Notes under the pieces: generated by a model
The model's database searches: none
What the model was told of the DNA's origin: nothing
Seen by the model: the letters and a program-made list of their open reading frames with translations, nothing else
Made by a program: the position numbers and the translations under genes
DNA from: a virus
Lineage: Duplodnaviria > Caudoviricetes
Virus record (IMG/VR): IMGVR_UViG_3300045962_000005
Location: 1 to 60,770 of that record
Length of the DNA stretch: 60,770 bases
Strand: one strand, 5' to 3'
In this document: positions 1 through 60,770 of the stretch, in pieces
Position numbering within the stretch: the first letter of the stretch is position 1
Layout of the letters: each line of letters begins with the position of its first letter

Positions 1-443
1 ACAACCTGTTCTGTACCTGTTTGATTGCCTTCATCGTCATAAATCAGTTTATCAATCATTAGCGGTTCAACAGGCTCAACCCCTTTAATTGTGTATCCTT
101 CCTCAATGACATTTTCCATTTCGTCTAGTACAGGTTCAATAACTTGCTCTGGTCTGCCATCTTCTAATTTATACTTTTTAAGTCGTGATACCGCTTTGTT
201 GTATTCTTGCTCTTTTCGATTTGTTTCATTCTCAATTGCAAAGTCAATCCCCCATTGCCGACAGCTTTCCACATGTGCCTGATAGTCAGCTATCTCTTGC
301 ATCTCGTCTGCTGTTGGTGCATAAGTGCCAAGTGCTGCACCATGAAGAAATCTGGACAATCGCTGTTCTGCGTTAATGTCGTATTTCTGTCGTATCTTTT
401 GGATAATACGTTTATGTATCTGTTGCTGTGTTAGAATAATCAT
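1..443 (-). CDS. Putative tail-fibre assembly/chaperone-like protein, cassette A (runs off the window start)
   Basis: Not in the ORF track. Manual translation from ATG at 443 (ATGA overlap with upstream stop) gives MIILTQQQIHKRIIQKIRQKYDINAEQRL..., open to position 1. Same relative position as the 260-aa gene of cassette B. Confidence 0.6.
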   Translation of the reverse strand, partial: MIILTQQQIHKRIIQKIRQKYDINAEQRLSRFLHGAALGTYAPTADEMQEIADYQAHVESCRQWGIDFAIENETNRKEQEYNKAVSRLKKYKLEDGRPEQVIEPVLDEMENVIEEGYTIKGVEPVEPLMIDKLIYDDEGNQTGTEQV

Positions 444-739
444 AATTTCACCCAGCTATAAACTGCAATATCATTTAAACTGGTTGGTGCTACAGAAAAG
501 ACAATTGTCTTAGTAAAGCCATTGTCTGCTACTGTGTACTCATCCCCTGAGCCTTCTTTTTGTAATGCACCTGCATCAAATACTTGATAGGGTTCAAGTC
601 CAGCCTCAAGCTCAAAGTCCGTAGTCGAACCATCCCCAGCGAACCAAGTTACTGTGGGTTTCTCTGCATACTTAGGTTTATAAAACCCTGCCAGTTCTTC
701 TCGTAGATTTATAGAGTCTTTAGTTACATAAGCACCCAT
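440..739 (-). CDS. Small tail-fibre-associated protein, cassette A
   Basis: 99 aa, follows the fibre gene. N-terminus MGAYVTKDSINLREELA resembles the N-terminus of 58361..58984. Confidence 0.6.
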   Translation of the reverse strand: MGAYVTKDSINLREELAGFYKPKYAEKPTVTWFAGDGSTTDFELEAGLEPYQVFDAGALQKEGSGDEYTVADNGFTKTIVFSVAPTSLNDIAVYSWVKL

Positions 740-741
740 AG

Positions 742-3348
742 TTATATTCCTTTAATTACAAAGCCAGCTTCCGCATCAATGCTTGTACCCGCATCATTAT
801 CCCCACCCGAACCACTGTCATATTTAACAATCTGTCCATCATGTCTTGCAGTCCAGCCAGAATCAGATATTTCGTATAGAGTTTTAGTGGACTCATCATA
901 ACCTAAGTCATTGATATCTAAAGCAGATGTCGAAAATTCAGCACCATCACGAAATAGATGCTTCTCGCTTTCATACATAAATTGTATTTGTGTGGCAGTA
1001 GGAGTGCCGCCAGATATTCTTGGCAAAGCTATTGAACCATCAAATGGTGCATCACTATTGATTGAATAACCGACCCGCAATGTTTCCGCTGATGTCATAT
1101 CAACCATTGTTAATGTTGCTGTGGCATAGCTTACACCATCAATATAAATTGTCTGTGCATCTGCCCCATCATTAGTTAATACAAAATGATGCCAATTGCC
1201 ATTCCCAACATCTGTTGTGCTTGAGCCTATTGTGTTTGACCCCTGAATATACAAAGCAAGCTCACCTGTAGTTCCTACAACTTGTAATGTACGTCTCTTG
1301 CCTGTTACCAACTCACCAAAGTCAATAATACATTGGCTGGTAGCATCAGTTGTTGTCTTAAACCAACCCATAACCGTAAATGCGTCTGCTGCTGCAAAAA
1401 CCATATCGGCGTTATAAGGCTGGACAAAATAATTTGAACTGGAGAAGCCCGAAGCGCACGTCATCTCTGCCCCACTTGCCACCGCACTTTTTGTGATACT
1501 GCCCACAGCTTTGAGGCCATTGTTATTGTAGGACATGTCGGGTGTGGCTTGGGTTATTGTGATATCTTTAATTGAAAATGTAGCTGTAGTTGCACCTGAA
1601 GCGGCAAATCTAACATACACAGTTGTGTCAATAGCGATAAAAGTGCTTGTTTTAACACCTGTGGTTGTCTCATTTGCAGTGTATAAATTTCCAGAGCCAA
1701 TCTCATCTTGAACGTAACAATCCACTGTATTTGATACTGCTGTTATTTCAAAACTGATTAGATACGTCAAGCCAGCTACTGTTGTTACTTCCCGCTCTAA
1801 ATGGTCATAGCTGGCACTATTTCTATCAACACTAACAACACCACTTGATGTAGAGATTAACTGCCCTGTTGGACTTGTCCAATCTGCGTAAGTTGAATCA
1901 AAAGTTGCTTTATCTGCTACATCTGTACTGAATGATTCATTGACTAAATCCGTACCACTCAGCGAATCAGTCGAGGTGTCACCCAGCCAAGCACCTTTGA
2001 TATCGCCATATAACCAGCCTGATGTAAATGCATTATCACCACCTGTGATGGTGCAGATTAAACTTGACCCTTCTGAACCTGCTGTATAGTTGGGTTTAAT
2101 GAGGCTTAACCCTCTATCCGAAGCAAAAGCATTATGGGCGAAATCATTTGGTTGTGCTGATGTGCCTTCATAGGTTAAAGGCAACATTGTTGCATTATAT
2201 CCAGAATATTGAGCAGTTCCACCATAATAGAAACTGTAATGAAAGTAAGAAGTACTAGCGTAGCGGGAATCAACTAAAGCTGAATTAATTGGTTGACTGA
2301 GAATATATTTGTTAGCTACATAACTGTCTGTTGACCAATACACATAATCTCCGATAATACCAATATTATATACACTATCAACCCCGTTCCCATCATCAGT
2401 CCAGCTCGAAACACTGTTATCAGAAGTATCAATGCGGTCAAGGCCACCATCTGAGCCAACGAAAACTATGTTTTTACCTGTGCTGGGGTCTGTGGTTACT
2501 GCGAGTGCGTTAAAGTCTCTATCTGATAAAGGCTCTGAAAAATAACCTGTTATGACAGTTGAGATGCTATCATCGCGTGTAACAAGTCCATTATGCGGAT
2601 AATATAAAGATGCACTATTAATTCTCCAGAATGATGAATCATCTATAAAATTAACTGTAGACACAGCCCCAGTTCCACTTGATGCACTATATAAAATACC
2701 ATTTAACATCTTAATAGAAACAAGAGGGTTTACCCCGCCAGCAATAGAAAGCCCGCTCCCAGCATTAAACACCATCCACATCGGCAATGAACTATCAGTG
2801 GCATCATAAATAGTTACTGTGTCTGATTCTGCAACGATAAGCGCCACTTTTGGAAAAGCCTTTGTTTTTCCACGAGTCGCAGTATTGAGTGTTTCATTGT
2901 ACCAGCTTGTGTGTCCGCATTCATTAACCCAGTTGGGGTTGTGGTCTTTTGATACATCGTATATGAAAACGTCAACAATGGTTCCAGTATTCACAACTTC
3001 TGATACTGCGTCTAAATTATCTAGCTTTAAGTCAAAAAATTGTTTAGTAGTACTACAATAGACAAAGCAGTTTGTTCCTGATAATGAGATAGCGGAAGGA
3101 GATGTATCATCAAAAGTGCCTGACACTAAAGTTGTATGAACAGTAGTTCGGGCAAGCGTATTACCCGCACCGATTGTCCCTATCCCCGTTTCCCGGTCAT
3201 TGCCATCCTGTATCGTATAATAAACCGTATCACCTTCACTAAACGCTTCGGAAAAACGAGCAAAACCAGATACTTCGGTTAAAGTAACAGTACCCGTACC
3301 CGTGGTGCTTGTAGACTCTTTAACAAAGTCATGTACTAAATTAGCCAT
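742..3348 (-). CDS. Tail fibre/receptor-binding protein with LamG (concanavalin-like) domain, version A
   Basis: 868 aa, Ser/Thr/Gly-rich. Tail-attachment-type N-terminus (DFVKESTSTTGTGTVTL) and LamG-type motifs (FTVMGWFKT, WHHFVLT, IYIDG). Confidence 0.75.
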   Translation of the reverse strand: MANLVHDFVKESTSTTGTGTVTLTEVSGFARFSEAFSEGDTVYYTIQDGNDRETGIGTIGAGNTLARTTVHTTLVSGTFDDTSPSAISLSGTNCFVYCSTTKQFFDLKLDNLDAVSEVVNTGTIVDVFIYDVSKDHNPNWVNECGHTSWYNETLNTATRGKTKAFPKVALIVAESDTVTIYDATDSSLPMWMVFNAGSGLSIAGGVNPLVSIKMLNGILYSASSGTGAVSTVNFIDDSSFWRINSASLYYPHNGLVTRDDSISTVITGYFSEPLSDRDFNALAVTTDPSTGKNIVFVGSDGGLDRIDTSDNSVSSWTDDGNGVDSVYNIGIIGDYVYWSTDSYVANKYILSQPINSALVDSRYASTSYFHYSFYYGGTAQYSGYNATMLPLTYEGTSAQPNDFAHNAFASDRGLSLIKPNYTAGSEGSSLICTITGGDNAFTSGWLYGDIKGAWLGDTSTDSLSGTDLVNESFSTDVADKATFDSTYADWTSPTGQLISTSSGVVSVDRNSASYDHLEREVTTVAGLTYLISFEITAVSNTVDCYVQDEIGSGNLYTANETTTGVKTSTFIAIDTTVYVRFAASGATTATFSIKDITITQATPDMSYNNNGLKAVGSITKSAVASGAEMTCASGFSSSNYFVQPYNADMVFAAADAFTVMGWFKTTTDATSQCIIDFGELVTGKRRTLQVVGTTGELALYIQGSNTIGSSTTDVGNGNWHHFVLTNDGADAQTIYIDGVSYATATLTMVDMTSAETLRVGYSINSDAPFDGSIALPRISGGTPTATQIQFMYESEKHLFRDGAEFSTSALDINDLGYDESTKTLYEISDSGWTARHDGQIVKYDSGSGGDNDAGTSIDAEAGFVIKGI
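2447..2573 (+). repeat. 127-bp exact repeat of the window end (60644..60770)
   Basis: Compared base by base. The first mismatch to the left is 2446 A versus 60643 G. Confidence 0.95.
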
Positions 3349-3363
3349 GCGTATTTCACCAAT

Positions 3364-3813
3364 TTATGCTAAAGTAAATATACCCGACCCAGACCATGTA
3401 ACGGAGATATCACCTGTTTGTAAACTAATAGCTGTTGTACCGTCGCCACCAGTTGTCATATCAACATAAGCTAAAGCTGTATCGCTTGCCTCTGTATCGT
3501 CGTAGATAATTCCGTATCGAATATCAACTGGGCCTGACGCATCCTGTGACCACGATGGGGTCGTGGAGCTATCAAAAGTGACTGTTCCACCTGATTCAAC
3601 CCATGTGCAGGTCAGTGTTATCCCGCCAGCAACGTAACTTGTTCCGCCTGAGACTTCAGTAAAACCTGTTGCCAATGCTAAATCAGCTTGTGTCGCCACT
3701 AAGCTGGAATCGCTCACTAGAGCAATTTTAAATACATGCGTATCTAAATCAAAAGTACCATCTGCTAGATATTCTTTTGATGAGTTAAATACTGTTACTG
3801 TTCCTTGGCTCAA
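3364..3813 (-). CDS. Virion structural (tail) protein
   Basis: 149 aa, TTG start with GGAGAAGGA SD. Motifs FKIALV...EVSGGTSYVAGG are typical of small phage tail proteins; tail-gene context. Confidence 0.6.
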   Translation of the reverse strand: MSQGTVTVFNSSKEYLADGTFDLDTHVFKIALVSDSSLVATQADLALATGFTEVSGGTSYVAGGITLTCTWVESGGTVTFDSSTTPSWSQDASGPVDIRYGIIYDDTEASDTALAYVDMTTGGDGTTAISLQTGDISVTWSGSGIFTLA

Positions 3814-3855
3814 AATCCTTCTCCTTAATAAAAATTGTGATAAACAAGTTCAGCA

Positions 3856-4761
3856 TTATGCTGCCAATAAAGTTCTGTTTTTAGCGGTAACTTCTACTTG
3901 TCGGTTCTTAGCAAGAACATCAACTTGGCGATTTTTAGCTGTGACGTATACATTTCTTCTAACAAAGAAATCTGGTATTACCGCTAACCCAGCAACATCA
4001 GCTAATTGCCCATTAATCTGCAACGTAGCCGTTACAGCGTTAATATTTTGTCCGTCAACTACAACGGCATCGTTTTCTGCAATAGTCAGGTCTTGCTCTA
4101 TAGCAAAGATACCCGTACCTATATTTAAACTGGCTTGAATACCAGTTACCGACAATACAGTTGTTATCGTCTGGATGTCGTTATCAGCTTTTACTAAAGC
4201 TTGATGCTCAGTGATTACTAACGAAGCTATCGCTGCATCAACTGTTTTATTAACCTGAACTACTGAGTCTTGCCCGGTTATAACTAAGGTATCTTCAATA
4301 CCAATTAAAAACTTACCGTTATTGACAAGTGATGCCTGACCTTCTATATCAAGAACCGCTGTTTCTGCTATAACATCAACATCAGCTTTTACAAGTGCCT
4401 GATATTCTGTAATAATTAAAGCGTCAATCTCTGACGTTATATTTATCTCAGCATTTACAGTCGCTTCAAACTCAGTAATAACCAAGCTTGGCGTTGTACC
4501 GTTTAATTCCTGCTTGTTGTTAACAAGAGAGTCGTACTCAGCGATAAGTAAATTATCAGTGATTGAGTGTAAATCTCTAGCGTCATTGACTGTTGCCTGA
4601 TACTCAGTAGTAACTAAAGTATCTTCAATACCTGTTAAGAAGCGAGCATCATTAATAGTTGCTTGGTGTTCAGTAATAGTTAATGATGCTACCCCTGCAC
4701 CTATAATGCGGGATACCGCTGGTGCTGCTAGTGGGTACGTATTTAAAGCATCGAAGTTCAT
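3856..4761 (-). CDS. Repetitive virion/tail protein
   Basis: 301 aa with ~21-aa LxITExQAxVN repeats and C-terminal AKNRQV repeats. Confidence 0.55.
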   Translation of the reverse strand: MNFDALNTYPLAAPAVSRIIGAGVASLTITEHQATINDARFLTGIEDTLVTTEYQATVNDARDLHSITDNLLIAEYDSLVNNKQELNGTTPSLVITEFEATVNAEINITSEIDALIITEYQALVKADVDVIAETAVLDIEGQASLVNNGKFLIGIEDTLVITGQDSVVQVNKTVDAAIASLVITEHQALVKADNDIQTITTVLSVTGIQASLNIGTGIFAIEQDLTIAENDAVVVDGQNINAVTATLQINGQLADVAGLAVIPDFFVRRNVYVTAKNRQVDVLAKNRQVEVTAKNRTLLAA

Positions 4762-4764
4762 AAT

Positions 4765-5109
4765 TTACTTTTCACCGCATGATAAAACCGCTGTCTGATC
4801 CTCAATAATCCCATTAGAAGCTGTAATACGGCACGTTACGTTATACTTAATGCCTGCAGTTCCACCACTTAACCATGCATAAATAATAGAATTTGGAACA
4901 TCGACTAAAATCGACCCAACAACTATTGGTGTTGTGTCTTCACTAGCATCGAAGTTGTCAGTAACTGCAATAATAATCTCTCGATTATCAACGTCATCAA
5001 CTAAAGTTGTACTTTCAGCAGTTGTCCAATCAGACCAATCAAACGAGTAGGGGATATAGCTATTAGGGTCTTTACAATCTGTAAATTTAGGGAATTTAAG
5101 ACACGCCAT
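4765..5109 (-). CDS. Tail/fibre adaptor-like structural protein
   Basis: 114 aa; KDP..YSFDWSDW...WLSGGTAG.KY.VTC pattern seen in phage fibre-adaptor proteins; GGAGG SD. Confidence 0.55.
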   Translation of the reverse strand: MACLKFPKFTDCKDPNSYIPYSFDWSDWTTAESTTLVDDVDNREIIIAVTDNFDASEDTTPIVVGSILVDVPNSIIYAWLSGGTAGIKYNVTCRITASNGIIEDQTAVLSCGEK

Positions 5110-5145
5110 CTACACCTCCAAACACAATTATAGAAATATAAGCAC

Positions 5146-5154
5146 ATTATAGCA
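5146..5154 (-). promoter_or_regulatory. Putative extended -10 promoter (TGCTATAAT) for tail genes
   Basis: TGnTATAAT in the terL-tail intergenic gap; a second TATAAT at 5127-5132. Confidence 0.45.
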
Positions 5155-5164
5155 CTTAAATCAA

Positions 5165-6595
5165 CTACAACCACGCTTTTAAGTTAGATATTTTTATGTT
5201 TCTTCGGCCTCTAAACCCTTGATGCATGCCACCAAAAGTCTGATCGACGTGTAAACAGGCATATTGATGCGCGTCCGCTATGTGGGAGTAAAAATTCTTC
5301 TCTGGTTTAGGCTCGATTTCACCGTTTGTTTTCATCTTATATCGGTAACCAGACCGCATCGCTTTTATCAATTTCTTACAGGACGGGTCTATAATATGCC
5401 GTGCGCCTGTATCAACCTGCCCGGAGAGTAGATTCTCAACGGCTGATATTCTAGCTTGAATCGAGTTTGTTTTAGCAGGTATAATAGTAAAACCCTCTGC
5501 TTTCAGAACGTCAAAGACTGACCGCTCATCAGTTTGCGCACGTTGCGAACCAGCAGGGTCACCTATGATAATCACAGGGTGTCCGGGGAATTTGTTGGTC
5601 AGCAATGGTCTGAGCAATTCGCGGCAGAACCGCAGAATACCCATACCTTCGCTAGTGAGTTCTGCAAGCGTAATTAACCTTCCTCTAGCATCCTGTTGAT
5701 TTATCGTACACGCGGGGGTTAACCCGAAATCCATACCGATTAATAAAGGATGGTTCTCAGATACGAACGCCTTTAACGGTTCTTCTGCAACGTGATACCG
5801 GCTATCAAAGCTTCTGAATACCGGCTTACCGGATAAAGACTTACCAAACTTACTGTGTACATATACGTCTACCCAATCGTCGTCGTTAGACTGCATCAGG
5901 TTGTCATAGTACCCATCAGGCAGAAAATGTAGCCAATCCGCGATATCAGAAACGCCGCTAGGCTGTATAAAACAGTCTGCGTTTGTAGGCGGGTCACTAA
6001 AATACTGTTCCCAGTACGTATCCGCATCAGGTGGGTTACTCATCCCCCATACGTGCGCGTTCGACGAACCGTCTTCTTTGACGCAACCGCCAGAATGCAT
6101 ACCCGGTTTCGGTGGTACAAGCATCTTGTCTGGGTATCTGCCCAATCGTCCTTGCATGGTAGAGAATACGTCTGGATTAATTTCACGGAATTCGTCGAAT
6201 ATCGCAAAGCTGGCTTGCAGCGACAACAATCTACGCACATCATTTCCGTCGTCAAGTCCACGGAACAACACCTCGCATTCAACATCGTTAAACCTCAATA
6301 TAAATTTCATTTCAGTTTTTAGTAATGAACCAGCTGCTCCGTCAGGGAACCACTTTAAAAAATCAGGTATGCTGGTATCCCATAGCATCTGTCTGGTGTT
6401 ACGAACCCAGACTGCTCTACTGCGCCTAATACCGTCTTTACACGGATGCATCATAGCCGCATGATGCGCTATCTTCATTATCCCGGCGCTTGTCTTCGTG
6501 CTTCCCACAGGGCCTAATTGTAGTGCTATGAATTTCTCCGACGCAAAAAACGGTAACAAAGAATCAGGCGGTTTAAAATCTACAGATTCACTCAT
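5165..6595 (-). CDS. terL: Terminase large subunit
   Basis: 476 aa. Walker A GPVGSTKT, Walker B AIFDE, nuclease motifs IGMDFG and HIADA. Confidence 0.92.
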   Translation of the reverse strand: MSESVDFKPPDSLLPFFASEKFIALQLGPVGSTKTSAGIMKIAHHAAMMHPCKDGIRRSRAVWVRNTRQMLWDTSIPDFLKWFPDGAAGSLLKTEMKFILRFNDVECEVLFRGLDDGNDVRRLLSLQASFAIFDEFREINPDVFSTMQGRLGRYPDKMLVPPKPGMHSGGCVKEDGSSNAHVWGMSNPPDADTYWEQYFSDPPTNADCFIQPSGVSDIADWLHFLPDGYYDNLMQSNDDDWVDVYVHSKFGKSLSGKPVFRSFDSRYHVAEEPLKAFVSENHPLLIGMDFGLTPACTINQQDARGRLITLAELTSEGMGILRFCRELLRPLLTNKFPGHPVIIIGDPAGSQRAQTDERSVFDVLKAEGFTIIPAKTNSIQARISAVENLLSGQVDTGARHIIDPSCKKLIKAMRSGYRYKMKTNGEIEPKPEKNFYSHIADAHQYACLHVDQTFGGMHQGFRGRRNIKISNLKAWL

Positions 6596-6795
6596 TGCTT
6601 AGTATAACTCCATTTGTCCGCATCGTGCGTATTATATAAAACTCTGGAAAGCGATGCGGTGTTGCCTTCGGATGCTTCTTCATGTTCTTTACATATCGAA
6701 CACCCGTGTATAAAGCCTTTAGCGTAAGTCCACCCCTCCTTATGCCCGTACTTATCATACATTCTAACGATGTATTCCCCGGTTTTCTGCCTCAT
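6592..6795 (-). CDS. Hypothetical protein
   Basis: 67 aa, GGAGG SD, overlaps the terL start. Confidence 0.6.
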   Translation of the reverse strand: MRQKTGEYIVRMYDKYGHKEGWTYAKGFIHGCSICKEHEEASEGNTASLSRVLYNTHDADKWSYTKQ

Positions 6796-7056
6796 TTATC
6801 CCTCCGTTTTCCCGTATTTTAGCAATCGCCGTTCCTCTGACTGCATATAAAAGATAACTTTCCTGCAATCCCGTAGTTTATCACTATGAGAAGATTCCCC
6901 GTACCGGTATAAGCTTCTGAACGATTCACCAACCTGAGCATTCATGTCTTTATAGGATATCAGGTCTTGCAGCTCTTTTGCATCGTTCGGTATCTCATAG
7001 TAACTCGCTGTTGAACCATCCGACGTTACTTTTTGCGTCGTGTTCTGTGTTTTCAT
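6796..7056 (-). CDS. DUF3310-like phage protein
   Basis: Start moved to ATG 7056 (GAGGA SD). SDGSTASYY...ELQDLI...YRYG...D..K..FY resembles DUF3310-type proteins. Confidence 0.5.
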   Translation of the reverse strand: MKTQNTTQKVTSDGSTASYYEIPNDAKELQDLISYKDMNAQVGESFRSLYRYGESSHSDKLRDCRKVIFYMQSEERRLLKYGKTEG

Positions 7057-7069
7057 TGTTTTTAGTTCC

Positions 7070-7411
7070 TCATGTTGTGTTGACGGGATTCCAAGGAACA
7101 GAACCATACCAAAAAGCGATGTTTGCCTCTGTGCCTAACGCTTCTTTTTGCCGTGGCCCTATCGCGGATACAGTGACTTTTTTATTGTTCCTGATAAAAT
7201 ACTGATTAGACTCATCACGATTCGCCAGCTCATCAATTTCTTCTACTGTATACTCATTTTTCTTCCGTAGCCGCAACTTAAAGGTATGGTATCGCAATAG
7301 CCCTTCAACTCTCTCCTTACTTGGGTTTATTTTTCTACAATACTTATTAAACAGGTCAACCGCAAAATTCACTTCCCCTTCGACAATAACTGTCGCGCTT
7401 TTCTTTGGCAT
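7070..7411 (-). CDS. Hypothetical protein
   Basis: 113 aa, GGAGG SD, tightly packed with neighbours. Confidence 0.6.
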   Translation of the reverse strand: MPKKSATVIVEGEVNFAVDLFNKYCRKINPSKERVEGLLRYHTFKLRLRKKNEYTVEEIDELANRDESNQYFIRNNKKVTVSAIGPRQKEALGTEANIAFWYGSVPWNPVNTT

Positions 7412-7587
7412 TAGTAGTCCTCCATTTCCCTGAACGTGTGCCAGTAATTCGGTTTTTGCTTAGGCTGGTATTTCTCACATGCCCTAAAATATTTAATTAT
7501 AATAGTTGAGCCATAAGCATTAGCTTTGTTGTAGTCACATTTTTTGTTCGCACATTCTTTTATACAAACGGTCTTTTTATTCATCAT
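7411..7587 (-). CDS. Small Cys-rich hypothetical protein (58 aa)
   Basis: Below track cutoff: MMNKKTVCIKECANKKCDYNK...ACEKYQPK. Its stop overlaps the next start. Confidence 0.5.
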   Translation of the reverse strand: MMNKKTVCIKECANKKCDYNKANAYGSTIIIKYFRACEKYQPKQKPNYWHTFREMEDY

Positions 7588-7637
7588 TCACCAATTGTTT
7601 TTTAGCTGATTCTAAAATACCTATCATATCCTTTACT

Positions 7638-7901
7638 TCAAATAATTCTGTCATTAATCACCTCTTTAAACTTAGTTATTTTACCCTCACTGAGATAATC
7701 AATATGTAGAGCAGTTAATCTCATCTTTAATCGTTCTAAATCACTATCGGCTGTATGATTCCCAGCGATATCAGTGTAAATCCATCCCTCTCTCGGTTTA
7801 AGTTTTTCTTCAAAGTGGTCTGCTTTTCCATGAATACATTTATCACATATATTATCTATATGTGTTTCTGTATTCCATCTACATTGTTCACATTTACTCA
7901 T
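7638..7901 (-). CDS. Cys-rich hypothetical protein
   Basis: Start moved to ATG 7901 (ATGA overlap). CEQC...CDKCIHG. Confidence 0.55.
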   Translation of the reverse strand: MSKCEQCRWNTETHIDNICDKCIHGKADHFEEKLKPREGWIYTDIAGNHTADSDLERLKMRLTALHIDYLSEGKITKFKEVINDRII

Positions 7902-8089
7902 ATCGAATCTTCTTCCCAGTTGCACACTATAGACACACCTTTGATGCATTGATTACATGGGTAGACAATTTTATCACTACTGTATTTACAACTAGTGCAA
8001 CTTAAACCAGCAGATAATTCATAAGCCACATCTATAAGCGTGTTATTAATAATTTCAACAAGTTTCTTTCTTTCAATATTTGCTTTCAT
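7898..8089 (-). CDS. Cys-rich hypothetical protein
   Basis: 63 aa, CTSC...CNQCIKG. Confidence 0.55.
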   Translation of the reverse strand: MKANIERKKLVEIINNTLIDVAYELSAGLSCTSCKYSSDKIVYPCNQCIKGVSIVCNWEEDSI

Positions 8090-8102
8090 TCTTCACATTC
8101 AC

Positions 8103-8585
8103 TCATAAAATTAATATTCCATTATTGAGAGCTTCCGCAGTTTTTATAGCACCTTCTTTTGTTAGTTTTAATGCAGTTATTTCTGTAACATCTTCAGCTA
8201 TATCTACACCCCATTCGTTATACATATCACTCCAATATACTGTTGCCCATTCTTCTAAATCGTCTGAAGCAAGATAGTCATGCTCGCAAGCCCAAGCATG
8301 TAACTTAGCTAATTGCTTTAATCGTTTAGATAAGTCTTCTGCTTGCTCTCCAGTTGAGCAAAAAGTATTTAGACGAACAACTGGTGGTTCTAAAGTTTCT
8401 AGATTTCCTTTAGTAGCAGTTACATCAATTATATGTTTTGGTTCCCATTGCTTAGGTTCAAAGTAATCACTTTCAAACTCAGGTGAATGTATACAAGTAG
8501 ATTTATAATCACACCAATGCTGTGCGTTTGGTTCAAAGTCAAAATGTTTGCATTTATTGCAGGGTTCTTTTTCTATGCTATTCAT
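8103..8585 (-). CDS. Hypothetical protein with N-terminal Cys cluster
   Basis: 160 aa, CNKC...C....CIH. Confidence 0.6.
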   Translation of the reverse strand: MNSIEKEPCNKCKHFDFEPNAQHWCDYKSTCIHSPEFESDYFEPKQWEPKHIIDVTATKGNLETLEPPVVRLNTFCSTGEQAEDLSKRLKQLAKLHAWACEHDYLASDDLEEWATVYWSDMYNEWGVDIAEDVTEITALKLTKEGAIKTAEALNNGILIL

Positions 8586-8745
8586 AACCTTTCATCTCCC
8601 AAAGATTTAATAACCATAGCGGCCAGAACATCAACGTAAAAACAAACGCACCGATTAGCCACCATCCTTCGTAGTAGTCATCTATACATAGTCGAACTAT
8701 AAAAATTAATAGCCCTATTTCACCATATAAATCGAGAAATGACAT
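8578..8745 (-). CDS. Small membrane protein (55 aa)
   Basis: Manual translation MSFLDLYGEIGLLIFIVRLC...WWLIGAFVFTLMFWPLWLL; two hydrophobic stretches; fills a gap in the operon. Confidence 0.45.
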   Translation of the reverse strand: MSFLDLYGEIGLLIFIVRLCIDDYYEGWWLIGAFVFTLMFWPLWLLNLWEMKGYE

Positions 8746-8814
8746 ATAGAATCCCGCTTATAAACCCAACCGTTATCAAAATATTTAACCAACACTCATT
8801 ACAACACTGCATGC

Positions 8815-9027
8815 CTACTCCCTATAGTACCGGCACCTCCATCCGTCCGGCTTGCATTTTATCTCCCCTAAGCCCTCTAACTGCTCCCGATATTCTGCAC
8901 TTAGATAAATCTCGCAGTAGTGCTTCCTTTTACACTTACTCTGCGTACAAAATCCTTGGTATTTTTGTCCATACACGTCGTGTATGAACGCAACCCCTTC
9001 TTCATTCAAAAATTTATCGTCGCTCAT
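8815..9027 (-). CDS. Cys-rich hypothetical protein
   Basis: 70 aa, in operon orientation. Confidence 0.5.
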   Translation of the reverse strand: MSDDKFLNEEGVAFIHDVYGQKYQGFCTQSKCKRKHYCEIYLSAEYREQLEGLGEIKCKPDGWRCRYYRE

Positions 9028-9031
9028 GCTT

Positions 9032-9202
9032 CTACGTCACCTTGCTCGTCCTCTCCTGCTCCAACCGCCGTTTTACCAACCCCATCGCCTTACGCCTGTT
9101 AGCCAGACAGTCAACGCAACGAATTTTACGGAACCCCACTTTAACTATCCTGCTCACTGGCTTTTTAGACTGACAGCTAGGACATACCTTAGTCTCTTCC
9201 AT
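9032..9202 (-). CDS. Zn-ribbon hypothetical protein
   Basis: Start moved to ATG 9202 (AGGAG SD). CPSC...CVDC. Confidence 0.55.
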   Translation of the reverse strand: MEETKVCPSCQSKKPVSRIVKVGFRKIRCVDCLANRRKAMGLVKRRLEQERTSKVT

Positions 9203-10070
9203 GCATCTGCTCCTGCAAATAATAGTGCCGGTACTGTATCCAGCTATTAAATTTACCAGAACCAAAGGTTAAATCTCTATTAATCCTCGTAACCCCTTGG
9301 GGCCAATGTCTGGGCATGATGTATTTTGATGCATTCGCTATTTTTGAACCTATCGGTTTCGCCTGATGGTCAAGCGGTGATAAATGCTGTGGCTTCGCTT
9401 CGGTTAACCGTTTGTATAATTTTACATCTTCTTCTATAGTTGGTTCTTTTCCATCATGTAGTTTATATGATGTTCGTGCGCAACGAGCAACAGATATCTG
9501 TAGCGCATAGTCCTGACACATAGGAGTATTTACATAAGGTAAGTGCCACTCGTATTCTTTTAGTTCTGTTGGTCTGGATTTTAAAAGAGCATGTTTAATT
9601 TCTGATGCAAGTGCGTAGATATTCGGATCAGCATCTTTGTGGTATCTTAATGATAAAAAATAATCCCATTCTTCTTTAGTTGCAGTCATTATTTTTGTCT
9701 GCATCATAAACGGCTCCAGATACCGGTTCAGGTGCTGCTTATGAATACTAAAGTTTTTATCCAGATAAGCGACATTTTCTGTCGTTTTATCATAGATTTC
9801 TAATAGTGACATTTTAATGTCTACCAGTTCTTTTTGGGAGTAACCTTCAAACCCTTGCATACCTTTTTCATTTTTACGTATATCGTTGGGTAAATATGGT
9901 TTTTGCACTAAAGTTTTTTTGAGTGGAATTGCTCTGCTGGAAGAACTATTACTGGCTACCATGCAGTGTTTTTCTATTTCGCCATCTAGAAATTTTGGAG
10001 CTTTTGTTTCTATTGATATAAGTTCATTTCCTTCAAACGAACTGTGTTTGATTATTTTTGCAGCTATCAT
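9189..10070 (-). CDS. thyX: Flavin-dependent thymidylate synthase-like protein
   Basis: 293 aa. Phage ThyX-type motifs SSRAIP, HKQHLNRYLEPF, FLSLR...A, SVARCARTSY and HLSPLDHQA; the RHR motif reads KHC. Confidence 0.75.
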   Translation of the reverse strand: MIAAKIIKHSSFEGNELISIETKAPKFLDGEIEKHCMVASNSSSSRAIPLKKTLVQKPYLPNDIRKNEKGMQGFEGYSQKELVDIKMSLLEIYDKTTENVAYLDKNFSIHKQHLNRYLEPFMMQTKIMTATKEEWDYFLSLRYHKDADPNIYALASEIKHALLKSRPTELKEYEWHLPYVNTPMCQDYALQISVARCARTSYKLHDGKEPTIEEDVKLYKRLTEAKPQHLSPLDHQAKPIGSKIANASKYIMPRHWPQGVTRINRDLTFGSGKFNSWIQYRHYYLQEQMHGRD

Positions 10071-10570
10071 TTTTCTTTTTCCGCTTCGTACGTTACAAAC
10101 TTATCAGGTTTCGCTTCTTCTGCTGACGTATCTATTTTATCCGTTGGCAGTTTCTTGGTATCAATATTAGAAAGCCCTGACAGGTCAATATTAACAACAA
10201 ACCCGCTTCCTGCAGTTTTAACGTCCGTCTGCTGTTTGTTTATCCCCGCCATATCGCCTAGTTGTTTGCATCCTTGCACAACAACATTCGCAGGCGTTTC
10301 CGGGTCGTGTATTAATCGGTGCAGGCGTGGTATGGAATCTTCTAAGGCAATAGCGCTTTTCAGTCGCACTCCTTCGTGGTCACGTTCTAGCTCAGCACGA
10401 TACGCTCTTACCATCTGCTTAAAGTTTTCATTTTTTAGCAGCAGCTTCAGCGTTTCTTCTGTAATGTTGAGTTTGGCAATCAGTTCCGGTACGGACAGAC
10501 CCATACCCAGATGGTTTCTAGCCAGCTCCAGAGCTATGACATTTTCATCATTATTCAGCTGTTGTAGCAT
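10067..10570 (-). CDS. terS: Terminase small subunit (putative)
   Basis: Start moved to ATG 10570. Helical HTH-like N-terminus and GFVVNIDL C-terminal strand; upstream of terL in the same operon. Confidence 0.6.
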   Translation of the reverse strand: MLQQLNNDENVIALELARNHLGMGLSVPELIAKLNITEETLKLLLKNENFKQMVRAYRAELERDHEGVRLKSAIALEDSIPRLHRLIHDPETPANVVVQGCKQLGDMAGINKQQTDVKTAGSGFVVNIDLSGLSNIDTKKLPTDKIDTSAEEAKPDKFVTYEAEKEK

Positions 10571-10721
10571 TTTCCCTACCCTTCTGAAATTTAACAAACT
10601 TGTTTATAAGAATTCGCATTAGAGCAGAGGTCGATACTCCCCTGCGTTTGGCAAATTGCTGTAGATAATCATAATCTTTAGGTTCTACATAAAAATTTCT
10701 GCGGTTTAATTTGGTTGACAC
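10551..10721 (-). CDS. Ribbon-helix-helix (Arc/CopG/MetJ-like) DNA-binding protein, 56 aa
   Basis: Not in the ORF track. GTG start with AGGAG SD at 10728-10732. MSTKLNRRNFYVEPKDYDYLQQFAKRRGVSTSALMRILINKFV shows the RHH strand-helix-G-x-S-x-S-helix pattern. Confidence 0.75.
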   Translation of the reverse strand: MSTKLNRRNFYVEPKDYDYLQQFAKRRGVSTSALMRILINKFVKFQKGRENATTAE

Positions 10722-10746
10722 TTTTTTCTCCTAGGCTCGTTACGAA

Positions 10747-10767
10747 TGATGTATTAAGTATACATCA
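10747..10767. promoter_or_regulatory. Putative operator, inverted repeat TGATGTAT-N5-ATACATCA
   Basis: Perfect 8-bp inverted repeat overlapping the -10 and start site of the leftward promoter. Confidence 0.55.
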
Positions 10768-10784
10768 CTTTTATAATATAGCAA
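10757..10784 (-). promoter_or_regulatory. Leftward sigma70-type promoter
   Basis: TTGCTA-16 bp-TATACT just upstream of the RHH gene SD. Confidence 0.6.
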
Positions 10785-10944
10785 GAAAAAATATAAAATG
10801 GTGTCAGTAAAGGGCTAAGACGTCTGTCGAAAAGATGAAACTCCGCTATCAGCGAAGGGTGTATACATCACTATGAAAAGTTACGGTTGCGATGAGGGCG
10901 ATACGCTACTATCACCCATAGGGTGCCGATGGTGCCCATACCCC

Positions 10945-10973
10945 TTGACTGTATGCCTACGTTGTGAGATAAT
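10945..10973 (+). promoter_or_regulatory. Early sigma70-type promoter
   Basis: TTGACT-17 bp-GATAAT with TG extension. Confidence 0.7.
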
Positions 10974-11034
10974 ATGTTTACTGATTAGGACATGGGGTCT
11001 TAATCAGATATTTACTTAACTGAGGGATCAGAAC

Positions 11035-11475
11035 ATGAATATCAGAGAAACGATATTAAAAGAAATCGACCGCAACTGCAATAGAGTTGCGTCTTTAAAT
11101 AACGAAATTAAAGCTTGGACTGTCGTAAATGTAGACGCATACCAAGCGCTCATGGACGAGTTTACGGCTGTTGCCGATGAATTGAAAGCAAGCGGGCTGG
11201 TCACATGGACGTACGTCCACTTGTCTATGACAGGTACACCGACAATAGTCCTATCGGCAGATATAGATAAGTCAAGATTCAATGAAGTGGTGGACGTAGT
11301 AACTGAATTAGACCAGTATAGTGGTCGCTTCTCCAATTCATTCGAGCTGGCAGGGATACCAGTGAGATTCAGAATAGAGGCACCTGTTCCACAAGAGGAC
11401 GTTGATTTCCTTGAATCACTGGGTAAAGTCAAGACAATAACGGAAACACGTAAAGTAATGACCTGTAGTATTTAA
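11035..11475 (+). CDS. Early hypothetical protein
   Basis: 146 aa, GAGGG SD, downstream of a promoter. Confidence 0.7.
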   Translation: MNIRETILKEIDRNCNRVASLNNEIKAWTVVNVDAYQALMDEFTAVADELKASGLVTWTYVHLSMTGTPTIVLSADIDKSRFNEVVDVVTELDQYSGRFSNSFELAGIPVRFRIEAPVPQEDVDFLESLGKVKTITETRKVMTCSI

Positions 11476-11515
11476 TCCCTCAGAGGTGAGGCGCCCCGGC
11501 GCCGAGCCTCGCCCT

Positions 11516-11535
11516 TACTATCATAACTACTATCA
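11516..11535 (+). repeat. TACTATCATAACTACTATCA, copy 1 of 3
   Basis: Exact 20-mer also at 12521 and 12565. Confidence 0.9.
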
Positions 11536-11554
11536 CCGCCGTATGCCATAGGCC

Positions 11555-11582
11555 TTGCAATAGTGTGTGGATGCGGTATAAT
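11555..11582 (+). promoter_or_regulatory. Early sigma70-type promoter
   Basis: TTGCAA-16 bp-TATAAT. Confidence 0.65.
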
Positions 11583-11612
11583 GGGCACATGTCATCGCAC
11601 AAGGCGATGCAC

Positions 11613-11628
11613 TTCTAACCGGTTAGAA
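11613..11628. repeat. 16-bp dyad, copy 1 (TTCTAACCGGTTAGAA)
   Basis: Perfect palindrome, central variant. Confidence 0.9.
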
Positions 11629-11670
11629 CCTGTTAGAGGATATTTATTTATATGTATGGAGATACAGACA

Positions 11671-12453
11671 ATGGAAACATTAAACGACGCAAAACAAAAA
11701 GAGCTGGTAAAATTAATCAAGAGCGTAGATTCAAAGGAAAGTTCAGCAGTGAACGCCGCCGATAAAGTCGCAGATTTTCTGATTACCGAAGTTTACGACG
11801 CAACAAGACCAGCAGTGAAAGAAGCGGATTTTATTATGTCGTTCGCTAAGTCACTCTCAGACGATAACAAGATAGTCTTGAAATACAGTAAAAATGTCTG
11901 GTCAAAGATCAAACATCAAGTCAGTATCGCGGTACTTATTCAGGCAAAGCCAAACGCAGTAGTGGATTTTACCATCAACGAGCGCGGCAAGTCTAAGACT
12001 TTCACCATGACGCCGGAAGAATTAAAAACCGCTGGAGTTAAGCAAAAAGCGGCTGCAGCTGCACAGATAAGAAAAGAACTGGGCACCAGCGACGGCAGAG
12101 CCGGAAACAAAAGAGCGCCCCAAACACCGGCGGCACCAGTAACACCGGATACCATCAAGACACCGGCGGCAACTGAAACAACAAAGAAAACCACCGGCAG
12201 GCGTCAACCTAAAAACTATGAGATGCAAGTTAAAGATGCGCTATTGTTGGTAGGCGACGCCGACGAGTTCATTGACGCGCTCGTAGTGTACAGGGATAAG
12301 ATAAAATCGGCGGCTAATCGTAGAGGATACATAATCACCATAGCTGAAAAGAGCGCTGTCGTAAAGGCCCAGAAGAAAGCACCGGCTAAGAAAACAACCA
12401 CTAGACGAGCACCAAGAAAGCCGGTTGCACCAGCGCCATCAGCAAGCGCGTAG
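11671..12453 (+). CDS. Early protein with basic Lys/Ala/Pro-rich tail (possible DNA-binding)
   Basis: Start moved to ATG 11671 (GGAG SD), 260 aa. C-terminus KKAPAKKTTTRRAPRKP. Confidence 0.7.
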   Translation: METLNDAKQKELVKLIKSVDSKESSAVNAADKVADFLITEVYDATRPAVKEADFIMSFAKSLSDDNKIVLKYSKNVWSKIKHQVSIAVLIQAKPNAVVDFTINERGKSKTFTMTPEELKTAGVKQKAAAAAQIRKELGTSDGRAGNKRAPQTPAAPVTPDTIKTPAATETTKKTTGRRQPKNYEMQVKDALLLVGDADEFIDALVVYRDKIKSAANRRGYIITIAEKSAVVKAQKKAPAKKTTTRRAPRKPVAPAPSASA

Positions 12454-12469
12454 TTCTAACGCGTTAGAA
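12454..12469. repeat. 16-bp dyad, copy 2 (TTCTAACGCGTTAGAA)
   Basis: Immediately after the stop codon; extends to 18 bp with a G..C pair. Confidence 0.95.
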
Positions 12470-12474
12470 CCTCG

Positions 12475-12502
12475 AAGCCTCGCAGAAATGCGAGGCTTTT
12501 TT
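12475..12502 (+). terminator. Rho-independent terminator
   Basis: AAGCCTCGCA-GAAA-TGCGAGGCTT followed by a T-run. Confidence 0.85.
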
Positions 12503-12520
12503 GTGCCTGAAAAAAGGCAC

Positions 12521-12584
12521 TACTATCATAACTACTATCATAGCGCCGTGTGTCACGGCCCCATTACTATCATAACTACTATCA
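12521..12584 (+). repeat. TACTATCATAACTACTATCA, copies 2 and 3
   Basis: Exact 20-mers at 12521-12540 and 12565-12584. Confidence 0.9.
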
Positions 12585-12610
12585 TGCCGCGCCGTGCTGC
12601 GATAGGCAAT

Positions 12611-12626
12611 TTCTAACGCGTTAGAA
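12611..12626. repeat. 16-bp dyad, copy 3
   Basis: Exact TTCTAACGCGTTAGAA. Confidence 0.95.
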
Positions 12627-12660
12627 CCGGCACAGTATGCCGTGCAGTCGTGTGAAAAAT

Positions 12661-13350
12661 GTCCAAAGCGAAAGTTTCGTAATTTAGCTATCTATTTTAG
12701 TATACACAACGTTGTGTGATGTATGCCTCCCTATCTATTTGTACAAGGCTACATAAAAACAGTGGACGCGCGTCCACTAATTATGTATGGCGTCGTGTAA
12801 CTGGACGTATGAAAATGGGGTAAAAGTGGTGTATGTGTATACTCCAGAGTATACTCCAGAGTATACATCATAGCCCTCTATGTATTTGTACATGGCTGTA
12901 TAGAAAAAGTGGGTTTCTGTCCACTAAGGTGGACGCAAGGTGGACGGAAAACGCCGAAATTGTACCGCAAACGCCTTGTGAAATTCCTTTAAAATCAGTG
13001 TTGTGTCACTTTTTGCGTCCACAGCGTCCACATACGCAATGGGATAAGCATATGAAATATATATATATATTAGTAGTAGCGTCCACCGTGGACGCAAAAA
13101 AAAAATCTACAAAGGGTCAAAATTTCAGATCGAGTAAGGAAGATCCCTACTCGTTTTTAAAAAAAAACCCAGCTCTACCCTGAAAATTGCGTCCATCTGT
13201 CCACAAATGCCTCAAAGCCAAGCCCAGCAAGGCCTACAGGCTGGACAGAACTTTTTTATTTGCGTCCACTAGTCTGGACGCTCGTCCACCTTTTTTACAC
13301 AGCCTTGTACAAATACACACAGGGGGAGTATACTACAGAGTATACACACC
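12661..13350. other. Putative replication origin (iteron-like repeat region)
   Basis: 17 GTCCA/TGGAC pentamers (12 full GTCCAC/GTGGAC) on both strands, (AT)n core near 13058-13070, A-tracts and long imperfect inverted flanks. Confidence 0.6.
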
Positions 13351-13369
13351 TAGACTCTCTCATCCTAGC

Positions 13370-13397
13370 TTGACATAGTGTTTAAAGAGCGTATAAT
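13370..13397 (+). promoter_or_regulatory. Early sigma70 promoter with consensus boxes
   Basis: TTGACA-16 bp-TATAAT. Confidence 0.8.
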
Positions 13398-13495
13398 GGT
13401 AAGTGAGATGTGGGAGATTGCATTCACTGAAGGACAAAATCTCATTTCTTAAATGTGCGTATTTATTACATGCCTATTTATATGCACGCTTATAG

Positions 13496-13511
13496 TTCTA
13501 ACGCGTTAGAA
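13496..13511. repeat. 16-bp dyad, copy 4
   Basis: Exact copy, in the leader of the gene at 13541. Confidence 0.95.
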
Positions 13512-13540
13512 ATTAACTTAACCTTAACAGGATATTTATT

Positions 13541-14014
13541 ATGGAACAACTACCCATAGACGAAAGGCCCAAGTACCTGTCAATAGCACTGACCACTGGG
13601 CAGAATAATTTTTTGCATACAGTCAATGCGAACTCGTTTACTTTCCTGAAGCACAGAGGGGTAACCTTTGCGTTGACAGAACGTAACTATTATTTCGACA
13701 CCAATAACAGCAAGCCACGCTACACCACCATGAAAACAACCAACTGTAGCTGGGATAAGAATTATGCTATCTATATACTAGTGCCTGAATACGACGTGTT
13801 TATACACGTGTCTACTGTATCAGTAGACAATGAGACAGAATACGAGCAGGTAACTGAAGCACTGGACGGAGCGCGAATGACTTATGCCAGTACATCTGAG
13901 CGGGCGATAGCGGGATTTATGCAAACTCTGCACTGGCTGGACGGCAGTAAGCCATTCACTAAGCCAAACACAGGCTATGATGTCGTATCACGCGCCAATG
14001 GCGCCAAATATTAA
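13541..14014 (+). CDS. Early hypothetical protein
   Basis: 157 aa, AGGA SD. Confidence 0.7.
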   Translation: MEQLPIDERPKYLSIALTTGQNNFLHTVNANSFTFLKHRGVTFALTERNYYFDTNNSKPRYTTMKTTNCSWDKNYAIYILVPEYDVFIHVSTVSVDNETEYEQVTEALDGARMTYASTSERAIAGFMQTLHWLDGSKPFTKPNTGYDVVSRANGAKY

Positions 14015-14024
14015 GGAGAAAAAA

Positions 14025-14477
14025 ATGAAAGTCATATTAAATAAATGCTACGGCGGGTATACATTATCGCATGATGCCAAAATGGAACTACTGAAAGTTA
14101 AACATACAGGGGCATACCCATATGTATGCTCATCAAACTACGATGGGAAAACAATTACATTGTTAGATATGCCATACAACAGTGAAAATGCAACCTATGG
14201 GCTGGATATTGTATATATGGAAGGGCCAATTGAAGAAACGCCGTGCGTTATGCACGAAGATGATTTTATGCAGGAAGCAAAAACAGCCAATGACATATTT
14301 TCGAGTACCGAAAGAGATGATCCTGATTTAGTTGCCGTAGTAGAAAGGCTGGGCGAACGGGCATCAGGTTCGTGTTCTAAATTGGTTGTCGTGGATATAG
14401 ACGATGATATACAAGACTACGAGATATCAGAGTACGACGGGTTTGAAACACTTCACGAAAAACATCGTAAGTGGTAA
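14025..14477 (+). CDS. Conserved phage hypothetical protein
   Basis: Start moved to ATG 14025 (AAGGAG SD). MKVILNKCYGGY...RDDPDLVAVVERLG...EYDG.E is a common phage early-protein pattern. Confidence 0.75.
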   Translation: MKVILNKCYGGYTLSHDAKMELLKVKHTGAYPYVCSSNYDGKTITLLDMPYNSENATYGLDIVYMEGPIEETPCVMHEDDFMQEAKTANDIFSSTERDDPDLVAVVERLGERASGSCSKLVVVDIDDDIQDYEISEYDGFETLHEKHRKW

Positions 14478-14572
14478 GAGTACTGAGCACGGCTACCAGA
14501 AGGTAAGCCGTAACTGCAATACATTAGTGCTGCTAACACTATGAATTATAAAACTAAACAGAGGACAAAGCA

Positions 14573-14806
14573 ATGCTACAGGAGCAAAATAATAAATTAA
14601 AACGTGCAAAAAGACTTGAGCGTAATAAAATAGAGCGTAGCAAGTCGCACGAAATTAAGAACAAGACGCACGCACGTCGTCCAGAGCAGTTCACTATGTC
14701 AGTGAAGGAATACGACATAGACTATTATGCAGAACATATTGATGCATATACCGATGGTGACGATTGGCGTACCTATATATTATACGCAGACGGGAGAACA
14801 GCCTAA
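14573..14806 (+). CDS. Small protein with basic N-terminus and acidic C-terminus
   Basis: 77 aa, GAGGA SD. Confidence 0.6.
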   Translation: MLQEQNNKLKRAKRLERNKIERSKSHEIKNKTHARRPEQFTMSVKEYDIDYYAEHIDAYTDGDDWRTYILYADGRTA

Positions 14807-14830
14807 TTACGTACGACAAAAGGAACTATT

Positions 14831-14859
14831 TTGACATACGCCTCACGGCGTGAGATAAT
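14831..14859 (+). promoter_or_regulatory. Early sigma70-type promoter
   Basis: TTGACA-17 bp-GATAAT with TG extension. Confidence 0.75.
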
Positions 14860-14899
14860 AGTAGAAATAGGGGCACTCCCCTAAACACTGCGTCGGGTA

Positions 14900-14915
14900 T
14901 TCTAACGCGTTAGAA
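14900..14915. repeat. 16-bp dyad, copy 5
   Basis: Exact copy; extends with an A..T pair; nested inside a CTGCGTCG/CGACGCAG stem. Confidence 0.95.
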
Positions 14916-14965
14916 TCTACACCAACTACTTCGACGCAGATATTTATTAATGACAGGAGAAAATT

Positions 14966-15985
14966 ATGTCACAGACACAACCACAACATACACCACTCGT
15001 ATCATCCACCATGGCGAAGGCTGATACATTGATTACAAGCGCACGGAATACCTTTTACCGGGCGAAGATAACTTTTACGATGCCACCACGCACTAAGAAA
15101 GACCGCAAGGCAGAGGCTGATGCGGAATCTATAAATAATGCCTATGGTGCCATCAAAGCGTCGCGTAACCTGTATGCTGCGCAGTTCATTAAACCGTTCG
15201 AGTCTATTGCCAGTAAGTGGCGTAAGCGTATTGCCTCGTTCGCGGTACTCATCGGTGAAGACCAGTGTATACACAAGGAATACATCATGCAGGTCATGGA
15301 GGAATATCAGGACGAGTGCCTACCGGAGTGGAACCACCAGAAAGTCATATTCGGCAATCACTACGCGGAAATACTCAGGCAGTCACAGCATGAACAGGGT
15401 GATTTGTTCGACCCGACGATTTATCCTGATGTAGCACAGGTAATAGACCAGTTCACTTGCACACTGGACATACGACCACTTGGCACGGTTCAGACAGAAA
15501 TGTTTGACGGGCTGGAAACAGCGATAGCTGATGAGGTAGCAGAGTCCATGAAAGCGACGATTATGCGCGATATAGAGAACTCACTGCGCAAGCCTGTAGA
15601 GACGCTAATGGAGAACCTGATGAACGTGCATCAGAAATTATCCAAGAGTATTAATACGCCGGAAGGGGTTAAGGCAACACCGCTGTACGAATCGTTGATG
15701 CTGAACTTAGAGGATATTGCCAATATGATGCCAGCACTGAACGTTACAAATAGTGCGTTTCTCAATGACATCGCGGCGAAGGCACGCAGGCTGATTGTAC
15801 CGATAGAAACGTTGCGGGTAAGCCAGACCGCTAGGGAGGAAACAGCGGAGAAGGCTGAGGCACTGCTGACTGAACTCAATGTGAATACGGACAATAATAA
15901 AAATGCCAACGACATTAAGGACAGGCGGGAGGCAGCCAAGGCGTCGGCTGAGGCTATACTGGCACAAATGAAGGGAATGTTCTAG
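14966..15985 (+). CDS. DUF3150-like helical protein
   Basis: 339 aa. The KKDRKA...G...ASRNL and LFDPTIYP patterns resemble proteins found next to phage AAA/VWA pairs. Confidence 0.55.
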   Translation: MSQTQPQHTPLVSSTMAKADTLITSARNTFYRAKITFTMPPRTKKDRKAEADAESINNAYGAIKASRNLYAAQFIKPFESIASKWRKRIASFAVLIGEDQCIHKEYIMQVMEEYQDECLPEWNHQKVIFGNHYAEILRQSQHEQGDLFDPTIYPDVAQVIDQFTCTLDIRPLGTVQTEMFDGLETAIADEVAESMKATIMRDIENSLRKPVETLMENLMNVHQKLSKSINTPEGVKATPLYESLMLNLEDIANMMPALNVTNSAFLNDIAAKARRLIVPIETLRVSQTAREETAEKAEALLTELNVNTDNNKNANDIKDRREAAKASAEAILAQMKGMF

Positions 15986-15993
15986 GAAGTTCT

Positions 15994-16021
15994 TTGACAT
16001 TATGCCCATGTGATGTATAAT
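15994..16021 (+). promoter_or_regulatory. Early sigma70 promoter with consensus boxes
   Basis: TTGACA-16 bp-TATAAT. Confidence 0.8.
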
Positions 16022-16129
16022 ATTACATAGATGGGTAACCATTTCCGTTGAGGTGTGAACACGCTCACTCCCCCTTGCCATATTTCTCACAGGTTACCAA
16101 TGCCAGTGGTAACCACTCAACGGCACAAC

Positions 16130-16145
16130 TTCTAACTCGTTAGAA
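16130..16145. repeat. 16-bp dyad, copy 6 (TTCTAACTCGTTAGAA)
   Basis: One central mismatch; extends with a C..G pair. Confidence 0.9.
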
Positions 16146-16174
16146 GATATTTATTAACAGCTCAGGAGGAAACC

Positions 16175-17188
16175 ATGAGTATTAAAATTAGTGCAGTACC
16201 AGATATAATCGTTTCATTGTATAACAATGAGCAAACGCGTCACCGTACCTTATTTTTAAAAGGTGCATCAGGTGTTGGTAAGTCAGACACCGTAAGGCAG
16301 GCTGCTGAAGTATTAGGCGTAGACCTGATTGACTTACGTTTAGCACAGCTTGACCCGACAGATTTAAAAGGGATACCGTATCCGGTGGATGGGGTTACCC
16401 AGTGGGCCGTACCGGGGTTTTTCCCTCAAGACCCTGAGTCTGCAGGGATATTATTCTTGGACGAAATTACGTCCGCACCTCCAGCGATACAGGCAGCTGG
16501 ATACCAGTTGGTTCTTGACCGTGCACTGGGGGATTATCAGTTGCCGGATGGGTGGATGATAATTGCTGCGGGTAACCGTACCTCTGACCGTGGCGTTACG
16601 TATCAAATGGCGGCGCCGTTACAGAACCGCGTGACGGAGCTGGACGTGGAGCATACGCTTGAAGGGATACTGGACTATGGTGCGGGTAATGGACTCGACC
16701 CTCGCGTTATGGCCTTTTTATCTGAACGTGCCGACTTGGTGCATAAATTTGGTAAAGAGGAATACGGCAAGCCGTTCCCTTCTCCGCGTGGTTGGTTCGC
16801 AGTGAGTCCGATACTGGACATGGACCTACCGCAGGCTTATAAACTTGACCTGATTATTGGGTCAGTGGGGCATGAAGCAGGGATAGCGTTCGAGGCGTTC
16901 TTACGGGTATGGGACAAGATGCCGTCCATCAGCAAGATACTGGCGGGTGAACCTGAGCAAGTGCCTACCGATTTAGGTACGTTGGCCTGTGTAACCATGG
17001 GCCTGTCCGCACGGCTCACCGCTAAAGGTATGGATAAGGCATGGGATTATCTCATGAGTATGCCACGGGAGATGTCGTTACTGGCTATTAAGTTAGCGTA
17101 TAAGCGCGACAAGTCATTAGCTCAGGCTAAAATGTTTGGTGAATGGGCGAGAAGTAATAAAGACCTGTTTAAAGAACTATTACAATAG
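16175..17188 (+). CDS. MoxR/dynein-related AAA+ ATPase
   Basis: Walker A GASGVGKS, Walker B LFLDE, AAGN sensor, LQNR arginine finger, SPRGW. Confidence 0.9.
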   Translation: MSIKISAVPDIIVSLYNNEQTRHRTLFLKGASGVGKSDTVRQAAEVLGVDLIDLRLAQLDPTDLKGIPYPVDGVTQWAVPGFFPQDPESAGILFLDEITSAPPAIQAAGYQLVLDRALGDYQLPDGWMIIAAGNRTSDRGVTYQMAAPLQNRVTELDVEHTLEGILDYGAGNGLDPRVMAFLSERADLVHKFGKEEYGKPFPSPRGWFAVSPILDMDLPQAYKLDLIIGSVGHEAGIAFEAFLRVWDKMPSISKILAGEPEQVPTDLGTLACVTMGLSARLTAKGMDKAWDYLMSMPREMSLLAIKLAYKRDKSLAQAKMFGEWARSNKDLFKELLQ

Positions 17189-17197
17189 GGGATTAAC

Positions 17198-18436
17198 ATG
17201 GATTTAGAACAACGACTGAATGACGTAGCCGCGCGTATGGTGCTGGCTGAACCGTTCCTTGCCAGTATCTTTGTGAAACTACCGCGTAAGGTAGTGGATT
17301 GGGGAACAGCAGCAACGAATGGTGAGGTATTTTACTTTTGCGACTCGTTCTGCAGTGACTTAAATGACAGTGAACTGATGTTTATTGCACTGCATGAAAC
17401 GGCGCATGTTGCGCTACAGCACTCTTGGCGCAGAGGTGACAGGGAACCGTCAATATATAATACCGCTTGTGATGCAGTGATTAACCCAGAGATAAAACGG
17501 CTACCGAGAAATTACCAGATGCCGGAGGGCGGTGTATTATTCCCTTGGGTAACTCAGGAGATGTCAGCGGAGGACGTGTACTCTATACTGCGTAAGCAGG
17601 CGAGTGAACAACCGGACTATCCGCAGTCTGGCAGTGGTCAGGGTAATGAAGGTGAACAATCGGGTCAGGGAGGTGCGTCGCGTCGGAAATCCCCGGCACA
17701 ACAGGGAGACGACGCAGACGGTGGGAAATCACCGGAAGAGCAGGCTGCTAATACTGGTGGTGGGGGTTGGGATGGTCAGGGTGACCTGATGGACTCTACG
17801 TCACCGGAGGCACAGGCTGATATAGAGGCAACGATTATTGCTAATGCCCGTATGTTTAAAGCAGCAGGTTCGAGTTCGGCCTTTGCGGACAGGGTAATTG
17901 ACGGTGCTAATACGCCACAGGTATCTTGGCCTGAACTACTGCGTCAGGTAATGACTTCTACATCTAAGGACGACTATTCTTGGAGGCGGGGCAACCGACG
18001 CTATACGCATCAGGGGTTATATCTTCCTTCATTATATACGGACTCAATGGGCGGGCTGGTGGTAGCCGTGGATACGTCGGGTTCCGTAGGGCAGGACGAG
18101 ATGAATCAGTTTGCTGCTGAAATCAATGCGATATTTGAAGACTGCAGGCCGGATTGGGTGGAGGTGATTTATTGCGATACTAATGTGAAACACCACGAAC
18201 GGTTTAACGAAGGGGATATTGTGGAGCTGCACGCAAAAGGTGGCGGTGGCACACGGTTCAGACCTGTATTTGACTACGTGGAAGAAATGCAGGAGAGAGT
18301 ATCCGCTATGGTTTTCTTCACTGACCTTATGGGTAATGTGCATGAGCTGGAGGAACCGGACTATCCGGTACTGTGGGGTCTGACCTATGGAAGCAAAGAG
18401 GCGCCTTTCGGTGAAACTGTGAGGATAGACGTATGA
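17198..18436 (+). CDS. DUF2201-type metallopeptidase-like plus VWA domain protein
   Basis: TAATNG, HETAH (HExxH), MIDAS DTSGS, GGGGT and FFTD motifs; adjacent to the AAA+ gene. Confidence 0.85.
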   Translation: MDLEQRLNDVAARMVLAEPFLASIFVKLPRKVVDWGTAATNGEVFYFCDSFCSDLNDSELMFIALHETAHVALQHSWRRGDREPSIYNTACDAVINPEIKRLPRNYQMPEGGVLFPWVTQEMSAEDVYSILRKQASEQPDYPQSGSGQGNEGEQSGQGGASRRKSPAQQGDDADGGKSPEEQAANTGGGGWDGQGDLMDSTSPEAQADIEATIIANARMFKAAGSSSAFADRVIDGANTPQVSWPELLRQVMTSTSKDDYSWRRGNRRYTHQGLYLPSLYTDSMGGLVVAVDTSGSVGQDEMNQFAAEINAIFEDCRPDWVEVIYCDTNVKHHERFNEGDIVELHAKGGGGTRFRPVFDYVEEMQERVSAMVFFTDLMGNVHELEEPDYPVLWGLTYGSKEAPFGETVRIDV

Positions 18437-18654
18437 ACTTCAGCGAGTTTTTATATCGCTTGTGGGTAGCTGAGACACTTCACTATTTTGGTGAGGTGTT
18501 ACCGATTAACGAGATAACCGCAGGCACACTAGAGCACCGCGTTGACTATAACGACCCGCCTATTGTTGACGTAGACGGCGATGCAATGCGGACATTTATA
18601 TTAACCTACGACATAGAGAGACTTATTTATGAGCAGAAGAACACATTTAACTGA
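18433..18654 (+). CDS. Hypothetical protein
   Basis: 73 aa, ATGA overlap. Confidence 0.55.
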   Translation: MNFSEFLYRLWVAETLHYFGEVLPINEITAGTLEHRVDYNDPPIVDVDGDAMRTFILTYDIERLIYEQKNTFN

Positions 18655-18919
18655 TGATAAGGGCAAGTTTGACCCGATGGCAGAAGTCTTAAAACGCGTG
18701 CGTCGCATCGAGACGCGAGTGATGAAAGGCTTTGAACAGCTTGGTGCTACTATCACGCACGAAGATGGGCGAATTATCATTGACCATGACAATGAAGTGA
18801 TAACCATCAAAACGATGGGTACAACTGTCGGAGAGATATTAACGGCGCTTGGCAATAACAAGGGCGAGTATTATGTCGTATACAACGACGTGGCACGTTG
18901 CATACTGAAAGTGCAATAA
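18629..18919 (+). CDS. Hypothetical protein
   Basis: 96 aa, in operon. Confidence 0.6.
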   Translation: MSRRTHLTDDKGKFDPMAEVLKRVRRIETRVMKGFEQLGATITHEDGRIIIDHDNEVITIKTMGTTVGEILTALGNNKGEYYVVYNDVARCILKVQ

Positions 18920-18931
18920 GGAGAGAGAATA

Positions 18932-19111
18932 ATGCATATTTTATTTGCGAAACCAAAAGAAATTGTTTTCACTTTAGACGCCTTTAGGGGAGAAGCACTA
19001 TCAAATCTGGTAGAAACATTGGGCCTTTCGGATGAAGACCTTGAAGGTTTAGATGAATTTTATTTAACAGTAACAGCAGTTGAAACTGTGTACCTTGAAA
19101 AAGATGAGTAG
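18932..19111 (+). CDS. Small acidic hypothetical protein (59 aa)
   Basis: Below track cutoff; AAGGAG SD; MHILFAKPKEIVFTLDAF... Confidence 0.55.
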   Translation: MHILFAKPKEIVFTLDAFRGEALSNLVETLGLSDEDLEGLDEFYLTVTAVETVYLEKDE

Positions 19112-19379
19112 TATAGCGCTGCGGAAAGAAACTATAGACTTGCTGAGAAAGGCAATCAGGGAGCTGGGCGAAGATAAAGCGTACAACTTATTCTCCGAGG
19201 CTATGGCGCAGGTTAAATCAGAACGCGTGAAACCGGTTACTGCGGTGCCACTTCTGAGTCCTAATCAGGTTGACCTGTGTAAACGGCTAACATCTAAATA
19301 CGGGTATACGCCGCATGAGTTGTCCAGAAAACTGCAGGTGGATAAACAAACGATAATTAACGTGCTGGAGGGGGCATAA
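19104..19379 (+). CDS. Putative helix-turn-helix protein
   Basis: Start moved to ATG 19104. C-terminal GYTPHELSRKLQVDKQTIINVL is HTH-like. Confidence 0.55.
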   Translation: MSSIALRKETIDLLRKAIRELGEDKAYNLFSEAMAQVKSERVKPVTAVPLLSPNQVDLCKRLTSKYGYTPHELSRKLQVDKQTIINVLEGA

Positions 19380-21217
19380 TGGCAGATATTAATTTTTTTG
19401 CAACGATAGATTTTGAGACGTACTATGACAGGGAATTTTCTCTGTCTAAAATGCAGACCGACGAGTATGTATTAGACTCACGATTTGAAATTATAGGCGT
19501 GGGGTGTAAAGTTGGAAACGGTGAAATAGAGTTTTTCAGCGGTAGCCATCAGGAAGTATGCGATTGGTTAGTGACACGGTTTAACTGGGCCACGACACCA
19601 GTATGTTTTCATAATGCACAGTTCGACGGGTTTATATGCACGCAGATATTAAAACTAAAACCGTATATCATACTGGATACGATATCAATGGCGCGTATGG
19701 TTTATCCTTGGTGGAAATCCTATTCACTGAAAAACGTTTCTAACGCGTTAGAAATTGGCAGCAAGGGTACGGAAGTAGTTACCTTCATGGGGTATCAGCT
19801 ACAGGACTTTACTGAAGATGCATTGCGTCGTTACGGGGAATACTGTAAAAATGACGTAGGGTTAACGCATACAATAGCAGAGATGTTGATACCTAAAATA
19901 CCATTATTAGAAATAATGATGATTGATATGACTGTCCGAATGTTTACCGAGCCGAGGATAAAAGGGGATACGGCTAGGCTAGTGGCCTACCACAACCAAG
20001 AGGTGAGCAGGAAAATAGAACTGGTCAATGCGGCTAATGCCGATAAAGAAGACTTGATGTCTAATGAAAAGTTTGCGGATAAACTGCGCGACTTAGGGAT
20101 TAAACCACCTATGAAGATATCAAAACGTACTGGTAAATGGGCCTTTGCCTTTGCTAAGAATGACCGTCAGTTTACTGACCTGTTAAATTGCGGAGTGCCG
20201 GAAGTGGAAGCGCTTGTATCCGCGCGAATAGGGGTAAAAAGTACAATTTCAGAAACCCGTGCGCTGCGTATGATTCATGCTAGTCACCGAGGTTTACTAC
20301 CCGTACACTTAAACCACTGGGGCGCTAAAACTACAGGCAGGCTATCTGGTGGTAATAAAATGAACTACCAGAATATACCGTCCAGAGGTTTAGGCAAGGA
20401 GCTACGTAAATGCATGGTAGCACCGGAAGGGTATAAGATAGTGGTTGGGGATTCCTCCAACATAGAGCTGCGGGTAGTTATGGCTTGTGCTGGCGATAAG
20501 GAGAGCTTAGCCCTGCTGTATAACGGTGATGATTTATACTGTGACTTTGCCAGTAAGCTGCATGGCAGGGTCATAACTAAGGAGGACAAGAAAGAACGTA
20601 TGCTAGGTAAAGTAGCTATGCTGTCACTTCAATACGGTGCTGGTTCAAGTACGTTCAGGCATATGGTACGAATGATGGCAGGTATAGTTATTGATGAGGA
20701 CGAAGCGCAAAGCATCGTAAACATATATAGAAATATACACCCTGAGATTAGAGACTTATGGGATAGGATGGAGTATATACTACGGGCTGTGCAAAATGGC
20801 GAAGAACTGGTGCCATTGGATAAAAATGCATGGGTTCTGACAACAGAAGATGGTTTCGCTATACCCGGATTACCGGGAGTGTGCTACAATAATTTACGTA
20901 GAGGCAGCGATGGCTCTTGGGAGTACCGGATGGGGGATAATTACGTGCATATTTACGGCGGTAAAGTCGTAGAAAATTTATGCCAACACATAGCTAGGCA
21001 CATTGTAATGTGGCAAACGCTAAGGGTACATAGGAAATATCCAGTTTCTATAAGTGTGCACGATGAGATGGTCTGCGTTGTTCCTGAAGAAGAGGCAGAG
21101 GCATGTAAAGCGTATATGCTTGAATCTCTGCGAAAGGCACCTGTTTGGTGCGAAGGTGAAATACCACTAGAAGGAGAGGTAGCTTATGGCGATAGCTATG
21201 GCGAAGCAAAAATATAG
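19379..21217 (+). CDS. polA: DNA polymerase, family A, with 3'-5' exonuclease domain
   Basis: Exo motifs DFETY, HNAQFD, YCKND; polymerase motifs TTGRLS, DSSNIELR, RMLGKVAMLSLQYG, VHDE. Confidence 0.95.
   Translation: MADINFFATIDFETYYDREFSLSKMQTDEYVLDSRFEIIGVGCKVGNGEIEFFSGSHQEVCDWLVTRFNWATTPVCFHNAQFDGFICTQILKLKPYIILDTISMARMVYPWWKSYSLKNVSNALEIGSKGTEVVTFMGYQLQDFTEDALRRYGEYCKNDVGLTHTIAEMLIPKIPLLEIMMIDMTVRMFTEPRIKGDTARLVAYHNQEVSRKIELVNAANADKEDLMSNEKFADKLRDLGIKPPMKISKRTGKWAFAFAKNDRQFTDLLNCGVPEVEALVSARIGVKSTISETRALRMIHASHRGLLPVHLNHWGAKTTGRLSGGNKMNYQNIPSRGLGKELRKCMVAPEGYKIVVGDSSNIELRVVMACAGDKESLALLYNGDDLYCDFASKLHGRVITKEDKKERMLGKVAMLSLQYGAGSSTFRHMVRMMAGIVIDEDEAQSIVNIYRNIHPEIRDLWDRMEYILRAVQNGEELVPLDKNAWVLTTEDGFAIPGLPGVCYNNLRRGSDGSWEYRMGDNYVHIYGGKVVENLCQHIARHIVMWQTLRVHRKYPVSISVHDEMVCVVPEEEAEACKAYMLESLRKAPVWCEGEIPLEGEVAYGDSYGEAKI
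19738..19753. repeat. 16-bp dyad, copy 7, inside the polymerase gene
   Basis: Exact copy; extends with a T..A pair; overlaps codons V-S-N-A-L-E. Confidence 0.95.
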
Positions 21218-21264
21218 GGAAAAATACGTAGTTACTTCATGCGACATACTAAAAGGAAGATGCT

Positions 21265-21924
21265 ATGCAAAATAAATTTCCGCTCAGTTACAGCAGGTTA
21301 AGCTGTTTTAAACAGTGCCCTGCGAAATTTGAGTACTTGTATATTACTAAGTCAGTGCAGGATGCTGGCAATGAGCATACGCGGTTCGGAGAAAGGGTTC
21401 ATAAATCACTGCAGTCGTATGGTGAAACAGCTGACCCAGCTGAGCTAACTAATGAGACAGTAGACTTTAAAAGGATACTGGACAAAGTACTTGGCTATTC
21501 AGGCAAACACTACTACGAGCATAAAATGGCGATAGATGAAGACTGTATGCCTGTAGATTGGTTCAGTTCTGATGCGTGGTTTCGAGGCATAGCGGACGTA
21601 TTAATAGTAGATGGGGATAGAGCGACATGTATCGATTGGAAAACAGGAAAAAAGAGAGAAGACATGACGCAGCTGATGCTGTTCTCTTGCATGGTTATGT
21701 TTACTTTCCCTCAGATAAATACGGTACAAAGTGCATTCGTCTGGTTAAAATCCGAAGAAACAACGACGTGCACAGTAGACCGTGAAGCAGCTGAAAAGTT
21801 TTGGGTTAGGATGCAGAGTCAGTTTGATAAAGTGCAGGAGGCGGTGGACGTTGGCGTTTTCACTGCTAAGACGAGTGCCTTATGTAACTGGTGCCCTGCA
21901 AATAAAGTGTGTATATACAGATGA
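21265..21924 (+). CDS. PD-(D/E)XK (Cas4/RecB-like) exonuclease
   Basis: LSYS...CP, G..VH, GIAD...IDWKTGK and C-terminal C..C.....C. Confidence 0.85.
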   Translation: MQNKFPLSYSRLSCFKQCPAKFEYLYITKSVQDAGNEHTRFGERVHKSLQSYGETADPAELTNETVDFKRILDKVLGYSGKHYYEHKMAIDEDCMPVDWFSSDAWFRGIADVLIVDGDRATCIDWKTGKKREDMTQLMLFSCMVMFTFPQINTVQSAFVWLKSEETTTCTVDREAAEKFWVRMQSQFDKVQEAVDVGVFTAKTSALCNWCPANKVCIYR

Positions 21925-22208
21925 AGAACGAAGGTGACGTTAAGAAAGAGGTTAAAAAAATACTTAACGCCATTGATAACTGCTGGTGGTATATGCCAGT
22001 GCAAACAGGGTATGGGGTAAAAGGCATACCGGATTTTATATGCAGCGTTAGGGGTACGCTAGTAGGCATAGAAACGAAGTTTGGAAACAACAAAGAATCG
22101 CCTTGGCAAAAACGGCAAGGTGAAGGAATACTAAACTCAGGTGGTATTTATGTAGTTATTAACAATAAAAACATAGGTACGCTAACTGAGATATTAACTA
22201 ATATATAG
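21921..22208 (+). CDS. VRR-NUC nuclease / Holliday junction resolvase-like protein
   Basis: Start moved to ATG 21921. E..VK, GIPDF, IETK and Q motifs. Confidence 0.85.
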   Translation: MKNEGDVKKEVKKILNAIDNCWWYMPVQTGYGVKGIPDFICSVRGTLVGIETKFGNNKESPWQKRQGEGILNSGGIYVVINNKNIGTLTEILTNI

Positions 22209-22218
22209 GAGAAGTAAA

Positions 22219-22938
22219 ATGGCAACAGTTAGAATGACAAAAACGCTAAAGCAAGAAATTTTAAGTGCTATAGACGCTAAGTACAATACGGTTATAGATT
22301 CATATAAACCCAGCAAGGACATTATAGACAGAGCTACGGAACTTGCTCATAAAGCGATAGAGGAAGACGTGGTAAAAGTGAAAGAAATTGAATCAGAGCT
22401 GCAAGGACTTTTAGACAGACATACACGCTACATAAAAGACGTCAGTGCTGACCTTTTTGCAAGTAGAATATTTAATAGGCACTATGGTTATATTCCTGTT
22501 ACGTTGTCGGAAAAAGAAGATACAGTAAACTTACTAAGTTTTAATATGCCTTTAGATAGGTATGAAAAATCTAATAGCTATGTTTATACAACTACTGGTA
22601 TAGGTAATCGTATTCGTTTAGAAGATGAAGACCTAATTAAACTGGTAAAGCCGTTAAGAACTGAAGCTAATAGTATTAATAACGCTAGATACGAAATAAA
22701 ACAGCACATAAGAGAGATTATGATAACGACAACAACACTAAAGCAGTTGTTAGATGTCGTGCCTAAAGTTGTAGAGTTCGTGCCATCGTATGCTATTTCA
22801 GCTAGGAACAGCAAAGAAAAACGCTACGCTCCTAAAAAAGAAAAAGAAACTATCGATGAAACTATGGCTAATAGCCTTAGTAAGTCCTTAGATGAAGTAT
22901 CTACGCACGCTGATGCAATAAAAATACTGGGAGAATAA
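22219..22938 (+). CDS. Nmad5-like phage protein (tentative)
   Basis: N-terminal VRMTK.LK.EI and C-terminal TLKQLL...P...FVP resemble nucleotide-modification-associated domain 5. Confidence 0.45.
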   Translation: MATVRMTKTLKQEILSAIDAKYNTVIDSYKPSKDIIDRATELAHKAIEEDVVKVKEIESELQGLLDRHTRYIKDVSADLFASRIFNRHYGYIPVTLSEKEDTVNLLSFNMPLDRYEKSNSYVYTTTGIGNRIRLEDEDLIKLVKPLRTEANSINNARYEIKQHIREIMITTTTLKQLLDVVPKVVEFVPSYAISARNSKEKRYAPKKEKETIDETMANSLSKSLDEVSTHADAIKILGE

Positions 22939-22939
22939 T

Positions 22940-24484
22940 ATGTTTGTAGTACCTTCAAAACGGAAATTAGTCTTCAGGGCTAACGACCACAACAAGGTAT
23001 CTGCATTACTGCCAACAGCAAAAGCATTCAACTACGATGGCGCTCCTGCCGTCGCGGTTGACCACAGTCAGGATGCAGTACGAATACTTAGGAACATAGG
23101 GTATAGAAATGTACCCTCACCTATCCGATATTACTATGATTGGTCAGGGCTATATAAACCAATGCCGCACCAGATAGACACCGCAGAATTCATGTCGATG
23201 AACAGCCGTGCTCTATGTCTAAACGCACCGGGTACGGGTAAAACGGTTAGTGTGTTGTGGGCTGCCGACCATATGCTGCAGGAGGGCATAATAAAACGGA
23301 TTCTTATTATAGCGCCGTTATCAACACTCAAGCCCGTATGGGGAAATGAGATAATGCGCCACTTTATGCACTTGAATTTTGTTATTGTAACGGGTGACCG
23401 TAAGCGTAAAATGAAACTGGCTAGTGACAAAGACGCAGACGTTGTTATTATAAACCACGATGGTTTTACCACTATGCCAAGTATGTTTTATGACTGCGAC
23501 TTAATCATATACGATGAAGCAACGGCACTAAAAACGCCAACGTCTATACGATATAAAACCATGTTTAAATACATGCGAACGCATAGGCCGAGGCTATGGT
23601 TGTTGACGGGTACACCCATATCGCAGAACCCTACTGATGCGTGGACACTATCTAAGCTGTGTGAGTCACCAAAAGTACCAGCCACTTTTACGCACTTCAA
23701 AGAATTAACGATGCGTAAGGTAAGTCAGTTCAAGTGGATACCAAGGCCAGAAGCGCTGAGCATCTGTAAGGAGGTAATGCAGCCGTCTATACGTTTTTCT
23801 TTAGACGAGTGTAAAGACCTACCTGACACGGTGTACGTTGACAGAGGGTGTGAACTAACGAAGATGCAGAGTGTTGCATTTGACGAGATGCTGGAGAAAG
23901 CAGTTGTCGCGGGTACAGATATTGAAGCGGCGAACGCGGCAGTACTTTTCTCTAAGCTAGTACAAATTAGTTGTGGCGTTGCGTACGATACGGACGGTGA
24001 CAGGGTTCATTTTGACGATGCCGGAAGGGTGGATGCACTAACTGAAATCATCGATGAAATTGGTGATAAGGTCATTATTTTTGTGCCGTTAAGAGGTGTT
24101 CAGGATAGGCTGGAGACGCTGCTGGGTAAGCATTACGACGTTGCGTCAGTACATGGCGGCGTGAGCAAGAATGAGCGCAACAAGATATTTGACATATTCC
24201 AGAATAGTGATAAAATAAAGGTATTAATAGCGCACCCTAAAGTTGCAGCACACGGGCTAACATTAACCCGTTCACGTTGCATCATCTGGTATGCTCCGAT
24301 ATATAGCCTAGAACAATACGAGCAGGCAAACGCACGTATACGCAGGTTAAACACTCAGGGCAGAACAGTTATTTACCATATATACGCTACTAAATTTGAG
24401 AAGACACTGTACGGACGTTTAAAGAATAAGCAAAAGATTCTGAACGACTTCCTTGCGTTAGTGCGTGGAACAAATGAGGACTGA
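22940..24484 (+). CDS. SNF2-family helicase
   Basis: APGTGKT, YDEA, LTGTP, HGLTL and QANARIRR motifs. Confidence 0.9.
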   Translation: MFVVPSKRKLVFRANDHNKVSALLPTAKAFNYDGAPAVAVDHSQDAVRILRNIGYRNVPSPIRYYYDWSGLYKPMPHQIDTAEFMSMNSRALCLNAPGTGKTVSVLWAADHMLQEGIIKRILIIAPLSTLKPVWGNEIMRHFMHLNFVIVTGDRKRKMKLASDKDADVVIINHDGFTTMPSMFYDCDLIIYDEATALKTPTSIRYKTMFKYMRTHRPRLWLLTGTPISQNPTDAWTLSKLCESPKVPATFTHFKELTMRKVSQFKWIPRPEALSICKEVMQPSIRFSLDECKDLPDTVYVDRGCELTKMQSVAFDEMLEKAVVAGTDIEAANAAVLFSKLVQISCGVAYDTDGDRVHFDDAGRVDALTEIIDEIGDKVIIFVPLRGVQDRLETLLGKHYDVASVHGGVSKNERNKIFDIFQNSDKIKVLIAHPKVAAHGLTLTRSRCIIWYAPIYSLEQYEQANARIRRLNTQGRTVIYHIYATKFEKTLYGRLKNKQKILNDFLALVRGTNED

Positions 24485-24485
24485 C

Positions 24486-24501
24486 TTCTAACGCGTTAGA
24501 A
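24486..24501. repeat. 16-bp dyad, copy 8
   Basis: Exact copy, 1 nt after the helicase stop; extends with a C..G pair; followed by ATATTTATT. Confidence 0.95.
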
Positions 24502-24530
24502 GATATTTATTTACAACAAAGGAGAACATT

Positions 24531-24932
24531 ATGGACTTAGAAAGAGCCATTAAAGAGTATTTGAATTGCCGTAAGCAAATAGAAACTATTGATGCAGAGG
24601 CTAGGAAACAGAAAGCTGGTGTACGTATCATCATGGGTAAGCTTGAGCAGTGGATAACTAACACAGCTAAAGAACAAGGGCTTAAAGATATCCCAACAGA
24701 AGCAGGAACAGGATACTGGAGTACACATAAAAAATGCAGTGTTGCAGACCAAGAAGTTTTCTTTAAGTATGTAAAAGAAAATGAGCGGTGGGATTTAATA
24801 GAGAAGCGTGCGTCTAAGGTTGCCGTTGGCAATCAGATAGAAGCGACGGGTGAAGCTGTGCCGGGGGTTAACTTTTCTCAGGTTAGCGTTTTTACTGTAC
24901 GTGCTAACAACAAAGATAAGGAGGCCGCATGA
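24531..24932 (+). CDS. Conserved phage hypothetical protein (coiled-coil N-terminus)
   Basis: 133 aa, AAGGAG SD. Confidence 0.7.
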   Translation: MDLERAIKEYLNCRKQIETIDAEARKQKAGVRIIMGKLEQWITNTAKEQGLKDIPTEAGTGYWSTHKKCSVADQEVFFKYVKENERWDLIEKRASKVAVGNQIEATGEAVPGVNFSQVSVFTVRANNKDKEAA

Positions 24933-25180
24933 AAGTCATAGACATGCCAAAACGTGTCGATGGCAACGAAGCAACTAGGGCACGTATCGCACACATTATG
25001 ACGCATCAGTTGCATGGTGTAGCTATGTCTATAAACCTGTATGAAGCATTAGTAGCGCACGGTAAGCTGGATAACCGTCGCAGTAACAGGGTAGAGCAGA
25101 AACAGTACGAGGCTATTGTTAGTAGGTTTAGAAAGACACTGGACAATTTTGAAGAGTTTATAAAGGAGGAAGTGTTATGA
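24929..25180 (+). CDS. Hypothetical protein
   Basis: 83 aa, GGAGG SD, ATGA overlap. Confidence 0.6.
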   Translation: MKVIDMPKRVDGNEATRARIAHIMTHQLHGVAMSINLYEALVAHGKLDNRRSNRVEQKQYEAIVSRFRKTLDNFEEFIKEEVL

Positions 25181-25470
25181 AAAAAGGTGACACAGTTATG
25201 ACTCCAGACGGTGTAGGCATTGTCTGCACAGTAGACGAATACAGAAACTATGTTCTAGTAAGTTTTAGCAAGAATGTCTATGGTTCTGGTAGATTAAGAG
25301 ATGAACAGGACTACGCTTTTAAGTATGGCATCAATACGATTGAGGCGTATAACCCTGAAGAAGAGGCTGAGTTCGCAAGCGACTACGTACCTAGCTATCT
25401 GCGTAAACCAGAAACTAAAGAGGAAAACGTATATGAGGGTGTGGAGGAACCTAAAGACTATGAAGGTTGA
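25177..25470 (+). CDS. Hypothetical protein
   Basis: 97 aa, GGAGG SD, ATGA overlap. Confidence 0.6.
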   Translation: MKKGDTVMTPDGVGIVCTVDEYRNYVLVSFSKNVYGSGRLRDEQDYAFKYGINTIEAYNPEEEAEFASDYVPSYLRKPETKEENVYEGVEEPKDYEG

Positions 25471-25533
25471 ATTACTAGGTATTCTAGTAATTATTTTATT
25501 TATAATTGGGCATAATATATAGGAGAATTTTTT

Positions 25534-26451
25534 ATGCAAGATACAACAAATATTAAAGTACCAGCGCATATAGCAGCTAAAATTGAAGCTAATAAAAAAG
25601 CTGGTATAAAGTCTAGTATTGCATCGGCCTTAGCGGGTTCTGTTAATATACCACGCATATCTAAAAAGTCTAGTCGATTCAGATTAAACTCTGGTGGTAT
25701 CGAGACAGTGATAGGAATGGAGTTAGATATTATTATTGTCGGGTCTAATCCGTTTACTTCTAAGATATACTACGATAAAGACTATGAAGACGATTCAGAA
25801 GAATCACAAGCGCCACGCTGTTTATCCAGTAATGGTAGAAAGCCTGATGCAGAGGTAGAAGAACCTATTGCTGAGTCCTGCTTAACTTGTGCTAATAATG
25901 TACTGGGTTCTAAGATTACGCCTAAAGGCGCAAAGTCTAAGATATGCTCAGATGTACGTTATCTGGCAGTAGTTCCAGCGTCCGACCCGACGCAGGTATA
26001 TCAGATGCAGATTTCTGTAACGGAGATGAAAGGGCTACGTGAATATATTAGTTTACTAAATAACTATGGTATTCCACCGGAGTACGTAATAACTAAGCTG
26101 ACCTTTGATGATAAAGCGTCTTATCCTAGAGTTATATTTAACCGCAGTGGTTTCGTTCCTGAAAAAGCAATGGACGCTATTACTAAGTTGCAGGATACCG
26201 ACGACGTTAAGATTGCTACAAAGGAAATCCCGCACCCTGACGCTATGCCAATAGGAGCAATGCAAAAGCAGGCTATAGCAAATGTTACGCCTATTGAAAA
26301 GGCTAAGCCAAAACCAAAACCGGAACCTATTGCAGTTACCGATGCAGAAGCTGTTGCTGTTGAACCATCTGTTAAACCTGCGAAAGCGCCTAAAGATGAT
26401 AAGCAAAATCAAGAACTTGAATCGGAACTTGACAACTTATTTGGAACCTAA
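25534..26451 (+). CDS. Putative single-stranded DNA-binding/annealing protein
   Basis: 305 aa. PRCLS.NG..PD...C..C..N..GS...C motif, acidic tail ending LDNLFGT; replication-module position. Confidence 0.6.
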   Translation: MQDTTNIKVPAHIAAKIEANKKAGIKSSIASALAGSVNIPRISKKSSRFRLNSGGIETVIGMELDIIIVGSNPFTSKIYYDKDYEDDSEESQAPRCLSSNGRKPDAEVEEPIAESCLTCANNVLGSKITPKGAKSKICSDVRYLAVVPASDPTQVYQMQISVTEMKGLREYISLLNNYGIPPEYVITKLTFDDKASYPRVIFNRSGFVPEKAMDAITKLQDTDDVKIATKEIPHPDAMPIGAMQKQAIANVTPIEKAKPKPKPEPIAVTDAEAVAVEPSVKPAKAPKDDKQNQELESELDNLFGT

Positions 26452-26498
26452 TAGTATTAGGATAAGTATGGTTTTTTAGGGCTGGCACTCTAAATACG

Positions 26499-26530
26499 GG
26501 GCACTGGTTTACCCAAATCGGTGTCCTTTT
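26499..26530 (+). terminator. Putative rho-independent terminator
   Basis: GGGCACTGGTTT-ACCC-AAATCGGTGTCC followed by TTTT. Confidence 0.6.
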
Positions 26531-26558
26531 GTATTTATAAATTGGGCGTAAAAAGGAG

Positions 26559-29426
26559 TTGGGCGTGGACTTACGAACTTACTTGGCTAAGTTATTAGCT
26601 AGTGAAAACAGATATGTACTTTGGGTACATAAAACAAAGGGCACTTACAATAAAAATTGTGAGACATTAGAAGAAGCGGAAAAAGAAATAACCGCATTAG
26701 ACAAATCGCTAAGCACCGTTTATATAGCAGTCGGTAAGTTTGCTGATAATATCGGCATCCATAAAAAGACAGGCTCAGAATATGTTCAGCGTAAGCAAGA
26801 CCAAGCGACACATTTCAAAAGTCTATGTGTAGACTTAGATGTAGACGCAAATAATCCAACTAAATACCCGTCGCAAAGAGAAGCAGCTAAAACACTGTTT
26901 GCTACCTGCGATAAGATAAACCTGCATAGACCAATGCTGATAAACTCAGGGTATGGTGTTCATGCATACTGGCCTCTAACCATGTCTATAAGTAAAGACA
27001 TGTGGGTTAAGATGTCTACAAGTTTATTCCACGCACTAACAAAAAATGGATGCATACTAGATGCGTCGAAGGTGCATGACCCGTCGATGGTGCTGCGTCC
27101 GGTAGGAACGCACAACAAAAAAGATAAATCATCGTGGAAAGAAGTTACACAAATAACCGACGTACCAGAAATTAATCCGGTAGAACTGGGTAAAGTACTG
27201 GCTCAGTATTACATACCTCCCGCGCAGAAAAGCGTTTTATCTGGTAAAAAGAAAGAGCAGAATCAGAATGCTATTGTAGCAGCGATACTCAATAGTGAAC
27301 CTGTAGTAGAGATAAAATCTTTAATAGGTTGTGGGCAGATGAAACCTATTATCGAAACGAATGGTGCGTTAGCCTACAATGACGCTAAGGTTAGTGAACC
27401 GTTATGGCGTGCATCTTTAGGTATAGCCAAGTTTTGTATCGACAAAGAGCAAGCAGCTATCTATGTATCTAAAGGGCATCCAGACTACGACGAAGACGAT
27501 GTACTGAACAAGCTGGACTTGTACGCTGGTACTGGGCCAACGACCTGTAGCACGTTTGATAAATTGCTACCGGAAGGGTGTATTAATTGTCCGCACAAGC
27601 ACACACTGACGACACCGTTGCAGCTAGGTAATGGTGCAACAGAAATCACTGAAGTCAATCCTGAAACTAATAAGAAGGAGGAAATAGCATTACCAAGAGG
27701 GTATGAGTTTAAAGGCAACAGAATTGTTTATATAAACTCAATCACAAATGAAGAACTATTTGTCTCGTCGTACCTGATGTGGGTTGTTTCCCGCGTCACA
27801 GATGTAGAAGAAAGCACTAACTATGCGAATATCGCAGTGAAATTTCCTACTGAGGGGGTACGCTTGATAAAAGTTGAGTCCGCAGTAATAGCAGCTGGTG
27901 GCAACGATTTACGTAAAGCGCTGGCTGAAAAGCAAGTCTATATAAAAGAAAATATAGAACCGATTAAAGGATATTTTATGAACTTTCTAAAGAAACTACA
28001 AATAGAAACACCAGCCGATAAGAGCTACGCGCATTTGGGTTGGCAGGACGATGGAACGTTTTTAGCAGCTGACAATGAGTTAATAGGCTCAAAAGACGAT
28101 ACAAAGGTTTACTTAGATAAAGGCGTAGGCCAGATAGCTAAAGGTATGAAAGCATATGGGTCTATGGATGCCTATGTGAATGCAACGAAGGTATATGACC
28201 TAGACGAATTTTCATTGCACGCCTATGTATATCTTGTTGGGCTGGGCGCACCGCTCTTTGCGTTCAGTGGTCTGGCTAGTGCCGTTGTGAATATGTTTAG
28301 CGTAAGCTCTGGTTCTGGTAAGACAATAACAGGTAACATGATACTAGCGGCATGGGGCAATCCCTATATACTATCATTCACCAACGACGATACCGAATTG
28401 TCACTGTACAAAAAGCTAGGCATACTGCGCAGTGCTGGCGGGTACGCTGATGAGATAACAACCAAGGACGATAAAACGCTACGAGATTTCGTTATGGACG
28501 TCCAGCGCGGTAAAGAAAGGAACCGACTAAATAGAGGTGCAGACGGATTCAGGGAAGGTGCCTCATGGCAAATGCCCTTTATAACAAGTAGTAATAAAGA
28601 CCTGTATGATGTCATGGCAGGTAAAATGACTAATGAAGCTGAACAGCTACGTGTAGTACAGGTTACTCTTGAAAGGTCGGGATTCCTAGAAGGAGATAAG
28701 GGCACCAAGCGCGGTAAAGCATGGGCTGAAATACCTTTAAATAACTACGGGCATATCGGGCCTATGTTTGTAAAAGCAGTGTTTAAAGAGGCTAAGGCTG
28801 AAGGGTTAACTATTCAGCAATGGGCTAGTAAGATGCAATCAGAGATGATGGATAAAGGCAATACGTTTCTGGCAAAAGAAAGATTCTATTTACAGATACA
28901 TGCCCTTGCCTACATAGCAGCATATATTTGTAACAAGTATGGCTTAATAAAGTTTAATGGTATGAAAGCAGTTAACGCAGGATATAAGTTTATATCCGGT
29001 ACAGTACGTCAGCGTCGTGAAAACAATAGAATGTCAGGACTAGAAACGGTGTCGCAATTCTTAACTGAGTGCCAAGACCAAATAGTTAACTGGATTGAAA
29101 AGCCAACGAACAAGTACGTTATACAACCAGCACCAAGAACAGCATCGGCACGTAAAGAGTTAATAGAAGATGGAAACGGAGCCATAGCTACCGCTACTTT
29201 ATTCATTAGCAAGCAGGCATTTAGGTACTGGTGCAAGCAACGTGGGGCTAATTATAATTACATAGTTGACGACTTAATCGCCGCGGGTATATCGTGCGAC
29301 GACAACGCAAGGTCTTCTTTATACAGAGGTGTAGCAGGTCAAAGTACGGGTAGGGTGCGATGTTTAGAAATTAATTTACTGTCTACAGACGATACTAAGC
29401 AGCTTGCTGAAAAAATAAATATATAG
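26559..29426 (+). CDS. Primase-helicase (AEP/RepB-like primase plus DUF927-type P-loop domain)
   Basis: 955 aa, TTG start. VDLD, SGYGVHAYW, VLRPVGTHN, C..CPH and Walker A SGSGKT. Confidence 0.8.
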   Translation: MGVDLRTYLAKLLASENRYVLWVHKTKGTYNKNCETLEEAEKEITALDKSLSTVYIAVGKFADNIGIHKKTGSEYVQRKQDQATHFKSLCVDLDVDANNPTKYPSQREAAKTLFATCDKINLHRPMLINSGYGVHAYWPLTMSISKDMWVKMSTSLFHALTKNGCILDASKVHDPSMVLRPVGTHNKKDKSSWKEVTQITDVPEINPVELGKVLAQYYIPPAQKSVLSGKKKEQNQNAIVAAILNSEPVVEIKSLIGCGQMKPIIETNGALAYNDAKVSEPLWRASLGIAKFCIDKEQAAIYVSKGHPDYDEDDVLNKLDLYAGTGPTTCSTFDKLLPEGCINCPHKHTLTTPLQLGNGATEITEVNPETNKKEEIALPRGYEFKGNRIVYINSITNEELFVSSYLMWVVSRVTDVEESTNYANIAVKFPTEGVRLIKVESAVIAAGGNDLRKALAEKQVYIKENIEPIKGYFMNFLKKLQIETPADKSYAHLGWQDDGTFLAADNELIGSKDDTKVYLDKGVGQIAKGMKAYGSMDAYVNATKVYDLDEFSLHAYVYLVGLGAPLFAFSGLASAVVNMFSVSSGSGKTITGNMILAAWGNPYILSFTNDDTELSLYKKLGILRSAGGYADEITTKDDKTLRDFVMDVQRGKERNRLNRGADGFREGASWQMPFITSSNKDLYDVMAGKMTNEAEQLRVVQVTLERSGFLEGDKGTKRGKAWAEIPLNNYGHIGPMFVKAVFKEAKAEGLTIQQWASKMQSEMMDKGNTFLAKERFYLQIHALAYIAAYICNKYGLIKFNGMKAVNAGYKFISGTVRQRRENNRMSGLETVSQFLTECQDQIVNWIEKPTNKYVIQPAPRTASARKELIEDGNGAIATATLFISKQAFRYWCKQRGANYNYIVDDLIAAGISCDDNARSSLYRGVAGQSTGRVRCLEINLLSTDDTKQLAEKINI

Positions 29427-29467
29427 TACACTGTAAGAACAACTCATATAGAGTAGTCCTTTGTTGT

Positions 29468-29502
29468 TGCCCTTCTATTCCTCCTTTAGAGGGGCATTTT
29501 TT
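29468..29502 (+). terminator. Terminator where the two arms converge
   Basis: TGCCCTTCTA-loop-TAGAGGGGCA followed by TTTTTT. Confidence 0.7.
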
Positions 29503-29755
29503 AAGCCATCCCTGCGTTTTCAGTTCTCTTAAAGCTTCTGTTTTTATTTTTGTTAATGACTCTGGTGTTACCTTTTTTTGAACCGCCTTTAGCTAAAGGT
29601 TTAACGTGATGCACGTCCATGCCGTCACCTTTACTCGCTCTACCTTCTTTCATAGCTTTGGCTCTTGCCCTGTTACGAGCTGCCCTGTTTTTCTTTTGCT
29701 CTGGTCGGCTATGGTAATTTTCATACTCTTTTTTGTAGTTACGTTTAGCTGCCAT
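29501..29755 (-). CDS. HNH endonuclease-like protein
   Basis: 84 aa, DVHHVKPLAKGG...N......NR. Confidence 0.8.
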   Translation of the reverse strand: MAAKRNYKKEYENYHSRPEQKKNRAARNRARAKAMKEGRASKGDGMDVHHVKPLAKGGSKKGNTRVINKNKNRSFKRTENAGMA

Positions 29756-29756
29756 T

Positions 29757-32700
29757 TTAGTTCTCCTGTATATCTAGTTCCTCTCTTAGCTCTTCAATCA
29801 TCCTACGATTCAAGTCTCTTATTTCTGCACTAAGTTTTTCTAAGTTTGGAAACCTTTGCCTGTTTGCTTCTCTACGCAGCCTGCTGATACTGGTTGCATA
29901 CTTTCTCTTAATCGCCTTTATATTCCACGTCTTGTATACTTTAGCATCTGGAACGTTTATTTGGAATACGCCTAGCCCTAAATTCCTTGCAACGTCAATC
30001 CACGGATTAGGTTCACTACCAGATGGCCCTTGCTCCCCTGTAAAGTATTTGTCGGCGTCGGCGTATGCCTTGGTAGCCCATCCGGGTGCCATGTTATTCG
30101 CAACGTAACCTATAGCTTTCAGTGTTGACTCGTATCGCGTATCAGTCTCTTCGTGTATAGGCTTATGTGTTAGCGACTGTTTATTTGCAAGTAGGTCAAA
30201 GAATATGGTTAAAGGGCCACCGGGATTTACTACTTGAGGCAATCCAGAATTAGACATAGTTTCTATATCCGCTAATGGTATGACTCTCGCCAGATTATAG
30301 TATATTGGGTTACCTTCTTCATCGCTCCACGGCATCCTGATATAGTTGGGTATGGAAGGTATACCCCATAGCGTGCTTTGGTGCCAATCGGGAAGAAGTG
30401 CCCACTCTTTATCCTGCTCATCGTCATCCATGCCAAGTATTGCATAGAACGCAGCGTTCGCCGTATACACAGCACCGACAGTACTCATTAATTTCCACGG
30501 CTTAGTGATGGCTATACGTGACATAATACCAGCAGCTCTATAAGGCCATGCCATGAAAGGTAGCAATGTTTGGCGTAGCGTCTTAACAGCGGGAGCATGG
30601 ATATTATAATCTACAAACGCACGGGTAGCTTCCATAGCTGCCTCTTGTTTCATTTTCATACCGACGTCACCGCTCTTAGGTATGCCCTTTTTACCAGCAC
30701 TATCCTGCAGTACCGTCATGTACATAGCTAAACGAGCGATGTTGTCCTGCATACTGTATAGGTCAATCATAGTTGAAGAGGCACGCTCAAAAAGCGTTAT
30801 CGCTTTCATCAGGTTACTCTTTTCTGAACCTTCCCCCTGCTGGATTTTATACAGTAGGTCGTCGAACAAGCTATCTGCTTGAGGGTCGTAGTCTGCTGTC
30901 TTGGCCTGAGCAAGTGTAATACCCATAGCGTTCATTTCAGCGACCAACGCTTTTTCTTCTGCCGTTGGCTTTTTACCGTACGCTACATGTATAACAGCTT
31001 TAGCAGCCGTGATAAAGTTTTCAGACGGTACGTCATGCATATACAGAAATACAAAGTTGCCAGTGATATTGTTTATGTGAGCTGCAGGTGAGTACGCTGT
31101 TTTGTTACGTTTCCACGCAGCGATTATAGCGTTATAACTTTCGTTATCGACTATGGGGCTTACATCTTTAAAGTCTTCTATCCCTGCAAATACTGGCCCT
31201 CTAACTAGCTTACCTGCTAGGTCACCAAATTCAGTTCTCATATCAGGGTTATCAGGTATGGCTACCCAAGAACCGGGGATACGTGCTTTACGTAATAGCT
31301 TTCTATACTCTTTCTTACTGCTTTTTTTACCGCTTATCAGCGCTGTATGCGTCCGTTCCTTATCAATCATATCAGAAAGTTCTTCAGGGATATCAACGTT
31401 TCCAGCAGCGTCATTCTTGAGAACGCCGTCTATAATCCACTTATCTTCTGTATTCTCTATCTCCTGATTTTCAGTTATCATCGCCTGTGTATTCATGCGT
31501 GTATCTATTGCCATACCGAGTTCTTGTATGAAAGCGGTTAAGCCTGATAAACCTGTAGCTCTGGTTATTGGATTAGAACTAAACTTAGTATTTTCGTGTT
31601 CAGCTAAATGCCGGTTCTGTTCTGAAACAGTGCGTTGACGAGCAAACAAATGCAGGTCGCTGTCATGCTTGTCCTTGCCTATATGTTTAAGTGGTCTGGC
31701 ATTTTCATCGACTTTCCAGCCATTGTCTTTTAGCAGCTGTTTATTCTTAGCTGCCCACGCAGGGATTATTATAGTTTCGTTGTTAGCACCAAGAGCAACG
31801 ACAAAACGTTTTGACTGCATGTCTCGCTTGCTGTGCCACTTACCACCTGATTGATAAGGCCATAGTATATTGTTTACATTGACTGTTTCTAAATGTACGT
31901 CGCTATCTCTGCTACTCTTTTTATCGCTTACAGGGCTAAAAGTATCTATGTTAGTTCCGCGTATGAATTTAAACTGACCCGTTTTACCAATGGCGAATAG
32001 TTCACGTATCGGAGGAAAACCTTCTGATGTAGTTTTTATTTGCCCAGTGCCAACCGCAACGTCGTACATGTGCCTTACACTGGCTATCAAATCGACTACG
32101 GGTTGCTGGTATTTTTTAGGCAACTGCTTACGAATAACTTCTTCAAATTTTGCATTGTCTAAATTATCTAATACCATCTGTTGCTGAGCTTCGTTCATGG
32201 TAACCAGCTCGTCATAAGACGCATGGGCAACGTTCATTATACCCTGCCTTTGCGCGCTAACTGCACGGATGCTATTCTTAAACGAATCAGGTGTACCGAA
32301 ACCACTAAACCAGTTAGAAAATATATACCCAACCATTTTTGCCATTGGCGTATTTTTCTCTGTAAACGATACGACTTTAGTGCCAGCAGCATTGTATACT
32401 GCATCTTCTGCAAATTGGCTAAACGTAGTATATTTGCCATCGAAAAAGGCAGTGCTGATAGCTCTGGTCACTGCATCAAATATAGACTCTAGCACCCTAT
32501 CCGGTAGCCATGCACTTCTGCGTTTACCCCAAGTCTTTTTGTTTTTTCTGTTCTTAACTACGGTTATATTCTTTTCTTGGTAAGCTAAAGACTTACCTGT
32601 TTCAATACGTTTCTTCTCCCGTATGCTTTCCTCATAAGCTTCTTTACCTGATAGCGTGCCATTATTCATAGCATCTATTACCGCTTTCTCATGCATCGAC

Positions 32701-35700
32701 TGTGTGTAGTCGCTATCACCTTGCGTATCATTAAAAGTTTTACTGTCTAATGAAACCGCTGGTTTAGGTACGCCGCGTATAGAAAATATGTCATTGCCTT
32801 TGTTAGATTCAGCGTATATCTCAGCTAACAGTGCTGAGTTAGCCTCCATCACATCGTCAAACATATTGTCGTATTCTTTATTACGAACCATTATCTTATT
32901 GCCAAGGCCGAACAGGGTAGCCATTTTAAACTTAAATGCCTGCCATAGATTCTTACCTTTCACTGCTTTAGTTTTCGGTGCAACTACCGTTTTGAGAAAT
33001 GCTTGGAATTTATTGCTGGTCATACTGTAAGCAACGAACTCATCTAAGTTAGCAGTGCCATCACCGTTGTCTATCACTTCAGAGATAATGCCATGTGCCG
33101 TTTTATTGTTAATTTTTAGCGCTGCTTTCTGTGAGTCTGACATTTTGTTAAATGTAGTAACAGCGTGCTTAGCTAATCTTTCTATATCCTTCACTATGCG
33201 TTTTTGATTCGTGGTAAGAACATTACCTGTTCTAGCAGAGTTTAGTATACCCAACGTAGTAGCGTGCAGGACTTCATGCAGGATAGTCTCTACATTATCG
33301 CCACCTTTGTATAAGGTTATGTGAATTTTCCCGTCGTCGTCTAGGCTGGTATGCCCTACAACGGTTGAGCCATTACCATTTACACCTTTTTCTGCTGAAA
33401 TAGTAAGCCGTATATTGTCTATAAAAGGCGCTGTAGTTACTCCGTCTTCTTGAAATACACTACCGAGTCTAGCTTCTGCAGAACGAGATGCTAACTGGTT
33501 TAGTATCCGATACAAGTTTTCTCTAAGTACCTGTACAGCAGGATACATTTGAGGTGTCAGTGCACCTAACAACGCTTCTACCGGGGATATATTTTTGTGC
33601 GATTCCTCAGCTTCTTTCTGAGCTTCTATAATCTTATCCTGAATCTGAGTAGTACCCGCTTTTGGATGGGTTCGTACGTTATCTTTCCCAGATTCAAACG
33701 TTATTGACCCTTCAGGGTTACGCAGCCTCTCTTGTGTTTCGTTAAGTTTGCGTATCTCATTAGCGGGTATCCTGCCCGGTTCAACTGCATTACTTTGTTT
33801 GTACTGCTTGTATAGCTGAGAAAAACGCACTCCTGTTTTAGACTCTTGCCCAGCAGCTGCTGTCCATAGCGGGTCTTTTTTAGACATAGCTGCAAATGCT
33901 TTTGAGCCAAACATCGCGGCGTTAAGTGCATCCCTGCCTACAAGCAGCTCTATCTCTGCAAATAATTCATTGATGTTTTCGGTTACCCAGTTTAAAGCTG
34001 ACTTATTAGACCTTTCGTTTGTTTCTAGGTCAATAGGCAATTCAAACTGTTCTGCTATATCTTCTAGGTCTACTTCTATGTTAAACCCGTAGCGTCGAAC
34101 CAACTCTTCTTGATCTTTATTTAATACGCCACCGTCTGCTTGTTTCTTTAGCGCTTCCAGTAAGTCAACTTTTAAATCTTCTGGTATCCTGCCTTTAGTT
34201 GCAGAGCGACCCATAGGGTCTACGTTACCGAATCTACTTTTTATAGTATCGTATCGGTTAAGTAAACCACGTAGCTCGTCAAATTTAGCAACTAGGTCTT
34301 CAGTTGCCGGTTTATTTTCTAGCTGCTGGTATATGGCCTCGACCATATTTTGCTCACCCGCAGGTATTTTTGCTCTATCTATACTACCGAACCCTGCGAC
34401 AATACGACTAGCTGCAAGTCCAAGTTCGGGATAATTATACTTACCCGCAAGTTCGTTAGCCCTTCGTCGTAACTGCCCTCTGGCACGGGCGGTCATATCA
34501 GTAGTTCTACCATACTTGTTCAGAGTATCGAAAAATTTACGTATGTCAGCTGGCATAGCCTGACCTCTGAAATTTTTTCTGAATTTTCCTTTGGCGGTGA
34601 ATATCTCAGATGCTAATTCCTTTTTGTCTCTTTTAGCATCTTTAACATTTTTATACCTAGACTTTCTTATTTTTCCTAGCATCTCTTTTACTGAGTTAGG
34701 AGTCACGCCATTAATAAGGCTAATTAACGCTGCCATCGCACCGTCTTGTTGTTTAACCTTTTTAGCGTAAGCCTCACCCGTTAGCTTAACTGTGCTAGTA
34801 TCTTCGTTCTCAAATACCCGCATAGCAGCGGGCACGGTAGTATTCTTTTCATTTTTTGCTGGCTTTACTTGCTTCTGTGTCGCTGGTTCTACGGCATCAT
34901 TGACACCAGCCTCGTCAAGCATAGCTTCTAAATCTTTTAAGTTAGCCTGAAGTTCTTCATCGGTTGCATCAGGGTTCTTATCACGCAGCTCAGCAGTATC
35001 TATTTCCTGTTCAGATGGTTTCTCTGGCGGTTGTTCGTCTACTGTCGATTCGCTATCAGTTTCTTTTGCTACCGTAGCTTCTGTCTTAATCTCAGGCACT
35101 TTAATAATTGATTTTTCCGCTTCTGCCAAGTACCTGCTGCGTAAACTTTTAGCCTCGTTGCGTGCGTTAGCCGCTTTAATAGACTCTTCTGTTAATTGCT
35201 TTTCGCTATTAGTGGTATCGTTAATAAAAGCTAATGCTTCGTTATTCTTTAACGATTGCATGAGTGCATCATTAGACAGTATATTCGCTCTGTCTTTTTT
35301 ATTAAGCCCAGTGACGCTATCCAGCTTAGCTTCTAATTCTTCTATGTTTGTACTGTAGGATAACTCGTTCTTAATGCGCGATAGCTTTTTAGGCCCAATC
35401 CCAACTATAGCACTCAATTCGTTTAACGCTGCATTCCACTCATCTTGATGAAGCATTGGGTTCTCTAGATTGACTTTAGCTCTTTCTGTGCCTAAATCCT
35501 TTATTAGATTAAATTCTTCCAAGGCCAGTGTTTGCGCTTTGCTACCTTCTTCTGCTTCCTCTACGCGCTTACGCAAGTCCATAAAGTACTTAGTCGTGAA
35601 GTCTTTTTTAGCATCAGCTACTTCTTGCTTACGCCTGAAAGCTGCATCATCTTTTTCCTGTTTTATTTCTCCCTTAACAGTTTTACGTGCTGGGTCTACT

Positions 35701-36560
35701 AAAGAAGTACCCGCACCCATTACGGAACCTGCTAAAAGCCCTTCAGCCATTCCCCTACCAAGGTCTTCATCCCATTCTCTACCTTGCACTATATTAGCAG
35801 GGATAGTTTCAAACGGTGCCTGAAGTAGTTCTTCAGCGCCTTCCATTACAGCACTTGCACCCATACGAGCTGTAAGCGATTTTCCTAATGTACTTTGTGC
35901 TTTGCCTAGTAAGCCGTCTGCGACTTCGCCACGGAGAACTTTTTCTACTGTTTCACTCGATGCGCCACCCGCAACGAGTGATTCTATATCGCCTGCGTGT
36001 AGCCCCATTTTCTGAGCGAGTGTACCACCACCGAACGCAACCAGACCTGTACCTGCGCCTGTAACTAAGGAGGCTAATTCGCTATCCGTTGCACTCATCT
36101 GGTGGCCAGCAGATATTGCGCCTTCGCCTATAGCGCCAGCACCTAGGCCAGTTTTCGCTAATCCTAGTGCCCTAGCACCTTTACCAAGAACACCACCCGC
36201 AAGCATATCTGGAGCTGTCCTAGCAATTAGATTGCCTAGCTGTGATGGGTTTTCTGCGTATGCACCGACGGTATCTAAAAAGCCTTTACCTTCCAGTGCC
36301 CTATTGAATTCCCTAGTTTCTGGCCTCTTTAGCGCATCTAGTTTTTGTGCTTCTGTTGCTAAGTCGTAGCCTGCATAGTCTTCAACGGCTTGCAGCGCTT
36401 TGGACGCTGGGTCAAATGGTAACGCGATATCAATTATACCTGCTAATGCATCAGGTAATCCCATACCACCCTGTTGGAGAGAGTAGCCTAAATCGGATAA
36501 GTATGTTGGTTCGTCGTCTTCTGTTTCTGGTGCAGGAGGTATAGCACTGAGCGGTAGCAT
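29757..36560 (-). CDS. Giant internal virion/ejection (polyvalent-type) protein
   Basis: 2267 aa. Gly/Ala-rich N-terminus, HEVLH (HExxH), LPD38-like C-terminus (DYN...LPF..W); last large gene of the late arm. Confidence 0.65.
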   Translation of the reverse strand: MLPLSAIPPAPETEDDEPTYLSDLGYSLQQGGMGLPDALAGIIDIALPFDPASKALQAVEDYAGYDLATEAQKLDALKRPETREFNRALEGKGFLDTVGAYAENPSQLGNLIARTAPDMLAGGVLGKGARALGLAKTGLGAGAIGEGAISAGHQMSATDSELASLVTGAGTGLVAFGGGTLAQKMGLHAGDIESLVAGGASSETVEKVLRGEVADGLLGKAQSTLGKSLTARMGASAVMEGAEELLQAPFETIPANIVQGREWDEDLGRGMAEGLLAGSVMGAGTSLVDPARKTVKGEIKQEKDDAAFRRKQEVADAKKDFTTKYFMDLRKRVEEAEEGSKAQTLALEEFNLIKDLGTERAKVNLENPMLHQDEWNAALNELSAIVGIGPKKLSRIKNELSYSTNIEELEAKLDSVTGLNKKDRANILSNDALMQSLKNNEALAFINDTTNSEKQLTEESIKAANARNEAKSLRSRYLAEAEKSIIKVPEIKTEATVAKETDSESTVDEQPPEKPSEQEIDTAELRDKNPDATDEELQANLKDLEAMLDEAGVNDAVEPATQKQVKPAKNEKNTTVPAAMRVFENEDTSTVKLTGEAYAKKVKQQDGAMAALISLINGVTPNSVKEMLGKIRKSRYKNVKDAKRDKKELASEIFTAKGKFRKNFRGQAMPADIRKFFDTLNKYGRTTDMTARARGQLRRRANELAGKYNYPELGLAASRIVAGFGSIDRAKIPAGEQNMVEAIYQQLENKPATEDLVAKFDELRGLLNRYDTIKSRFGNVDPMGRSATKGRIPEDLKVDLLEALKKQADGGVLNKDQEELVRRYGFNIEVDLEDIAEQFELPIDLETNERSNKSALNWVTENINELFAEIELLVGRDALNAAMFGSKAFAAMSKKDPLWTAAAGQESKTGVRFSQLYKQYKQSNAVEPGRIPANEIRKLNETQERLRNPEGSITFESGKDNVRTHPKAGTTQIQDKIIEAQKEAEESHKNISPVEALLGALTPQMYPAVQVLRENLYRILNQLASRSAEARLGSVFQEDGVTTAPFIDNIRLTISAEKGVNGNGSTVVGHTSLDDDGKIHITLYKGGDNVETILHEVLHATTLGILNSARTGNVLTTNQKRIVKDIERLAKHAVTTFNKMSDSQKAALKINNKTAHGIISEVIDNGDGTANLDEFVAYSMTSNKFQAFLKTVVAPKTKAVKGKNLWQAFKFKMATLFGLGNKIMVRNKEYDNMFDDVMEANSALLAEIYAESNKGNDIFSIRGVPKPAVSLDSKTFNDTQGDSDYTQSMHEKAVIDAMNNGTLSGKEAYEESIREKKRIETGKSLAYQEKNITVVKNRKNKKTWGKRRSAWLPDRVLESIFDAVTRAISTAFFDGKYTTFSQFAEDAVYNAAGTKVVSFTEKNTPMAKMVGYIFSNWFSGFGTPDSFKNSIRAVSAQRQGIMNVAHASYDELVTMNEAQQQMVLDNLDNAKFEEVIRKQLPKKYQQPVVDLIASVRHMYDVAVGTGQIKTTSEGFPPIRELFAIGKTGQFKFIRGTNIDTFSPVSDKKSSRDSDVHLETVNVNNILWPYQSGGKWHSKRDMQSKRFVVALGANNETIIIPAWAAKNKQLLKDNGWKVDENARPLKHIGKDKHDSDLHLFARQRTVSEQNRHLAEHENTKFSSNPITRATGLSGLTAFIQELGMAIDTRMNTQAMITENQEIENTEDKWIIDGVLKNDAAGNVDIPEELSDMIDKERTHTALISGKKSSKKEYRKLLRKARIPGSWVAIPDNPDMRTEFGDLAGKLVRGPVFAGIEDFKDVSPIVDNESYNAIIAAWKRNKTAYSPAAHINNITGNFVFLYMHDVPSENFITAAKAVIHVAYGKKPTAEEKALVAEMNAMGITLAQAKTADYDPQADSLFDDLLYKIQQGEGSEKSNLMKAITLFERASSTMIDLYSMQDNIARLAMYMTVLQDSAGKKGIPKSGDVGMKMKQEAAMEATRAFVDYNIHAPAVKTLRQTLLPFMAWPYRAAGIMSRIAITKPWKLMSTVGAVYTANAAFYAILGMDDDEQDKEWALLPDWHQSTLWGIPSIPNYIRMPWSDEEGNPIYYNLARVIPLADIETMSNSGLPQVVNPGGPLTIFFDLLANKQSLTHKPIHEETDTRYESTLKAIGYVANNMAPGWATKAYADADKYFTGEQGPSGSEPNPWIDVARNLGLGVFQINVPDAKVYKTWNIKAIKRKYATSISRLRREANRQRFPNLEKLSAEIRDLNRRMIEELREELDIQEN

Positions 36561-36561
36561 A

Positions 36562-37809
36562 TTACGCCTCCATTTCAGATTCAGCTTTATCCATCATGGA
36601 TTGGAAAAATTTAACTCCATAAAACCGTAAGACTTCAGCTGGCACGACATAATCACCTGTTTCCATATGTGCTGTTTTTCCTTCAGCCATTGGGTCTTCT
36701 ACTTCTACATCTGTATCTGTATCTGTATCTACTTCGCCGCCTTCAGCAAAACCTAACTCACCTAGTATGAGCCTTGCATATTCATCGTATTTTGCTGCGG
36801 ATTCATCGTCGTAAAAATCGCTTGTAGTAGGGTTACGGTATAGTTCGTTTAGCATCTTTAGTTTATTGAGTGCGTTAGAATAACGTGAAGATTCTCCCAG
36901 CCTACTTTCTTGCACCCGGCTCCGTTCATTCTGAGCTTTTGTAGACATAACGTCGCTTAACAGGTCTAAGTCTTTAATATCATACTGTGTTCTGTCTCTG
37001 CCTCTGGAACTTTCTGCACTGGTGTCGTACCCGTATCGGGAGGTTTCAGCAGATAGCTTGTTGCCTTCGCGCGTTGCGTCGGTATTGGCAACAGAATTTA
37101 AATAACGTAGCGACGCATCTAGTCCTCTTGCGCTTCCACCGGATGCATCCAATGCATCAATAACTGACTGCTCTATTCGTTGTCTTGCAGTTGGACGGTT
37201 TTTTGGTGCTCTGGTAAACCCTTCTAATATACCTTCAACCGGACGGGCATCTGATAATTGCACCTGCCTGCCAAATGTCGGGTCTTTTGCTATAGGTATG
37301 GCATCGTAATCCATATCGCCGTAGTACCCTCTGTCCATAGCACGTAGACGCGCTTCACCGTCCAATATACGTCTGCGCGTTAGGGCATCCGTAAGCCTTG
37401 GTTCTGGTTCTCTTCCAGATGGCTCAGCTTTAGCAGCGTTCTCTGGTAGAGCAGTCGGTGCTTTTCTAGTAGCAGTATTAGCGGTAGTAGGAAGTGCGTA
37501 CAAAGCATTAAGCTCAGCTGTTCTATTGGCGACGGGCATAGAATAAATTTCATTAAGCGCTGCTACCCTATCGGCATTTTTACGTTTAGCCTTTTTACCG
37601 CTTTGCTCTGAACCTAGGGCTGCTACAAATGGGTCGGCAAACTCTCGAAACGTTTGCGCGTTCTTTCCAGTTCTTGGTGTAGACCTAGCAGGTTTAGCAG
37701 GGGGCTTAGGTTTTCTGTTTTTGACATATTCCCCTCTCGCCTCGGCTGCCGCCATATCCATAGCTGATTTTCTAGCGTCCGCTATATCTTGGGGAGTCAT
37801 AATTTTCAT
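36562..37809 (-). CDS. Putative internal virion protein
   Basis: 415 aa; C-terminal FAEGGEV and GDYVVP..V..YG motifs shared with 43857..44741. Confidence 0.55.
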   Translation of the reverse strand: MKIMTPQDIADARKSAMDMAAAEARGEYVKNRKPKPPAKPARSTPRTGKNAQTFREFADPFVAALGSEQSGKKAKRKNADRVAALNEIYSMPVANRTAELNALYALPTTANTATRKAPTALPENAAKAEPSGREPEPRLTDALTRRRILDGEARLRAMDRGYYGDMDYDAIPIAKDPTFGRQVQLSDARPVEGILEGFTRAPKNRPTARQRIEQSVIDALDASGGSARGLDASLRYLNSVANTDATREGNKLSAETSRYGYDTSAESSRGRDRTQYDIKDLDLLSDVMSTKAQNERSRVQESRLGESSRYSNALNKLKMLNELYRNPTTSDFYDDESAAKYDEYARLILGELGFAEGGEVDTDTDTDVEVEDPMAEGKTAHMETGDYVVPAEVLRFYGVKFFQSMMDKAESEMEA

Positions 37810-37819
37810 TTCAATTCAC

Positions 37820-38455
37820 CTATGTCCATTTAGTAGTGGTTACTATATCTCCAGCTCTACCTCTATAAAAGCTACGCTTTATTTCTCTTAACTCTTCATA
37901 CCATAAATCTTTAAACTGCTCAGCAGTGCCTACGTTGTTACCGTCTGCGTCGTTGGTTATTAAACATTTATACGCAGCATAATAGACGAGTACTTCATGG
38001 TATTCTTCTGGGATATAGGGGCCGTTGTTTTGTAGTATAGTTCCATCGGGGCTAACCGATGCAAGTACCGTCATTGAATAAACATCATCAGGAACGGGGT
38101 ATAGCACAATATCTTTCATATTGTAGTGGGTGCTAAAGTATTTGGGTTCGCTTGTATTCGTATCCCAAAACGCTTTAAGCGGTGACCCTCTCATACGGGT
38201 GAGTATAGTATCTCCAGCCTTAACACCTAGAACCCTGAGTATTTTATCTCCGGTGAATCCCGTTATCTGGTATGAACTTTTACCGCTTTTAGTACTGAAC
38301 CTTATCCCACCGTCTATTAGTACGCCAGTATACCTGCAGAACTCTTTTTCTCCTTGGTCTAAGTATCGCAGTATTACCGCTTCTGACCAAAGGTAAGGTG
38401 CAACAGTGTCGGCAGTTTCTTCTCGTACAGCAGCAACAATTTCGTCTTTGTCCAT
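37820..38455 (-). CDS. Head-tail adaptor / tail tubular protein A-like
   Basis: 211 aa; D...PYLWS, LYPVPD and IPEEYHEVLV.YAAY motifs. Confidence 0.7.
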   Translation of the reverse strand: MDKDEIVAAVREETADTVAPYLWSEAVILRYLDQGEKEFCRYTGVLIDGGIRFSTKSGKSSYQITGFTGDKILRVLGVKAGDTILTRMRGSPLKAFWDTNTSEPKYFSTHYNMKDIVLYPVPDDVYSMTVLASVSPDGTILQNNGPYIPEEYHEVLVYYAAYKCLITNDADGNNVGTAEQFKDLWYEELREIKRSFYRGRAGDIVTTTKWT

Positions 38456-38457
38456 GG

Positions 38458-38667
38458 CTACGAGCCTATGTCAGCGGCTAATTTTTCCTCTGCGGTTTTA
38501 GCTTTCTTTTTTGCAGGGGCACGTCTACGACGCGGTTTAGGTTTTTCTTCTACAACCTCAGCCTCCGCTTCAAACTGTTCAAAAACTTCTGTATCGTCTC
38601 TCTTAGCTAAAAGATCGGTGTACACGAAAATATCGCCTGTAGGCTTATGTCTTAGCATAGTAGGCAT
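38458..38667 (-). CDS. Hypothetical protein
   Basis: 69 aa, GGGAG SD. Confidence 0.6.
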   Translation of the reverse strand: MPTMLRHKPTGDIFVYTDLLAKRDDTEVFEQFEAEAEVVEEKPKPRRRRAPAKKKAKTAEEKLAADIGS

Positions 38668-38728
38668 ATCAGTCTCCCTATTTTAATGGGCAACGACAAA
38701 AGGGGGGAAAGCCGTCACCCAAACTTTA

Positions 38729-39157
38729 TTACCCTACGATGGTTACGTCTAAATACACTTTTATTTTTAGTGTATCGGCAGCCGCCGTTATAACAGTAAC
38801 ACGGAGCGGTTTGTCACCAGCATGAACGGTAGCAGTTCCTAAATCAGCAGCGGCAGGAGTACCCACCTTAATACCTGCAGTATCGCAGTCTGTAGATGTA
38901 AGGAAACCGTTAGGATCGTCGGCAGTTCCAAGTTCAACATTAACGTCAGTTTCGCCTGTTATGACTTCTAAAAGACAGCTGTTAACAACAGTACCTTCAG
39001 GCAGTGTCATAACATCAGCGGTATCGTCAATAGCCATATTGCGTTTAGACGCATCGAATTCAGCTACCATTACAGTAGTAGCTGGGTAGCCAGCAGCGTT
39101 AGCACCATTGGCATTAGCAATAGTGTCTCCGTTGCTATAAGTGGTGTAGTTAGCCAT
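38729..39157 (-). CDS. Minor capsid/cement protein (putative)
   Basis: 142 aa, beta-rich, downstream of the major capsid gene, GAGGA SD. Confidence 0.6.
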   Translation of the reverse strand: MANYTTYSNGDTIANANGANAAGYPATTVMVAEFDASKRNMAIDDTADVMTLPEGTVVNSCLLEVITGETDVNVELGTADDPNGFLTSTDCDTAGIKVGTPAAADLGTATVHAGDKPLRVTVITAAADTLKIKVYLDVTIVG

Positions 39158-39173
39158 TTATTTTATCCTCTTA

Positions 39174-39557
39174 TTAAGTAATGGTTATCGCAGGTGGAGC
39201 AGCAACGCCAGCAGCGCCAACAATTACCCAACCAACAGTGTCGTTTACATATTCAAGTGTAGCAGTATCTCCTGCATCAGCAAACACTATAGTTGCAAAA
39301 CCAGAACAGGTAGCCGGAGTTAAAGTACCAGTACCACCGCCGTCAGTGACTAGCGATATGGTAATGGTTTGTCCAGTTTTTCCGTTTGCTAAAGTTAACG
39401 CTTCAGCGTCAGCTCCAGTGGTCTTTGCAACATAGCGATGAGTGACAGGGATAGCTAAGGCATCAGCAGCAGAAGTAGTTGAATACCCTCTAACGCCAGT
39501 ACGCAAAGAACGTTCTACTACTAAATCGCCAACTGTATGTTTTTCATATCTAGCCAT
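39174..39557 (-). CDS. Head decoration protein (putative)
   Basis: 127 aa, Thr/Gly/Ala-rich, directly after the major capsid gene. Confidence 0.55.
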   Translation of the reverse strand: MARYEKHTVGDLVVERSLRTGVRGYSTTSAADALAIPVTHRYVAKTTGADAEALTLANGKTGQTITISLVTDGGGTGTLTPATCSGFATIVFADAGDTATLEYVNDTVGWVIVGAAGVAAPPAITIT

Positions 39558-39568
39558 CTCTAGTCTCC

Positions 39569-40507
39569 TTATTCAGCTGCCTGATATACATAACCGCCAA
39601 CAAGTGATTCACCATCTACAACTTTATACCCATAGACCTGCAGTCCACGCATAATGTCACCAAAAGTAGACTCTGCACGCAGGGTTTCAGTCTTGGTTAA
39701 TTGAGATGCGAAAGTTAAACCTTGAGTAACGCCAGCGAAAACATAGTAGTGATTAGTAGTAATCGTATCACTGGTATCGCTTACGAACGGAAGGTTGTTG
39801 CTGTTGTATATAGTGAAACGGTCAATAATTCCAACACGTCCATTACGCATAGGAGTAGTGCCGTCGCCTGTTAAAGATGCATCTTTGATGTCAGACTTTT
39901 TAAGCTTAGTTGTCATCCAGTATGGAAGAACTAAGAAACGACCAGTTTCAGGACGGTTTTGCTCGTCTAAAACTTGACCCATATCAAGAATAAAATCTAG
40001 CACGGTAGCTGAGTTAATGGGAACACCGTCAGTAGCAGCACCCATATCTATACCTGCTGTGATACGACCTGCAGTAGCGCCTTTATTAGCAGCTGCAATA
40101 TCAGGGTAAATAGACCCTAAGATATCTGTATCAATAGCAATCTTCATTTGCTCAGCAGCATCTTGTGCCCATAAATTCATCTGATTAATGTCAGCTTGCT
40201 TTTCCTGAACATCGTCTATAATTGCAGACCAGTACTTACCTTTGTCGATAAGTAACTCTACGTTACTAGATTCAGGACGCTGGTTAACCAAAGTTTGACC
40301 AGATGAGTAATCGTTAATAGAAAGTGAAGGGATGGTACGAATAAGGACTTTATCACCTTGGTTGGAGATTTCGCCTTCGTATGTTGTATTACTAATAGCC
40401 CCTAACACTGTAGCATCATAGAACTTTTCGATTAGTTTGCTACTCCAGATTTCAGGTATAAAAGTACCTGAGTAGGAAGTAGAACCGTTTACGACTGGAT
40501 AAGCCAT
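39569..40507 (-). CDS. Major capsid protein
   Basis: 312 aa. FIPEIWS.KL...FY, YEGEI...GDKV.I and FGDIMRGLQVYG.KV motifs; follows the scaffold gene. Confidence 0.88.
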   Translation of the reverse strand: MAYPVVNGSTSYSGTFIPEIWSSKLIEKFYDATVLGAISNTTYEGEISNQGDKVLIRTIPSLSINDYSSGQTLVNQRPESSNVELLIDKGKYWSAIIDDVQEKQADINQMNLWAQDAAEQMKIAIDTDILGSIYPDIAAANKGATAGRITAGIDMGAATDGVPINSATVLDFILDMGQVLDEQNRPETGRFLVLPYWMTTKLKKSDIKDASLTGDGTTPMRNGRVGIIDRFTIYNSNNLPFVSDTSDTITTNHYYVFAGVTQGLTFASQLTKTETLRAESTFGDIMRGLQVYGYKVVDGESLVGGYVYQAAE

Positions 40508-40530
40508 AGTTATTTCCTCATAAAATTAGG

Positions 40531-41547
40531 TTACGCTGCAATCCTACCTTCGGACTGAGCTGCAAAAAAATCCCGCTCAAGCGCTTTAAACTCTTTGTCT
40601 GATATTAGACCTTTTCGTTTATTGGCATACACTTGTGCGATTTCATTGCGTGTCCACGTGCGTTTCGATTCAGATTTGGGGGTAGTGCTTTTAGCTTTTC
40701 CCGGTGCAACCAGTTTTTCTTTAGCGGATTTAGCAGTAGATGATGGTTCTTGTTTTTCCAGACTGCTATGGTACTGGTTAAAAAACACAGCTGCTCTGTT
40801 AGCGTCTTGGTTTTTATGGGCAAGGCCTAGAAGCTCCATCTTGGTTGTTCCGGTGTAAGGGTCTACCTGCTGCAACCAACTTATAAAATCTTGGTTTTCG
40901 TTTAGTTCCCGCCATTCTGGTGAAAGACGGTCTAACGTAGCGTAAAATGCATTTTGAGATACTTCCTCAGTAGATTTAGCGACGTTACTAATGCCACCTT
41001 CCAGCTTTGCCAAACGGTCTTCAAGCTTTCTAGTGTACGAAGTGAATTGTTTAGCCATAGATTCTGATGCGACTCTACGCATTACATCAATCATATCGTT
41101 GCCATACTCTTCAATATCGTCTTTTGTAACAAGTTGCTTAATTTCAGGAGCTTTATTTTCCTGCGCTGGTTTAGCATTACTAATGTCTGACAAGAGCGAA
41201 CGCATAGCTTCTATCTCTTCATCTTTTTTAGTAATCATACCTTGCAAGACTTTCCACCGCTGGTCTGCCTGTTCTACCTGCTTACGAAGATACCCTACTT
41301 CATTTTCTGAATCTTTTTCTTCCGTGGATTCAACACCAGAATCAGTCTCCGGTGTTTGCACGTCTTTATCAATATCGTCTGACTGAACGTTTTCGGCCTC
41401 TGCTGTGATTGCATCGTCCTGTTCACTTTCTTGTTTTTCAACGGAAGGTTCTTTATTTTCCCCATCTAAAGGGCCAGCTTTTTCCTGTTGATTCAACTTA
41501 GTGATTAGTGCGTCTGCTTCTTCACCTAATTTTTTTGGGTCGAACAT
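40531..41547 (-). CDS. Capsid scaffolding protein (putative)
   Basis: 338 aa, acidic coiled-coil, between portal and major capsid genes. Confidence 0.7.
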   Translation of the reverse strand: MFDPKKLGEEADALITKLNQQEKAGPLDGENKEPSVEKQESEQDDAITAEAENVQSDDIDKDVQTPETDSGVESTEEKDSENEVGYLRKQVEQADQRWKVLQGMITKKDEEIEAMRSLLSDISNAKPAQENKAPEIKQLVTKDDIEEYGNDMIDVMRRVASESMAKQFTSYTRKLEDRLAKLEGGISNVAKSTEEVSQNAFYATLDRLSPEWRELNENQDFISWLQQVDPYTGTTKMELLGLAHKNQDANRAAVFFNQYHSSLEKQEPSSTAKSAKEKLVAPGKAKSTTPKSESKRTWTRNEIAQVYANKRKGLISDKEFKALERDFFAAQSEGRIAA

Positions 41548-41572
41548 AGTTATTTATCTCCTAGATGCCGGG

Positions 41573-41797
41573 TTATCTACCTGCTTTTCTTATGATGTCA
41601 TTAGCGCCTTTTATGTTGTCTATTAAATCTGACAACTCCTGAGCGCGGCCTTGTGACCAGCGAACGTGCACCTCTTTTTCCATAGTAGTTATGTCTTTGT
41701 GGTGCTTATTTAATCGTTCCTGTAGCCACTCAATAAACACGGGTTCAGAGCTTTTTAGCCTAGCTAATGCCTCTACAACTTTTATGTCTATTTTCAT
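41573..41797 (-). CDS. Small conserved head-region protein
   Basis: 74 aa after the portal gene; no SD visible. Confidence 0.65.
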   Translation of the reverse strand: MKIDIKVVEALARLKSSEPVFIEWLQERLNKHHKDITTMEKEVHVRWSQGRAQELSDLIDNIKGANDIIRKAGR

Positions 41798-41804
41798 ATC
41801 TTAT

Positions 41805-41832
41805 ATTATGTACTAAAAGCCTGCATTGTCAA
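41805..41832 (-). promoter_or_regulatory. Internal promoter for head genes
   Basis: TTGACA-16 bp-CATAAT in the gap after the portal gene. Confidence 0.6.
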
Positions 41833-41835
41833 GGG

Positions 41836-43863
41836 TTATGACAACGCACGCATATCATTATTTCCAAAATTATCTATTATTTCAGCTCCCGTAAATAATT
41901 GGTCTTCGTTTGGCTTACTAATCGCCTCTTGTCCGTTCGGTGCTGGTGGTGGTTCTGGTTGTGCCGGTGGCACTGAACCACGCATAGGAATAACGCGGTT
42001 AGTGTCCATACCCAAATCTTTAGCGACTTCGCGTAGTATTTCTGCACGACCTTCTGGGCCAACAATCTGAGAATCAATTGGGTTAGCTGTTGCCTGTAAA
42101 AATTCGTTGCGTCTTAGCTGTAATGTTTCTATCTGCATGAGTGCTACTGCACCTTTAGCGACTACCTGTGCGTCACCTTTCACGCTACTATCATCGTCAT
42201 ACTGCATATTGAACTGGTACAACTGAGTTAACAGTGGAGTAAGCACTTTCGTATCTATAGTGGATACCACGCCTTTTAGCCCTTTATTCGCTGCATTGAA
42301 CAGCATAGACATGCCTGACGCAGTGCGACCTACACCACCACTGATGTTATCTGAACCACCCATGTATCTCGGTATTAAACTCCAATCATCTGCGTACTGG
42401 TAGAACTTATCTAAAACGGCAAGTAGCTCCGACGCATTGGTATTTGGCTGGAAAAAGTCTATTGCTTGTGCACCGGAACCATACTGACTATCGGTTATCT
42501 GCCATATCTTCCAAGGGTGCATAGTTTCTATGTCCTCACCGGGAGGTAACCGGTCTACGTTGATAGCGACTTGTGGCCCTGATGCAATCCCCATATTATT
42601 CACTAGAGAACGTAAGGCTGCATTGGTAACCCCTTCAACATCTTTTAGGCCATCAGGTAATCCCTGCCCCCAGTACTCACCGGGTATTTCTTCCCAACAT
42701 GCTTTGAATATCGGTCTGATGCCTAATGGATTCGGATTAAGCTGTACTTTTATAACTTGTTTATTTATCAACCATGCCGTAACTTCGTAATCTTTATCTT
42801 TATCTGTAATGTCGTTAGAACTCATTCCCCACTCTAATAAGAGATGCCCGGGAATAGGCCCGTAGTATTCTAGGGCATCTATTTCAAACATAGGTTTATT
42901 TAGCGAGTGCGTACTATTATCGTAATCTGCCTCGTCAGCATCGGTAAGACCCAACCAATTCCGTAGCGCACCGTTTTTACTTTCTTCCAAAACCATGCGG
43001 ATAGATTCTTCATTGTATCCCTCTAGCCCTATCAAGTCATGCAGAGAACCGCGCTCTAATGTTATATGTTCTATCCAGTATCCGTCTTGCGGAGAAGATG
43101 AACCCGGACTAGGGTATGCACGTAACGGGTCTACTCTGTCAAAGGTAGGTATGATTTCATCCTCTGCGTCAGGTGCCCAGCCATTCGCGTTCTGCTGCCA
43201 TTTGAGCATCGTCTTGCGTCTGAATATCGGGCCTTTAAAGTGAGCTGCCGGGTAAGTAACCATATCGTTAAGGAAATCACCCCACGCTTCATTAAACCCC
43301 GCTTCTACCATCTGGTCTTCAATCTTATCGCCCATGCGTTCTACAGCTAATCTAGCTTCTTCTTTTATACGCATACGAACAGCGTCGGTTAGCTCATTTT
43401 TACGGGCTTGAACCATTTCCAACGGGGGAGATTGGCCTGTTAATGCAGTTGCCTCTATTATTTCTTTGTGTATTGCCTGCTCTACCTGCATTAAGTTTTC
43501 TGTGGTGAGCGTCGGTACGGGTGTTGGTTTAAGTGACCAAGCTCTATCAGATTGGCCTAGGTATACATCGCGCAACCATGCCTCTGCTATGCGACACTTG
43601 TTGCTAACAATCCTGCCGTATTCTTCGGAACCACCTGTGACTGACCGTATCTCAGATAACTTACTGGACTCATATTCCCCACGTCTAGCCCTACTAGCCG
43701 AAAGTATACGGTCTTTAACATCTGATTTCGCAGTTCGCGCATCCTGCCAAGCACTGTGAATATGTCCAGCTATACCTTCTAGTACAGGAGCATCGAAAGA
43801 AGCTTCTTTAGCCTCTTCATCCTCCATCGCTAATAGCTGAGAATTAGTAACTACGTTTAGCAT
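41836..43863 (-). CDS. Portal protein
   Basis: 675 aa. PGEYWGQGLP, NAALRSLVNN, ASGPQ and GRTASGMSML are podovirus portal-type motifs. Confidence 0.85.
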   Translation of the reverse strand: MLNVVTNSQLLAMEDEEAKEASFDAPVLEGIAGHIHSAWQDARTAKSDVKDRILSASRARRGEYESSKLSEIRSVTGGSEEYGRIVSNKCRIAEAWLRDVYLGQSDRAWSLKPTPVPTLTTENLMQVEQAIHKEIIEATALTGQSPPLEMVQARKNELTDAVRMRIKEEARLAVERMGDKIEDQMVEAGFNEAWGDFLNDMVTYPAAHFKGPIFRRKTMLKWQQNANGWAPDAEDEIIPTFDRVDPLRAYPSPGSSSPQDGYWIEHITLERGSLHDLIGLEGYNEESIRMVLEESKNGALRNWLGLTDADEADYDNSTHSLNKPMFEIDALEYYGPIPGHLLLEWGMSSNDITDKDKDYEVTAWLINKQVIKVQLNPNPLGIRPIFKACWEEIPGEYWGQGLPDGLKDVEGVTNAALRSLVNNMGIASGPQVAINVDRLPPGEDIETMHPWKIWQITDSQYGSGAQAIDFFQPNTNASELLAVLDKFYQYADDWSLIPRYMGGSDNISGGVGRTASGMSMLFNAANKGLKGVVSTIDTKVLTPLLTQLYQFNMQYDDDSSVKGDAQVVAKGAVALMQIETLQLRRNEFLQATANPIDSQIVGPEGRAEILREVAKDLGMDTNRVIPMRGSVPPAQPEPPPAPNGQEAISKPNEDQLFTGAEIIDNFGNNDMRALS

Positions 43864-44741
43864 TTCATGGCCCTCTTGACTGTGCCGCCTTGCCTATAGT
43901 TCTGGTCTTCACTTTTTCGTCTGGCTTTACCCATTGCTTCCCTAGCCTTAGCTATGAGCGTATCGAAATGTTTAGTGCCATAATAGTCTACGACGTGTTT
44001 AGGTATAACAAATTCATCCTTAGATAAACGTGCTGGTTGTTGACCGTCTATCATTGCAAGTACGGAATCTGATTTAGGCGTTCCGGGGCCGTCTACCATT
44101 GCACCGCCTACGTCTTGAAGCTCATCGGTTACTACACCGCCTTTAGCGTATAACTGAGTTTGTCCAGCGTTTCGGGCTACCATATTATTGCGTGCACGCT
44201 TAGAAAGCAACGCTCCGACGACTTTGGCGTATTGCTCAGGGGAGAGCGCATTGGCATTGCCCACCATCGCTTTAGCGTATGCGGGATACCCTGCAGCGAC
44301 TTCTCCACCATCAGCGTATTTATAACTTACAACGGTTTCGTATTTTGCCCTATCGTTAGGGTCTGTAATCGGAGCGCCCAGCGATCCTAATAGGCCTTGT
44401 CTATACCCTTCGTATAAGGGACCTTCAGAATCTTGCGTTGCGTCTAGCGCCATTTTAGTCTGGTCTAACCCGAACCTGTCGCGGTCTAACCCGAACCTGT
44501 CGCGGTCTAACCCGAACTTATCTCTTTCTAGCGCCGCTTGGTCTTTCTCCAAACCGTACTTAGCCTGTTGCTCTGCGGTCAGCTGAGCGTTATCCAGCTC
44601 TTTCTCTGCAGCCATAAACGCTGTTTTAGACACTGCACCCGTTCGGCTTCTACCCTTAGCATCGCTTATGATTTTCCGTGCCCGTTTTCCAGCGAGGTCT
44701 TCTGCAGATTCATCGTTTCCTAACATTCCTATAAAAGCCAT
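43857..44741 (-). CDS. Putative internal virion protein
   Basis: 294 aa; repeated Y-x-x-GG-x-V motifs and GPGTPKSDS...LSKDEFVIP. Confidence 0.55.
   Translation of the reverse strand: MAFIGMLGNDESAEDLAGKRARKIISDAKGRSRTGAVSKTAFMAAEKELDNAQLTAEQQAKYGLEKDQAALERDKFGLDRDRFGLDRDRFGLDQTKMALDATQDSEGPLYEGYRQGLLGSLGAPITDPNDRAKYETVVSYKYADGGEVAAGYPAYAKAMVGNANALSPEQYAKVVGALLSKRARNNMVARNAGQTQLYAKGGVVTDELQDVGGAMVDGPGTPKSDSVLAMIDGQQPARLSKDEFVIPKHVVDYYGTKHFDTLIAKAREAMGKARRKSEDQNYRQGGTVKRAMKC
44462..44517 (+). repeat. 21-bp tandem repeat, ~2.7 copies
   Basis: GGTCTAACCCGAACCTGTCGC twice plus 14 bp; encodes FGLDRDR heptads on the - strand. Confidence 0.9.
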
Positions 44742-44752
44742 TTTATTTCTCC

Positions 44753-46693
44753 TTATACTGCTTCAAATGAGTTATTAGCAGAATCGCTAATCTGAGCGCT
44801 AACACTAAGTCCTGATAAATAAGACCCACCAATAGTAGCGCCTATTTGCGCTTCCATCTTAGTCGCTTCGACTAGATAATCTGCTTCTTTCATAGCAGCC
44901 TGTAATTCTAGTTCTAATTTCCTAAATGTATTTTCAATATTCAGTTTAGTATTTTCTATTCCAGCTAAAAACTCTTTCAATGCCTGATCCCGCATACCAG
45001 TATAATTCTGTATCATTGCCTTGGCATAATCTGTTTGAGCATTAGCACCTTGTACTCTAATCTGCTGAGCCTTGATCACTTCTTCGCTTTCAATTTGATA
45101 TTTCTGTAATTTAGTTTTAAACACGTCAAGTTCAAACTGCTTTTCTTTAATAACTGCATCTAAATCTTCTAATCTTGTTTTTTGTGAAAGCTCGAACTCA
45201 CGGTACCCGGCTAAATAGTTTTCAATTACTTGTGCATCAAGTTCAGTTTCTGTTTTCAATGCTTGTGCCCAAGTATTCTTAATTTCAAATGCCATTTGGT
45301 GAACTTTAGCCCTGTTTAAATTAGTCTCTACATAAGCATTATATTCTTCTATTTTCTGTTTATTATAAGCAAAACCAAGTTCTGCTTTTTCTACCGCCAA
45401 CCGATAACTATTAATCGCACTATTAACCGCTTCTACTTCCGCCATATAAACTTTAACTTTAGACTCGTTGTACCCTAATTGAGCTTGAGCAGACTCTATT
45501 TTTAATTTATCCGCTTCTAATTTAAGTTTCATTTCTTCCAACTGAACACGATGTACTTCAAATTGAAATTTATACACCTCAGTATCAAGATTATATAGGT
45601 CAATATCAGCTCGTAATTTATCAAACTGAGCTTGGAATGTAACTTTAGCAACTTCAAATAAACGATTTTCAACTTCTTGGAATAAGGATATATTAAGACG
45701 TTCCATATCCAACCCTTGAACAACTGCGTGTTTTAAGTTTTCAACTTCATGTTTAACACGTTCTATAGCCAAATCTCTAGAGCGCCCTAACTCAGTATCT
45801 AAGACTTTTTGATTAATTTCATCTTCACGGGCAACCTGTATACCTGTCGGCATAGTGAAACCAAGATTAGCAATGGATTGTCTTACTTCCTGAATTGCTT
45901 TAACAGTGGCTTTGTTTTCTCTGTCCTGCTCACGCCCCCAGATTAAATCCCATGTTTCATCAGGAATCCCAGTTGTGCCATTAAGCATTTCTGTAATAAC
46001 TTCTTCGACTTTATCCCACATAGTACTCGAGTAAGAAGTGCCTACCCAACTAAAATTCTTTATGTCGCTTGATTCTGTACCTGTATAATTCGGAGCAGTT
46101 TCAGTGAAGTCAGATATAGTTCCGTAATTGTCTAATAAATTAAGATTAGTGATTGGTTTTATATCAACAGCATTTGGTAAATCCGGTATATCTTGATTTG
46201 GTAGTTCATCAATGTTATCTAAATTAAAAGGAGAAACTTCTACATATCCTAAATCATCTTTTATTGTATCCGGGTCTTGTGGTTTATCAACATATTCAGG
46301 TAAAACACTATTCCTTACAATTAAATCTTCGTTTTCTTTATCTTCTTCACTTTTATAGACAGGTTGATTTTCTTCAGCATCAAAATTAATGATTTCATCA
46401 TCTACATCATTTGGGAAATTACTTTTCAAATCACTAATTTTTGAATGAAGTTCATCCATTAATTCTTTTGCATCCTCAAGTGCAGATTTAGCATCAGCAG
46501 AAGCGCTTTCATCTATTAAATCATTGGGTAATGGTATTTCTTGCGGGTCGGTAGCGCCAATTAAGCCTGTAGGAATTTTTTGTTGCATAGCACTAATAAC
46601 TTGCAAAGCATCATCTACTAAATCAGTAGCTCGTTTTACTTTAGAATCGTAAAAACCTGCTACATAAGCTGGTGCACCTGTAGTTACTGTCAT
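44753..46693 (-). CDS. Coiled-coil virion protein
   Basis: 646 aa, acidic, long heptad-like region, GGAG SD. Confidence 0.6.
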   Translation of the reverse strand: MTVTTGAPAYVAGFYDSKVKRATDLVDDALQVISAMQQKIPTGLIGATDPQEIPLPNDLIDESASADAKSALEDAKELMDELHSKISDLKSNFPNDVDDEIINFDAEENQPVYKSEEDKENEDLIVRNSVLPEYVDKPQDPDTIKDDLGYVEVSPFNLDNIDELPNQDIPDLPNAVDIKPITNLNLLDNYGTISDFTETAPNYTGTESSDIKNFSWVGTSYSSTMWDKVEEVITEMLNGTTGIPDETWDLIWGREQDRENKATVKAIQEVRQSIANLGFTMPTGIQVAREDEINQKVLDTELGRSRDLAIERVKHEVENLKHAVVQGLDMERLNISLFQEVENRLFEVAKVTFQAQFDKLRADIDLYNLDTEVYKFQFEVHRVQLEEMKLKLEADKLKIESAQAQLGYNESKVKVYMAEVEAVNSAINSYRLAVEKAELGFAYNKQKIEEYNAYVETNLNRAKVHQMAFEIKNTWAQALKTETELDAQVIENYLAGYREFELSQKTRLEDLDAVIKEKQFELDVFKTKLQKYQIESEEVIKAQQIRVQGANAQTDYAKAMIQNYTGMRDQALKEFLAGIENTKLNIENTFRKLELELQAAMKEADYLVEATKMEAQIGATIGGSYLSGLSVSAQISDSANNSFEAV

Positions 46694-46703
46694 AGTCTTT
46701 CTC

Positions 46704-47015
46704 CTAATCTATATCATTGAATACTGTATAAAAATTTGTAGCATCAATGCTCGGAACTATCGCTTTGCCGTTTCCATCAGCTCCGTTTTGTAATAATATA
46801 TCACCATTAAAGATGATAAGCTGAATGTAGCATACATACCCTGTACTGTTCCATTCACCAATTGTAGTAGTTACAGCGTATTCTTGCACATATTTATTTT
46901 GTTCTTTATCCCAATATGTCATACCAGCGTTCATGAGTTTTTCATCAGTAATGTTAAGCTCACAATCTCCGCTTTCAAAATTAAACCCTTGTGGATTATA
47001 ACTTTCAACTTTCAT
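46704..47015 (-). CDS. Hypothetical virion protein
   Basis: Start moved to ATG 47015 (GAGGAG SD). Confidence 0.5.
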   Translation of the reverse strand: MKVESYNPQGFNFESGDCELNITDEKLMNAGMTYWDKEQNKYVQEYAVTTTIGEWNSTGYVCYIQLIIFNGDILLQNGADGNGKAIVPSIDATNFYTVFNDID

Positions 47016-49128
47016 CGTACCAAGACTCCTCTCCTGTACCGTTTTTAACAGTATAATCCCCTGTCCATTCTTTAAACCCAGTACCATAACTTGGTGGTGG
47101 AGAACTACCTAAACCCCCACATTCTCCAGTATCACCTGTAGTATCACCACAACTATAACTACCTATTGGTATATTTTTTACTTCTGGGCTGCCATAAGTA
47201 ATCGCACCTGCTCTATTAAAATTACCAATGTCAAACGATGTAGTACCACCCGTAGATTCAGTAGTAGAATCAAGTATTACACGTTGTTTTCCTTCTGCAC
47301 AAAAATACGTTTTCCTTGTTAGTTTATTTTTTACTCCGTTACTAGGTGTAATATTATAATCTGAGGATAAACCATATCTTGATTTATAAGTCGAGGCTGT
47401 GCCTGAAGATTTATATTCTTCTATCGTTACTAAATAAAGCTCCATTGACAAATCTACCAATCTAAATGAAGCTGTCTTTGTAGTTCTATCTATCGTAGCG
47501 GTTTCTGTTGTTACACCATCATAGTTTAAAACTCCCGGTTCTTCTGCATCGACAAAAGTATCATCACGAATATTTTCTGAATATCGGAGTGTTTCATTAG
47601 TTGTATTAGGAGTAGGAGGAAACAGTGTTGTACTACCTTCGACAACATAAGTATTTCCAGAAGTTCCACCTGTAATTGTAGCATTTCCAGATTTATTATT
47701 TGTAGATTTAGTTTCAGAAAAGAAAAGTGTTGCTTGTCCTATATTATATGAACTGCTTTTTTTATCTACGCTCCATGAATAACTAGTTGTATATTCAAAA
47801 TCTTCATCCCGAATCGCATATAATCTGTTATCTGTTATTCTACTATAAGCAACTCCTAGTAAATTTTTTCTTTTATTTACTACTTTATATGTACCTGACC
47901 CTGTATCTGTACCAGCAGATTCATTACCTAATCTGGAATTATTAGAAGTGTATGCTCTACAAGGTGAAGTTGCAAACTCTCCTGTAGAGCACCCTGACCA
48001 GTTACGAGAGCCAGAAGGCGTACTAGTACCGCTATGGCTCACAGTACCATAATTTACTGTACTTCTGTCGTAACCGGGGCCTATAGTACGTAGCTTATTT
48101 ACAGACATTGTCCCATCAGCAGTAGTATCATTTATTTCATAAACTTCATACCGCCTATCGGCTTCCCAATACCCGAACTCGATAAAGAAAATAGTTTTTG
48201 TGCCATCACGATTCGTTACAAAGTTCGCTCCCTGCAGTATCGGTGTAGAAGGTACTCTGGCATTTAGCCCTGCAGGAATATTTTTAGTCCACTGATCAAC
48301 AAAAGAAAAACTAGGAAGCGGGTATACCTGATCTTCTTTATAGTTAGTGTCATAAGGTAACTTTCCTTTAGTTATTTTAAGTGTACCAGTATTCCAGTTT
48401 AGGAAATTATAAGTATAGCCAATCACCCAGCGAACACCATCTTCATCCTTCTTAATGTGTACGCCACCGCCTATACCTAGCTGTCCAATAGCGTTAGGCC
48501 CATTAACCACTAAGCCCTGAACAAATTCTTTACAGATAACTTGATGCCCTAAACCGCATATTTTTGTATTTTGCTCAGCATCTACATTTTGACCAAACCT
48601 GTATTCTGTATTCCAGCTGCGATAAATAGCTGAAACAGCAGCACCAGTTTTCTGCTCAACCCAAGTTATTGACCCTAATCTTAAAAATGGATTTCCATTA
48701 TATAATTGAGAACTTTTATTTTGATCAGGAGATATTTCAAACTTACCTTTTTCACGTTCTTCTCCGGGAAGGATTGGTATATAATCATAAGTACCTCGAC
48801 CCCAATCAAAAATATTATTGAAGTAAGGGGGATTAAGGCTAGAAGATTTTAAAACTGCAACAAGTGAACGAATACCGCCTAAACCCATTTTATCAAGGTC
48901 AATCCAACAGGTGATATCTCTATGACCCGAAAGTCTAAATGAATGGATTATTGTAAAGATAATATTATTATGAGATCGAAAAGAATGCCTAAACATTCTT
49001 TCATTTCTATGTAGCGAAATAGCTTGTTCTATATAAGAACGGGCCATAGGAAAATAAGGACTGATTAATTTGTTACGCCCTTTAGCAACAAATCTAACCG
49101 GCCCTATATATTTTCCTTGCGTTCTCAT
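47005..49128 (-). CDS. Putative tail/virion protein
   Basis: 707 aa, Thr/Ser/Gly-rich, ATGA overlap. Confidence 0.55.
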   Translation of the reverse strand: MRTQGKYIGPVRFVAKGRNKLISPYFPMARSYIEQAISLHRNERMFRHSFRSHNNIIFTIIHSFRLSGHRDITCWIDLDKMGLGGIRSLVAVLKSSSLNPPYFNNIFDWGRGTYDYIPILPGEEREKGKFEISPDQNKSSQLYNGNPFLRLGSITWVEQKTGAAVSAIYRSWNTEYRFGQNVDAEQNTKICGLGHQVICKEFVQGLVVNGPNAIGQLGIGGGVHIKKDEDGVRWVIGYTYNFLNWNTGTLKITKGKLPYDTNYKEDQVYPLPSFSFVDQWTKNIPAGLNARVPSTPILQGANFVTNRDGTKTIFFIEFGYWEADRRYEVYEINDTTADGTMSVNKLRTIGPGYDRSTVNYGTVSHSGTSTPSGSRNWSGCSTGEFATSPCRAYTSNNSRLGNESAGTDTGSGTYKVVNKRKNLLGVAYSRITDNRLYAIRDEDFEYTTSYSWSVDKKSSSYNIGQATLFFSETKSTNNKSGNATITGGTSGNTYVVEGSTTLFPPTPNTTNETLRYSENIRDDTFVDAEEPGVLNYDGVTTETATIDRTTKTASFRLVDLSMELYLVTIEEYKSSGTASTYKSRYGLSSDYNITPSNGVKNKLTRKTYFCAEGKQRVILDSTTESTGGTTSFDIGNFNRAGAITYGSPEVKNIPIGSYSCGDTTGDTGECGGLGSSPPPSYGTGFKEWTGDYTVKNGTGEESWYDES

Positions 49129-51119
49129 ATCATTCTCTTTAGCACCAACGGTATTAACTCCACGCTATCTATTTCTACCTCACCTTCGCCTAATAATACA
49201 AACTGCCAATACCTTGATTTAACCCCCTTACCCAGCTGTATTCTAGTGTTATCAACAGAACCATTAGTATGAATTCCCCGATACCAAGTTTCTTGCTTGG
49301 TGCCACGATAGTCTGTAACTGTTTTTAATACAATCGTATTATCTGAAGCTACGCCTATATAACAGTAGGGCACTTGTTTTTCGTAAGGTTCCCCAAAATC
49401 TAAAGACCCTGTTTTCAGACTCCAATCGATAGCCGTACCTGTATCAGTAGTACCTTCAAGTTTATATAGCCCATCTTCTTTACATAAATAGCCATTACTG
49501 TAACTGTTAAAGTCATAATTATGATACTCACTAATTCCTTTAGTTAATGAGTTCATTACATAAGTAGCGGTATTGTAGTTCCTACGCTCAGCTAGAAATA
49601 CTAACCCTTCTTCAACTGCAAAAGCTAACTCTGCTTGCAGAGTAGATGTATCAGCATACTCTATATTATCAGGAACAATAAAACCCAATGAATAAGCAGG
49701 CGTAACTGCAGTAGAAGTCTCAAGTGTATCTAGTATCTGCATTATCTGCTTTGAGATAACACGAATAGCATATGTGAATGTAAGCTCATCGTTAGGTGAA
49801 AATTTAAATCCACGAGTTGCTAATGATTGAAAAGCAAGGGCTGTTGCTGCACGACAAGCTAGTTCACCTCGATTAATTGCTGCAGTACCTGTGCCAAATA
49901 ACTGATTGACCGTAAGGTTAATTAGCCCTTTACGGGTTGCTTCATCTACATTATTAATAATATCTGCGACTGCAAAAAAGAGAGTAATAAAAGCTTTATC
50001 TAATAAATTAGTACCAGCACTGACAAACTGTTTATAGATTGTTGAATTGAATAGGGCTTCAGGTATTAAATTGAATGCAGCATCAATAGCATCGAGAATA
50101 AGAGCAAACCCAACAGCATTAGTCATAGTTGTTGTATCCGTAGCAGCTAAATCTGTAGTTCTAAAACTAGTCGCAGTACCACCAATTGAATACCCACCAG
50201 TAGATGGAAAAATAACCCAGTGTTCTAATCCACCACTTGTCGTATAGTTATAGGCTAAATACCCATTACCTTCACCAGTATAAGTAACTAAAACATCGTC
50301 TTGTACTGGATCATGAGCAGTAAACGTTTGGACAACATCATTAAGTTTAATCGTTGCAGTTGAGGGTGAATTTATAGAACTATTATCCATCCCACCAGAA
50401 GGAGTAGTAACAATAAAATCTATTGTTGAGGCATTATATTTATTATAAAGTGCAGTAACTTCTGATTGAATTAACTCTGTTGGGAATACTGCAACTTCAT
50501 CAATATGCCCACTAAAATAATGAGCACTATACTGACCAAACCTACCAATACTGGGAGCAATCGTTCCTACTGTTCCTAAAGCTACACCAGAAGTCCACGT
50601 AGTACTTAATGTGCCATCTATGTATGCTTTTAGAGTAGTACCATTAATAGTGACTACTATATGATATGTTGTACCTGTACTCATACCATGGGCAGTAGTA
50701 CCTAAAGTAGATGAAGCCGTTCCATCCCCAAGAGAGAAATACCAATTACTACCATTAGTACAAACTACTAAACGAGTAGTTGATGCAGTTCCACTACCAT
50801 CACAATCTGCAAAAATAGTTCTATACCCAGAAAAACTATCAGAATCAATAATAGCAGTAAAAGAAATAGTAGGGCTTGCTGGTATTACTAATAACGGGTC
50901 AGTAAACGAAAAATTTACAAACCCAGTACTTCCATCAAATAAAACACAAGGATTAGTACCACGTTGTTGTAAAGTGGTTTCGCCTAAAGTATATGTTCCC
51001 CCATATAAACCATCATGCCCATTTCCTGATATATCTATACAATCTGTACCTGATGTCTCGTCTAATCTCCAATAAGCAATTGGAGATAACGATAATATAT
51101 GGTCTTCATAATCAGCCAT
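49125..51119 (-). CDS. Tail protein with N-terminal LamG-like domain
   Basis: 664 aa; PIAYWRLDE, YHIVVT, YIDG and FSGHIDEVAVF motifs. Confidence 0.7.
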   Translation of the reverse strand: MADYEDHILSLSPIAYWRLDETSGTDCIDISGNGHDGLYGGTYTLGETTLQQRGTNPCVLFDGSTGFVNFSFTDPLLVIPASPTISFTAIIDSDSFSGYRTIFADCDGSGTASTTRLVVCTNGSNWYFSLGDGTASSTLGTTAHGMSTGTTYHIVVTINGTTLKAYIDGTLSTTWTSGVALGTVGTIAPSIGRFGQYSAHYFSGHIDEVAVFPTELIQSEVTALYNKYNASTIDFIVTTPSGGMDNSSINSPSTATIKLNDVVQTFTAHDPVQDDVLVTYTGEGNGYLAYNYTTSGGLEHWVIFPSTGGYSIGGTATSFRTTDLAATDTTTMTNAVGFALILDAIDAAFNLIPEALFNSTIYKQFVSAGTNLLDKAFITLFFAVADIINNVDEATRKGLINLTVNQLFGTGTAAINRGELACRAATALAFQSLATRGFKFSPNDELTFTYAIRVISKQIMQILDTLETSTAVTPAYSLGFIVPDNIEYADTSTLQAELAFAVEEGLVFLAERRNYNTATYVMNSLTKGISEYHNYDFNSYSNGYLCKEDGLYKLEGTTDTGTAIDWSLKTGSLDFGEPYEKQVPYCYIGVASDNTIVLKTVTDYRGTKQETWYRGIHTNGSVDNTRIQLGKGVKSRYWQFVLLGEGEVEIDSVELIPLVLKRMI

Positions 51120-51532
51120 TAGCTGGCCTCGATGCGTGGAGTAATTTTAATAGTGTCTCCATTAGTATTAATATTTAATGGAGCGCCGGGGAAACGTTCT
51201 GCATAAATTAAAGTCCCTGAAGTTGCTAATGTAACAAAATACCCATAGACCGGTAAATCTGTACCAGTATAAGTAAACGTGAACGTTTGCTCTGGATACG
51301 TTATATATGATGGATCACCTGAAGTTGCAGCAGCCCAAGTAGCACCAGTTAACGTAATAGCTGAATATCCAGAAATAGTACATTCATCATCTGTATAAAG
51401 TGTTACTGCATCCGCATCAGTAGGAGTTATATCTATATCGTACAAACGCAGTACCAAATTTTCCGCAGTAGTTTTATTAACTAAAACCTCTAAGGCATGA
51501 GCTTCACCTGAGTTAGCAAATACAATAGTCAT
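51119..51532 (-). CDS. Virion structural protein
   Basis: 137 aa; LVLRLY, GYSAITL and YGYFV...AERF motifs. Confidence 0.6.
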   Translation of the reverse strand: MTIVFANSGEAHALEVLVNKTTAENLVLRLYDIDITPTDADAVTLYTDDECTISGYSAITLTGATWAAATSGDPSYITYPEQTFTFTYTGTDLPVYGYFVTLATSGTLIYAERFPGAPLNINTNGDTIKITPRIEAS

Positions 51533-51542
51533 AACTTACTCC

Positions 51543-52106
51543 TTATGAACTAGTAGCAGTTAAAGAATACTCAACATTAAGTACGTCACCCGCTAATACA
51601 GCACGAGAAGTAAAAGTTGTTGCTGCCAGTAATGTGCCACCGGAATCGTTAGTACCCGGAGTTCCATTTGCCGTGCTAAACACATTCGTTGACATAATAG
51701 CAGCTCCATATATCGTACCTGCTGAGTCAGTAAGAGTATCAACAGTAAATGTCGCATTTGTTGTTGAGTTATCCACCATGCGCCCTGAAGGGCTGCCTGC
51801 TTCGGGTGTGTCAGCAGACCATACGGGTCGTGTAGCTTCAGTTACATCATAAAATTCCTGATGACCATCAGTACCGTAAAATTGTGCACATGTGTTTCCT
51901 GCTGCTGGATCACCTGAATTATCTTTTAAGGACACATACCATGTTGATATTTCCATATCAGTTGTGTTCCTAATTGCTGCATTTAAGATATAATCCAGAC
52001 CTTCAGTAGGTACAATATTATGAGAAGATTCTTCATGAATCAGCTCTCCATCTCTATAGTGTTTCAAAGTAAAAACACCACCTGTTGTTAAAGTTTCCTG
52101 TTTCAT
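51543..52106 (-). CDS. Virion structural protein
   Basis: 187 aa; HNIVPTEGLDYIL...GDVLNVEY pattern. Confidence 0.6.
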   Translation of the reverse strand: MKQETLTTGGVFTLKHYRDGELIHEESSHNIVPTEGLDYILNAAIRNTTDMEISTWYVSLKDNSGDPAAGNTCAQFYGTDGHQEFYDVTEATRPVWSADTPEAGSPSGRMVDNSTTNATFTVDTLTDSAGTIYGAAIMSTNVFSTANGTPGTNDSGGTLLAATTFTSRAVLAGDVLNVEYSLTATSS

Positions 52107-52191
52107 ATGGTTACTCCATCTAATTTAATTAATATACCTTTAGGATGCACTTCATAATCAGCATCGTTTATACCTATTCCACAAACTAATT

Positions 52192-53166
52192 TCATATTGT
52201 TACACCATTTCTTTGAATTGACATTGTTGCTCTATCTGATGCACCATACTGAGTATCAGTACCGCCAGAAACGGAAGCAACTATTTGTTTAATACCATCT
52301 TTCTCTCTATAGCCAATGACAAAACTTTCTTCGGTATTAAAAGAAATTCTGTCTTTAGTTACTTGCTGAATAGTTCCATTCGGAAGCCCAACAACAAACC
52401 CATTAACAGATACCCACACAGGTAACTTGTAATCGTAATCATCAATACCTAAGTCGTTAGCGTGAACATATATTGGCTCGCCATTATGTGCACCTTCGCC
52501 AACAATAGACTGTTTAAAGTTCGTAAAATCTGTACCTTCTAAAAAATAAGTTCTATACTTAGTAGAAACAAATATTCCTGATTCTACTTTCGCTAAGCAG
52601 GTAACATTATCTTCGTACTGTAACCAGTTTTGTGCTTCTCTGGTCAGGTCATAATTTAAAGGTTCTGAAAAGTAAATAATTTTATCATTAACCACATATA
52701 ACCGACCTTTGAACTCCATTAATTTATTGCCTAAAGGTAGTTGAGTTAAATGTTGTTCCTCTAATGTCAATCGAGTAGAGTTATGTTCACTGTTACCACT
52801 AGTTACTCTATCTCGCCATGTGACATACTGAAATCCTGAATTTAGCTTCCCATGTAAATTATTGTTACTAAAGTAAATTAGATCATTAATTTCAACATAA
52901 CTTAAGGGGTCATTGCCGACACCTCCAAGGATGCCTGATTTATCACTAACCAAGCGTAAAGTACCACCAGCTACAAAAACACCTTTATATAACGAGTGGC
53001 AATTAGTACCATTGTAAACTTTAGTGTATCCATCTCTTGATGCTAGAATGCCATCGTTATGAATATCTAGGTTGATACAAGAACGTAACGATTTAGAATC
53101 TAACTCTCTTATGTTAGAAACAGTATCTTGCCCTAAAGTTGGTTTATCTAAACGTATGGTTTTCAT
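52192..53166 (-). CDS. Tail nozzle / tubular protein B-like (putative)
   Basis: 324 aa; N.DI...G.L..R.G and GRLYV...IYFSEP beta-propeller-like motifs. Confidence 0.55.
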   Translation of the reverse strand: MKTIRLDKPTLGQDTVSNIRELDSKSLRSCINLDIHNDGILASRDGYTKVYNGTNCHSLYKGVFVAGGTLRLVSDKSGILGGVGNDPLSYVEINDLIYFSNNNLHGKLNSGFQYVTWRDRVTSGNSEHNSTRLTLEEQHLTQLPLGNKLMEFKGRLYVVNDKIIYFSEPLNYDLTREAQNWLQYEDNVTCLAKVESGIFVSTKYRTYFLEGTDFTNFKQSIVGEGAHNGEPIYVHANDLGIDDYDYKLPVWVSVNGFVVGLPNGTIQQVTKDRISFNTEESFVIGYREKDGIKQIVASVSGGTDTQYGASDRATMSIQRNGVTI

Positions 53167-53246
53167 TTACAAACCTTTGATTATTCCACTAATTATATAT
53201 TACAGGCTATTATTTAACCTACATGAATTTTACATAACTTACCGCG

Positions 53247-53492
53247 TTAACTAACAACTCGTATTTCATTAGCGTACATAACGTCTAAGGGGGTCTCTCC
53301 TACTTGGTGTTCCTTGCTCATTTCTACCCTGCATAAAGCCTTAGTCGCTATGTCTGTAGTAAGGCTAGTAACATTAGGTGGTATACCGACAGGAACATTG
53401 GCAGGTAAATCATAAGTTTCACCACCAATAGTTAAAGTTACATCATCCTGAAACATTGTAGCTACAACATTTGTCGTATCTAAAGTTGCCAT
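53247..53492 (-). CDS. Hypothetical protein
   Basis: 81 aa, TAATG overlap. Confidence 0.55.
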   Translation of the reverse strand: MATLDTTNVVATMFQDDVTLTIGGETYDLPANVPVGIPPNVTSLTTDIATKALCRVEMSKEHQVGETPLDVMYANEIRVVS

Positions 53493-53833
53493 TATTCTAT
53501 TTCCTCATTGTTAAATTCTGGTTGAGCTGTTAAAAGTTTAAGTTGTGCATTCGTCAGTTGTAGTGCTGGTATATTACTCATTGCTAAGTCTGCAAAGGCT
53601 TGAAGTGTTAACGGCCTTAACCTAGTAATGTAGTCAGGTATTGTCTCTTCTTCCTCTATGCTAGGTGCTATGTAGGCATCAGGATATGCTAATCCTTTAA
53701 CGATGTAGTATTGATTCTCTGAGCCATCTAGTCGGACGGGTTCTAAAATACCAACGTCTGCATTGGCATAGACATACGCTCGATTATCCTCGTTGTCATC
53801 AATGAATGCCTTGGTTATGATTGTGTAGTTCAT
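53492..53833 (-). CDS. Hypothetical protein
   Basis: 113 aa, ATGA overlap. Confidence 0.55.
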   Translation of the reverse strand: MNYTIITKAFIDDNEDNRAYVYANADVGILEPVRLDGSENQYYIVKGLAYPDAYIAPSIEEEETIPDYITRLRPLTLQAFADLAMSNIPALQLTNAQLKLLTAQPEFNNEEIE

Positions 53834-54900
53834 AATAAAATTACCTCTCTGATTGATACGCTATCAATGATTCCTGTAACTGTTCCTTGAGATTTAACAC
53901 CTAGAGTTTGATTTACTGTTCCAACAATCACATCAGTATGTTTACCAGTTGTTGAAAATATAGTTCCGCTAGTGCCACCAATATACCCCCTAAAGCCTGC
54001 TCCTGCAGATAAACTAACTATATTAAACTTTAATAAATAGGTTGTTCCAGCTAGACTACTACCCTGAAAAATCCCTGTGCTTACATTATTAAAAACACAC
54101 TCACCAGATACAACTGATGCCGTATTTAAAGCCCAACCAGTATCTCCATCACTAAACCGCCCGTTCGTTATCAGTTCAGTTCGAGACACCCAGCCCACAT
54201 TATCGCCCAGTGAATAGTCAAAGTAATACTTATCCCAATCGCTTGATGAGACATTATATAGTGTGGCTCTTTTATCGGTATCTGAAGGATTTAACTTGTC
54301 GATAATATAATCATCACGTCCATTACTAAAGCGATATTCCCTTGAGTTAGCAGGGGTTGTTGTGTCTGTGAGCTTGACGGATTTGATGATGCCATCGAAG
54401 TAATTACTTGTAGTAGAAGCACCAGTATATCGACCGCCAATAAGTGTGACAACCTGAGATGGTGCAGAGGCATATGTTGTTGTTCTAGTATCAACAGTAT
54501 TAGTAGTGCCATCATCTATTGTTAATGTAAAGTCATCACCTGAACGACTTAAAACAATCTTATGTAGTTTGCCATCTGTGATATCTTTAGAGCAGGCCAT
54601 ATACCCAAGTGTTGTAGCATCCTTTCTAACCATTGCCTGTGTTCCATTTGGAGCAGTGCCATGAGTATTTTGTAGTTTTTGCAGTAATCCAAAACTAGGG
54701 TAGTTAGTATCATAATCTTGAGATAATATAAAATCAGTAGTAGTATCATCAGCAGATGTTTGAGCATATACCTCTATTTCAAAATCACCAACAAAGGTTA
54801 TTGTTTCAGGCAATTCAGCATAAGCCGTTGTACCATCAAATGTTAATAGTTTAGTTATCTTTGGTTTAGGTTTCATTAACGATAAACTTAAATCTAGCAT
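53830..54900 (-). CDS. LamG-domain tail/receptor-binding protein
   Basis: 356 aa; LTFDG, DGKLHKIVLSR and FDGII motifs. C-terminal ELITNG.F....GW segment resembles fibre B. Confidence 0.65.
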   Translation of the reverse strand: MLDLSLSLMKPKPKITKLLTFDGTTAYAELPETITFVGDFEIEVYAQTSADDTTTDFILSQDYDTNYPSFGLLQKLQNTHGTAPNGTQAMVRKDATTLGYMACSKDITDGKLHKIVLSRSGDDFTLTIDDGTTNTVDTRTTTYASAPSQVVTLIGGRYTGASTTSNYFDGIIKSVKLTDTTTPANSREYRFSNGRDDYIIDKLNPSDTDKRATLYNVSSSDWDKYYFDYSLGDNVGWVSRTELITNGRFSDGDTGWALNTASVVSGECVFNNVSTGIFQGSSLAGTTYLLKFNIVSLSAGAGFRGYIGGTSGTIFSTTGKHTDVIVGTVNQTLGVKSQGTVTGIIDSVSIREVILL

Positions 54901-55226
54901 TTATCTAACTCCAATTTTTCTTCTAATGTCTTTGGTTGCCACTCAATATGATAGTGTGTTCTTTCATTTACACAGTCATAGCCAGATGGTAACAACTCAG
55001 CGATAGTATTAAATAACTCATCTGCAAAATCTATATGCTGTGATCTGATATCAAGGGCTGCACCTAGATAGTGAAGTGATCCAAACATGTGCTTGTCGCT
55101 ATCTAGTGCACTTGTAATCATCAGATCCACCCCTTTATTATCAAAGAATGGTTTGATTAAATAAACCATCTCCCATAACTTCGGATGTAGCCCTCGAACA
55201 TCAACATTATCTTTAATTACTATCAT
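54894..55226 (-). CDS. Endolysin, peptidase M15-like
   Basis: 110 aa; ITS, SLHYLGAALD and HYHIE zinc-ligand motifs. Confidence 0.75.
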   Translation of the reverse strand: MIVIKDNVDVRGLHPKLWEMVYLIKPFFDNKGVDLMITSALDSDKHMFGSLHYLGAALDIRSQHIDFADELFNTIAELLPSGYDCVNERTHYHIEWQPKTLEEKLELDKC

Positions 55227-55693
55227 CTTGAATGCTCTTTTAACACGGTTATAATTTCTTGCATTTGTTTACTGTGTATTTGATAATTCCTATCAGTCGA
55301 ATTTTTCACACTCTTAATGTCTGTTCGGATATCATCATAGATATAAGCAAATAGACCCGCACAGATAACAATCGCTGTACCTACAATTTTAATATGACCG
55401 CTCATAATATCTTTAATATCAGATTTCATACGTTCTTGTATCTCACTATGCGCTCTTTCATTGTCTTTGTAGTTTTCTCTGATTCTGTCATTAATCGCAT
55501 CGATAGTTTTATAAACTGTGTTAAAGTCCACTTTCATGTGATTAAGATTGTTGACTGTGAAAGTCGAGATATCTTTACGAATCAATTTAAGCTCCAACTC
55601 TATATCGTGAATAGCTGAAGATACCTGTTTGCGACAATCATTTAATTCACTTCTAACATCATCAATTTCTTCTTTCAATTCTTGCTCTGTCAT
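55223..55693 (-). CDS. Coiled-coil membrane protein (holin/lysis-associated candidate)
   Basis: 156 aa, one hydrophobic helix (IVGTAIVICAGLFAYI), next to the endolysin gene. Confidence 0.45.
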   Translation of the reverse strand: MTEQELKEEIDDVRSELNDCRKQVSSAIHDIELELKLIRKDISTFTVNNLNHMKVDFNTVYKTIDAINDRIRENYKDNERAHSEIQERMKSDIKDIMSGHIKIVGTAIVICAGLFAYIYDDIRTDIKSVKNSTDRNYQIHSKQMQEIITVLKEHSR

Positions 55694-55773
55694 AATGCTA
55701 TTTCCGTAATTGCAATAAAAAGTACAGTTACCAATAGTAAAGCAATTACAAACAGTAAATCATCACTATCCAT
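55690..55773 (-). CDS. 27-aa single-pass membrane peptide
   Basis: MDSDDLLFVIALLLVTVLFIAITEIAL; overlaps both neighbours. Confidence 0.4.
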   Translation of the reverse strand: MDSDDLLFVIALLLVTVLFIAITEIAL

Positions 55774-56224
55774 GCCATGCCATCCAGCCGAAAGTTCGTA
55801 CTGCATAATAGAGTAAATGCCTTTTAATAAAATTAACTTTGTCTTTTTTCATTAGATACAAAAAACATTTATCTGCATTCAGCCTCGTACCAATCCGGTT
55901 ACGATATAAATAGTCATGCGCCACTGAAGCACGTACATGTCGTCCACTTGCCTGACGTGCAATCCATTGAAATATCGCTGGCACTGATGCTAAATCAGTT
56001 TTAAAACCAACTGGAACTGTCATCCAAAAATCTTTATGGTATGGACTATGGAATGAAAATTCTTTCACCACTAACCATGTCCTGCCATCAGGGAGCATTT
56101 TGATAACCAGTTCGTCAGCAAAACTCATTGAGATATCACAATTATGATATGTACAATAATGCCCGTTAATACTAGAATAGACATCATCATCATCAAATAG
56201 TCGTACCATTTCACTTGCAATCAC
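55766..56224 (-). CDS. DUF1353-family protein
   Basis: VPVGFKTDLASVP...ASVAHDYLY...AD..F...AVR.FG motifs. Confidence 0.8.
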   Translation of the reverse strand: MIASEMVRLFDDDDVYSSINGHYCTYHNCDISMSFADELVIKMLPDGRTWLVVKEFSFHSPYHKDFWMTVPVGFKTDLASVPAIFQWIARQASGRHVRASVAHDYLYRNRIGTRLNADKCFLYLMKKDKVNFIKRHLLYYAVRTFGWMAWHG

Positions 56225-56477
56225 CTACACTCACCTGAACACCACCAGAATTAGATTTATAGCAGTAATTTTTGGGCAGATTTTCAGAACAGAAGATAGC
56301 ATTTTTTTGGTAACGTCCAGCAGCACTAACAAACGTACCGCTCACATCAGCTATAGCATCTTTCTGATAGCATCCATATTTTGCATCTGCTGGCAACTCA
56401 GCTATTTGTTCTTCAATGCTTGCTGTACTACAACCAACTAGAAAAGGTACAACTAATAATAGTTTTTTCATATCCAT
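56211..56477 (-). CDS. Lipoprotein (spanin-like candidate)
   Basis: MKKLLLVVPFLVGC signal peptide with lipobox. Confidence 0.6.
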   Translation of the reverse strand: MDMKKLLLVVPFLVGCSTASIEEQIAELPADAKYGCYQKDAIADVSGTFVSAAGRYQKNAIFCSENLPKNYCYKSNSGGVQVSVGDCK

Positions 56478-57589
56478 TCCTTCATTGCTTCTTTTACTTT
56501 AAATTTAAAAACTGCTTGTGGGTTACCGGAAAAAGGTTGAGTTGTATATTCTGGTCTACTGCCATACACTCCCGGCCATGCATCAGGTCTTACATCTTGT
56601 ATATCCTGCAGCATTTCAATTAAACTCTGGGCATCTTTTTTCCAGTAATTTAATTCGTTCGGTAATGCTTTTCTTCCGATACAGTTCTTAGTAACGTAGT
56701 GTATCCACTCTTTACGTTTAAGATTGTTAACATTCTTATCAACCCAATTAATTGAGAACTGACATACCTCTTTATCTGTCTTGGTTTTTAATAACTCTAC
56801 CAGATAATTTATAATATCCTTCGGTGGATTTTTACCCATTAAAGCAATATAGATTTTCACAGCAGTTTTATATAAGACTAGCTCTCTCATATCATTAACA
56901 ATGGTAGGATAAGCTAATTGAGCGAATTTGACTGAACCGTTGCGACCTTGAGCAGGATGAACCATATCATCTAATTCAACCTCAATACCTCTTTCCACAT
57001 AACCCACATCATTTGGTAAACAAACTCCTGATGATTTCATAATATAAATAACATCTATTAAGTTAGCCTTAGTCTGTTGGTTAGTATGCTCAGGGATAGC
57101 ATTAGGAATTAATACATATAATTTTTTACCTGCTTTATTACATCTTTCAATTAATTCATTTAGTGATTTCTTAAATTTCTTTGGTGTACTATATGACGCA
57201 TCATTTAATCCTAAGTGTACTAATACAAAATCTGCATCTGATTTTTCTAAAGATTTTTCTGTTAAAGAACCAGAACCTTTGCTGTCTTTAGTCATATCAA
57301 AAACTGGAGACATAGCACCATCTCTAATCCCTAAGTGCCAATCTAGGGTAGTCGAAGGTATCGTATGATTCTCTATCTCAACACCAACCCCAACCTGTGA
57401 CATAATCGCACACTTGATTAGATAACCAACATCACTATCAACTCGTTCTAGTTTAGGACTATGTTGTGCTGAAGGTAAATTCTGATGTCCATGCTCAACC
57501 CGATTATTAAACCCACGCATAAAAGCACTAGATGTTGATTCACCAACATACATGAATTTAATTATTTCATTAGAGAGTACGGCATTCAT
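56468..57589 (-). CDS. SGNH/GDSL hydrolase with DUF4214-like C-terminus
   Basis: Block I VGES, block III GLND, block V DMVHP; C-terminal IY..LMGK.P and GR.A...ELNYW. Confidence 0.65.
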   Translation of the reverse strand: MNAVLSNEIIKFMYVGESTSSAFMRGFNNRVEHGHQNLPSAQHSPKLERVDSDVGYLIKCAIMSQVGVGVEIENHTIPSTTLDWHLGIRDGAMSPVFDMTKDSKGSGSLTEKSLEKSDADFVLVHLGLNDASYSTPKKFKKSLNELIERCNKAGKKLYVLIPNAIPEHTNQQTKANLIDVIYIMKSSGVCLPNDVGYVERGIEVELDDMVHPAQGRNGSVKFAQLAYPTIVNDMRELVLYKTAVKIYIALMGKNPPKDIINYLVELLKTKTDKEVCQFSINWVDKNVNNLKRKEWIHYVTKNCIGRKALPNELNYWKKDAQSLIEMLQDIQDVRPDAWPGVYGSRPEYTTQPFSGNPQAVFKFKVKEAMKEWI

Positions 57590-58368
57590 TTTTTCTTTTT
57601 CTTAGTCCTTGAATCCAAATGGATTTGATAATAAGCAGATTTAACGAGTCGAGCTATTGCAATAATATCGTCAAAAGTAAACTCAATATCTTCATCGTCT
57701 GCCGTAGTCCAGATGACTGTACCATCGGGCAATCCTGCCATACGTGACAAAATAATATCCGTGACTGTGCCATTTAGTTCTTGTCGTGCTTTTTCATGAC
57801 CTTCGATTGTATGCCCGTTATATTCTACGGTTAAATTCTTATAAGCTTTATCTCGTTCAGCATTAACTTTCTTACGCTTTTTAATTTGGTTAGGCTTATA
57901 TTCTTTTGGACTTTTATCCATGTTCAATTCAACTACAGGAAAAATGTCAGGAGAATAAATAATTTCTGGTTTTTCTTTAGTGAACTCAGGATTATCTTCT
58001 GTTGATATAAAAGCGTCTTTTTCAGTTTGCCACTGAGCTATTTCTGCATTACGTTCATCTACTTCCTCTTGAGTATAGTAATGCTCTGGTTTTACTGGTG
58101 CTATTGGTTCTTCACCACAGTCACCCTCTTCACTTTCTATGCAAGCATTGTAGTTAGTCAGTAGTGTTTCATATTCAGATAACTTAGCATCATAAGTCGA
58201 TATATTTTCATAATCGACATAAGCTAATGACTTACCATCTAACCAATATTTTATTTGTGCAGTTGCCCGTTTAACTGGGATATATTCAAAGTTACCATCA
58301 GCATAAGTGACTTTATACTCAGATTGGTTATCAGAAGTGAACTCTATATCAGTTATCTCGTTATACAT
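57586..58368 (-). CDS. Tail-fibre assembly-like protein (DUF4376-like C-terminus), cassette B
   Basis: 260 aa; VNAERD...VEYNG...WTTADD pattern. Confidence 0.55.
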   Translation of the reverse strand: MYNEITDIEFTSDNQSEYKVTYADGNFEYIPVKRATAQIKYWLDGKSLAYVDYENISTYDAKLSEYETLLTNYNACIESEEGDCGEEPIAPVKPEHYYTQEEVDERNAEIAQWQTEKDAFISTEDNPEFTKEKPEIIYSPDIFPVVELNMDKSPKEYKPNQIKKRKKVNAERDKAYKNLTVEYNGHTIEGHEKARQELNGTVTDIILSRMAGLPDGTVIWTTADDEDIEFTFDDIIAIARLVKSAYYQIHLDSRTKKKKK

Positions 58369-58984
58369 TTTTTATCCACCCGTCCCCAACATTTTTGTCT
58401 GTTGTTAAAGTTCCCGTTGATTGATAATGAAAGTCAACCATAAGGCCAAATATTTCTTCTGTACCTGTCACACTAGCTGCATCCATTTCCACTTCCATAA
58501 CGATTAGCGTATCTGTCTCTAATAAGTCAATCGCCTGTGCGTCTGATGTTTCAACAATCAAATGTTCTCCTGCTGCTTCATCACCCGTTGCCGTATAAGT
58601 CAGCGTTATAGTCGCTCTGGTATCGTCTAAAATTCCACCTTGTTGGTAGCCCTTGCCGATTGTGTAATGCAATTTCCATGTGATGGTGTCGCCTGCCGTG
58701 AGTGCAATATCGACTAGAAAATGAACATGAGGATAGGCAAGAGAAGTCGGTTTATAGTCATGTAATACGTGGAAGGTTGCAAAGGCTGATTCACCTGCCG
58801 TAAAGTGCATACCGTAATGCCCGTTAACCATAGCTTTCCAAGCAGGTGGTGATAGCCCAGCGGCATTGCTATTATTTAAAACAGCGACTAAATCTTGCCA
58901 CCCTGCACCATAGCGATTTTGATTGCTGAGCCGTGCTAACTCGCTTCTTGTGTTTATATCCGGTCTAGTTGCTGTTGCGCCCAT
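58361..58984 (-). CDS. Tail-fibre-associated protein, cassette B
   Basis: 207 aa; N-terminus MGATATRPDINTRSELA resembles that of 440..739. Confidence 0.6.
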   Translation of the reverse strand: MGATATRPDINTRSELARLSNQNRYGAGWQDLVAVLNNSNAAGLSPPAWKAMVNGHYGMHFTAGESAFATFHVLHDYKPTSLAYPHVHFLVDIALTAGDTITWKLHYTIGKGYQQGGILDDTRATITLTYTATGDEAAGEHLIVETSDAQAIDLLETDTLIVMEVEMDAASVTGTEEIFGLMVDFHYQSTGTLTTDKNVGDGWIKNV

Positions 58985-60770
58985 TATTCGCCCCTCAGTG
59001 TGTAATTTGATTCTATATCTATGACAGTTCCAGAGTCAGCCCCAGAATCATGCTTGACAATCTGTCCGTCATGTCGTTTAGTCCAACCGCTGGCCGTACT
59101 CTCTATCAATTCTTTAGTAGTGCTATCGTAAGCTATAGCGGTGATATCCAACTGGCTAGTTGTAAATTCTGCGTTGTCTCTGAATAGATGCTTCTCTGAT
59201 TCATAGATTTCTTGTATTTGTGTGGCAGTGGGTGTTCCTCCGGATATTCTAAGGAGTGCTATTGAACCTGTAAATAAAAAGTCATTAGCTGTTGAATAAA
59301 ATAAACGTAAGGTAGCCGATGAATTTGTTGTATCTCTATCAGTTCCTGAAATGGTTGTATCAACCACACCGTTCAAATAAGCAGTTAATACCCCAGCATT
59401 TCTAGTAATCCCTAGATGTACCCAACCTAACCCTTCAATATCAGTTGTGCTAGTCAAGATAGAATTTGCTGCTGCTTCACTTATAATAAAAACAAAACCA
59501 GCAGAATTATTGTAGAGTCTATACCCCGAAGTACCAGAACCACTTCTAAAATCTACTATATAACCTCCATCTGTATCATTGCTATTCACCCATACTGAAA
59601 TATAAAAAGCATCTGTGCCAAAATCTAAGTTTGCATTATAGGGTTGGTAAAAATAATTTGAACTGGAGAAGCCCGAAGCGCATGTCAATTCTGCCCCAGT
59701 TGCCACGGCACTCTTGGTGATACTGCCAACGGCTTTGAGTCCGTTGTTGTTGTAGGACATGTCTGGTGTGGCTTGGACTACTGATACGTTGTCAAAACCA
59801 GCCGTATTACTTGCTAGTCCTGATGTGCATCTCAAAGACAAATAGGTAGTAGTAGTTGTCGCAACAAAAGTAAAGGTATCCTCTGTTAAAGAAGTGCTTG
59901 TTATGTCTGTTGAGTTTATATATTGACTTCCTCCCACAGAAGTTCCAAGCAAGAAATCAGCATTACCTAGTATTTTCTTGCCCTCCAGACTAACCATATA
60001 AGTTTTTCCAATTACTGTACTAAATGACTGTCTTGCTTGCCCAGTTGATTCAGTACCGCTTACAGTTATGACTAATTCTCCACTAGAAATAGATAAAGTT
60101 GCCCCAAAAGCAGTCCACCCAGTGGTATCCGTATCAAAAGTACCATTAGTTACCAATTCACTGCCACTCAACGAGTCAGTCGAGGTGTCTCCCAGAAACG
60201 CTCCTTTGATATCGCCGAACTGCCAGCCTGACGTAAATGCATTATCACCACCTGTGATGGTGCATATGAGTCCTGAACCTTCTGAGCCTTCTGTATAGTT
60301 TGGTTTGAGTAGTGTTAAACTGCGGTTGGTTGCTATGGCATTGTGGGATAAATCTTGTGTCAGTGAGTTTGTACTTCCATAATGTATAGGATGCCTCCCA
60401 GTTGTAGTCCATTGCGTACCATAACTAACAAGACCATGATATTGTGGGTCGGTTGTATATCTTCCATCAGTTAACGTTGTCATAGCAGATTGATACTTTG
60501 TGTATTTACTATCTGTAGTATTATCGGTACTCCAATACACATAATCATCTATGACTGCAACATTATTTACATTATCAACAGTATTCCCATCGTCAGTCCA
60601 ACTCGAAACACTATTATCAGAAGTATCAATACGGTCAAGGCCGCCATCTGAGCCAACGAAAACTATGTTTTTACCTGTGCTGGGGTCTGTGGTTACTGCG
60701 AGTGCGTTAAAGTCTCTATCTGATAAAGGCTCTGAAAAATAACCTGTTATGACAGTTGAGATGCTATCAT
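58984..60770 (-). CDS. Tail fibre/receptor-binding protein, version B (5' end beyond the window end)
   Basis: The frame stays open upstream of the track's 60540 start to the window edge and is in frame with fibre A across the shared 127 bp; paralogous to fibre A. Confidence 0.8.
   Translation of the reverse strand, partial: DSISTVITGYFSEPLSDRDFNALAVTTDPSTGKNIVFVGSDGGLDRIDTSDNSVSSWTDDGNTVDNVNNVAVIDDYVYWSTDNTTDSKYTKYQSAMTTLTDGRYTTDPQYHGLVSYGTQWTTTGRHPIHYGSTNSLTQDLSHNAIATNRSLTLLKPNYTEGSEGSGLICTITGGDNAFTSGWQFGDIKGAFLGDTSTDSLSGSELVTNGTFDTDTTGWTAFGATLSISSGELVITVSGTESTGQARQSFSTVIGKTYMVSLEGKKILGNADFLLGTSVGGSQYINSTDITSTSLTEDTFTFVATTTTTYLSLRCTSGLASNTAGFDNVSVVQATPDMSYNNNGLKAVGSITKSAVATGAELTCASGFSSSNYFYQPYNANLDFGTDAFYISVWVNSNDTDGGYIVDFRSGSGTSGYRLYNNSAGFVFIISEAAANSILTSTTDIEGLGWVHLGITRNAGVLTAYLNGVVDTTISGTDRDTTNSSATLRLFYSTANDFLFTGSIALLRISGGTPTATQIQEIYESEKHLFRDNAEFTTSQLDITAIAYDSTTKELIESTASGWTKRHDGQIVKHDSGADSGTVIDIESNYTLRGE

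Follow-up and report, generated by a model that had tools for sequence, protein, structure and literature searches.

An AU-rich leader motif and a lineage-specific palindrome in the early region of a Caudoviricetes phage

The DNA analyzed here (the window) is the whole of IMGVR_UViG_3300045962_000005 (Caudoviricetes, 60,770 nt), which we scanned on both strands for the 10-mer GATATTTAYT. Six exact matches were found at the positions already given in a preliminary description of this DNA. All are on the + strand and none is antisense; 0.62 were expected, and 0 of 100 shuffles reached six or more. The second repeat of the region, the palindrome TTCTAAC-NN-GTTAGAA, has eight copies with 0.42 expected, all within 11.6-24.5 kb. 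Both repeats are non-random. The features are as follows.

10945..10973, + strand: sigma70-like promoter TTGACT-17-GATAAT
10981..11007, + strand: hairpin (11-bp stem) ending at the G of motif copy 1; not related to the palindrome
11007..11016, + strand: motif copy 1, GATATTTACT, 18 nt before the ATG at 11035 and directly 3' of hairpin 10981-11007
11555..11582, + strand: sigma70-like promoter TTGCAA-16-TATAAT
11613..11628, no strand: palindrome TTCTAACCGGTTAGAA, in the leader downstream of promoter 11555
11639..11648, + strand: motif copy 2, GATATTTATT, 22 nt before the ATG at 11671; its G closes stem 11612-11639
12454..12469, no strand: palindrome TTCTAACGCGTTAGAA, directly after the TAG stop of gene 11671-12453 and before a terminator-like hairpin; no motif
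12611..12626, no strand: palindrome, downstream of the terminator and of ACTACTATCA repeats; no motif or gene start alongside
13370..13397, + strand: sigma70-like promoter TTGACA-16-TATAAT (12/12)
13496..13511, no strand: palindrome, 19 nt upstream of motif copy 3
13531..13540, + strand: motif copy 3, abutting the ATG at 13541
14831..14859, + strand: sigma70-like promoter TTGACA-17-GATAAT
14900..14915, no strand: palindrome, 23 nt upstream of motif copy 4 and nested in stem 14888-14939
14939..14948, + strand: motif copy 4, 17 nt before the ATG at 14966 (DUF3150-like gene); its G closes the outer stem 14888-14939
15994..16021, + strand: sigma70-like promoter TTGACA-16-TATAAT (12/12)
16130..16145, no strand: palindrome TTCTAACTCGTTAGAA, abutting motif copy 5
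16146..16155, + strand: motif copy 5, 19 nt before the ATG at 16175 (MoxR-like ATPase), abutting dyad 16130-16145
19738..19753, no strand: palindrome within the ORF of the DNA polymerase (19379-21217); no motif
24189..24216, + strand: sigma70-like match TTGACA-16-TAAAAT (11/12), within the helicase ORF, 286 nt upstream of motif copy 6
24486..24501, no strand: palindrome, abutting motif copy 6 and beginning 2 nt after the helicase stop codon
24502..24511, + strand: motif copy 6, 19 nt before the ATG at 24531, abutting dyad 24486-24501

All six motif copies read in the sense of the + strand genes and lie in their 5' leaders or intergenic gaps. The spacing of 17-22 nt to the ATG that had been claimed for five of them is borne out; at the sixth (13531) the gap is 0 nt, and the sole SD-like sequence is an AGGA that overlaps the start of the motif. 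The motif consists of A and T except for one G, sits 5-9 nt upstream of the SD and is exactly identical in five of the six copies. The region from -34 to -13 contains 64-82% A+T and 5-18% G in all ten + strand genes with an upstream gap of at least 30 nt. The copies at 16146 and 24502 have about 34 nt in common (ACTTCTAACNCGTTAGAAGATATTTATTWACARC); those at 11007, 11639, 13531 and 14939 have, beyond the motif, nothing in common with each other or with these two.

Sigma70-like matches lie upstream of the copies at 11007, 11639, 13531, 14939 and 16146, as expected from the early promoters described before. Because the promoter scan overall was not enriched (44 found, 39.6 expected from shuffles), weight was placed only on the best matches. 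The copy at 24502 had been assigned to an internal gene with no visible promoter. A match inside the helicase ORF (24189) fits at 11 of 12 positions, so the claim that a promoter is missing is doubtful.

The stems described at 10981-11007 (CTGATTAGGAC/GTCTTAATCAG) and 14888-14939 (CTGCGTCG/CGACGCAG) are present; stem 11612-11639 pairs the left dyad arm with a second GTTAGAG. We computed partition-function folds of the six leaders and compared them with shuffles. In these predicted folds the motif G is paired with P of at least 0.97 in five leaders and of 0.67 in the sixth, in line with the view that it closes a stem. Motif positions 2-10 are unpaired with P of 0.44-0.94 (mean about 0.7); the value for whole leaders is 0.46-0.54. 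The folds are better than shuffles in four leaders (z -5.1, -3.8, -4.0 and -3.2); leaders 13404-13550 (z -1.2) and 24440-24540 (z +0.3) had no better-than-shuffle fold. Three unrelated kinds of stem all terminate exactly at the motif G, so it is the structure that is kept and not the sequence.

The arms of some of these stems had been called dyad-derived. A symmetric repeat is indeed present there, but it had been missed that this is a perfect 16-bp palindrome with eight copies, 8/8 of them perfect. Three copies (12454, 12611 and 19738) have no adjoining motif; the others are separated from the motif by 0, 0, 10, 19 or 23 nt. The terminator-like hairpin 3' of palindrome 12454-12469 is of the intrinsic type and lies upstream of palindrome 12611-12626. 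As an RNA hairpin the window palindrome is predicted to have -1.7 kcal/mol. A search for a dyad-binding protein identified none.

The window belongs to a clade of ~60-kb phages with lineage-specific palindromes at early gene boundaries. Relatives at ~50% protein identity have their own 7-2-7 palindromes, for example TAATCCC..GGGATTA and TACTAAC..GTTAGTA, the latter being the form of the nearer relatives. Each early region has 2-10 of them, as a rule in the interval from a stop codon to the following SD. A perfect 7-2-7 dyad occurs at least twice in 42 of 50 non-redundant relatives' loci, in six sequence types, and the window together with 161 loci has 440 perfect copies vs 59 with one mismatch. 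An SD and a start codon lie within 120 nt of 183 of 231 dyads, 97 of the 231 supply the TAA stop of the upstream gene, and many abut the SD; dyads also lie upstream of -35 boxes (L058, L060) and inside ORFs. Five whole records have 42 copies in total, every one of them within a single stretch of ~8-15 kb or, in a genome with terminal repeats, at its ends; a reversed-pattern control gave 0 copies in these records. Of 194 TAATCCC-type copies, 191 have an RY dinucleotide at the centre. Among the centre dinucleotides AC is commoner than GT (74 vs 37). Pairing does not extend past 16 bp (the first flanking position pairs in 57 of 251). The one-mismatch variants are strand-asymmetric (13 groups vs 2), and the commonest disrupts pairing in the mRNA sense. 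Both arms are invariant in sequence; no compensatory pairs were found in them, including 0 in the sole two-mismatch case. The predicted RNA hairpins of the dyads range from 0 to -5 kcal/mol, and the two A/T-only types do not fold (0.0). One relative (L093) has the half-sites of the window with a 1-nt centre, and a Rhizobium phage has TTACC-N5-GGTAA six times and the -N6- form 22 times. The most strongly conserved element of the leader is the 16-bp palindrome, not the 10-mer.

The turnover of the AU motif can be seen in the relatives. Where their palindromes sit between stop and SD, a G-poor tract (ACTTGTTTACTTA) often lies in between. The exact 10-mer is absent even from the nearest relatives, which have the AT-rich variants GATATATACTTAAC, ATATATTTTAA or AATTAATTAATTTAT instead; in L095 GATATATACTTAAC precedes the orthologous ATPase gene and is close to GATATTTACTTAAC of the window. 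In more distant relatives the 10-mer is replaced by variable tandem ACTT(G/A)TT(T/C)ACTTA tracts of 1-3 G-poor units, which end at the SD, occur in primary leaders and between cistrons, and often lie 5-35 nt from the nearest stem. The core TTTAYTTA is common to these units and the window motif. This loss and replacement would suit a compositional AU/CU-rich leader more than the site of a dedicated RNA-binding regulator. However, an enhancer acting purely by composition would not need exact identity in five of six copies.

We tentatively favor, with somewhat less than even confidence, a leader of two separate and often adjacent modules: an AU tract that would recruit ribosomes and a palindrome that would be a protein site. 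The AU tract GATATTTAYT(WA), A/U-rich and G-poor, would be located in early mRNAs just 5' of the SD, and the adjacent stem ending at its first G would hold it single-stranded and insulate it from variable upstream RNA. Most likely it would serve ribosomes as a landing or standby site and would belong to the A/U-rich enhancers of the protein-S1 type. The 16-bp palindrome is this phage's version of the clade-wide palindrome at early gene boundaries. Most likely it would be recognized by a dimeric DNA-binding protein with two-fold symmetry, specified by the phage; this protein would control the early region, for instance through a block or modulation of host RNA polymerase. Recruitment of ribosomes or S1, protein binding and any regulatory outcome are what we infer from these patterns. 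The preliminary description considered the whole leader an RNA-level signal. This is consistent with the stems that end at the motif G, the AU tract predicted to be single-stranded, the AU|AUU that fits the RNase E core and the S1-enhancer-like place, but it is incomplete, as the palindrome also occurs without the motif.

Some observations count against a palindrome read as DNA. Variable half-site spacing is less easily explained by a rigid DNA-bound dimer than by a hairpin. The strand asymmetry of the variants and the excess of AC over GT are not predicted by a purely symmetric DNA site, although G-depletion of the coding strand might explain them; and the placement at TAA stops and SDs would also suit an RNA-level intercistronic signal. 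We nevertheless consider it unlikely that the palindrome acts as RNA or single-stranded DNA, with a sequence-specific factor reading the weak hairpin. Candidates for such a factor would be a translational operator protein, a hairpin-specific endoribonuclease, an antiterminator of the lambda-N/nut kind and a polymerase reading template-strand hairpins; its site would then include the AU tract as a neighboring single-stranded part. Dyads downstream of four of the five strong promoters in the window and an ORF with a Lys/Arg-rich N-terminus (14573-14806) would agree with this, as do the placement, the spacing in L093 and the Rhizobium phage and the asymmetric variants. But the hairpins are poor autonomous structures, unfolded in two types, the arms are invariant without compensatory pairs, the commonest variant breaks the pairing, some copies follow a terminator, precede -35 boxes or lie deep within ORFs, and the 2266-aa virion protein showed no RNA polymerase domain. 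Processing of the RNase E type is somewhat unlikely. Host RNase E would cut the single-stranded AU|AUU 3' of the stem and so remove the structured 5' leader or split cistrons, leaving a hairpin-ended upstream fragment. The T7 early region has RNase III sites between cistrons, and the intercistronic placement here resembles them; the AU tract is also predicted to be single-stranded beside a stem. AUAUU is present in all six copies and fits the cleavage core RN|WUU with U at +2, as given in passages of PMC5222698; the motif fits this core no less well than it fits the enhancer reading. Like known RNase E sites, the putative window site is a predicted single-stranded AU-rich segment with AU|AUU, but the motif of distant relatives falls outside the core. 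By inspection, the relatives' tract CUUGUUUACUUA has no RN|WUU match, and as any AU-rich RNA will have many such sites, little weight attaches to the fit.

It is quite improbable that the exact 10-mer is functionless in itself and was spread within a dyad-plus-leader cassette by duplication or gene conversion, with AT-richness alone being important. The sequence shared by copies 16146 and 24502 and the loss of the 10-mer in the nearest relatives would be expected from such a spread, whereas the other four copies share the motif only, and the L095 variant resembles the window sequence at the orthologous gene. A promoter element, with GATATT as a -10 hexamer or the motif as a phage-specific promoter of short-leader transcripts, perhaps activated by the dyad, is very improbable. 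By direct reading GATATT matches TATAAT at four of six positions including A2 and T6, the motif is confined to one temporal gene class, and T4, which has tandem early and middle promoters, provides a precedent. However, a scan match overlaps the motif at only one of six copies (13513-13542, 9/12), and the variable dyad-motif distance means that there is no fixed activator geometry. At 13531 a start ~7 nt downstream would land past the ATG; the relatives' tract, in 1-3 variable tandem copies, has no TAnnnT hexamer; and a search for a phage RNA polymerase or sigma factor found none. An attenuator, in which stem and U-rich tract form a weak intrinsic terminator between promoter and first gene, is hardly credible: the terminator scan reports 10981-11007 followed by ATATTTACTT, but this is one copy of six, elsewhere the stems are A/U-rich or have 36 nt inside them, the tract begins AUA and not UUU, and in relatives it often lies 5-35 nt away from the nearest stem.

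For the favored two-module leader, the closest analogues are the SAS/ESAS elements and the Cluster O palindromes of mycobacteriophages. Like the window motif, SAS is short and asymmetric, has a single orientation directly 5' of start codons and is restricted to non-structural genes, and the stop codon of the upstream gene is sometimes within the element. About half of these motifs have inverted repeats directly upstream with a consensus that differs by sub-lineage; the authors favor DNA-binding proteins for the repeats. The window motif lies upstream of the SD, whereas the SD is part of SAS (GGGATAGGAGCCC), which is 3-7 bp away from the start; ESAS has imperfect 17-bp repeats with variable spacers instead of a perfect 7-2-7 palindrome, and phage lineage, host group and sequences are unrelated. 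The stoperators of temperate phages (L5, Cluster A) are 13-bp, asymmetric and orientation-dependent sites with a known repressor; in L5 one phage repressor binds them and stops elongating RNA polymerase. They are similar in that many copies of one short site lie in intergenic gaps or overlap start and stop codons, but the window site is palindromic and a candidate binding site. No repressor or integrase was seen in the window. Stoperators are mentioned in passages of PMC3203893.

According to passages of PMC4351075, Cluster O mycobacteriophages contain a 17-bp palindromic repeat (TGTTCGGNNNCCGAACA) with invariant 7-bp inverted arms, a variable centre and many copies, mostly in short intergenic gaps or gene 5' ends and some deep in ORFs. 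It has no meaningful orientation, and the authors suggest that the repeats may be sites of a dimeric regulator. The repeat differs in being 7-3-7 and not 7-2-7 and in having ~34 copies genome-wide vs 6-10 confined to the early region; no lineage-specific variant series is described for it (PMC4351075), and it has no adjoining AU tract. A/U-rich S1-dependent enhancers and ribosome standby sites are established classes (PMC2176067, PMC5934652). They share an A/U-rich unstructured stretch directly 5' of the SD; the known enhancers are compositional, whereas the window 10-mer is exact in five of six copies and always follows a stem. The AU motif is real, and the palindrome beside it is one version of a family across the phage clade.

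The 10-mer GATATTTAYT (the motif) occurs six times in the window, always on the + strand, against an expectation of 0.62; none of 100 shuffles gave six copies. This count over both strands bears out the preliminary description, which had reported six copies. Five of them had been placed 17-22 nt before an ATG, and the measured distances agree.

Copies of the motif in the window
11007 (+): ends 18 nt before the ATG at 11035; no palindrome
11639 (+): ends 22 nt before the ATG at 11671
13531 (+): directly abuts the ATG at 13541
14939 (+): ends 17 nt before the ATG at 14966
16146 (+): ends 19 nt before the ATG at 16175
24502 (+): ends 19 nt before the ATG at 24531

The motif ends 5-9 nt upstream of the Shine-Dalgarno sequence (SD) in 5/6 copies. 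For folding, each leader was taken from its presumed transcript start through 45 nt beyond the motif. The stems that had been named upstream of the motif are present; they are non-homologous and of unequal length. According to the partition function the G of the motif is paired with P ≥0.97 in all leaders but one, where P is 0.67, and the nine bases that follow (positions 2-10) are predicted to be unpaired with P 0.44-0.94. Folding is better than in the corresponding shuffles for four leaders and no better for the other two. A search of Rfam returned nothing at the motif or palindrome sites; its five rows all lie elsewhere and below the gathering scores. Strong sigma70-like matches precede five motif copies, as had been stated, in a promoter scan that overall showed no enrichment over shuffles. 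The sixth copy had been assigned to an internal gene with no visible promoter. This is doubtful: the helicase gene contains an 11/12 match upstream of the copy, at 24189, and the internal gene may therefore have a promoter.

The dominant and more interesting element of these leaders is one that the preliminary description overlooked. The 16-bp palindrome TTCTAAC-NN-GTTAGAA is present eight times (0.42 expected), each time perfect, and all copies lie within 11,613-24,501. Five of the six motif copies sit 0-23 nt 3' of a palindrome. Three palindromes have no motif. Gene 11671-12453 has one directly after its stop codon and a second past its terminator, with no promoter match in between; the third is located within the DNA polymerase ORF. 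Together with copy 11007, which has no palindrome, they show that palindrome and motif are separable modules.

The window, 60,770 nt, spans an entire IMG/VR virus record, which is 100% complete by CheckV. In PHROG and Pfam scans the - strand carries a podophage-like structural module, which includes the large terminase, portal, major head protein and a fibre-tail adaptor of the Ralstonia podophage GP4 type. The + strand block at 10.9-29.4 kb contains early genes without assigned function, a DUF3150-like protein, a MoxR-like ATPase, a VWA/metallopeptidase protein, DNA polymerase, exonuclease, SNF2 helicase and primase-helicase. No close DNA relatives were found when 10800-17200 and 16175-21217 were compared with the phage collection by megablast and blastn, and in a search of 5.8 billion proteins the ATPase had no homologue closer than 59% identity. 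A sequencing-run search with the window DNA listed no RNA run and one DNA run, which may be the source sample.

Several other features of this genome deserve mention. A virion protein of 2266 aa (29757-36560, -), for which the Rhizobium phage RHph_TM3_14A has a syntenic 6.9-kb gene, matches the N4 virion RNA polymerase PHROG only in its N-terminal part, over positions 206-642 of 3406; Pfam detected no polymerase domain in it, and it gave no match to any PDB sequence. A thymidylate-synthase-like gene (9189-10070, -) and a protein with an Nmad5 (nucleotide modification associated) domain (22219-22938, +) hint at modified thymidine in the DNA. A 176-aa protein (10067-10597, -) without a family match is kept at the same divergent position by the early region in five relatives (L065, L135, L075, L060, L011). 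The 77-aa ORF 14573-14806 (+) has a Lys/Arg-rich N-terminus (11 K/R in 25 residues), a composition reminiscent of arginine-rich RNA-binding peptides; a search of the relatives' loci gave no homologue. The stretch 12640-13360, between two early transcription units, looks non-coding and contains many repeats: GTGGACG/CGTCCAC occurs numerous times in either orientation, together with A-runs, TTGTACA blocks and direct repeats of AGAGTATAC. In this it is similar to an iteron field or replication origin, and ORFs 12833-13183 and 13187-13378 are probably spurious.

Relatives were collected with a profile of ATPase homologues. It retrieved 80 IMG/VR loci (229/264 candidate stretches confirmed) and 80 metagenome loci (at least 485/601 confirmed), many of them on contigs of ~59-61 kb; the two scans reveal a clade with hundreds of environmental members. 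Contigs from lineages with different palindrome types were covered over ±6 kb. A perfect 7-2-7 palindrome, in 2-10 copies each, was found in 42/50 non-redundant IMG/VR loci.

Perfect 7-2-7 palindromes in the 42 IMG/VR loci
TAATCCC..GGGATTA: 36 loci
TATTCCC..GGGAATA: 2 loci
TATTTTC..GAAAATA: one locus
TAATTTT..AAAATTA: one locus
GGCTAAC..GTTAGCC: one locus
TGGTAAC..GTTACCA: one locus

Two of the other eight loci have different dyads, GCTCCC..GGGAGC (n=4) and ACGACA...TGTCGT (n=8). The loci closest to the window, with ATPases 55-57% identical, carry TACTAAC..GTTAGTA or GACTAAC..GTTAGT, and one of them (L093) has the half-sites of the window with a 1-nt centre. In RHph_TM3_14A, the cultured and syntenic Rhizobium phage, whose major capsid protein is 50% identical, TTACC-N5/6-GGTAA was counted 28 times over 49.9 kb; many of these copies fall within ORFs and in the late region. 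For Pseudomonas phage Rollin, with a helicase of 40% identity, a stretch of 41.5 kb showed no repeated dyad. Five whole records have 42 TAATCCC-type copies in total, all within one stretch of ~8-15 kb per record; where the genome is terminally repeated, the copies cluster at its left end and a single one is near the right end. A control with the reversed pattern gave 0 matches in the same five. The combined palindrome-plus-motif pattern had 0 matches in IMG/VR, and the exact palindrome of the window had five single-copy matches, which we read as chance.

The anatomy of the palindrome was analyzed in 231 distinct examples from the 42 loci and the window region. An SD and the start of an ORF of at least 40 codons follow within 120 nt on the 3' side in 183/231, mostly 10-45 nt away, and in 97/231 the TAA of the palindrome is the stop codon of an upstream ORF (at least 60 codons). 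Palindromes also occur in the SD-ATG interval, immediately 3' of the ATG and deep in conserved genes. The central dinucleotide of the TAATCCC type is AT (78), AC (74), GT (37) or GC (2), and in only 3/194 is it not purine-pyrimidine. Pairing is not continued into the flanks, the first flanking position pairing in 57/251. As RNA the 16-mer of the window has a predicted folding energy of -1.7 kcal/mol; four other types range from -3.8 to -5.5, and the two types made of A/T only give 0.0 kcal/mol. Over 161 loci and the window, 440 perfect palindromes stand against 59 with one mismatch, and the single one found with two mismatches is not compensatory. The spacing is constant within each genome examined of the 7-2-7 clade. 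These features point to the sequence itself being recognized by a putative two-fold symmetric factor, most simply, it would seem, a dimeric protein on double-stranded DNA.

The palindrome could instead act as a strand-specific hairpin signal. The altered spacing in L093 and the variable spacing in the Rhizobium phage speak against a symmetric dimeric DNA site, and so does the ~2:1 ratio of AC to GT at the centre. Furthermore, in one-mismatch variants a wobble pair is kept only on the gene-antisense strand in 13 independent groups and only on the sense strand in two. However, depletion of G in the coding strand could explain both the AC excess and the wobble asymmetry, so the wobble test is not decisive for RNA pairing. 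The strand asymmetry would also fit a template-strand hairpin. In an N4-type promoter a virion-borne RNA polymerase uses such a hairpin, with a stem of 5-7 bp and a 3-nt loop; the palindrome of the window has a 2-nt centre. The lambda nut site, where boxA is followed by a boxB hairpin bound by N protein, differs in order, since here the hairpin precedes the AU tract, and an early region can hold as many as 10 copies. The putative factor could work as a global switch of the stoperator kind, in a virulent phage, or through a strand-specific hairpin.

A protein that could fill the role of a dimeric factor was sought in the window and its relatives. Pfam was run on 31 window ORFs and, of the 134 early ORFs called across seven relatives, on 65. 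No usable DNA-binding domain emerged, L047 giving a single HTH match below threshold. An HTH protein of L018 recurs in L088 only. A clade-conserved 96-aa family (model pLDDT 79) has no PDB fold match at E≤0.001, and a 339-aa protein is DUF3150-like. Near the early control region one ORF alone is recognizable as a DNA binder, of the CopG/RHH type (10551-10721, -; 56 aa; RHH_1 at 21.7 bits against a cutoff of 20.5). It has an SD, starts with GTG and is divergent from the early genes; a regex scan turned up no further RHH protein. Just upstream, beside its promoter, are TGATGTATAC repeats, of which one is part of an 8-5-8 inverted repeat that overlies a -10-like TATACT; they look like a putative operator of its own.

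The second module, the AU tract, is also represented in the relatives. Among 188 distinct spacers between palindrome and SD there are two arrangements. In one the interval is empty, the dyad being followed directly by aGGAG, six or seven bases and the ATG; in the other it holds 1-3 tandem G-poor ACTT(G/A)TT(T/C)ACTTA units that end at the SD. The same tract occurs in primary leaders downstream of sigma70-like promoters, and it shares TTTAYTTA with GATATTTAYTTA of the window. The closest relatives have AT-rich variants: ATATATTTTAA in L093, AATTAATTAATTTAT in L161 and, before the orthologous ATPase gene of L095, GATATATACTTAAC, which is near to GATATTTACTTAAC of the window. In the window itself, positions -34 to -13 are 64-82% A+T and 5-18% G in 10/10 + strand genes with an upstream gap of at least 30 nt. 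Together, the relatives and the window leaders indicate that the class of element is conserved and the exact sequence is not; hence the idea that the motif is a dedicated regulator site does not fit. Small G+C-rich hairpins with a conserved loop (for example CCGCAG-CGGTT-CTGCGG and GCCGATG-CGGTT-CATCGGC) recur between dyad and CU-rich tract in seven ATPase leaders of relatives (L013, L028, L042, L051, L054, L020, L021).

The interpretation of the leaders as RNA-level signals is partly supported for the AU tract. As judged from composition and predicted folds, the run just 5' of the SD is unstructured, rich in A/U and poor in G, which fits a putative ribosome standby site or S1-type enhancer. 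Processing by RNase E remains a live rival because the motif fits the core RN↓WUU, with U at +2 (PMC5222698): AUAUU, which matches it, is found in 6/6 copies and is predicted to lie in single-stranded RNA, but the relatives' tract does not match the core. Promoter function of the motif as a sigma70 -10 element does not fit. A consistent -35 at 16-18 nt is absent, the distance between palindrome and motif varies, the geometry at 13531 is impossible, and the relatives' tracts are tandem; only copy 13531 overlaps a listed promoter match, a weak one (9/12). Nor does the motif conform to an intrinsic terminator or attenuator, with a compact G+C-rich stem directly followed by a U run: the terminator scan lists only one of the six copies (10981-11007).

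Two further control regions were noted. At 26498-26540 a hairpin with a 13-bp stem is followed by TTTTGTATTTATAA, an SD and the GTG start of the primase-helicase. The stem-then-AU-tract layout recurs here with another sequence. A sigma70-like match lies upstream, at 26429, and the hairpin has the look of a genuine intrinsic terminator. ACTA(C)TATCA(TA)ACTACTATCA repeats lie upstream of sigma70-like early promoters at 11516-11535, 12519-12540 and 12565-12584, with a partial one at ~10887. ACTACTATCA is also found upstream of a dyad plus promoter in L058 (~660) and L060 (~1340 and 2240); this same position in distant relatives makes it a second clade-conserved control element.

There are two closest analogues in the literature. 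These are SAS/ESAS of Cluster K mycobacteriophages (PMC3203893) and the 7-3-7 palindrome TGTTCGG-N3-CCGAACA of Cluster O (PMC4351075), and recognition by a dimeric protein has been proposed by the authors of both. The consensus of SAS, GGGATAGGAGCCC, includes the SD and lies 3-7 bp from the start, whereas the motif of the window has a different sequence and is upstream of the SD; like TTCTAAC-N2-GTTAGAA with respect to Cluster O, it is an analogue and not a member. Both systems are still unexplained, and in 2025 the role of SAS/ESAS "requires further experimental verification" (PMC12699233). A search of full-text literature limited to five of the dyad and tract sequences found no paper.

With TAATCCC, TATTCCC, TATTTTC, TAATTTT, GGCTAAC, TACTAAC, TTCTAAC and TGGTAAC in its lineages and GTTACC in the Rhizobium phage, the palindrome sequence would have switched repeatedly within a large, almost entirely uncultured clade of ~60-kb podophage-like phages. 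We tentatively suggest, while regarding it as rather unlikely, that the perfectly conserved palindrome at early-gene boundaries is the footprint of a co-evolving phage factor on every early cistron, with the AU/CU tract as the matching translation module. Mycobacteriophages have been known since 2011-2015 to carry multi-copy palindromes and start-associated motifs, for which there is still no explanation, and a clade unrelated to those phages now shows the same design. What makes the question testable is that specificity switches form a natural series in this clade and that a syntenic member, RHph_TM3_14A, is in culture. If the AU tract is a ribosome landing pad only, that part is ordinary. 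Should a single factor gate all early cistrons, it would provide a lytic phage with compact early-gene timing, and the clade would offer a ready set of orthogonal operator/regulator pairs.

Follow-up and report, generated by a model that had tools for sequence, protein, structure and literature searches.

What kind of element is the 16-bp palindrome scattered along one arm of this phage genome, and what reads it? The window, i.e., the whole stretch of 60,770 nt that was analysed, is the entire virus record and represents a complete 60.8-kb podophage-like genome. A pattern scan for the dyad TTCTAAC-NN-GTTAGAA (TTCTAACNNGTTAGAA) returned eight exact matches (Table 1), the same eight listed in the original prediction, and 100 shuffles of the window gave 0 matches. 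Scanning the window with up to two mismatches added zero copies (shuffles: mean 0.42, largest 3). The centre is GC in six of the eight, CG at 11613 and TC at 16130, and variation is confined to these two nucleotides, as first described. All eight lie in the rightward arm, between 11.6 and 24.5 kb, and since the window is the whole record, the earlier statement that none occurs in the late arm holds: the leftward genes (~42 kb) contain 0/8.

The positions relative to genes also agree with the first description. Five of the eight follow sigma-70-like promoters (scores 10–12 of 12) by 31–270 nt, two (12454 and 24486) come right after stop codons, and one (19738) is intragenic, encoding SNALE in the only open frame, that of the polymerase. 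Overlooked at that stage was an exact GATATTTATT motif after five of the eight dyads (gaps of 0, 0, 10, 19 or 23 nt); these five are its only exact copies in the window. The motif precedes start codons by 0–22 nt, 5' of the ribosome site, and is probably a separate A/U-rich translation-leader element. A variant, GATATTTACT, is found at 11007 and belongs to the first rightward gene (11035-11475), where a stable non-dyad hairpin occupies the place that a dyad would have, between the promoter (10945-10973) and GATATTTACT. In 4/6 cases, a hairpin's final base pair includes the G of the leader motif. The copies at 16130 and 24486 have a near-identical stretch of ~36 nt in common, leader included.

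Table 1. Dyad copies, associated signals and candidate reader genes in the window.
Feature	Position	Strand	Remarks
Dyad copy 1, centre CG	11613..11628	.	leader of basic-protein gene; 31 nt past -10 of promoter 11555-11582; extra GTTAGA half-site beside it at 11632
Dyad copy 2	12454..12469	.	0 nt after TAG stop of basic-protein gene; followed by GC-rich stem and T-run (about 12475-12502)
Dyad copy 3	12611..12626	.	non-coding control region; tandem ACTACTATCA motif 25 nt before
Dyad copy 4	13496..13511	.	99 nt past 12/12 promoter 13370-13397; GATATTTATT 19 nt beyond, adjoining ATG at 13541
Dyad copy 5	14900..14915	.	41 nt past promoter 14831-14859; before DUF3150-like gene; enclosed by outer 8-bp inverted repeat (14888-14895 / 14933-14940)
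Dyad copy 6, centre TC	16130..16145	.	109 nt past 12/12 promoter 15994-16021; adjoins GATATTTATT; precedes MoxR-type ATPase gene
Dyad copy 7	19738..19753	.	within family-A DNA polymerase gene
Dyad copy 8	24486..24501	.	1 nt after SNF2 helicase TGA stop; 270 nt past promoter 24189-24216; adjoins GATATTTATT; next gene at 24531
Near-consensus sigma-70-like promoter	13370..13397	+	precedes dyad
Other sigma-70-like promoters	11555-11582, 14831-14859, 15994-16021, 24189-24216		each precedes a dyad
Leader motif GATATTTATT	11639..11648	+	other exact copies at 13531, 14939, 16146, 24502
Stable hairpin, non-dyad	10981..11007	+	-14 kcal/mol, one G.T pair
260-aa basic protein	11671..12453	+	pI 9.9; dyads on both sides of gene
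99-aa protein	19080..19379	+	C-terminal resolvase-type helix-turn-helix; second candidate reader
56-aa ribbon-helix-helix protein	10551..10721	-	RHH_1, E 2.5e-5; first leftward gene; candidate reader
96-aa protein	18629..18919	+	closes DUF3150-like / ATPase / VWA block

The dyad belongs to a family of palindromes, of which each related phage has its own version. All ten viral contigs (10/10) with a MoxR-type ATPase at least 45% identical have a 16-bp palindrome of their own, likewise dispersed and built as 7+2+7, and 0/70 contigs with an ATPase identity of 43% or less do so; reversed-pattern controls for the relatives' palindromes gave 0. The window and its ten relatives (11 genomes) together provide 73 copies. 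The arms of the relatives are TAATCCC (7 loci), (T/A/C)ATTCCC (2) or TATTTTC (G001, 13 copies), so that, with the window, four arm types are found across the clade, each genome having one type, and cross-type copies are absent. Type A is present in genomes of 47–62% GC, and the reader is therefore more likely to be phage-borne than host-borne. Location is conserved as well: in 49/73 copies a ribosome site and start codon follow within 62 nt (background 17.6%), often with only 0–1 nt between dyad and Shine-Dalgarno sequence, 30/73 adjoin an upstream stop codon (background 4.6%), and all are in transcribed, same-direction arms. Every relative has a dyad at the position equivalent to copy 5, before the DUF3150-like gene, and relatives also have one at the position of copy 6. 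This comparative finding, 7+2+7 palindromes across a clade with design and position conserved, is what is new here; the description of an undescribed system is fair for the clade, but known analogues exist for a system of this kind.

Within a genome the arms are invariant and the 2-bp centre varies (AT 27, GC 19, AC 16, GT 7, TC 2, CG 1 and AA 1 among the 73 copies), which is the pattern of an operator bound by a dimer and not that of an RNA hairpin read through its loop. Our tentative preference, held with somewhat less than even confidence, is that the dyad is a stoperator-like operator, recognized as duplex DNA by a co-evolving, putative phage protein. Such a reader would be a phage-encoded DNA-binding protein of two-fold symmetry, its specificity having changed together with the sites. 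These are found in the transcribed leaders and short stop-start gaps of early and middle genes, mostly after host-type promoters. As the sites lie mostly downstream of promoters, the bound protein would mainly block elongating host RNA polymerase, as at stoperators, and at the few copies beside a -35 box it would act at an ordinary operator. In this way one protein could govern the rightward arm in its entirety, either shutting it off or setting dosage.

The operator reading is favored by the apparent independence of half-sites, as one relative (L020) has hybrid A|B copies and the outer pair is unpaired in 13/62 rows. It is also favored by copies in places that make no sense for a leader hairpin: within genes (19738 in the window, 7853 and 26905 in G001), 3–5 nt before a -35 box in L021, and at 29431 in G001, past the arm's final gene. 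Against it, the recognizable RHH and HTH proteins were detected in only some relatives, and a symmetric roadblock would be awkward in DNA that possibly enters the cell by transcription. In three relatives, the assembly begins just ahead of the basic-protein gene, the first dyad-flanked gene, so this arm probably enters first.

The closest analogues are stoperators and, in Cluster K mycobacteriophages, the SAS/ESAS motifs. L5-type sites are described as lineage-specific and present in many copies, some in promoter regions but most in the short gaps between genes, by start and stop codons, where a single phage protein is proposed to halt initiation as well as elongation (PMC9283540). The dyad positions agree with that account of operators and stoperators, in which, as here, a short, lineage-specific, multi-copy site adjoins starts and stops (PMC9283540). 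The Cluster A sites, however, belong to temperate actinobacteriophages and are asymmetric 13-mers that a monomer binds and that follow the direction of transcription. The dyads are perfect palindromes of 16 bp and keep to a single arm of a podophage-like genome that is apparently lytic; their reader is putative. A Pfam scan detected no integrase among 46 predicted proteins and the phage looks lytic, so the prophage-silencing logic of stoperators does not transfer directly. The SAS is described as a conserved motif just upstream of start codons, a subset having an inverted repeat (ESAS) immediately upstream; the ESAS consensus varies by subcluster and its positions before the same gene families are conserved, much as for the dyad and its leader motif (PMC3203893, PMC12699233). 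In these accounts, the authors found little support for the ESAS acting as an mRNA hairpin, and its function was still unverified in 2025 (PMC3203893, PMC12699233). As described there, ESAS are imperfect 17-bp repeats with spacers of 4–13 bp and the SAS includes the ribosome site, whereas here the arms are perfect 7-bp sequences around a fixed 2-bp centre, the leader motif is 5' of the ribosome site, and sequence and phage lineage are unrelated.

The main alternative, which we consider less probable, is that the dyad works as RNA, forming a short hairpin within 5' leaders and between cistrons that is recognized by an RNA-binding protein or endoribonuclease of the phage, with roles in setting translation, in processing to stable monocistronic pieces, or in attenuation at the next U-rich GAUAUUUAUU. 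The ties to ribosome sites, starts and stops given above, the small Shine-Dalgarno gaps, the restriction to transcribed, same-direction arms, and the five window copies in leaders all suit such a hairpin. Tight coupling to the ribosome site is expected of a translational element at the RNA level and counts against an operator, although tiny intergenic gaps could also explain it. The stable non-dyad hairpin, with its G.T pair, and the placement of the leader motif directly after a hairpin in 4/6 cases likewise argue for an RNA module, as does the outer 8-bp stem around the copy at 14900. Junction placement resembles the early region of T7, where RNase III sites are found at gene junctions.

The sequence variation, however, is the reverse of that in known hairpin-protein pairs, the loop being variable and the stems fixed within a genome. 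Arm types differ from one another at positions 2, 3, 5 and 6, on both sides, and one-sided (wobble) cells are absent from the seven core pairs; 0/9 mismatched pairs of imperfect copies are sense-strand G.T; a hand count along the rightward arm of a Rhizobium phage gave 10 G.T, 12 C.A and 10 other, so G.T is not enriched. As RNA the hairpin is marginal: predicted folding energies range from -2.4 to -6.9 kcal/mol for window copies, and for the -0.7 and -0.9 kcal/mol of G001, shuffles fold at least as well. The arms in G001 are A/T-only despite a genome of 64% GC. The copies within genes or upstream of a -35 box also speak against a hairpin, and no Rfam family overlaps a dyad. Selection on structure had been proposed from the pairing of the next flanking bases, and these do pair in five of the eight window dyads (G-C, A-T, C-G, T-A, C-G), weakly above chance (our binomial estimate, ~0.03). 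The argument fails on the clade-wide count, where they are Watson-Crick in 19/62 distinct rows and U-G in 10 more.

A nut/put-like hairpin, one of four options originally offered, is disfavored by the variable loop, fixed arms, lack of wobble and barely folding G001 version. In lambda-type systems, nut sites lie at variable distances downstream of early promoters, the first gene past the first site encodes a basic protein, and the hairpins are read through a conserved loop, once per operon. The dyads share the variable distance past early promoters and the basic-protein gene after the first site, but in the dyads the loop is the variable part and the arms are constant, and there are more copies than promoters. 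The roadblock operator leads among those options, which also included a signal on first-injected DNA.

It is unlikely that the dyads have no dedicated reader and are parts of copy-and-paste regulatory cassettes, in which stop codons, small hairpin, leader and ribosome site mark gene boundaries and offer microhomology for gene swapping between co-infecting relatives. The PeSLs of T4-type phages are described as an early promoter plus stem-loop recurring at early-gene boundaries (PMC4122927). Consistent with such a cassette are the position of dyads at gene boundaries, the ~36 nt common to the copies at 16130 and 24486, the varying accessory genes between dyads among relatives, and an indel located precisely at a dyad, a 558-bp HNH-type ORF in L021 when compared with L023 and L024. 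That was, however, the only breakpoint seen in five pairwise comparisons, the flanks of most copies are unrelated, and 16 bases are very short for homologous exchange. Sites identical within a genome and different between relatives require concerted change, which is far easier with a co-evolving reader. PeSLs, moreover, are defined as promoter-terminator composites and recombination points (PMC4122927), whereas the repeated unit here is a 16-bp palindrome, itself neither promoter nor terminator.

Very improbable is an N4-like scheme in which the dyads are hairpin-extruded promoters for a virion-delivered phage RNA polymerase, the 2267-aa protein. This protein matches a PHROG virion RNA polymerase family (E 1.8e-24), the dyads stand immediately before genes of the arm that probably enters first, and phage polymerases typically have promoter sequences specific to each phage. 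The match, however, aligns residues 89-536 with positions 206-642 of a 3406-position profile, which is not the polymerase part, and the 3233-aa counterpart in G001 lacks it, the two proteins being alike only in their last ~500 residues. The 2267-aa protein has no sequence match to solved structures and no homologue for residues 540-1760; a PF00940 search gave no match, but as its control was silent too, this carries no weight. The genes already have near-consensus host-type promoters, a perfect palindrome has no direction, and the copy at 12454 would transcribe into a terminator.

Sites of ParB/KorB type, in plasmids and phage-plasmids, are ~16-bp 7+2+7 palindromes in several dispersed copies, near promoters or far from them, and their dimeric reader can silence genes. 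That the dyads act outside gene regulation, as centromere-like sites where a partition or condensing protein loads, as signals that stop or pace stepwise DNA entry, or as targets of a nicking or modifying enzyme, suits this format, the probable early entry of the arm, the nucleoid-protein-like tails of the basic protein and an encoded Nmad5 (nucleotide-modification-associated) domain, but is highly unlikely, given a strong tie to start and stop codons unexpected for such sites, no indication that the phage lives as a plasmid or lysogen or has a partition ATPase, and ParB_N in 0/2 complete genomes (the window and its closest relative; control positive in 11/14), which takes support from the parS-like option.

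For the duplex-DNA operator, our best guess at the gene of the putative reader is the 260-aa basic protein, followed by the HTH protein. The former, already proposed as a candidate, has a positional family in 6/6 loci that reach that region, and its lysine- and alanine-rich tails resemble those of nucleoid proteins; it matched no Pfam or PHROG family. The HTH protein has relatives in 4/10 other loci (G001, L019, L020 and L022), and the RHH protein, whose domain is recognized, has a counterpart in just 2/7 searched records. The 77-aa ORF belongs to none of the protein families covered, those spanning at least three of the 11 genomes. Searches of the basic, 96-aa and DUF3150-like proteins gave no DNA-binding family matches, a point against the operator reading. 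The family of the 96-aa protein is present in 11/11 genomes.

Scanning the whole window with the pattern TTCTAACNNGTTAGAA returned the eight exact copies of TTCTAAC-NN-GTTAGAA that had originally been predicted, and none in 100 shuffled sequences. Variation is limited to the central 2 nt, as claimed, with GC in six copies, CG in one and TC in one, and the arms are exact throughout. A scan allowing two mismatches added no copy in the window, where isolated half-sites occur at chance frequency only. The window is a complete virus record of 60,770 bp. All eight dyads lie within its rightward arm, so that an even genome-wide spread is not seen, and a pattern scan of the ~42 kb of leftward genes, from which the motif had been reported missing by eye, also gave none.

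Near-consensus sigma-70-like promoters, two scoring 12/12, two 11/12 and one 10/12, precede five of the eight dyads, by 31, 99, 41, 109 and 270 nt. The earlier description of the siting (downstream of promoters, after stop codons and once inside a gene) agrees with these five and with copies 12454 and 19738. The argument uses near-consensus promoters only, and sigma-70-like matches overall are not enriched in the rightward arm (44 vs. 40 ± 6.7 in shuffles). Each of the five promoter-linked dyads is followed, after 0, 0, 10, 19 or 23 nt, by the leader motif GATATTTATT, which has only five exact copies in the window, each 0–22 nt upstream of a start codon and 5′ of the ribosome site. The variant GATATTTACT forms a sixth leader upstream of the first rightward gene, and what precedes it is not a dyad but a different, stable hairpin.

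Positions of the dyads and associated features in the window and in related viral loci
Sequence	Feature	Position	Strand	Remarks
Window	Rightward arm	about 10.8–29.4 kb	+	
Window	Dyad	11613		
Window	Dyad	12454		Directly after stop of basic-protein gene, before stem plus T-run
Window	Dyad	12611		Non-coding region, 25 nt 3′ of tandem ACTACTATCA motif
Window	Dyad	13496		
Window	Dyad	14900		
Window	Dyad	16130		
Window	Dyad	19738		Within polymerase gene, read in the one frame not closed by the palindrome; gives SNALE, part of a variable stretch
Window	Dyad	24486		
Window	Hairpin before GATATTTACT	10981–11007		−14 kcal/mol, one G·T pair
Window	Basic protein (260 aa)	11671–12453	+	
Window	96-aa protein	18629–18919	+	
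Window	HTH protein	19080–19379	+	
Window	RHH protein	10551–10721	−	
Window	ThyX-like thymidylate synthase	9189–10070	−	
Window	Nmad5 protein	22219–22938	+	Nucleotide-modification-associated
Window	2267-aa protein	29757–36560	−	
Window	(C)TACTATCA	10906–10914, 11516–11535, 12519–12541, 12563–12585		
Window	Repeat field	12760–13340		Non-coding
Window	116-aa ORF	12833–13183		Within repeat field
Window	Promoter-like site	26429–26457		Region 26429–26560
Window	Hairpin	26498–26527		13-bp stem, then T-rich stretch
G001	Dyads	1.3–29.4 kb		Rightward arm
G001	Dyads adjoining GC-rich hairpins	1269–1300, 2648–2685, 4424–4461		
G001	(C)TACTATCA	~1150, ~1250		
L021	Insertion (558 bp)	7890–8450		HNH-type ORF, own 11/12 promoter
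L021	Dyad in inserted ORF	8255		
L021	(C)TACTATCA	~800		
L022	68-aa protein	3325–3531		
L022	(C)TACTATCA	~1175		
L027	(C)TACTATCA	~2520		

Relatives were gathered by an ATPase-alignment scan, from which 80 loci were kept. A dispersed palindrome of the same 7+2+7 design is present in all ten loci with an ATPase identity of at least 45%, and in none of the 70 with 43% or less. Seven loci carry TAATCCC-NN-GGGATTA (2–11 copies each) and two carry (T/A/C)ATTCCC-NN-GGGAAT(A/T) (6 and 8 copies). The viral contig G001 (63.9 kb, 64% GC), whose polymerase is 47% identical to that of the window, has no copy of the window-type dyad and 13 copies of its own 16-bp palindrome (T/A)ATTTTCGCGAAAAT(A/T), eight exact, two with one mismatch and three with two, all confined to its rightward arm; a reversed-pattern control gave 0. 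There is one dyad type per genome, no genome has another's type, and in the longest two group-B records (37 and 41 kb) every copy falls in the first 8.8 kb.

The siting is kept across dyad types: copies precede the DUF3150-like and ATPase genes and surround the basic-protein gene. Counting Shine-Dalgarno-supported starts of ORFs of at least 60 aa, 49 of the 73 dyads in 11 genomes precede a start by at most 62 nt (17.6% in the background, p about 1e-20), and 30 abut the stop of an upstream ORF, which falls between −10 and +3 relative to the dyad (4.6% in the background, p about 3e-21). Among the TAATCCC loci this stop codon is often made up of the dyad's own first three bases, and the Shine-Dalgarno sequence comes 0–1 nt after the dyad or after an ACTTA-rich leader. 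Six of the relatives' ten promoters scoring at least 11/12 have a dyad 44–70 nt downstream, and two dyads of locus L021 end 3–5 nt upstream of a −35 box. The dyads are a real, non-random and clade-wide feature. Relative to the related loci L023 and L024, the insertion in L021 is placed exactly at a dyad, and its ORF holds another. Three dyads of G001 adjoin GC-rich hairpins, so that the T-/A-rich dyad arm supplies a terminator-like T-run on one strand or the other. Three independent assemblies (the G001 record and the L020 and L022 contigs) start 128–457 nt upstream of the basic-protein gene, which suggests that the physical left end of these genomes is near those points; the dyad-bearing arm would then enter the cell first.

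Within each genome the arms are invariant, but the centre takes seven values among the 73 copies. Between types, the changes at dyad positions 2, 3, 5 and 6 are two-sided: the seven core pairs contain no one-sided (wobble) cell, and T4, C7, G10 and A13 are invariant in all 73. The nine mismatched pairs of imperfect copies comprise five C·A, four other and no sense-strand G·T. Of 62 rows, 13 leave the outer pair unpaired, and there are hybrid half-site copies as well. Folded as RNA, the window dyads give −2.4 to −6.9 kcal/mol with stems of 6–7 bp, and those of G001 only −0.7 and −0.9 kcal/mol, with shuffles equally good; at its GC content, G001 could easily have had a stable stem. Invariant arms around a variable centre, the lack of wobble, the unpaired outer pairs and the weak RNA folds were counted for duplex DNA, and the dyads may well be, as we tentatively read them, a co-evolving set of DNA operators for a phage-encoded regulator of the early arm. 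Pairing of the flanking bases, originally taken as a sign of selection on structure, does hold in five of the eight window copies, and as an argument it fades across the clade.

A serious but less probable rival is that the dyads are instead an RNA element read at leaders and junctions. Such an element would account for the very tight coupling to ribosome sites, for the non-dyad hairpin that takes the place of a dyad before the same leader motif in the window, and for the G of the leader motif, which is the last paired base of the hairpin in four of six cases, including an outer 8-bp stem around copy 14900; the seven centres between invariant arms, the absence of wobble cells in the core pairs and the feeble G001 hairpins speak against it. 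The nut-like antitermination hairpin of the original prediction is disfavoured. Lambda-type nut/boxB sites are RNA hairpins read via a conserved loop, with one site per early operon downstream of the promoter. Five of the eight dyads are 31–270 nt after promoters and three elsewhere (post-stop before a terminator, non-coding and intragenic). The varying centre, fixed arms, missing wobble and weak folding in G001 speak against such a hairpin.

ParB-parS and KorB systems likewise use a palindromic site of ~16 bp in several copies, as seen here, and encode a ParB_N-domain protein. The parS-like option lost support, as neither the window nor G001 gave a ParB_N (PF02195) match at E up to 10, with a control positive in 11 of 14 genomes. 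T7-type RNase III sites need a long (about 20 bp or more), imperfect duplex, and the dyad stem is only 6–7 bp, although the gene-junction siting fits. None of the eight dyads is among the 26 terminator-like sites, and their A/T-rich stems do not suit intrinsic terminators. Phages of the N4 type use a virion single-subunit RNA polymerase and hairpin promoters, few in number and located at the leading end, which set the direction of transcription; 8–13 directionless palindromes spread over 13–28 kb, with host-type promoters upstream, are not of this kind.

Four families are encoded in all 11 genomes: the DUF3150-like protein, the ATPase, the VWA protein and the 96-aa protein. Among the partners proposed for the dyad originally, the basic protein stands up best, being a positional family found in all six loci that reach its region, always as the first gene of the arm and flanked by dyads. 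The resolvase-type HTH protein is present in five genomes (the window, G001, L019, L020 and L022), and the RHH protein, found in only two of seven records, loses ground. The basic protein has no Pfam or PHROG family, and a search for related loci and tblastn against phages gave no relatives. PDB profile searches with the basic and 96-aa proteins yielded nothing below E 0.03, and the Atlas neighbours of both are unnamed viral clusters. Structural neighbours of the 96-aa protein are HicA- or RRM-like at a TM-score of at most 0.5, which is a lead only. With L019 as the test case, columns tracking dyad type vs. phylogeny numbered 9:4, 5:4, 11:11 and 1:3 in four families, and were uninformative. 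A search for sigma-70 region 2, of which the control worked, found none. The group-B relative L022 encodes a stand-alone 68-aa protein like sigma-70 region 4 (PF04545, E 8.9e-5, just under the cut-off), its gene immediately preceding the dyad that comes ahead of the DUF3150-like gene.

Of the sequencing runs listed, the likely source is a DNA run from a sediment metagenome, and none is of RNA. Gene products of the rightward arm are a MoxR-type AAA ATPase, a DUF2201/VWA metallopeptidase-like protein, a family-A DNA polymerase, a PD-(D/E)XK nuclease, Nmad5, an SNF2 helicase and a DUF927 primase-helicase, and those of the leftward arm the large terminase, a portal/adaptor protein, an SU10-type adaptor and a 2267-aa protein; from the gene content of both arms, the genome is therefore podophage-like. 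A Pfam scan of 46 predicted window proteins turned up neither an integrase nor a CI-type repressor family. The ThyX-like and Nmad5 genes hint at modified DNA bases in this phage. In the 2267-aa protein, residues 89–536 match the N-terminal part of a PHROG named virion RNA polymerase, residues 540–1760 have no homologue among 5.8 billion proteins, and neither a polymerase domain nor a match to solved structures was detectable; it has only the last ~500 residues in common with its 3233-aa counterpart in G001, and probably is an internal virion protein that is ejected and whose centre evolves fast.

Judged by the polymerase, the nearest cultured kin are the RHph_TM3_14A group of Rhizobium phages (34% identity) and the Pseudomonas phages Rollin and KPP25 (30–32%). 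A megablast search with the arm gave no DNA-level match among phage records, the TAATCCC group has no close cultured phage (best ATPase match 37% identical), and a literature search found no published account of this clade. The dispersed dyad is absent from the 50 kb examined of each of KPP25 and Rollin. RHph_TM3_14A, more distant and cultured, has 31 copies of (G)TTACC-N5-6-GGTAA(C) in both arms of its first 50 kb, 14 of them between genes or at gene edges vs. 12% non-coding sequence; mismatched pairs in its rightward arm, counted by hand, were 10 G·T, 12 C·A and 10 other. Several of its dyads supply, with their right arm and centre, the Shine-Dalgarno sequence for the gene that follows.

The exact window dyad was also found in 5 stretches of viral contigs, each single-copy, in 40 of genome contigs, single-copy except for one inverted-terminal pair, and in at least 120 of metagenome contigs. 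When 160 dyad-bearing loci were compared with the window by blastn and tblastn, none resembled it, and the 13 loci with two dyads were tandem or terminal repeats of unrelated DNA. Among the matches listed, these scans thus revealed no close relative with the same dyad and no host genome or known regulon that uses the site. An Rfam 15 scan of 10500–30000 (E up to 1) gave five weak matches, all below the gathering score and none over a dyad.

Three known systems come closest to the dyads. As outlined in excerpts of PMC9283540, the operators and stoperators of L5-type mycobacteriophages are asymmetric 13-mers in many dispersed copies, oriented with transcription and bound by a monomer, and their reader is the immunity repressor of a temperate phage, which halts elongating RNA polymerase. 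The dyads are similarly numerous and dispersed, in promoter regions and short intergenic gaps, but unlike stoperators they are perfect 16-bp palindromes and orientation-free. Excerpts of PMC3203893 and PMC12699233 describe the SAS of Cluster K mycobacteriophages as a conserved motif a few bases upstream of starts that overlaps the ribosome site, and the ESAS as imperfect 17-bp inverted repeats immediately upstream of it, with a variable 4–13 bp spacer and a lineage-specific consensus; in these excerpts the authors, too, were sceptical of an mRNA hairpin, and as of 2025 the function was unverified. The leader motif sits 0–22 nt upstream of five starts (plus one variant), 5′ of the ribosome site, and is unrelated to SAS in sequence. 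Like ESAS, the dyads have a lineage-specific consensus, but each has two perfect 7-bp arms around a centre fixed at 2 bp. In T4-type phages, according to PMC4122927, PeSL cassettes are composites of an early promoter and a stem-loop at indel boundaries; here a promoter precedes five of eight dyads, and five pairwise comparisons showed one indel at a dyad. The clade shares a common logic with all three in a different form, set apart by perfect palindromes, restriction to one arm, another phage lineage and no lysogeny genes in view.

To our knowledge, it is only from actinobacteriophages that lineage-specific control sites scattered over gene junctions are well known. The stoperators of those phages are understood, and SAS/ESAS have been unexplained for 14 years. 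The same logic in unrelated, apparently lytic podophages suggests a general way to put a whole arm under one factor, and this clade offers clean palindromes, four specificities and conserved positions. In its boldest and rather unlikely form, an uncultured clade of ~60-kb podophages would possess a programmable control of one protein and many sites, in which a reader of an unnamed family, perhaps the basic protein, recognizes a 14–16-bp palindrome at nearly every early junction and has been re-targeted at least four times by paired arm changes, or else binds or cuts RNA. With one type per genome and four types, the clade is a natural experiment through which the reader and its specificity code could be found, and would yield orthogonal site/protein pairs. 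If the reader binds or cuts RNA, this would be a natural sequence-specific system of junction processing or translation gating in a lytic phage, with four orthogonal specificities usable as tools. RHph_TM3_14A, cultured and with its own dyads, provides a laboratory entry point for testing.

Other repeated elements occur in the early arm. The 9–10-mer (C)TACTATCA, often a tandem pair one helical turn apart, is kept clade-wide whatever the dyad type, always 12–35 nt ahead of a dyad and close to where the rightward arm starts; in the window, promoter 11555 has it about 20 nt upstream of its −35 box. Its reader is probably a conserved factor, e.g., a host factor, the terminase or a replication initiator. 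The repeat field contains some 15 GCGTCCAC / GTGGACGC copies, running both ways, together with an (AT)n run, GTATACTCCAGAGTATAC repeats and TTGTACAAGG-type dyads. It resembles a replication origin or another operator field, and the 116-aa ORF within it is probably not a gene. Further along the arm, where there is no dyad, a promoter-like site is followed by a hairpin that directly precedes the TTG start of the DUF927 primase gene, an arrangement like that of a leader terminator or attenuator.
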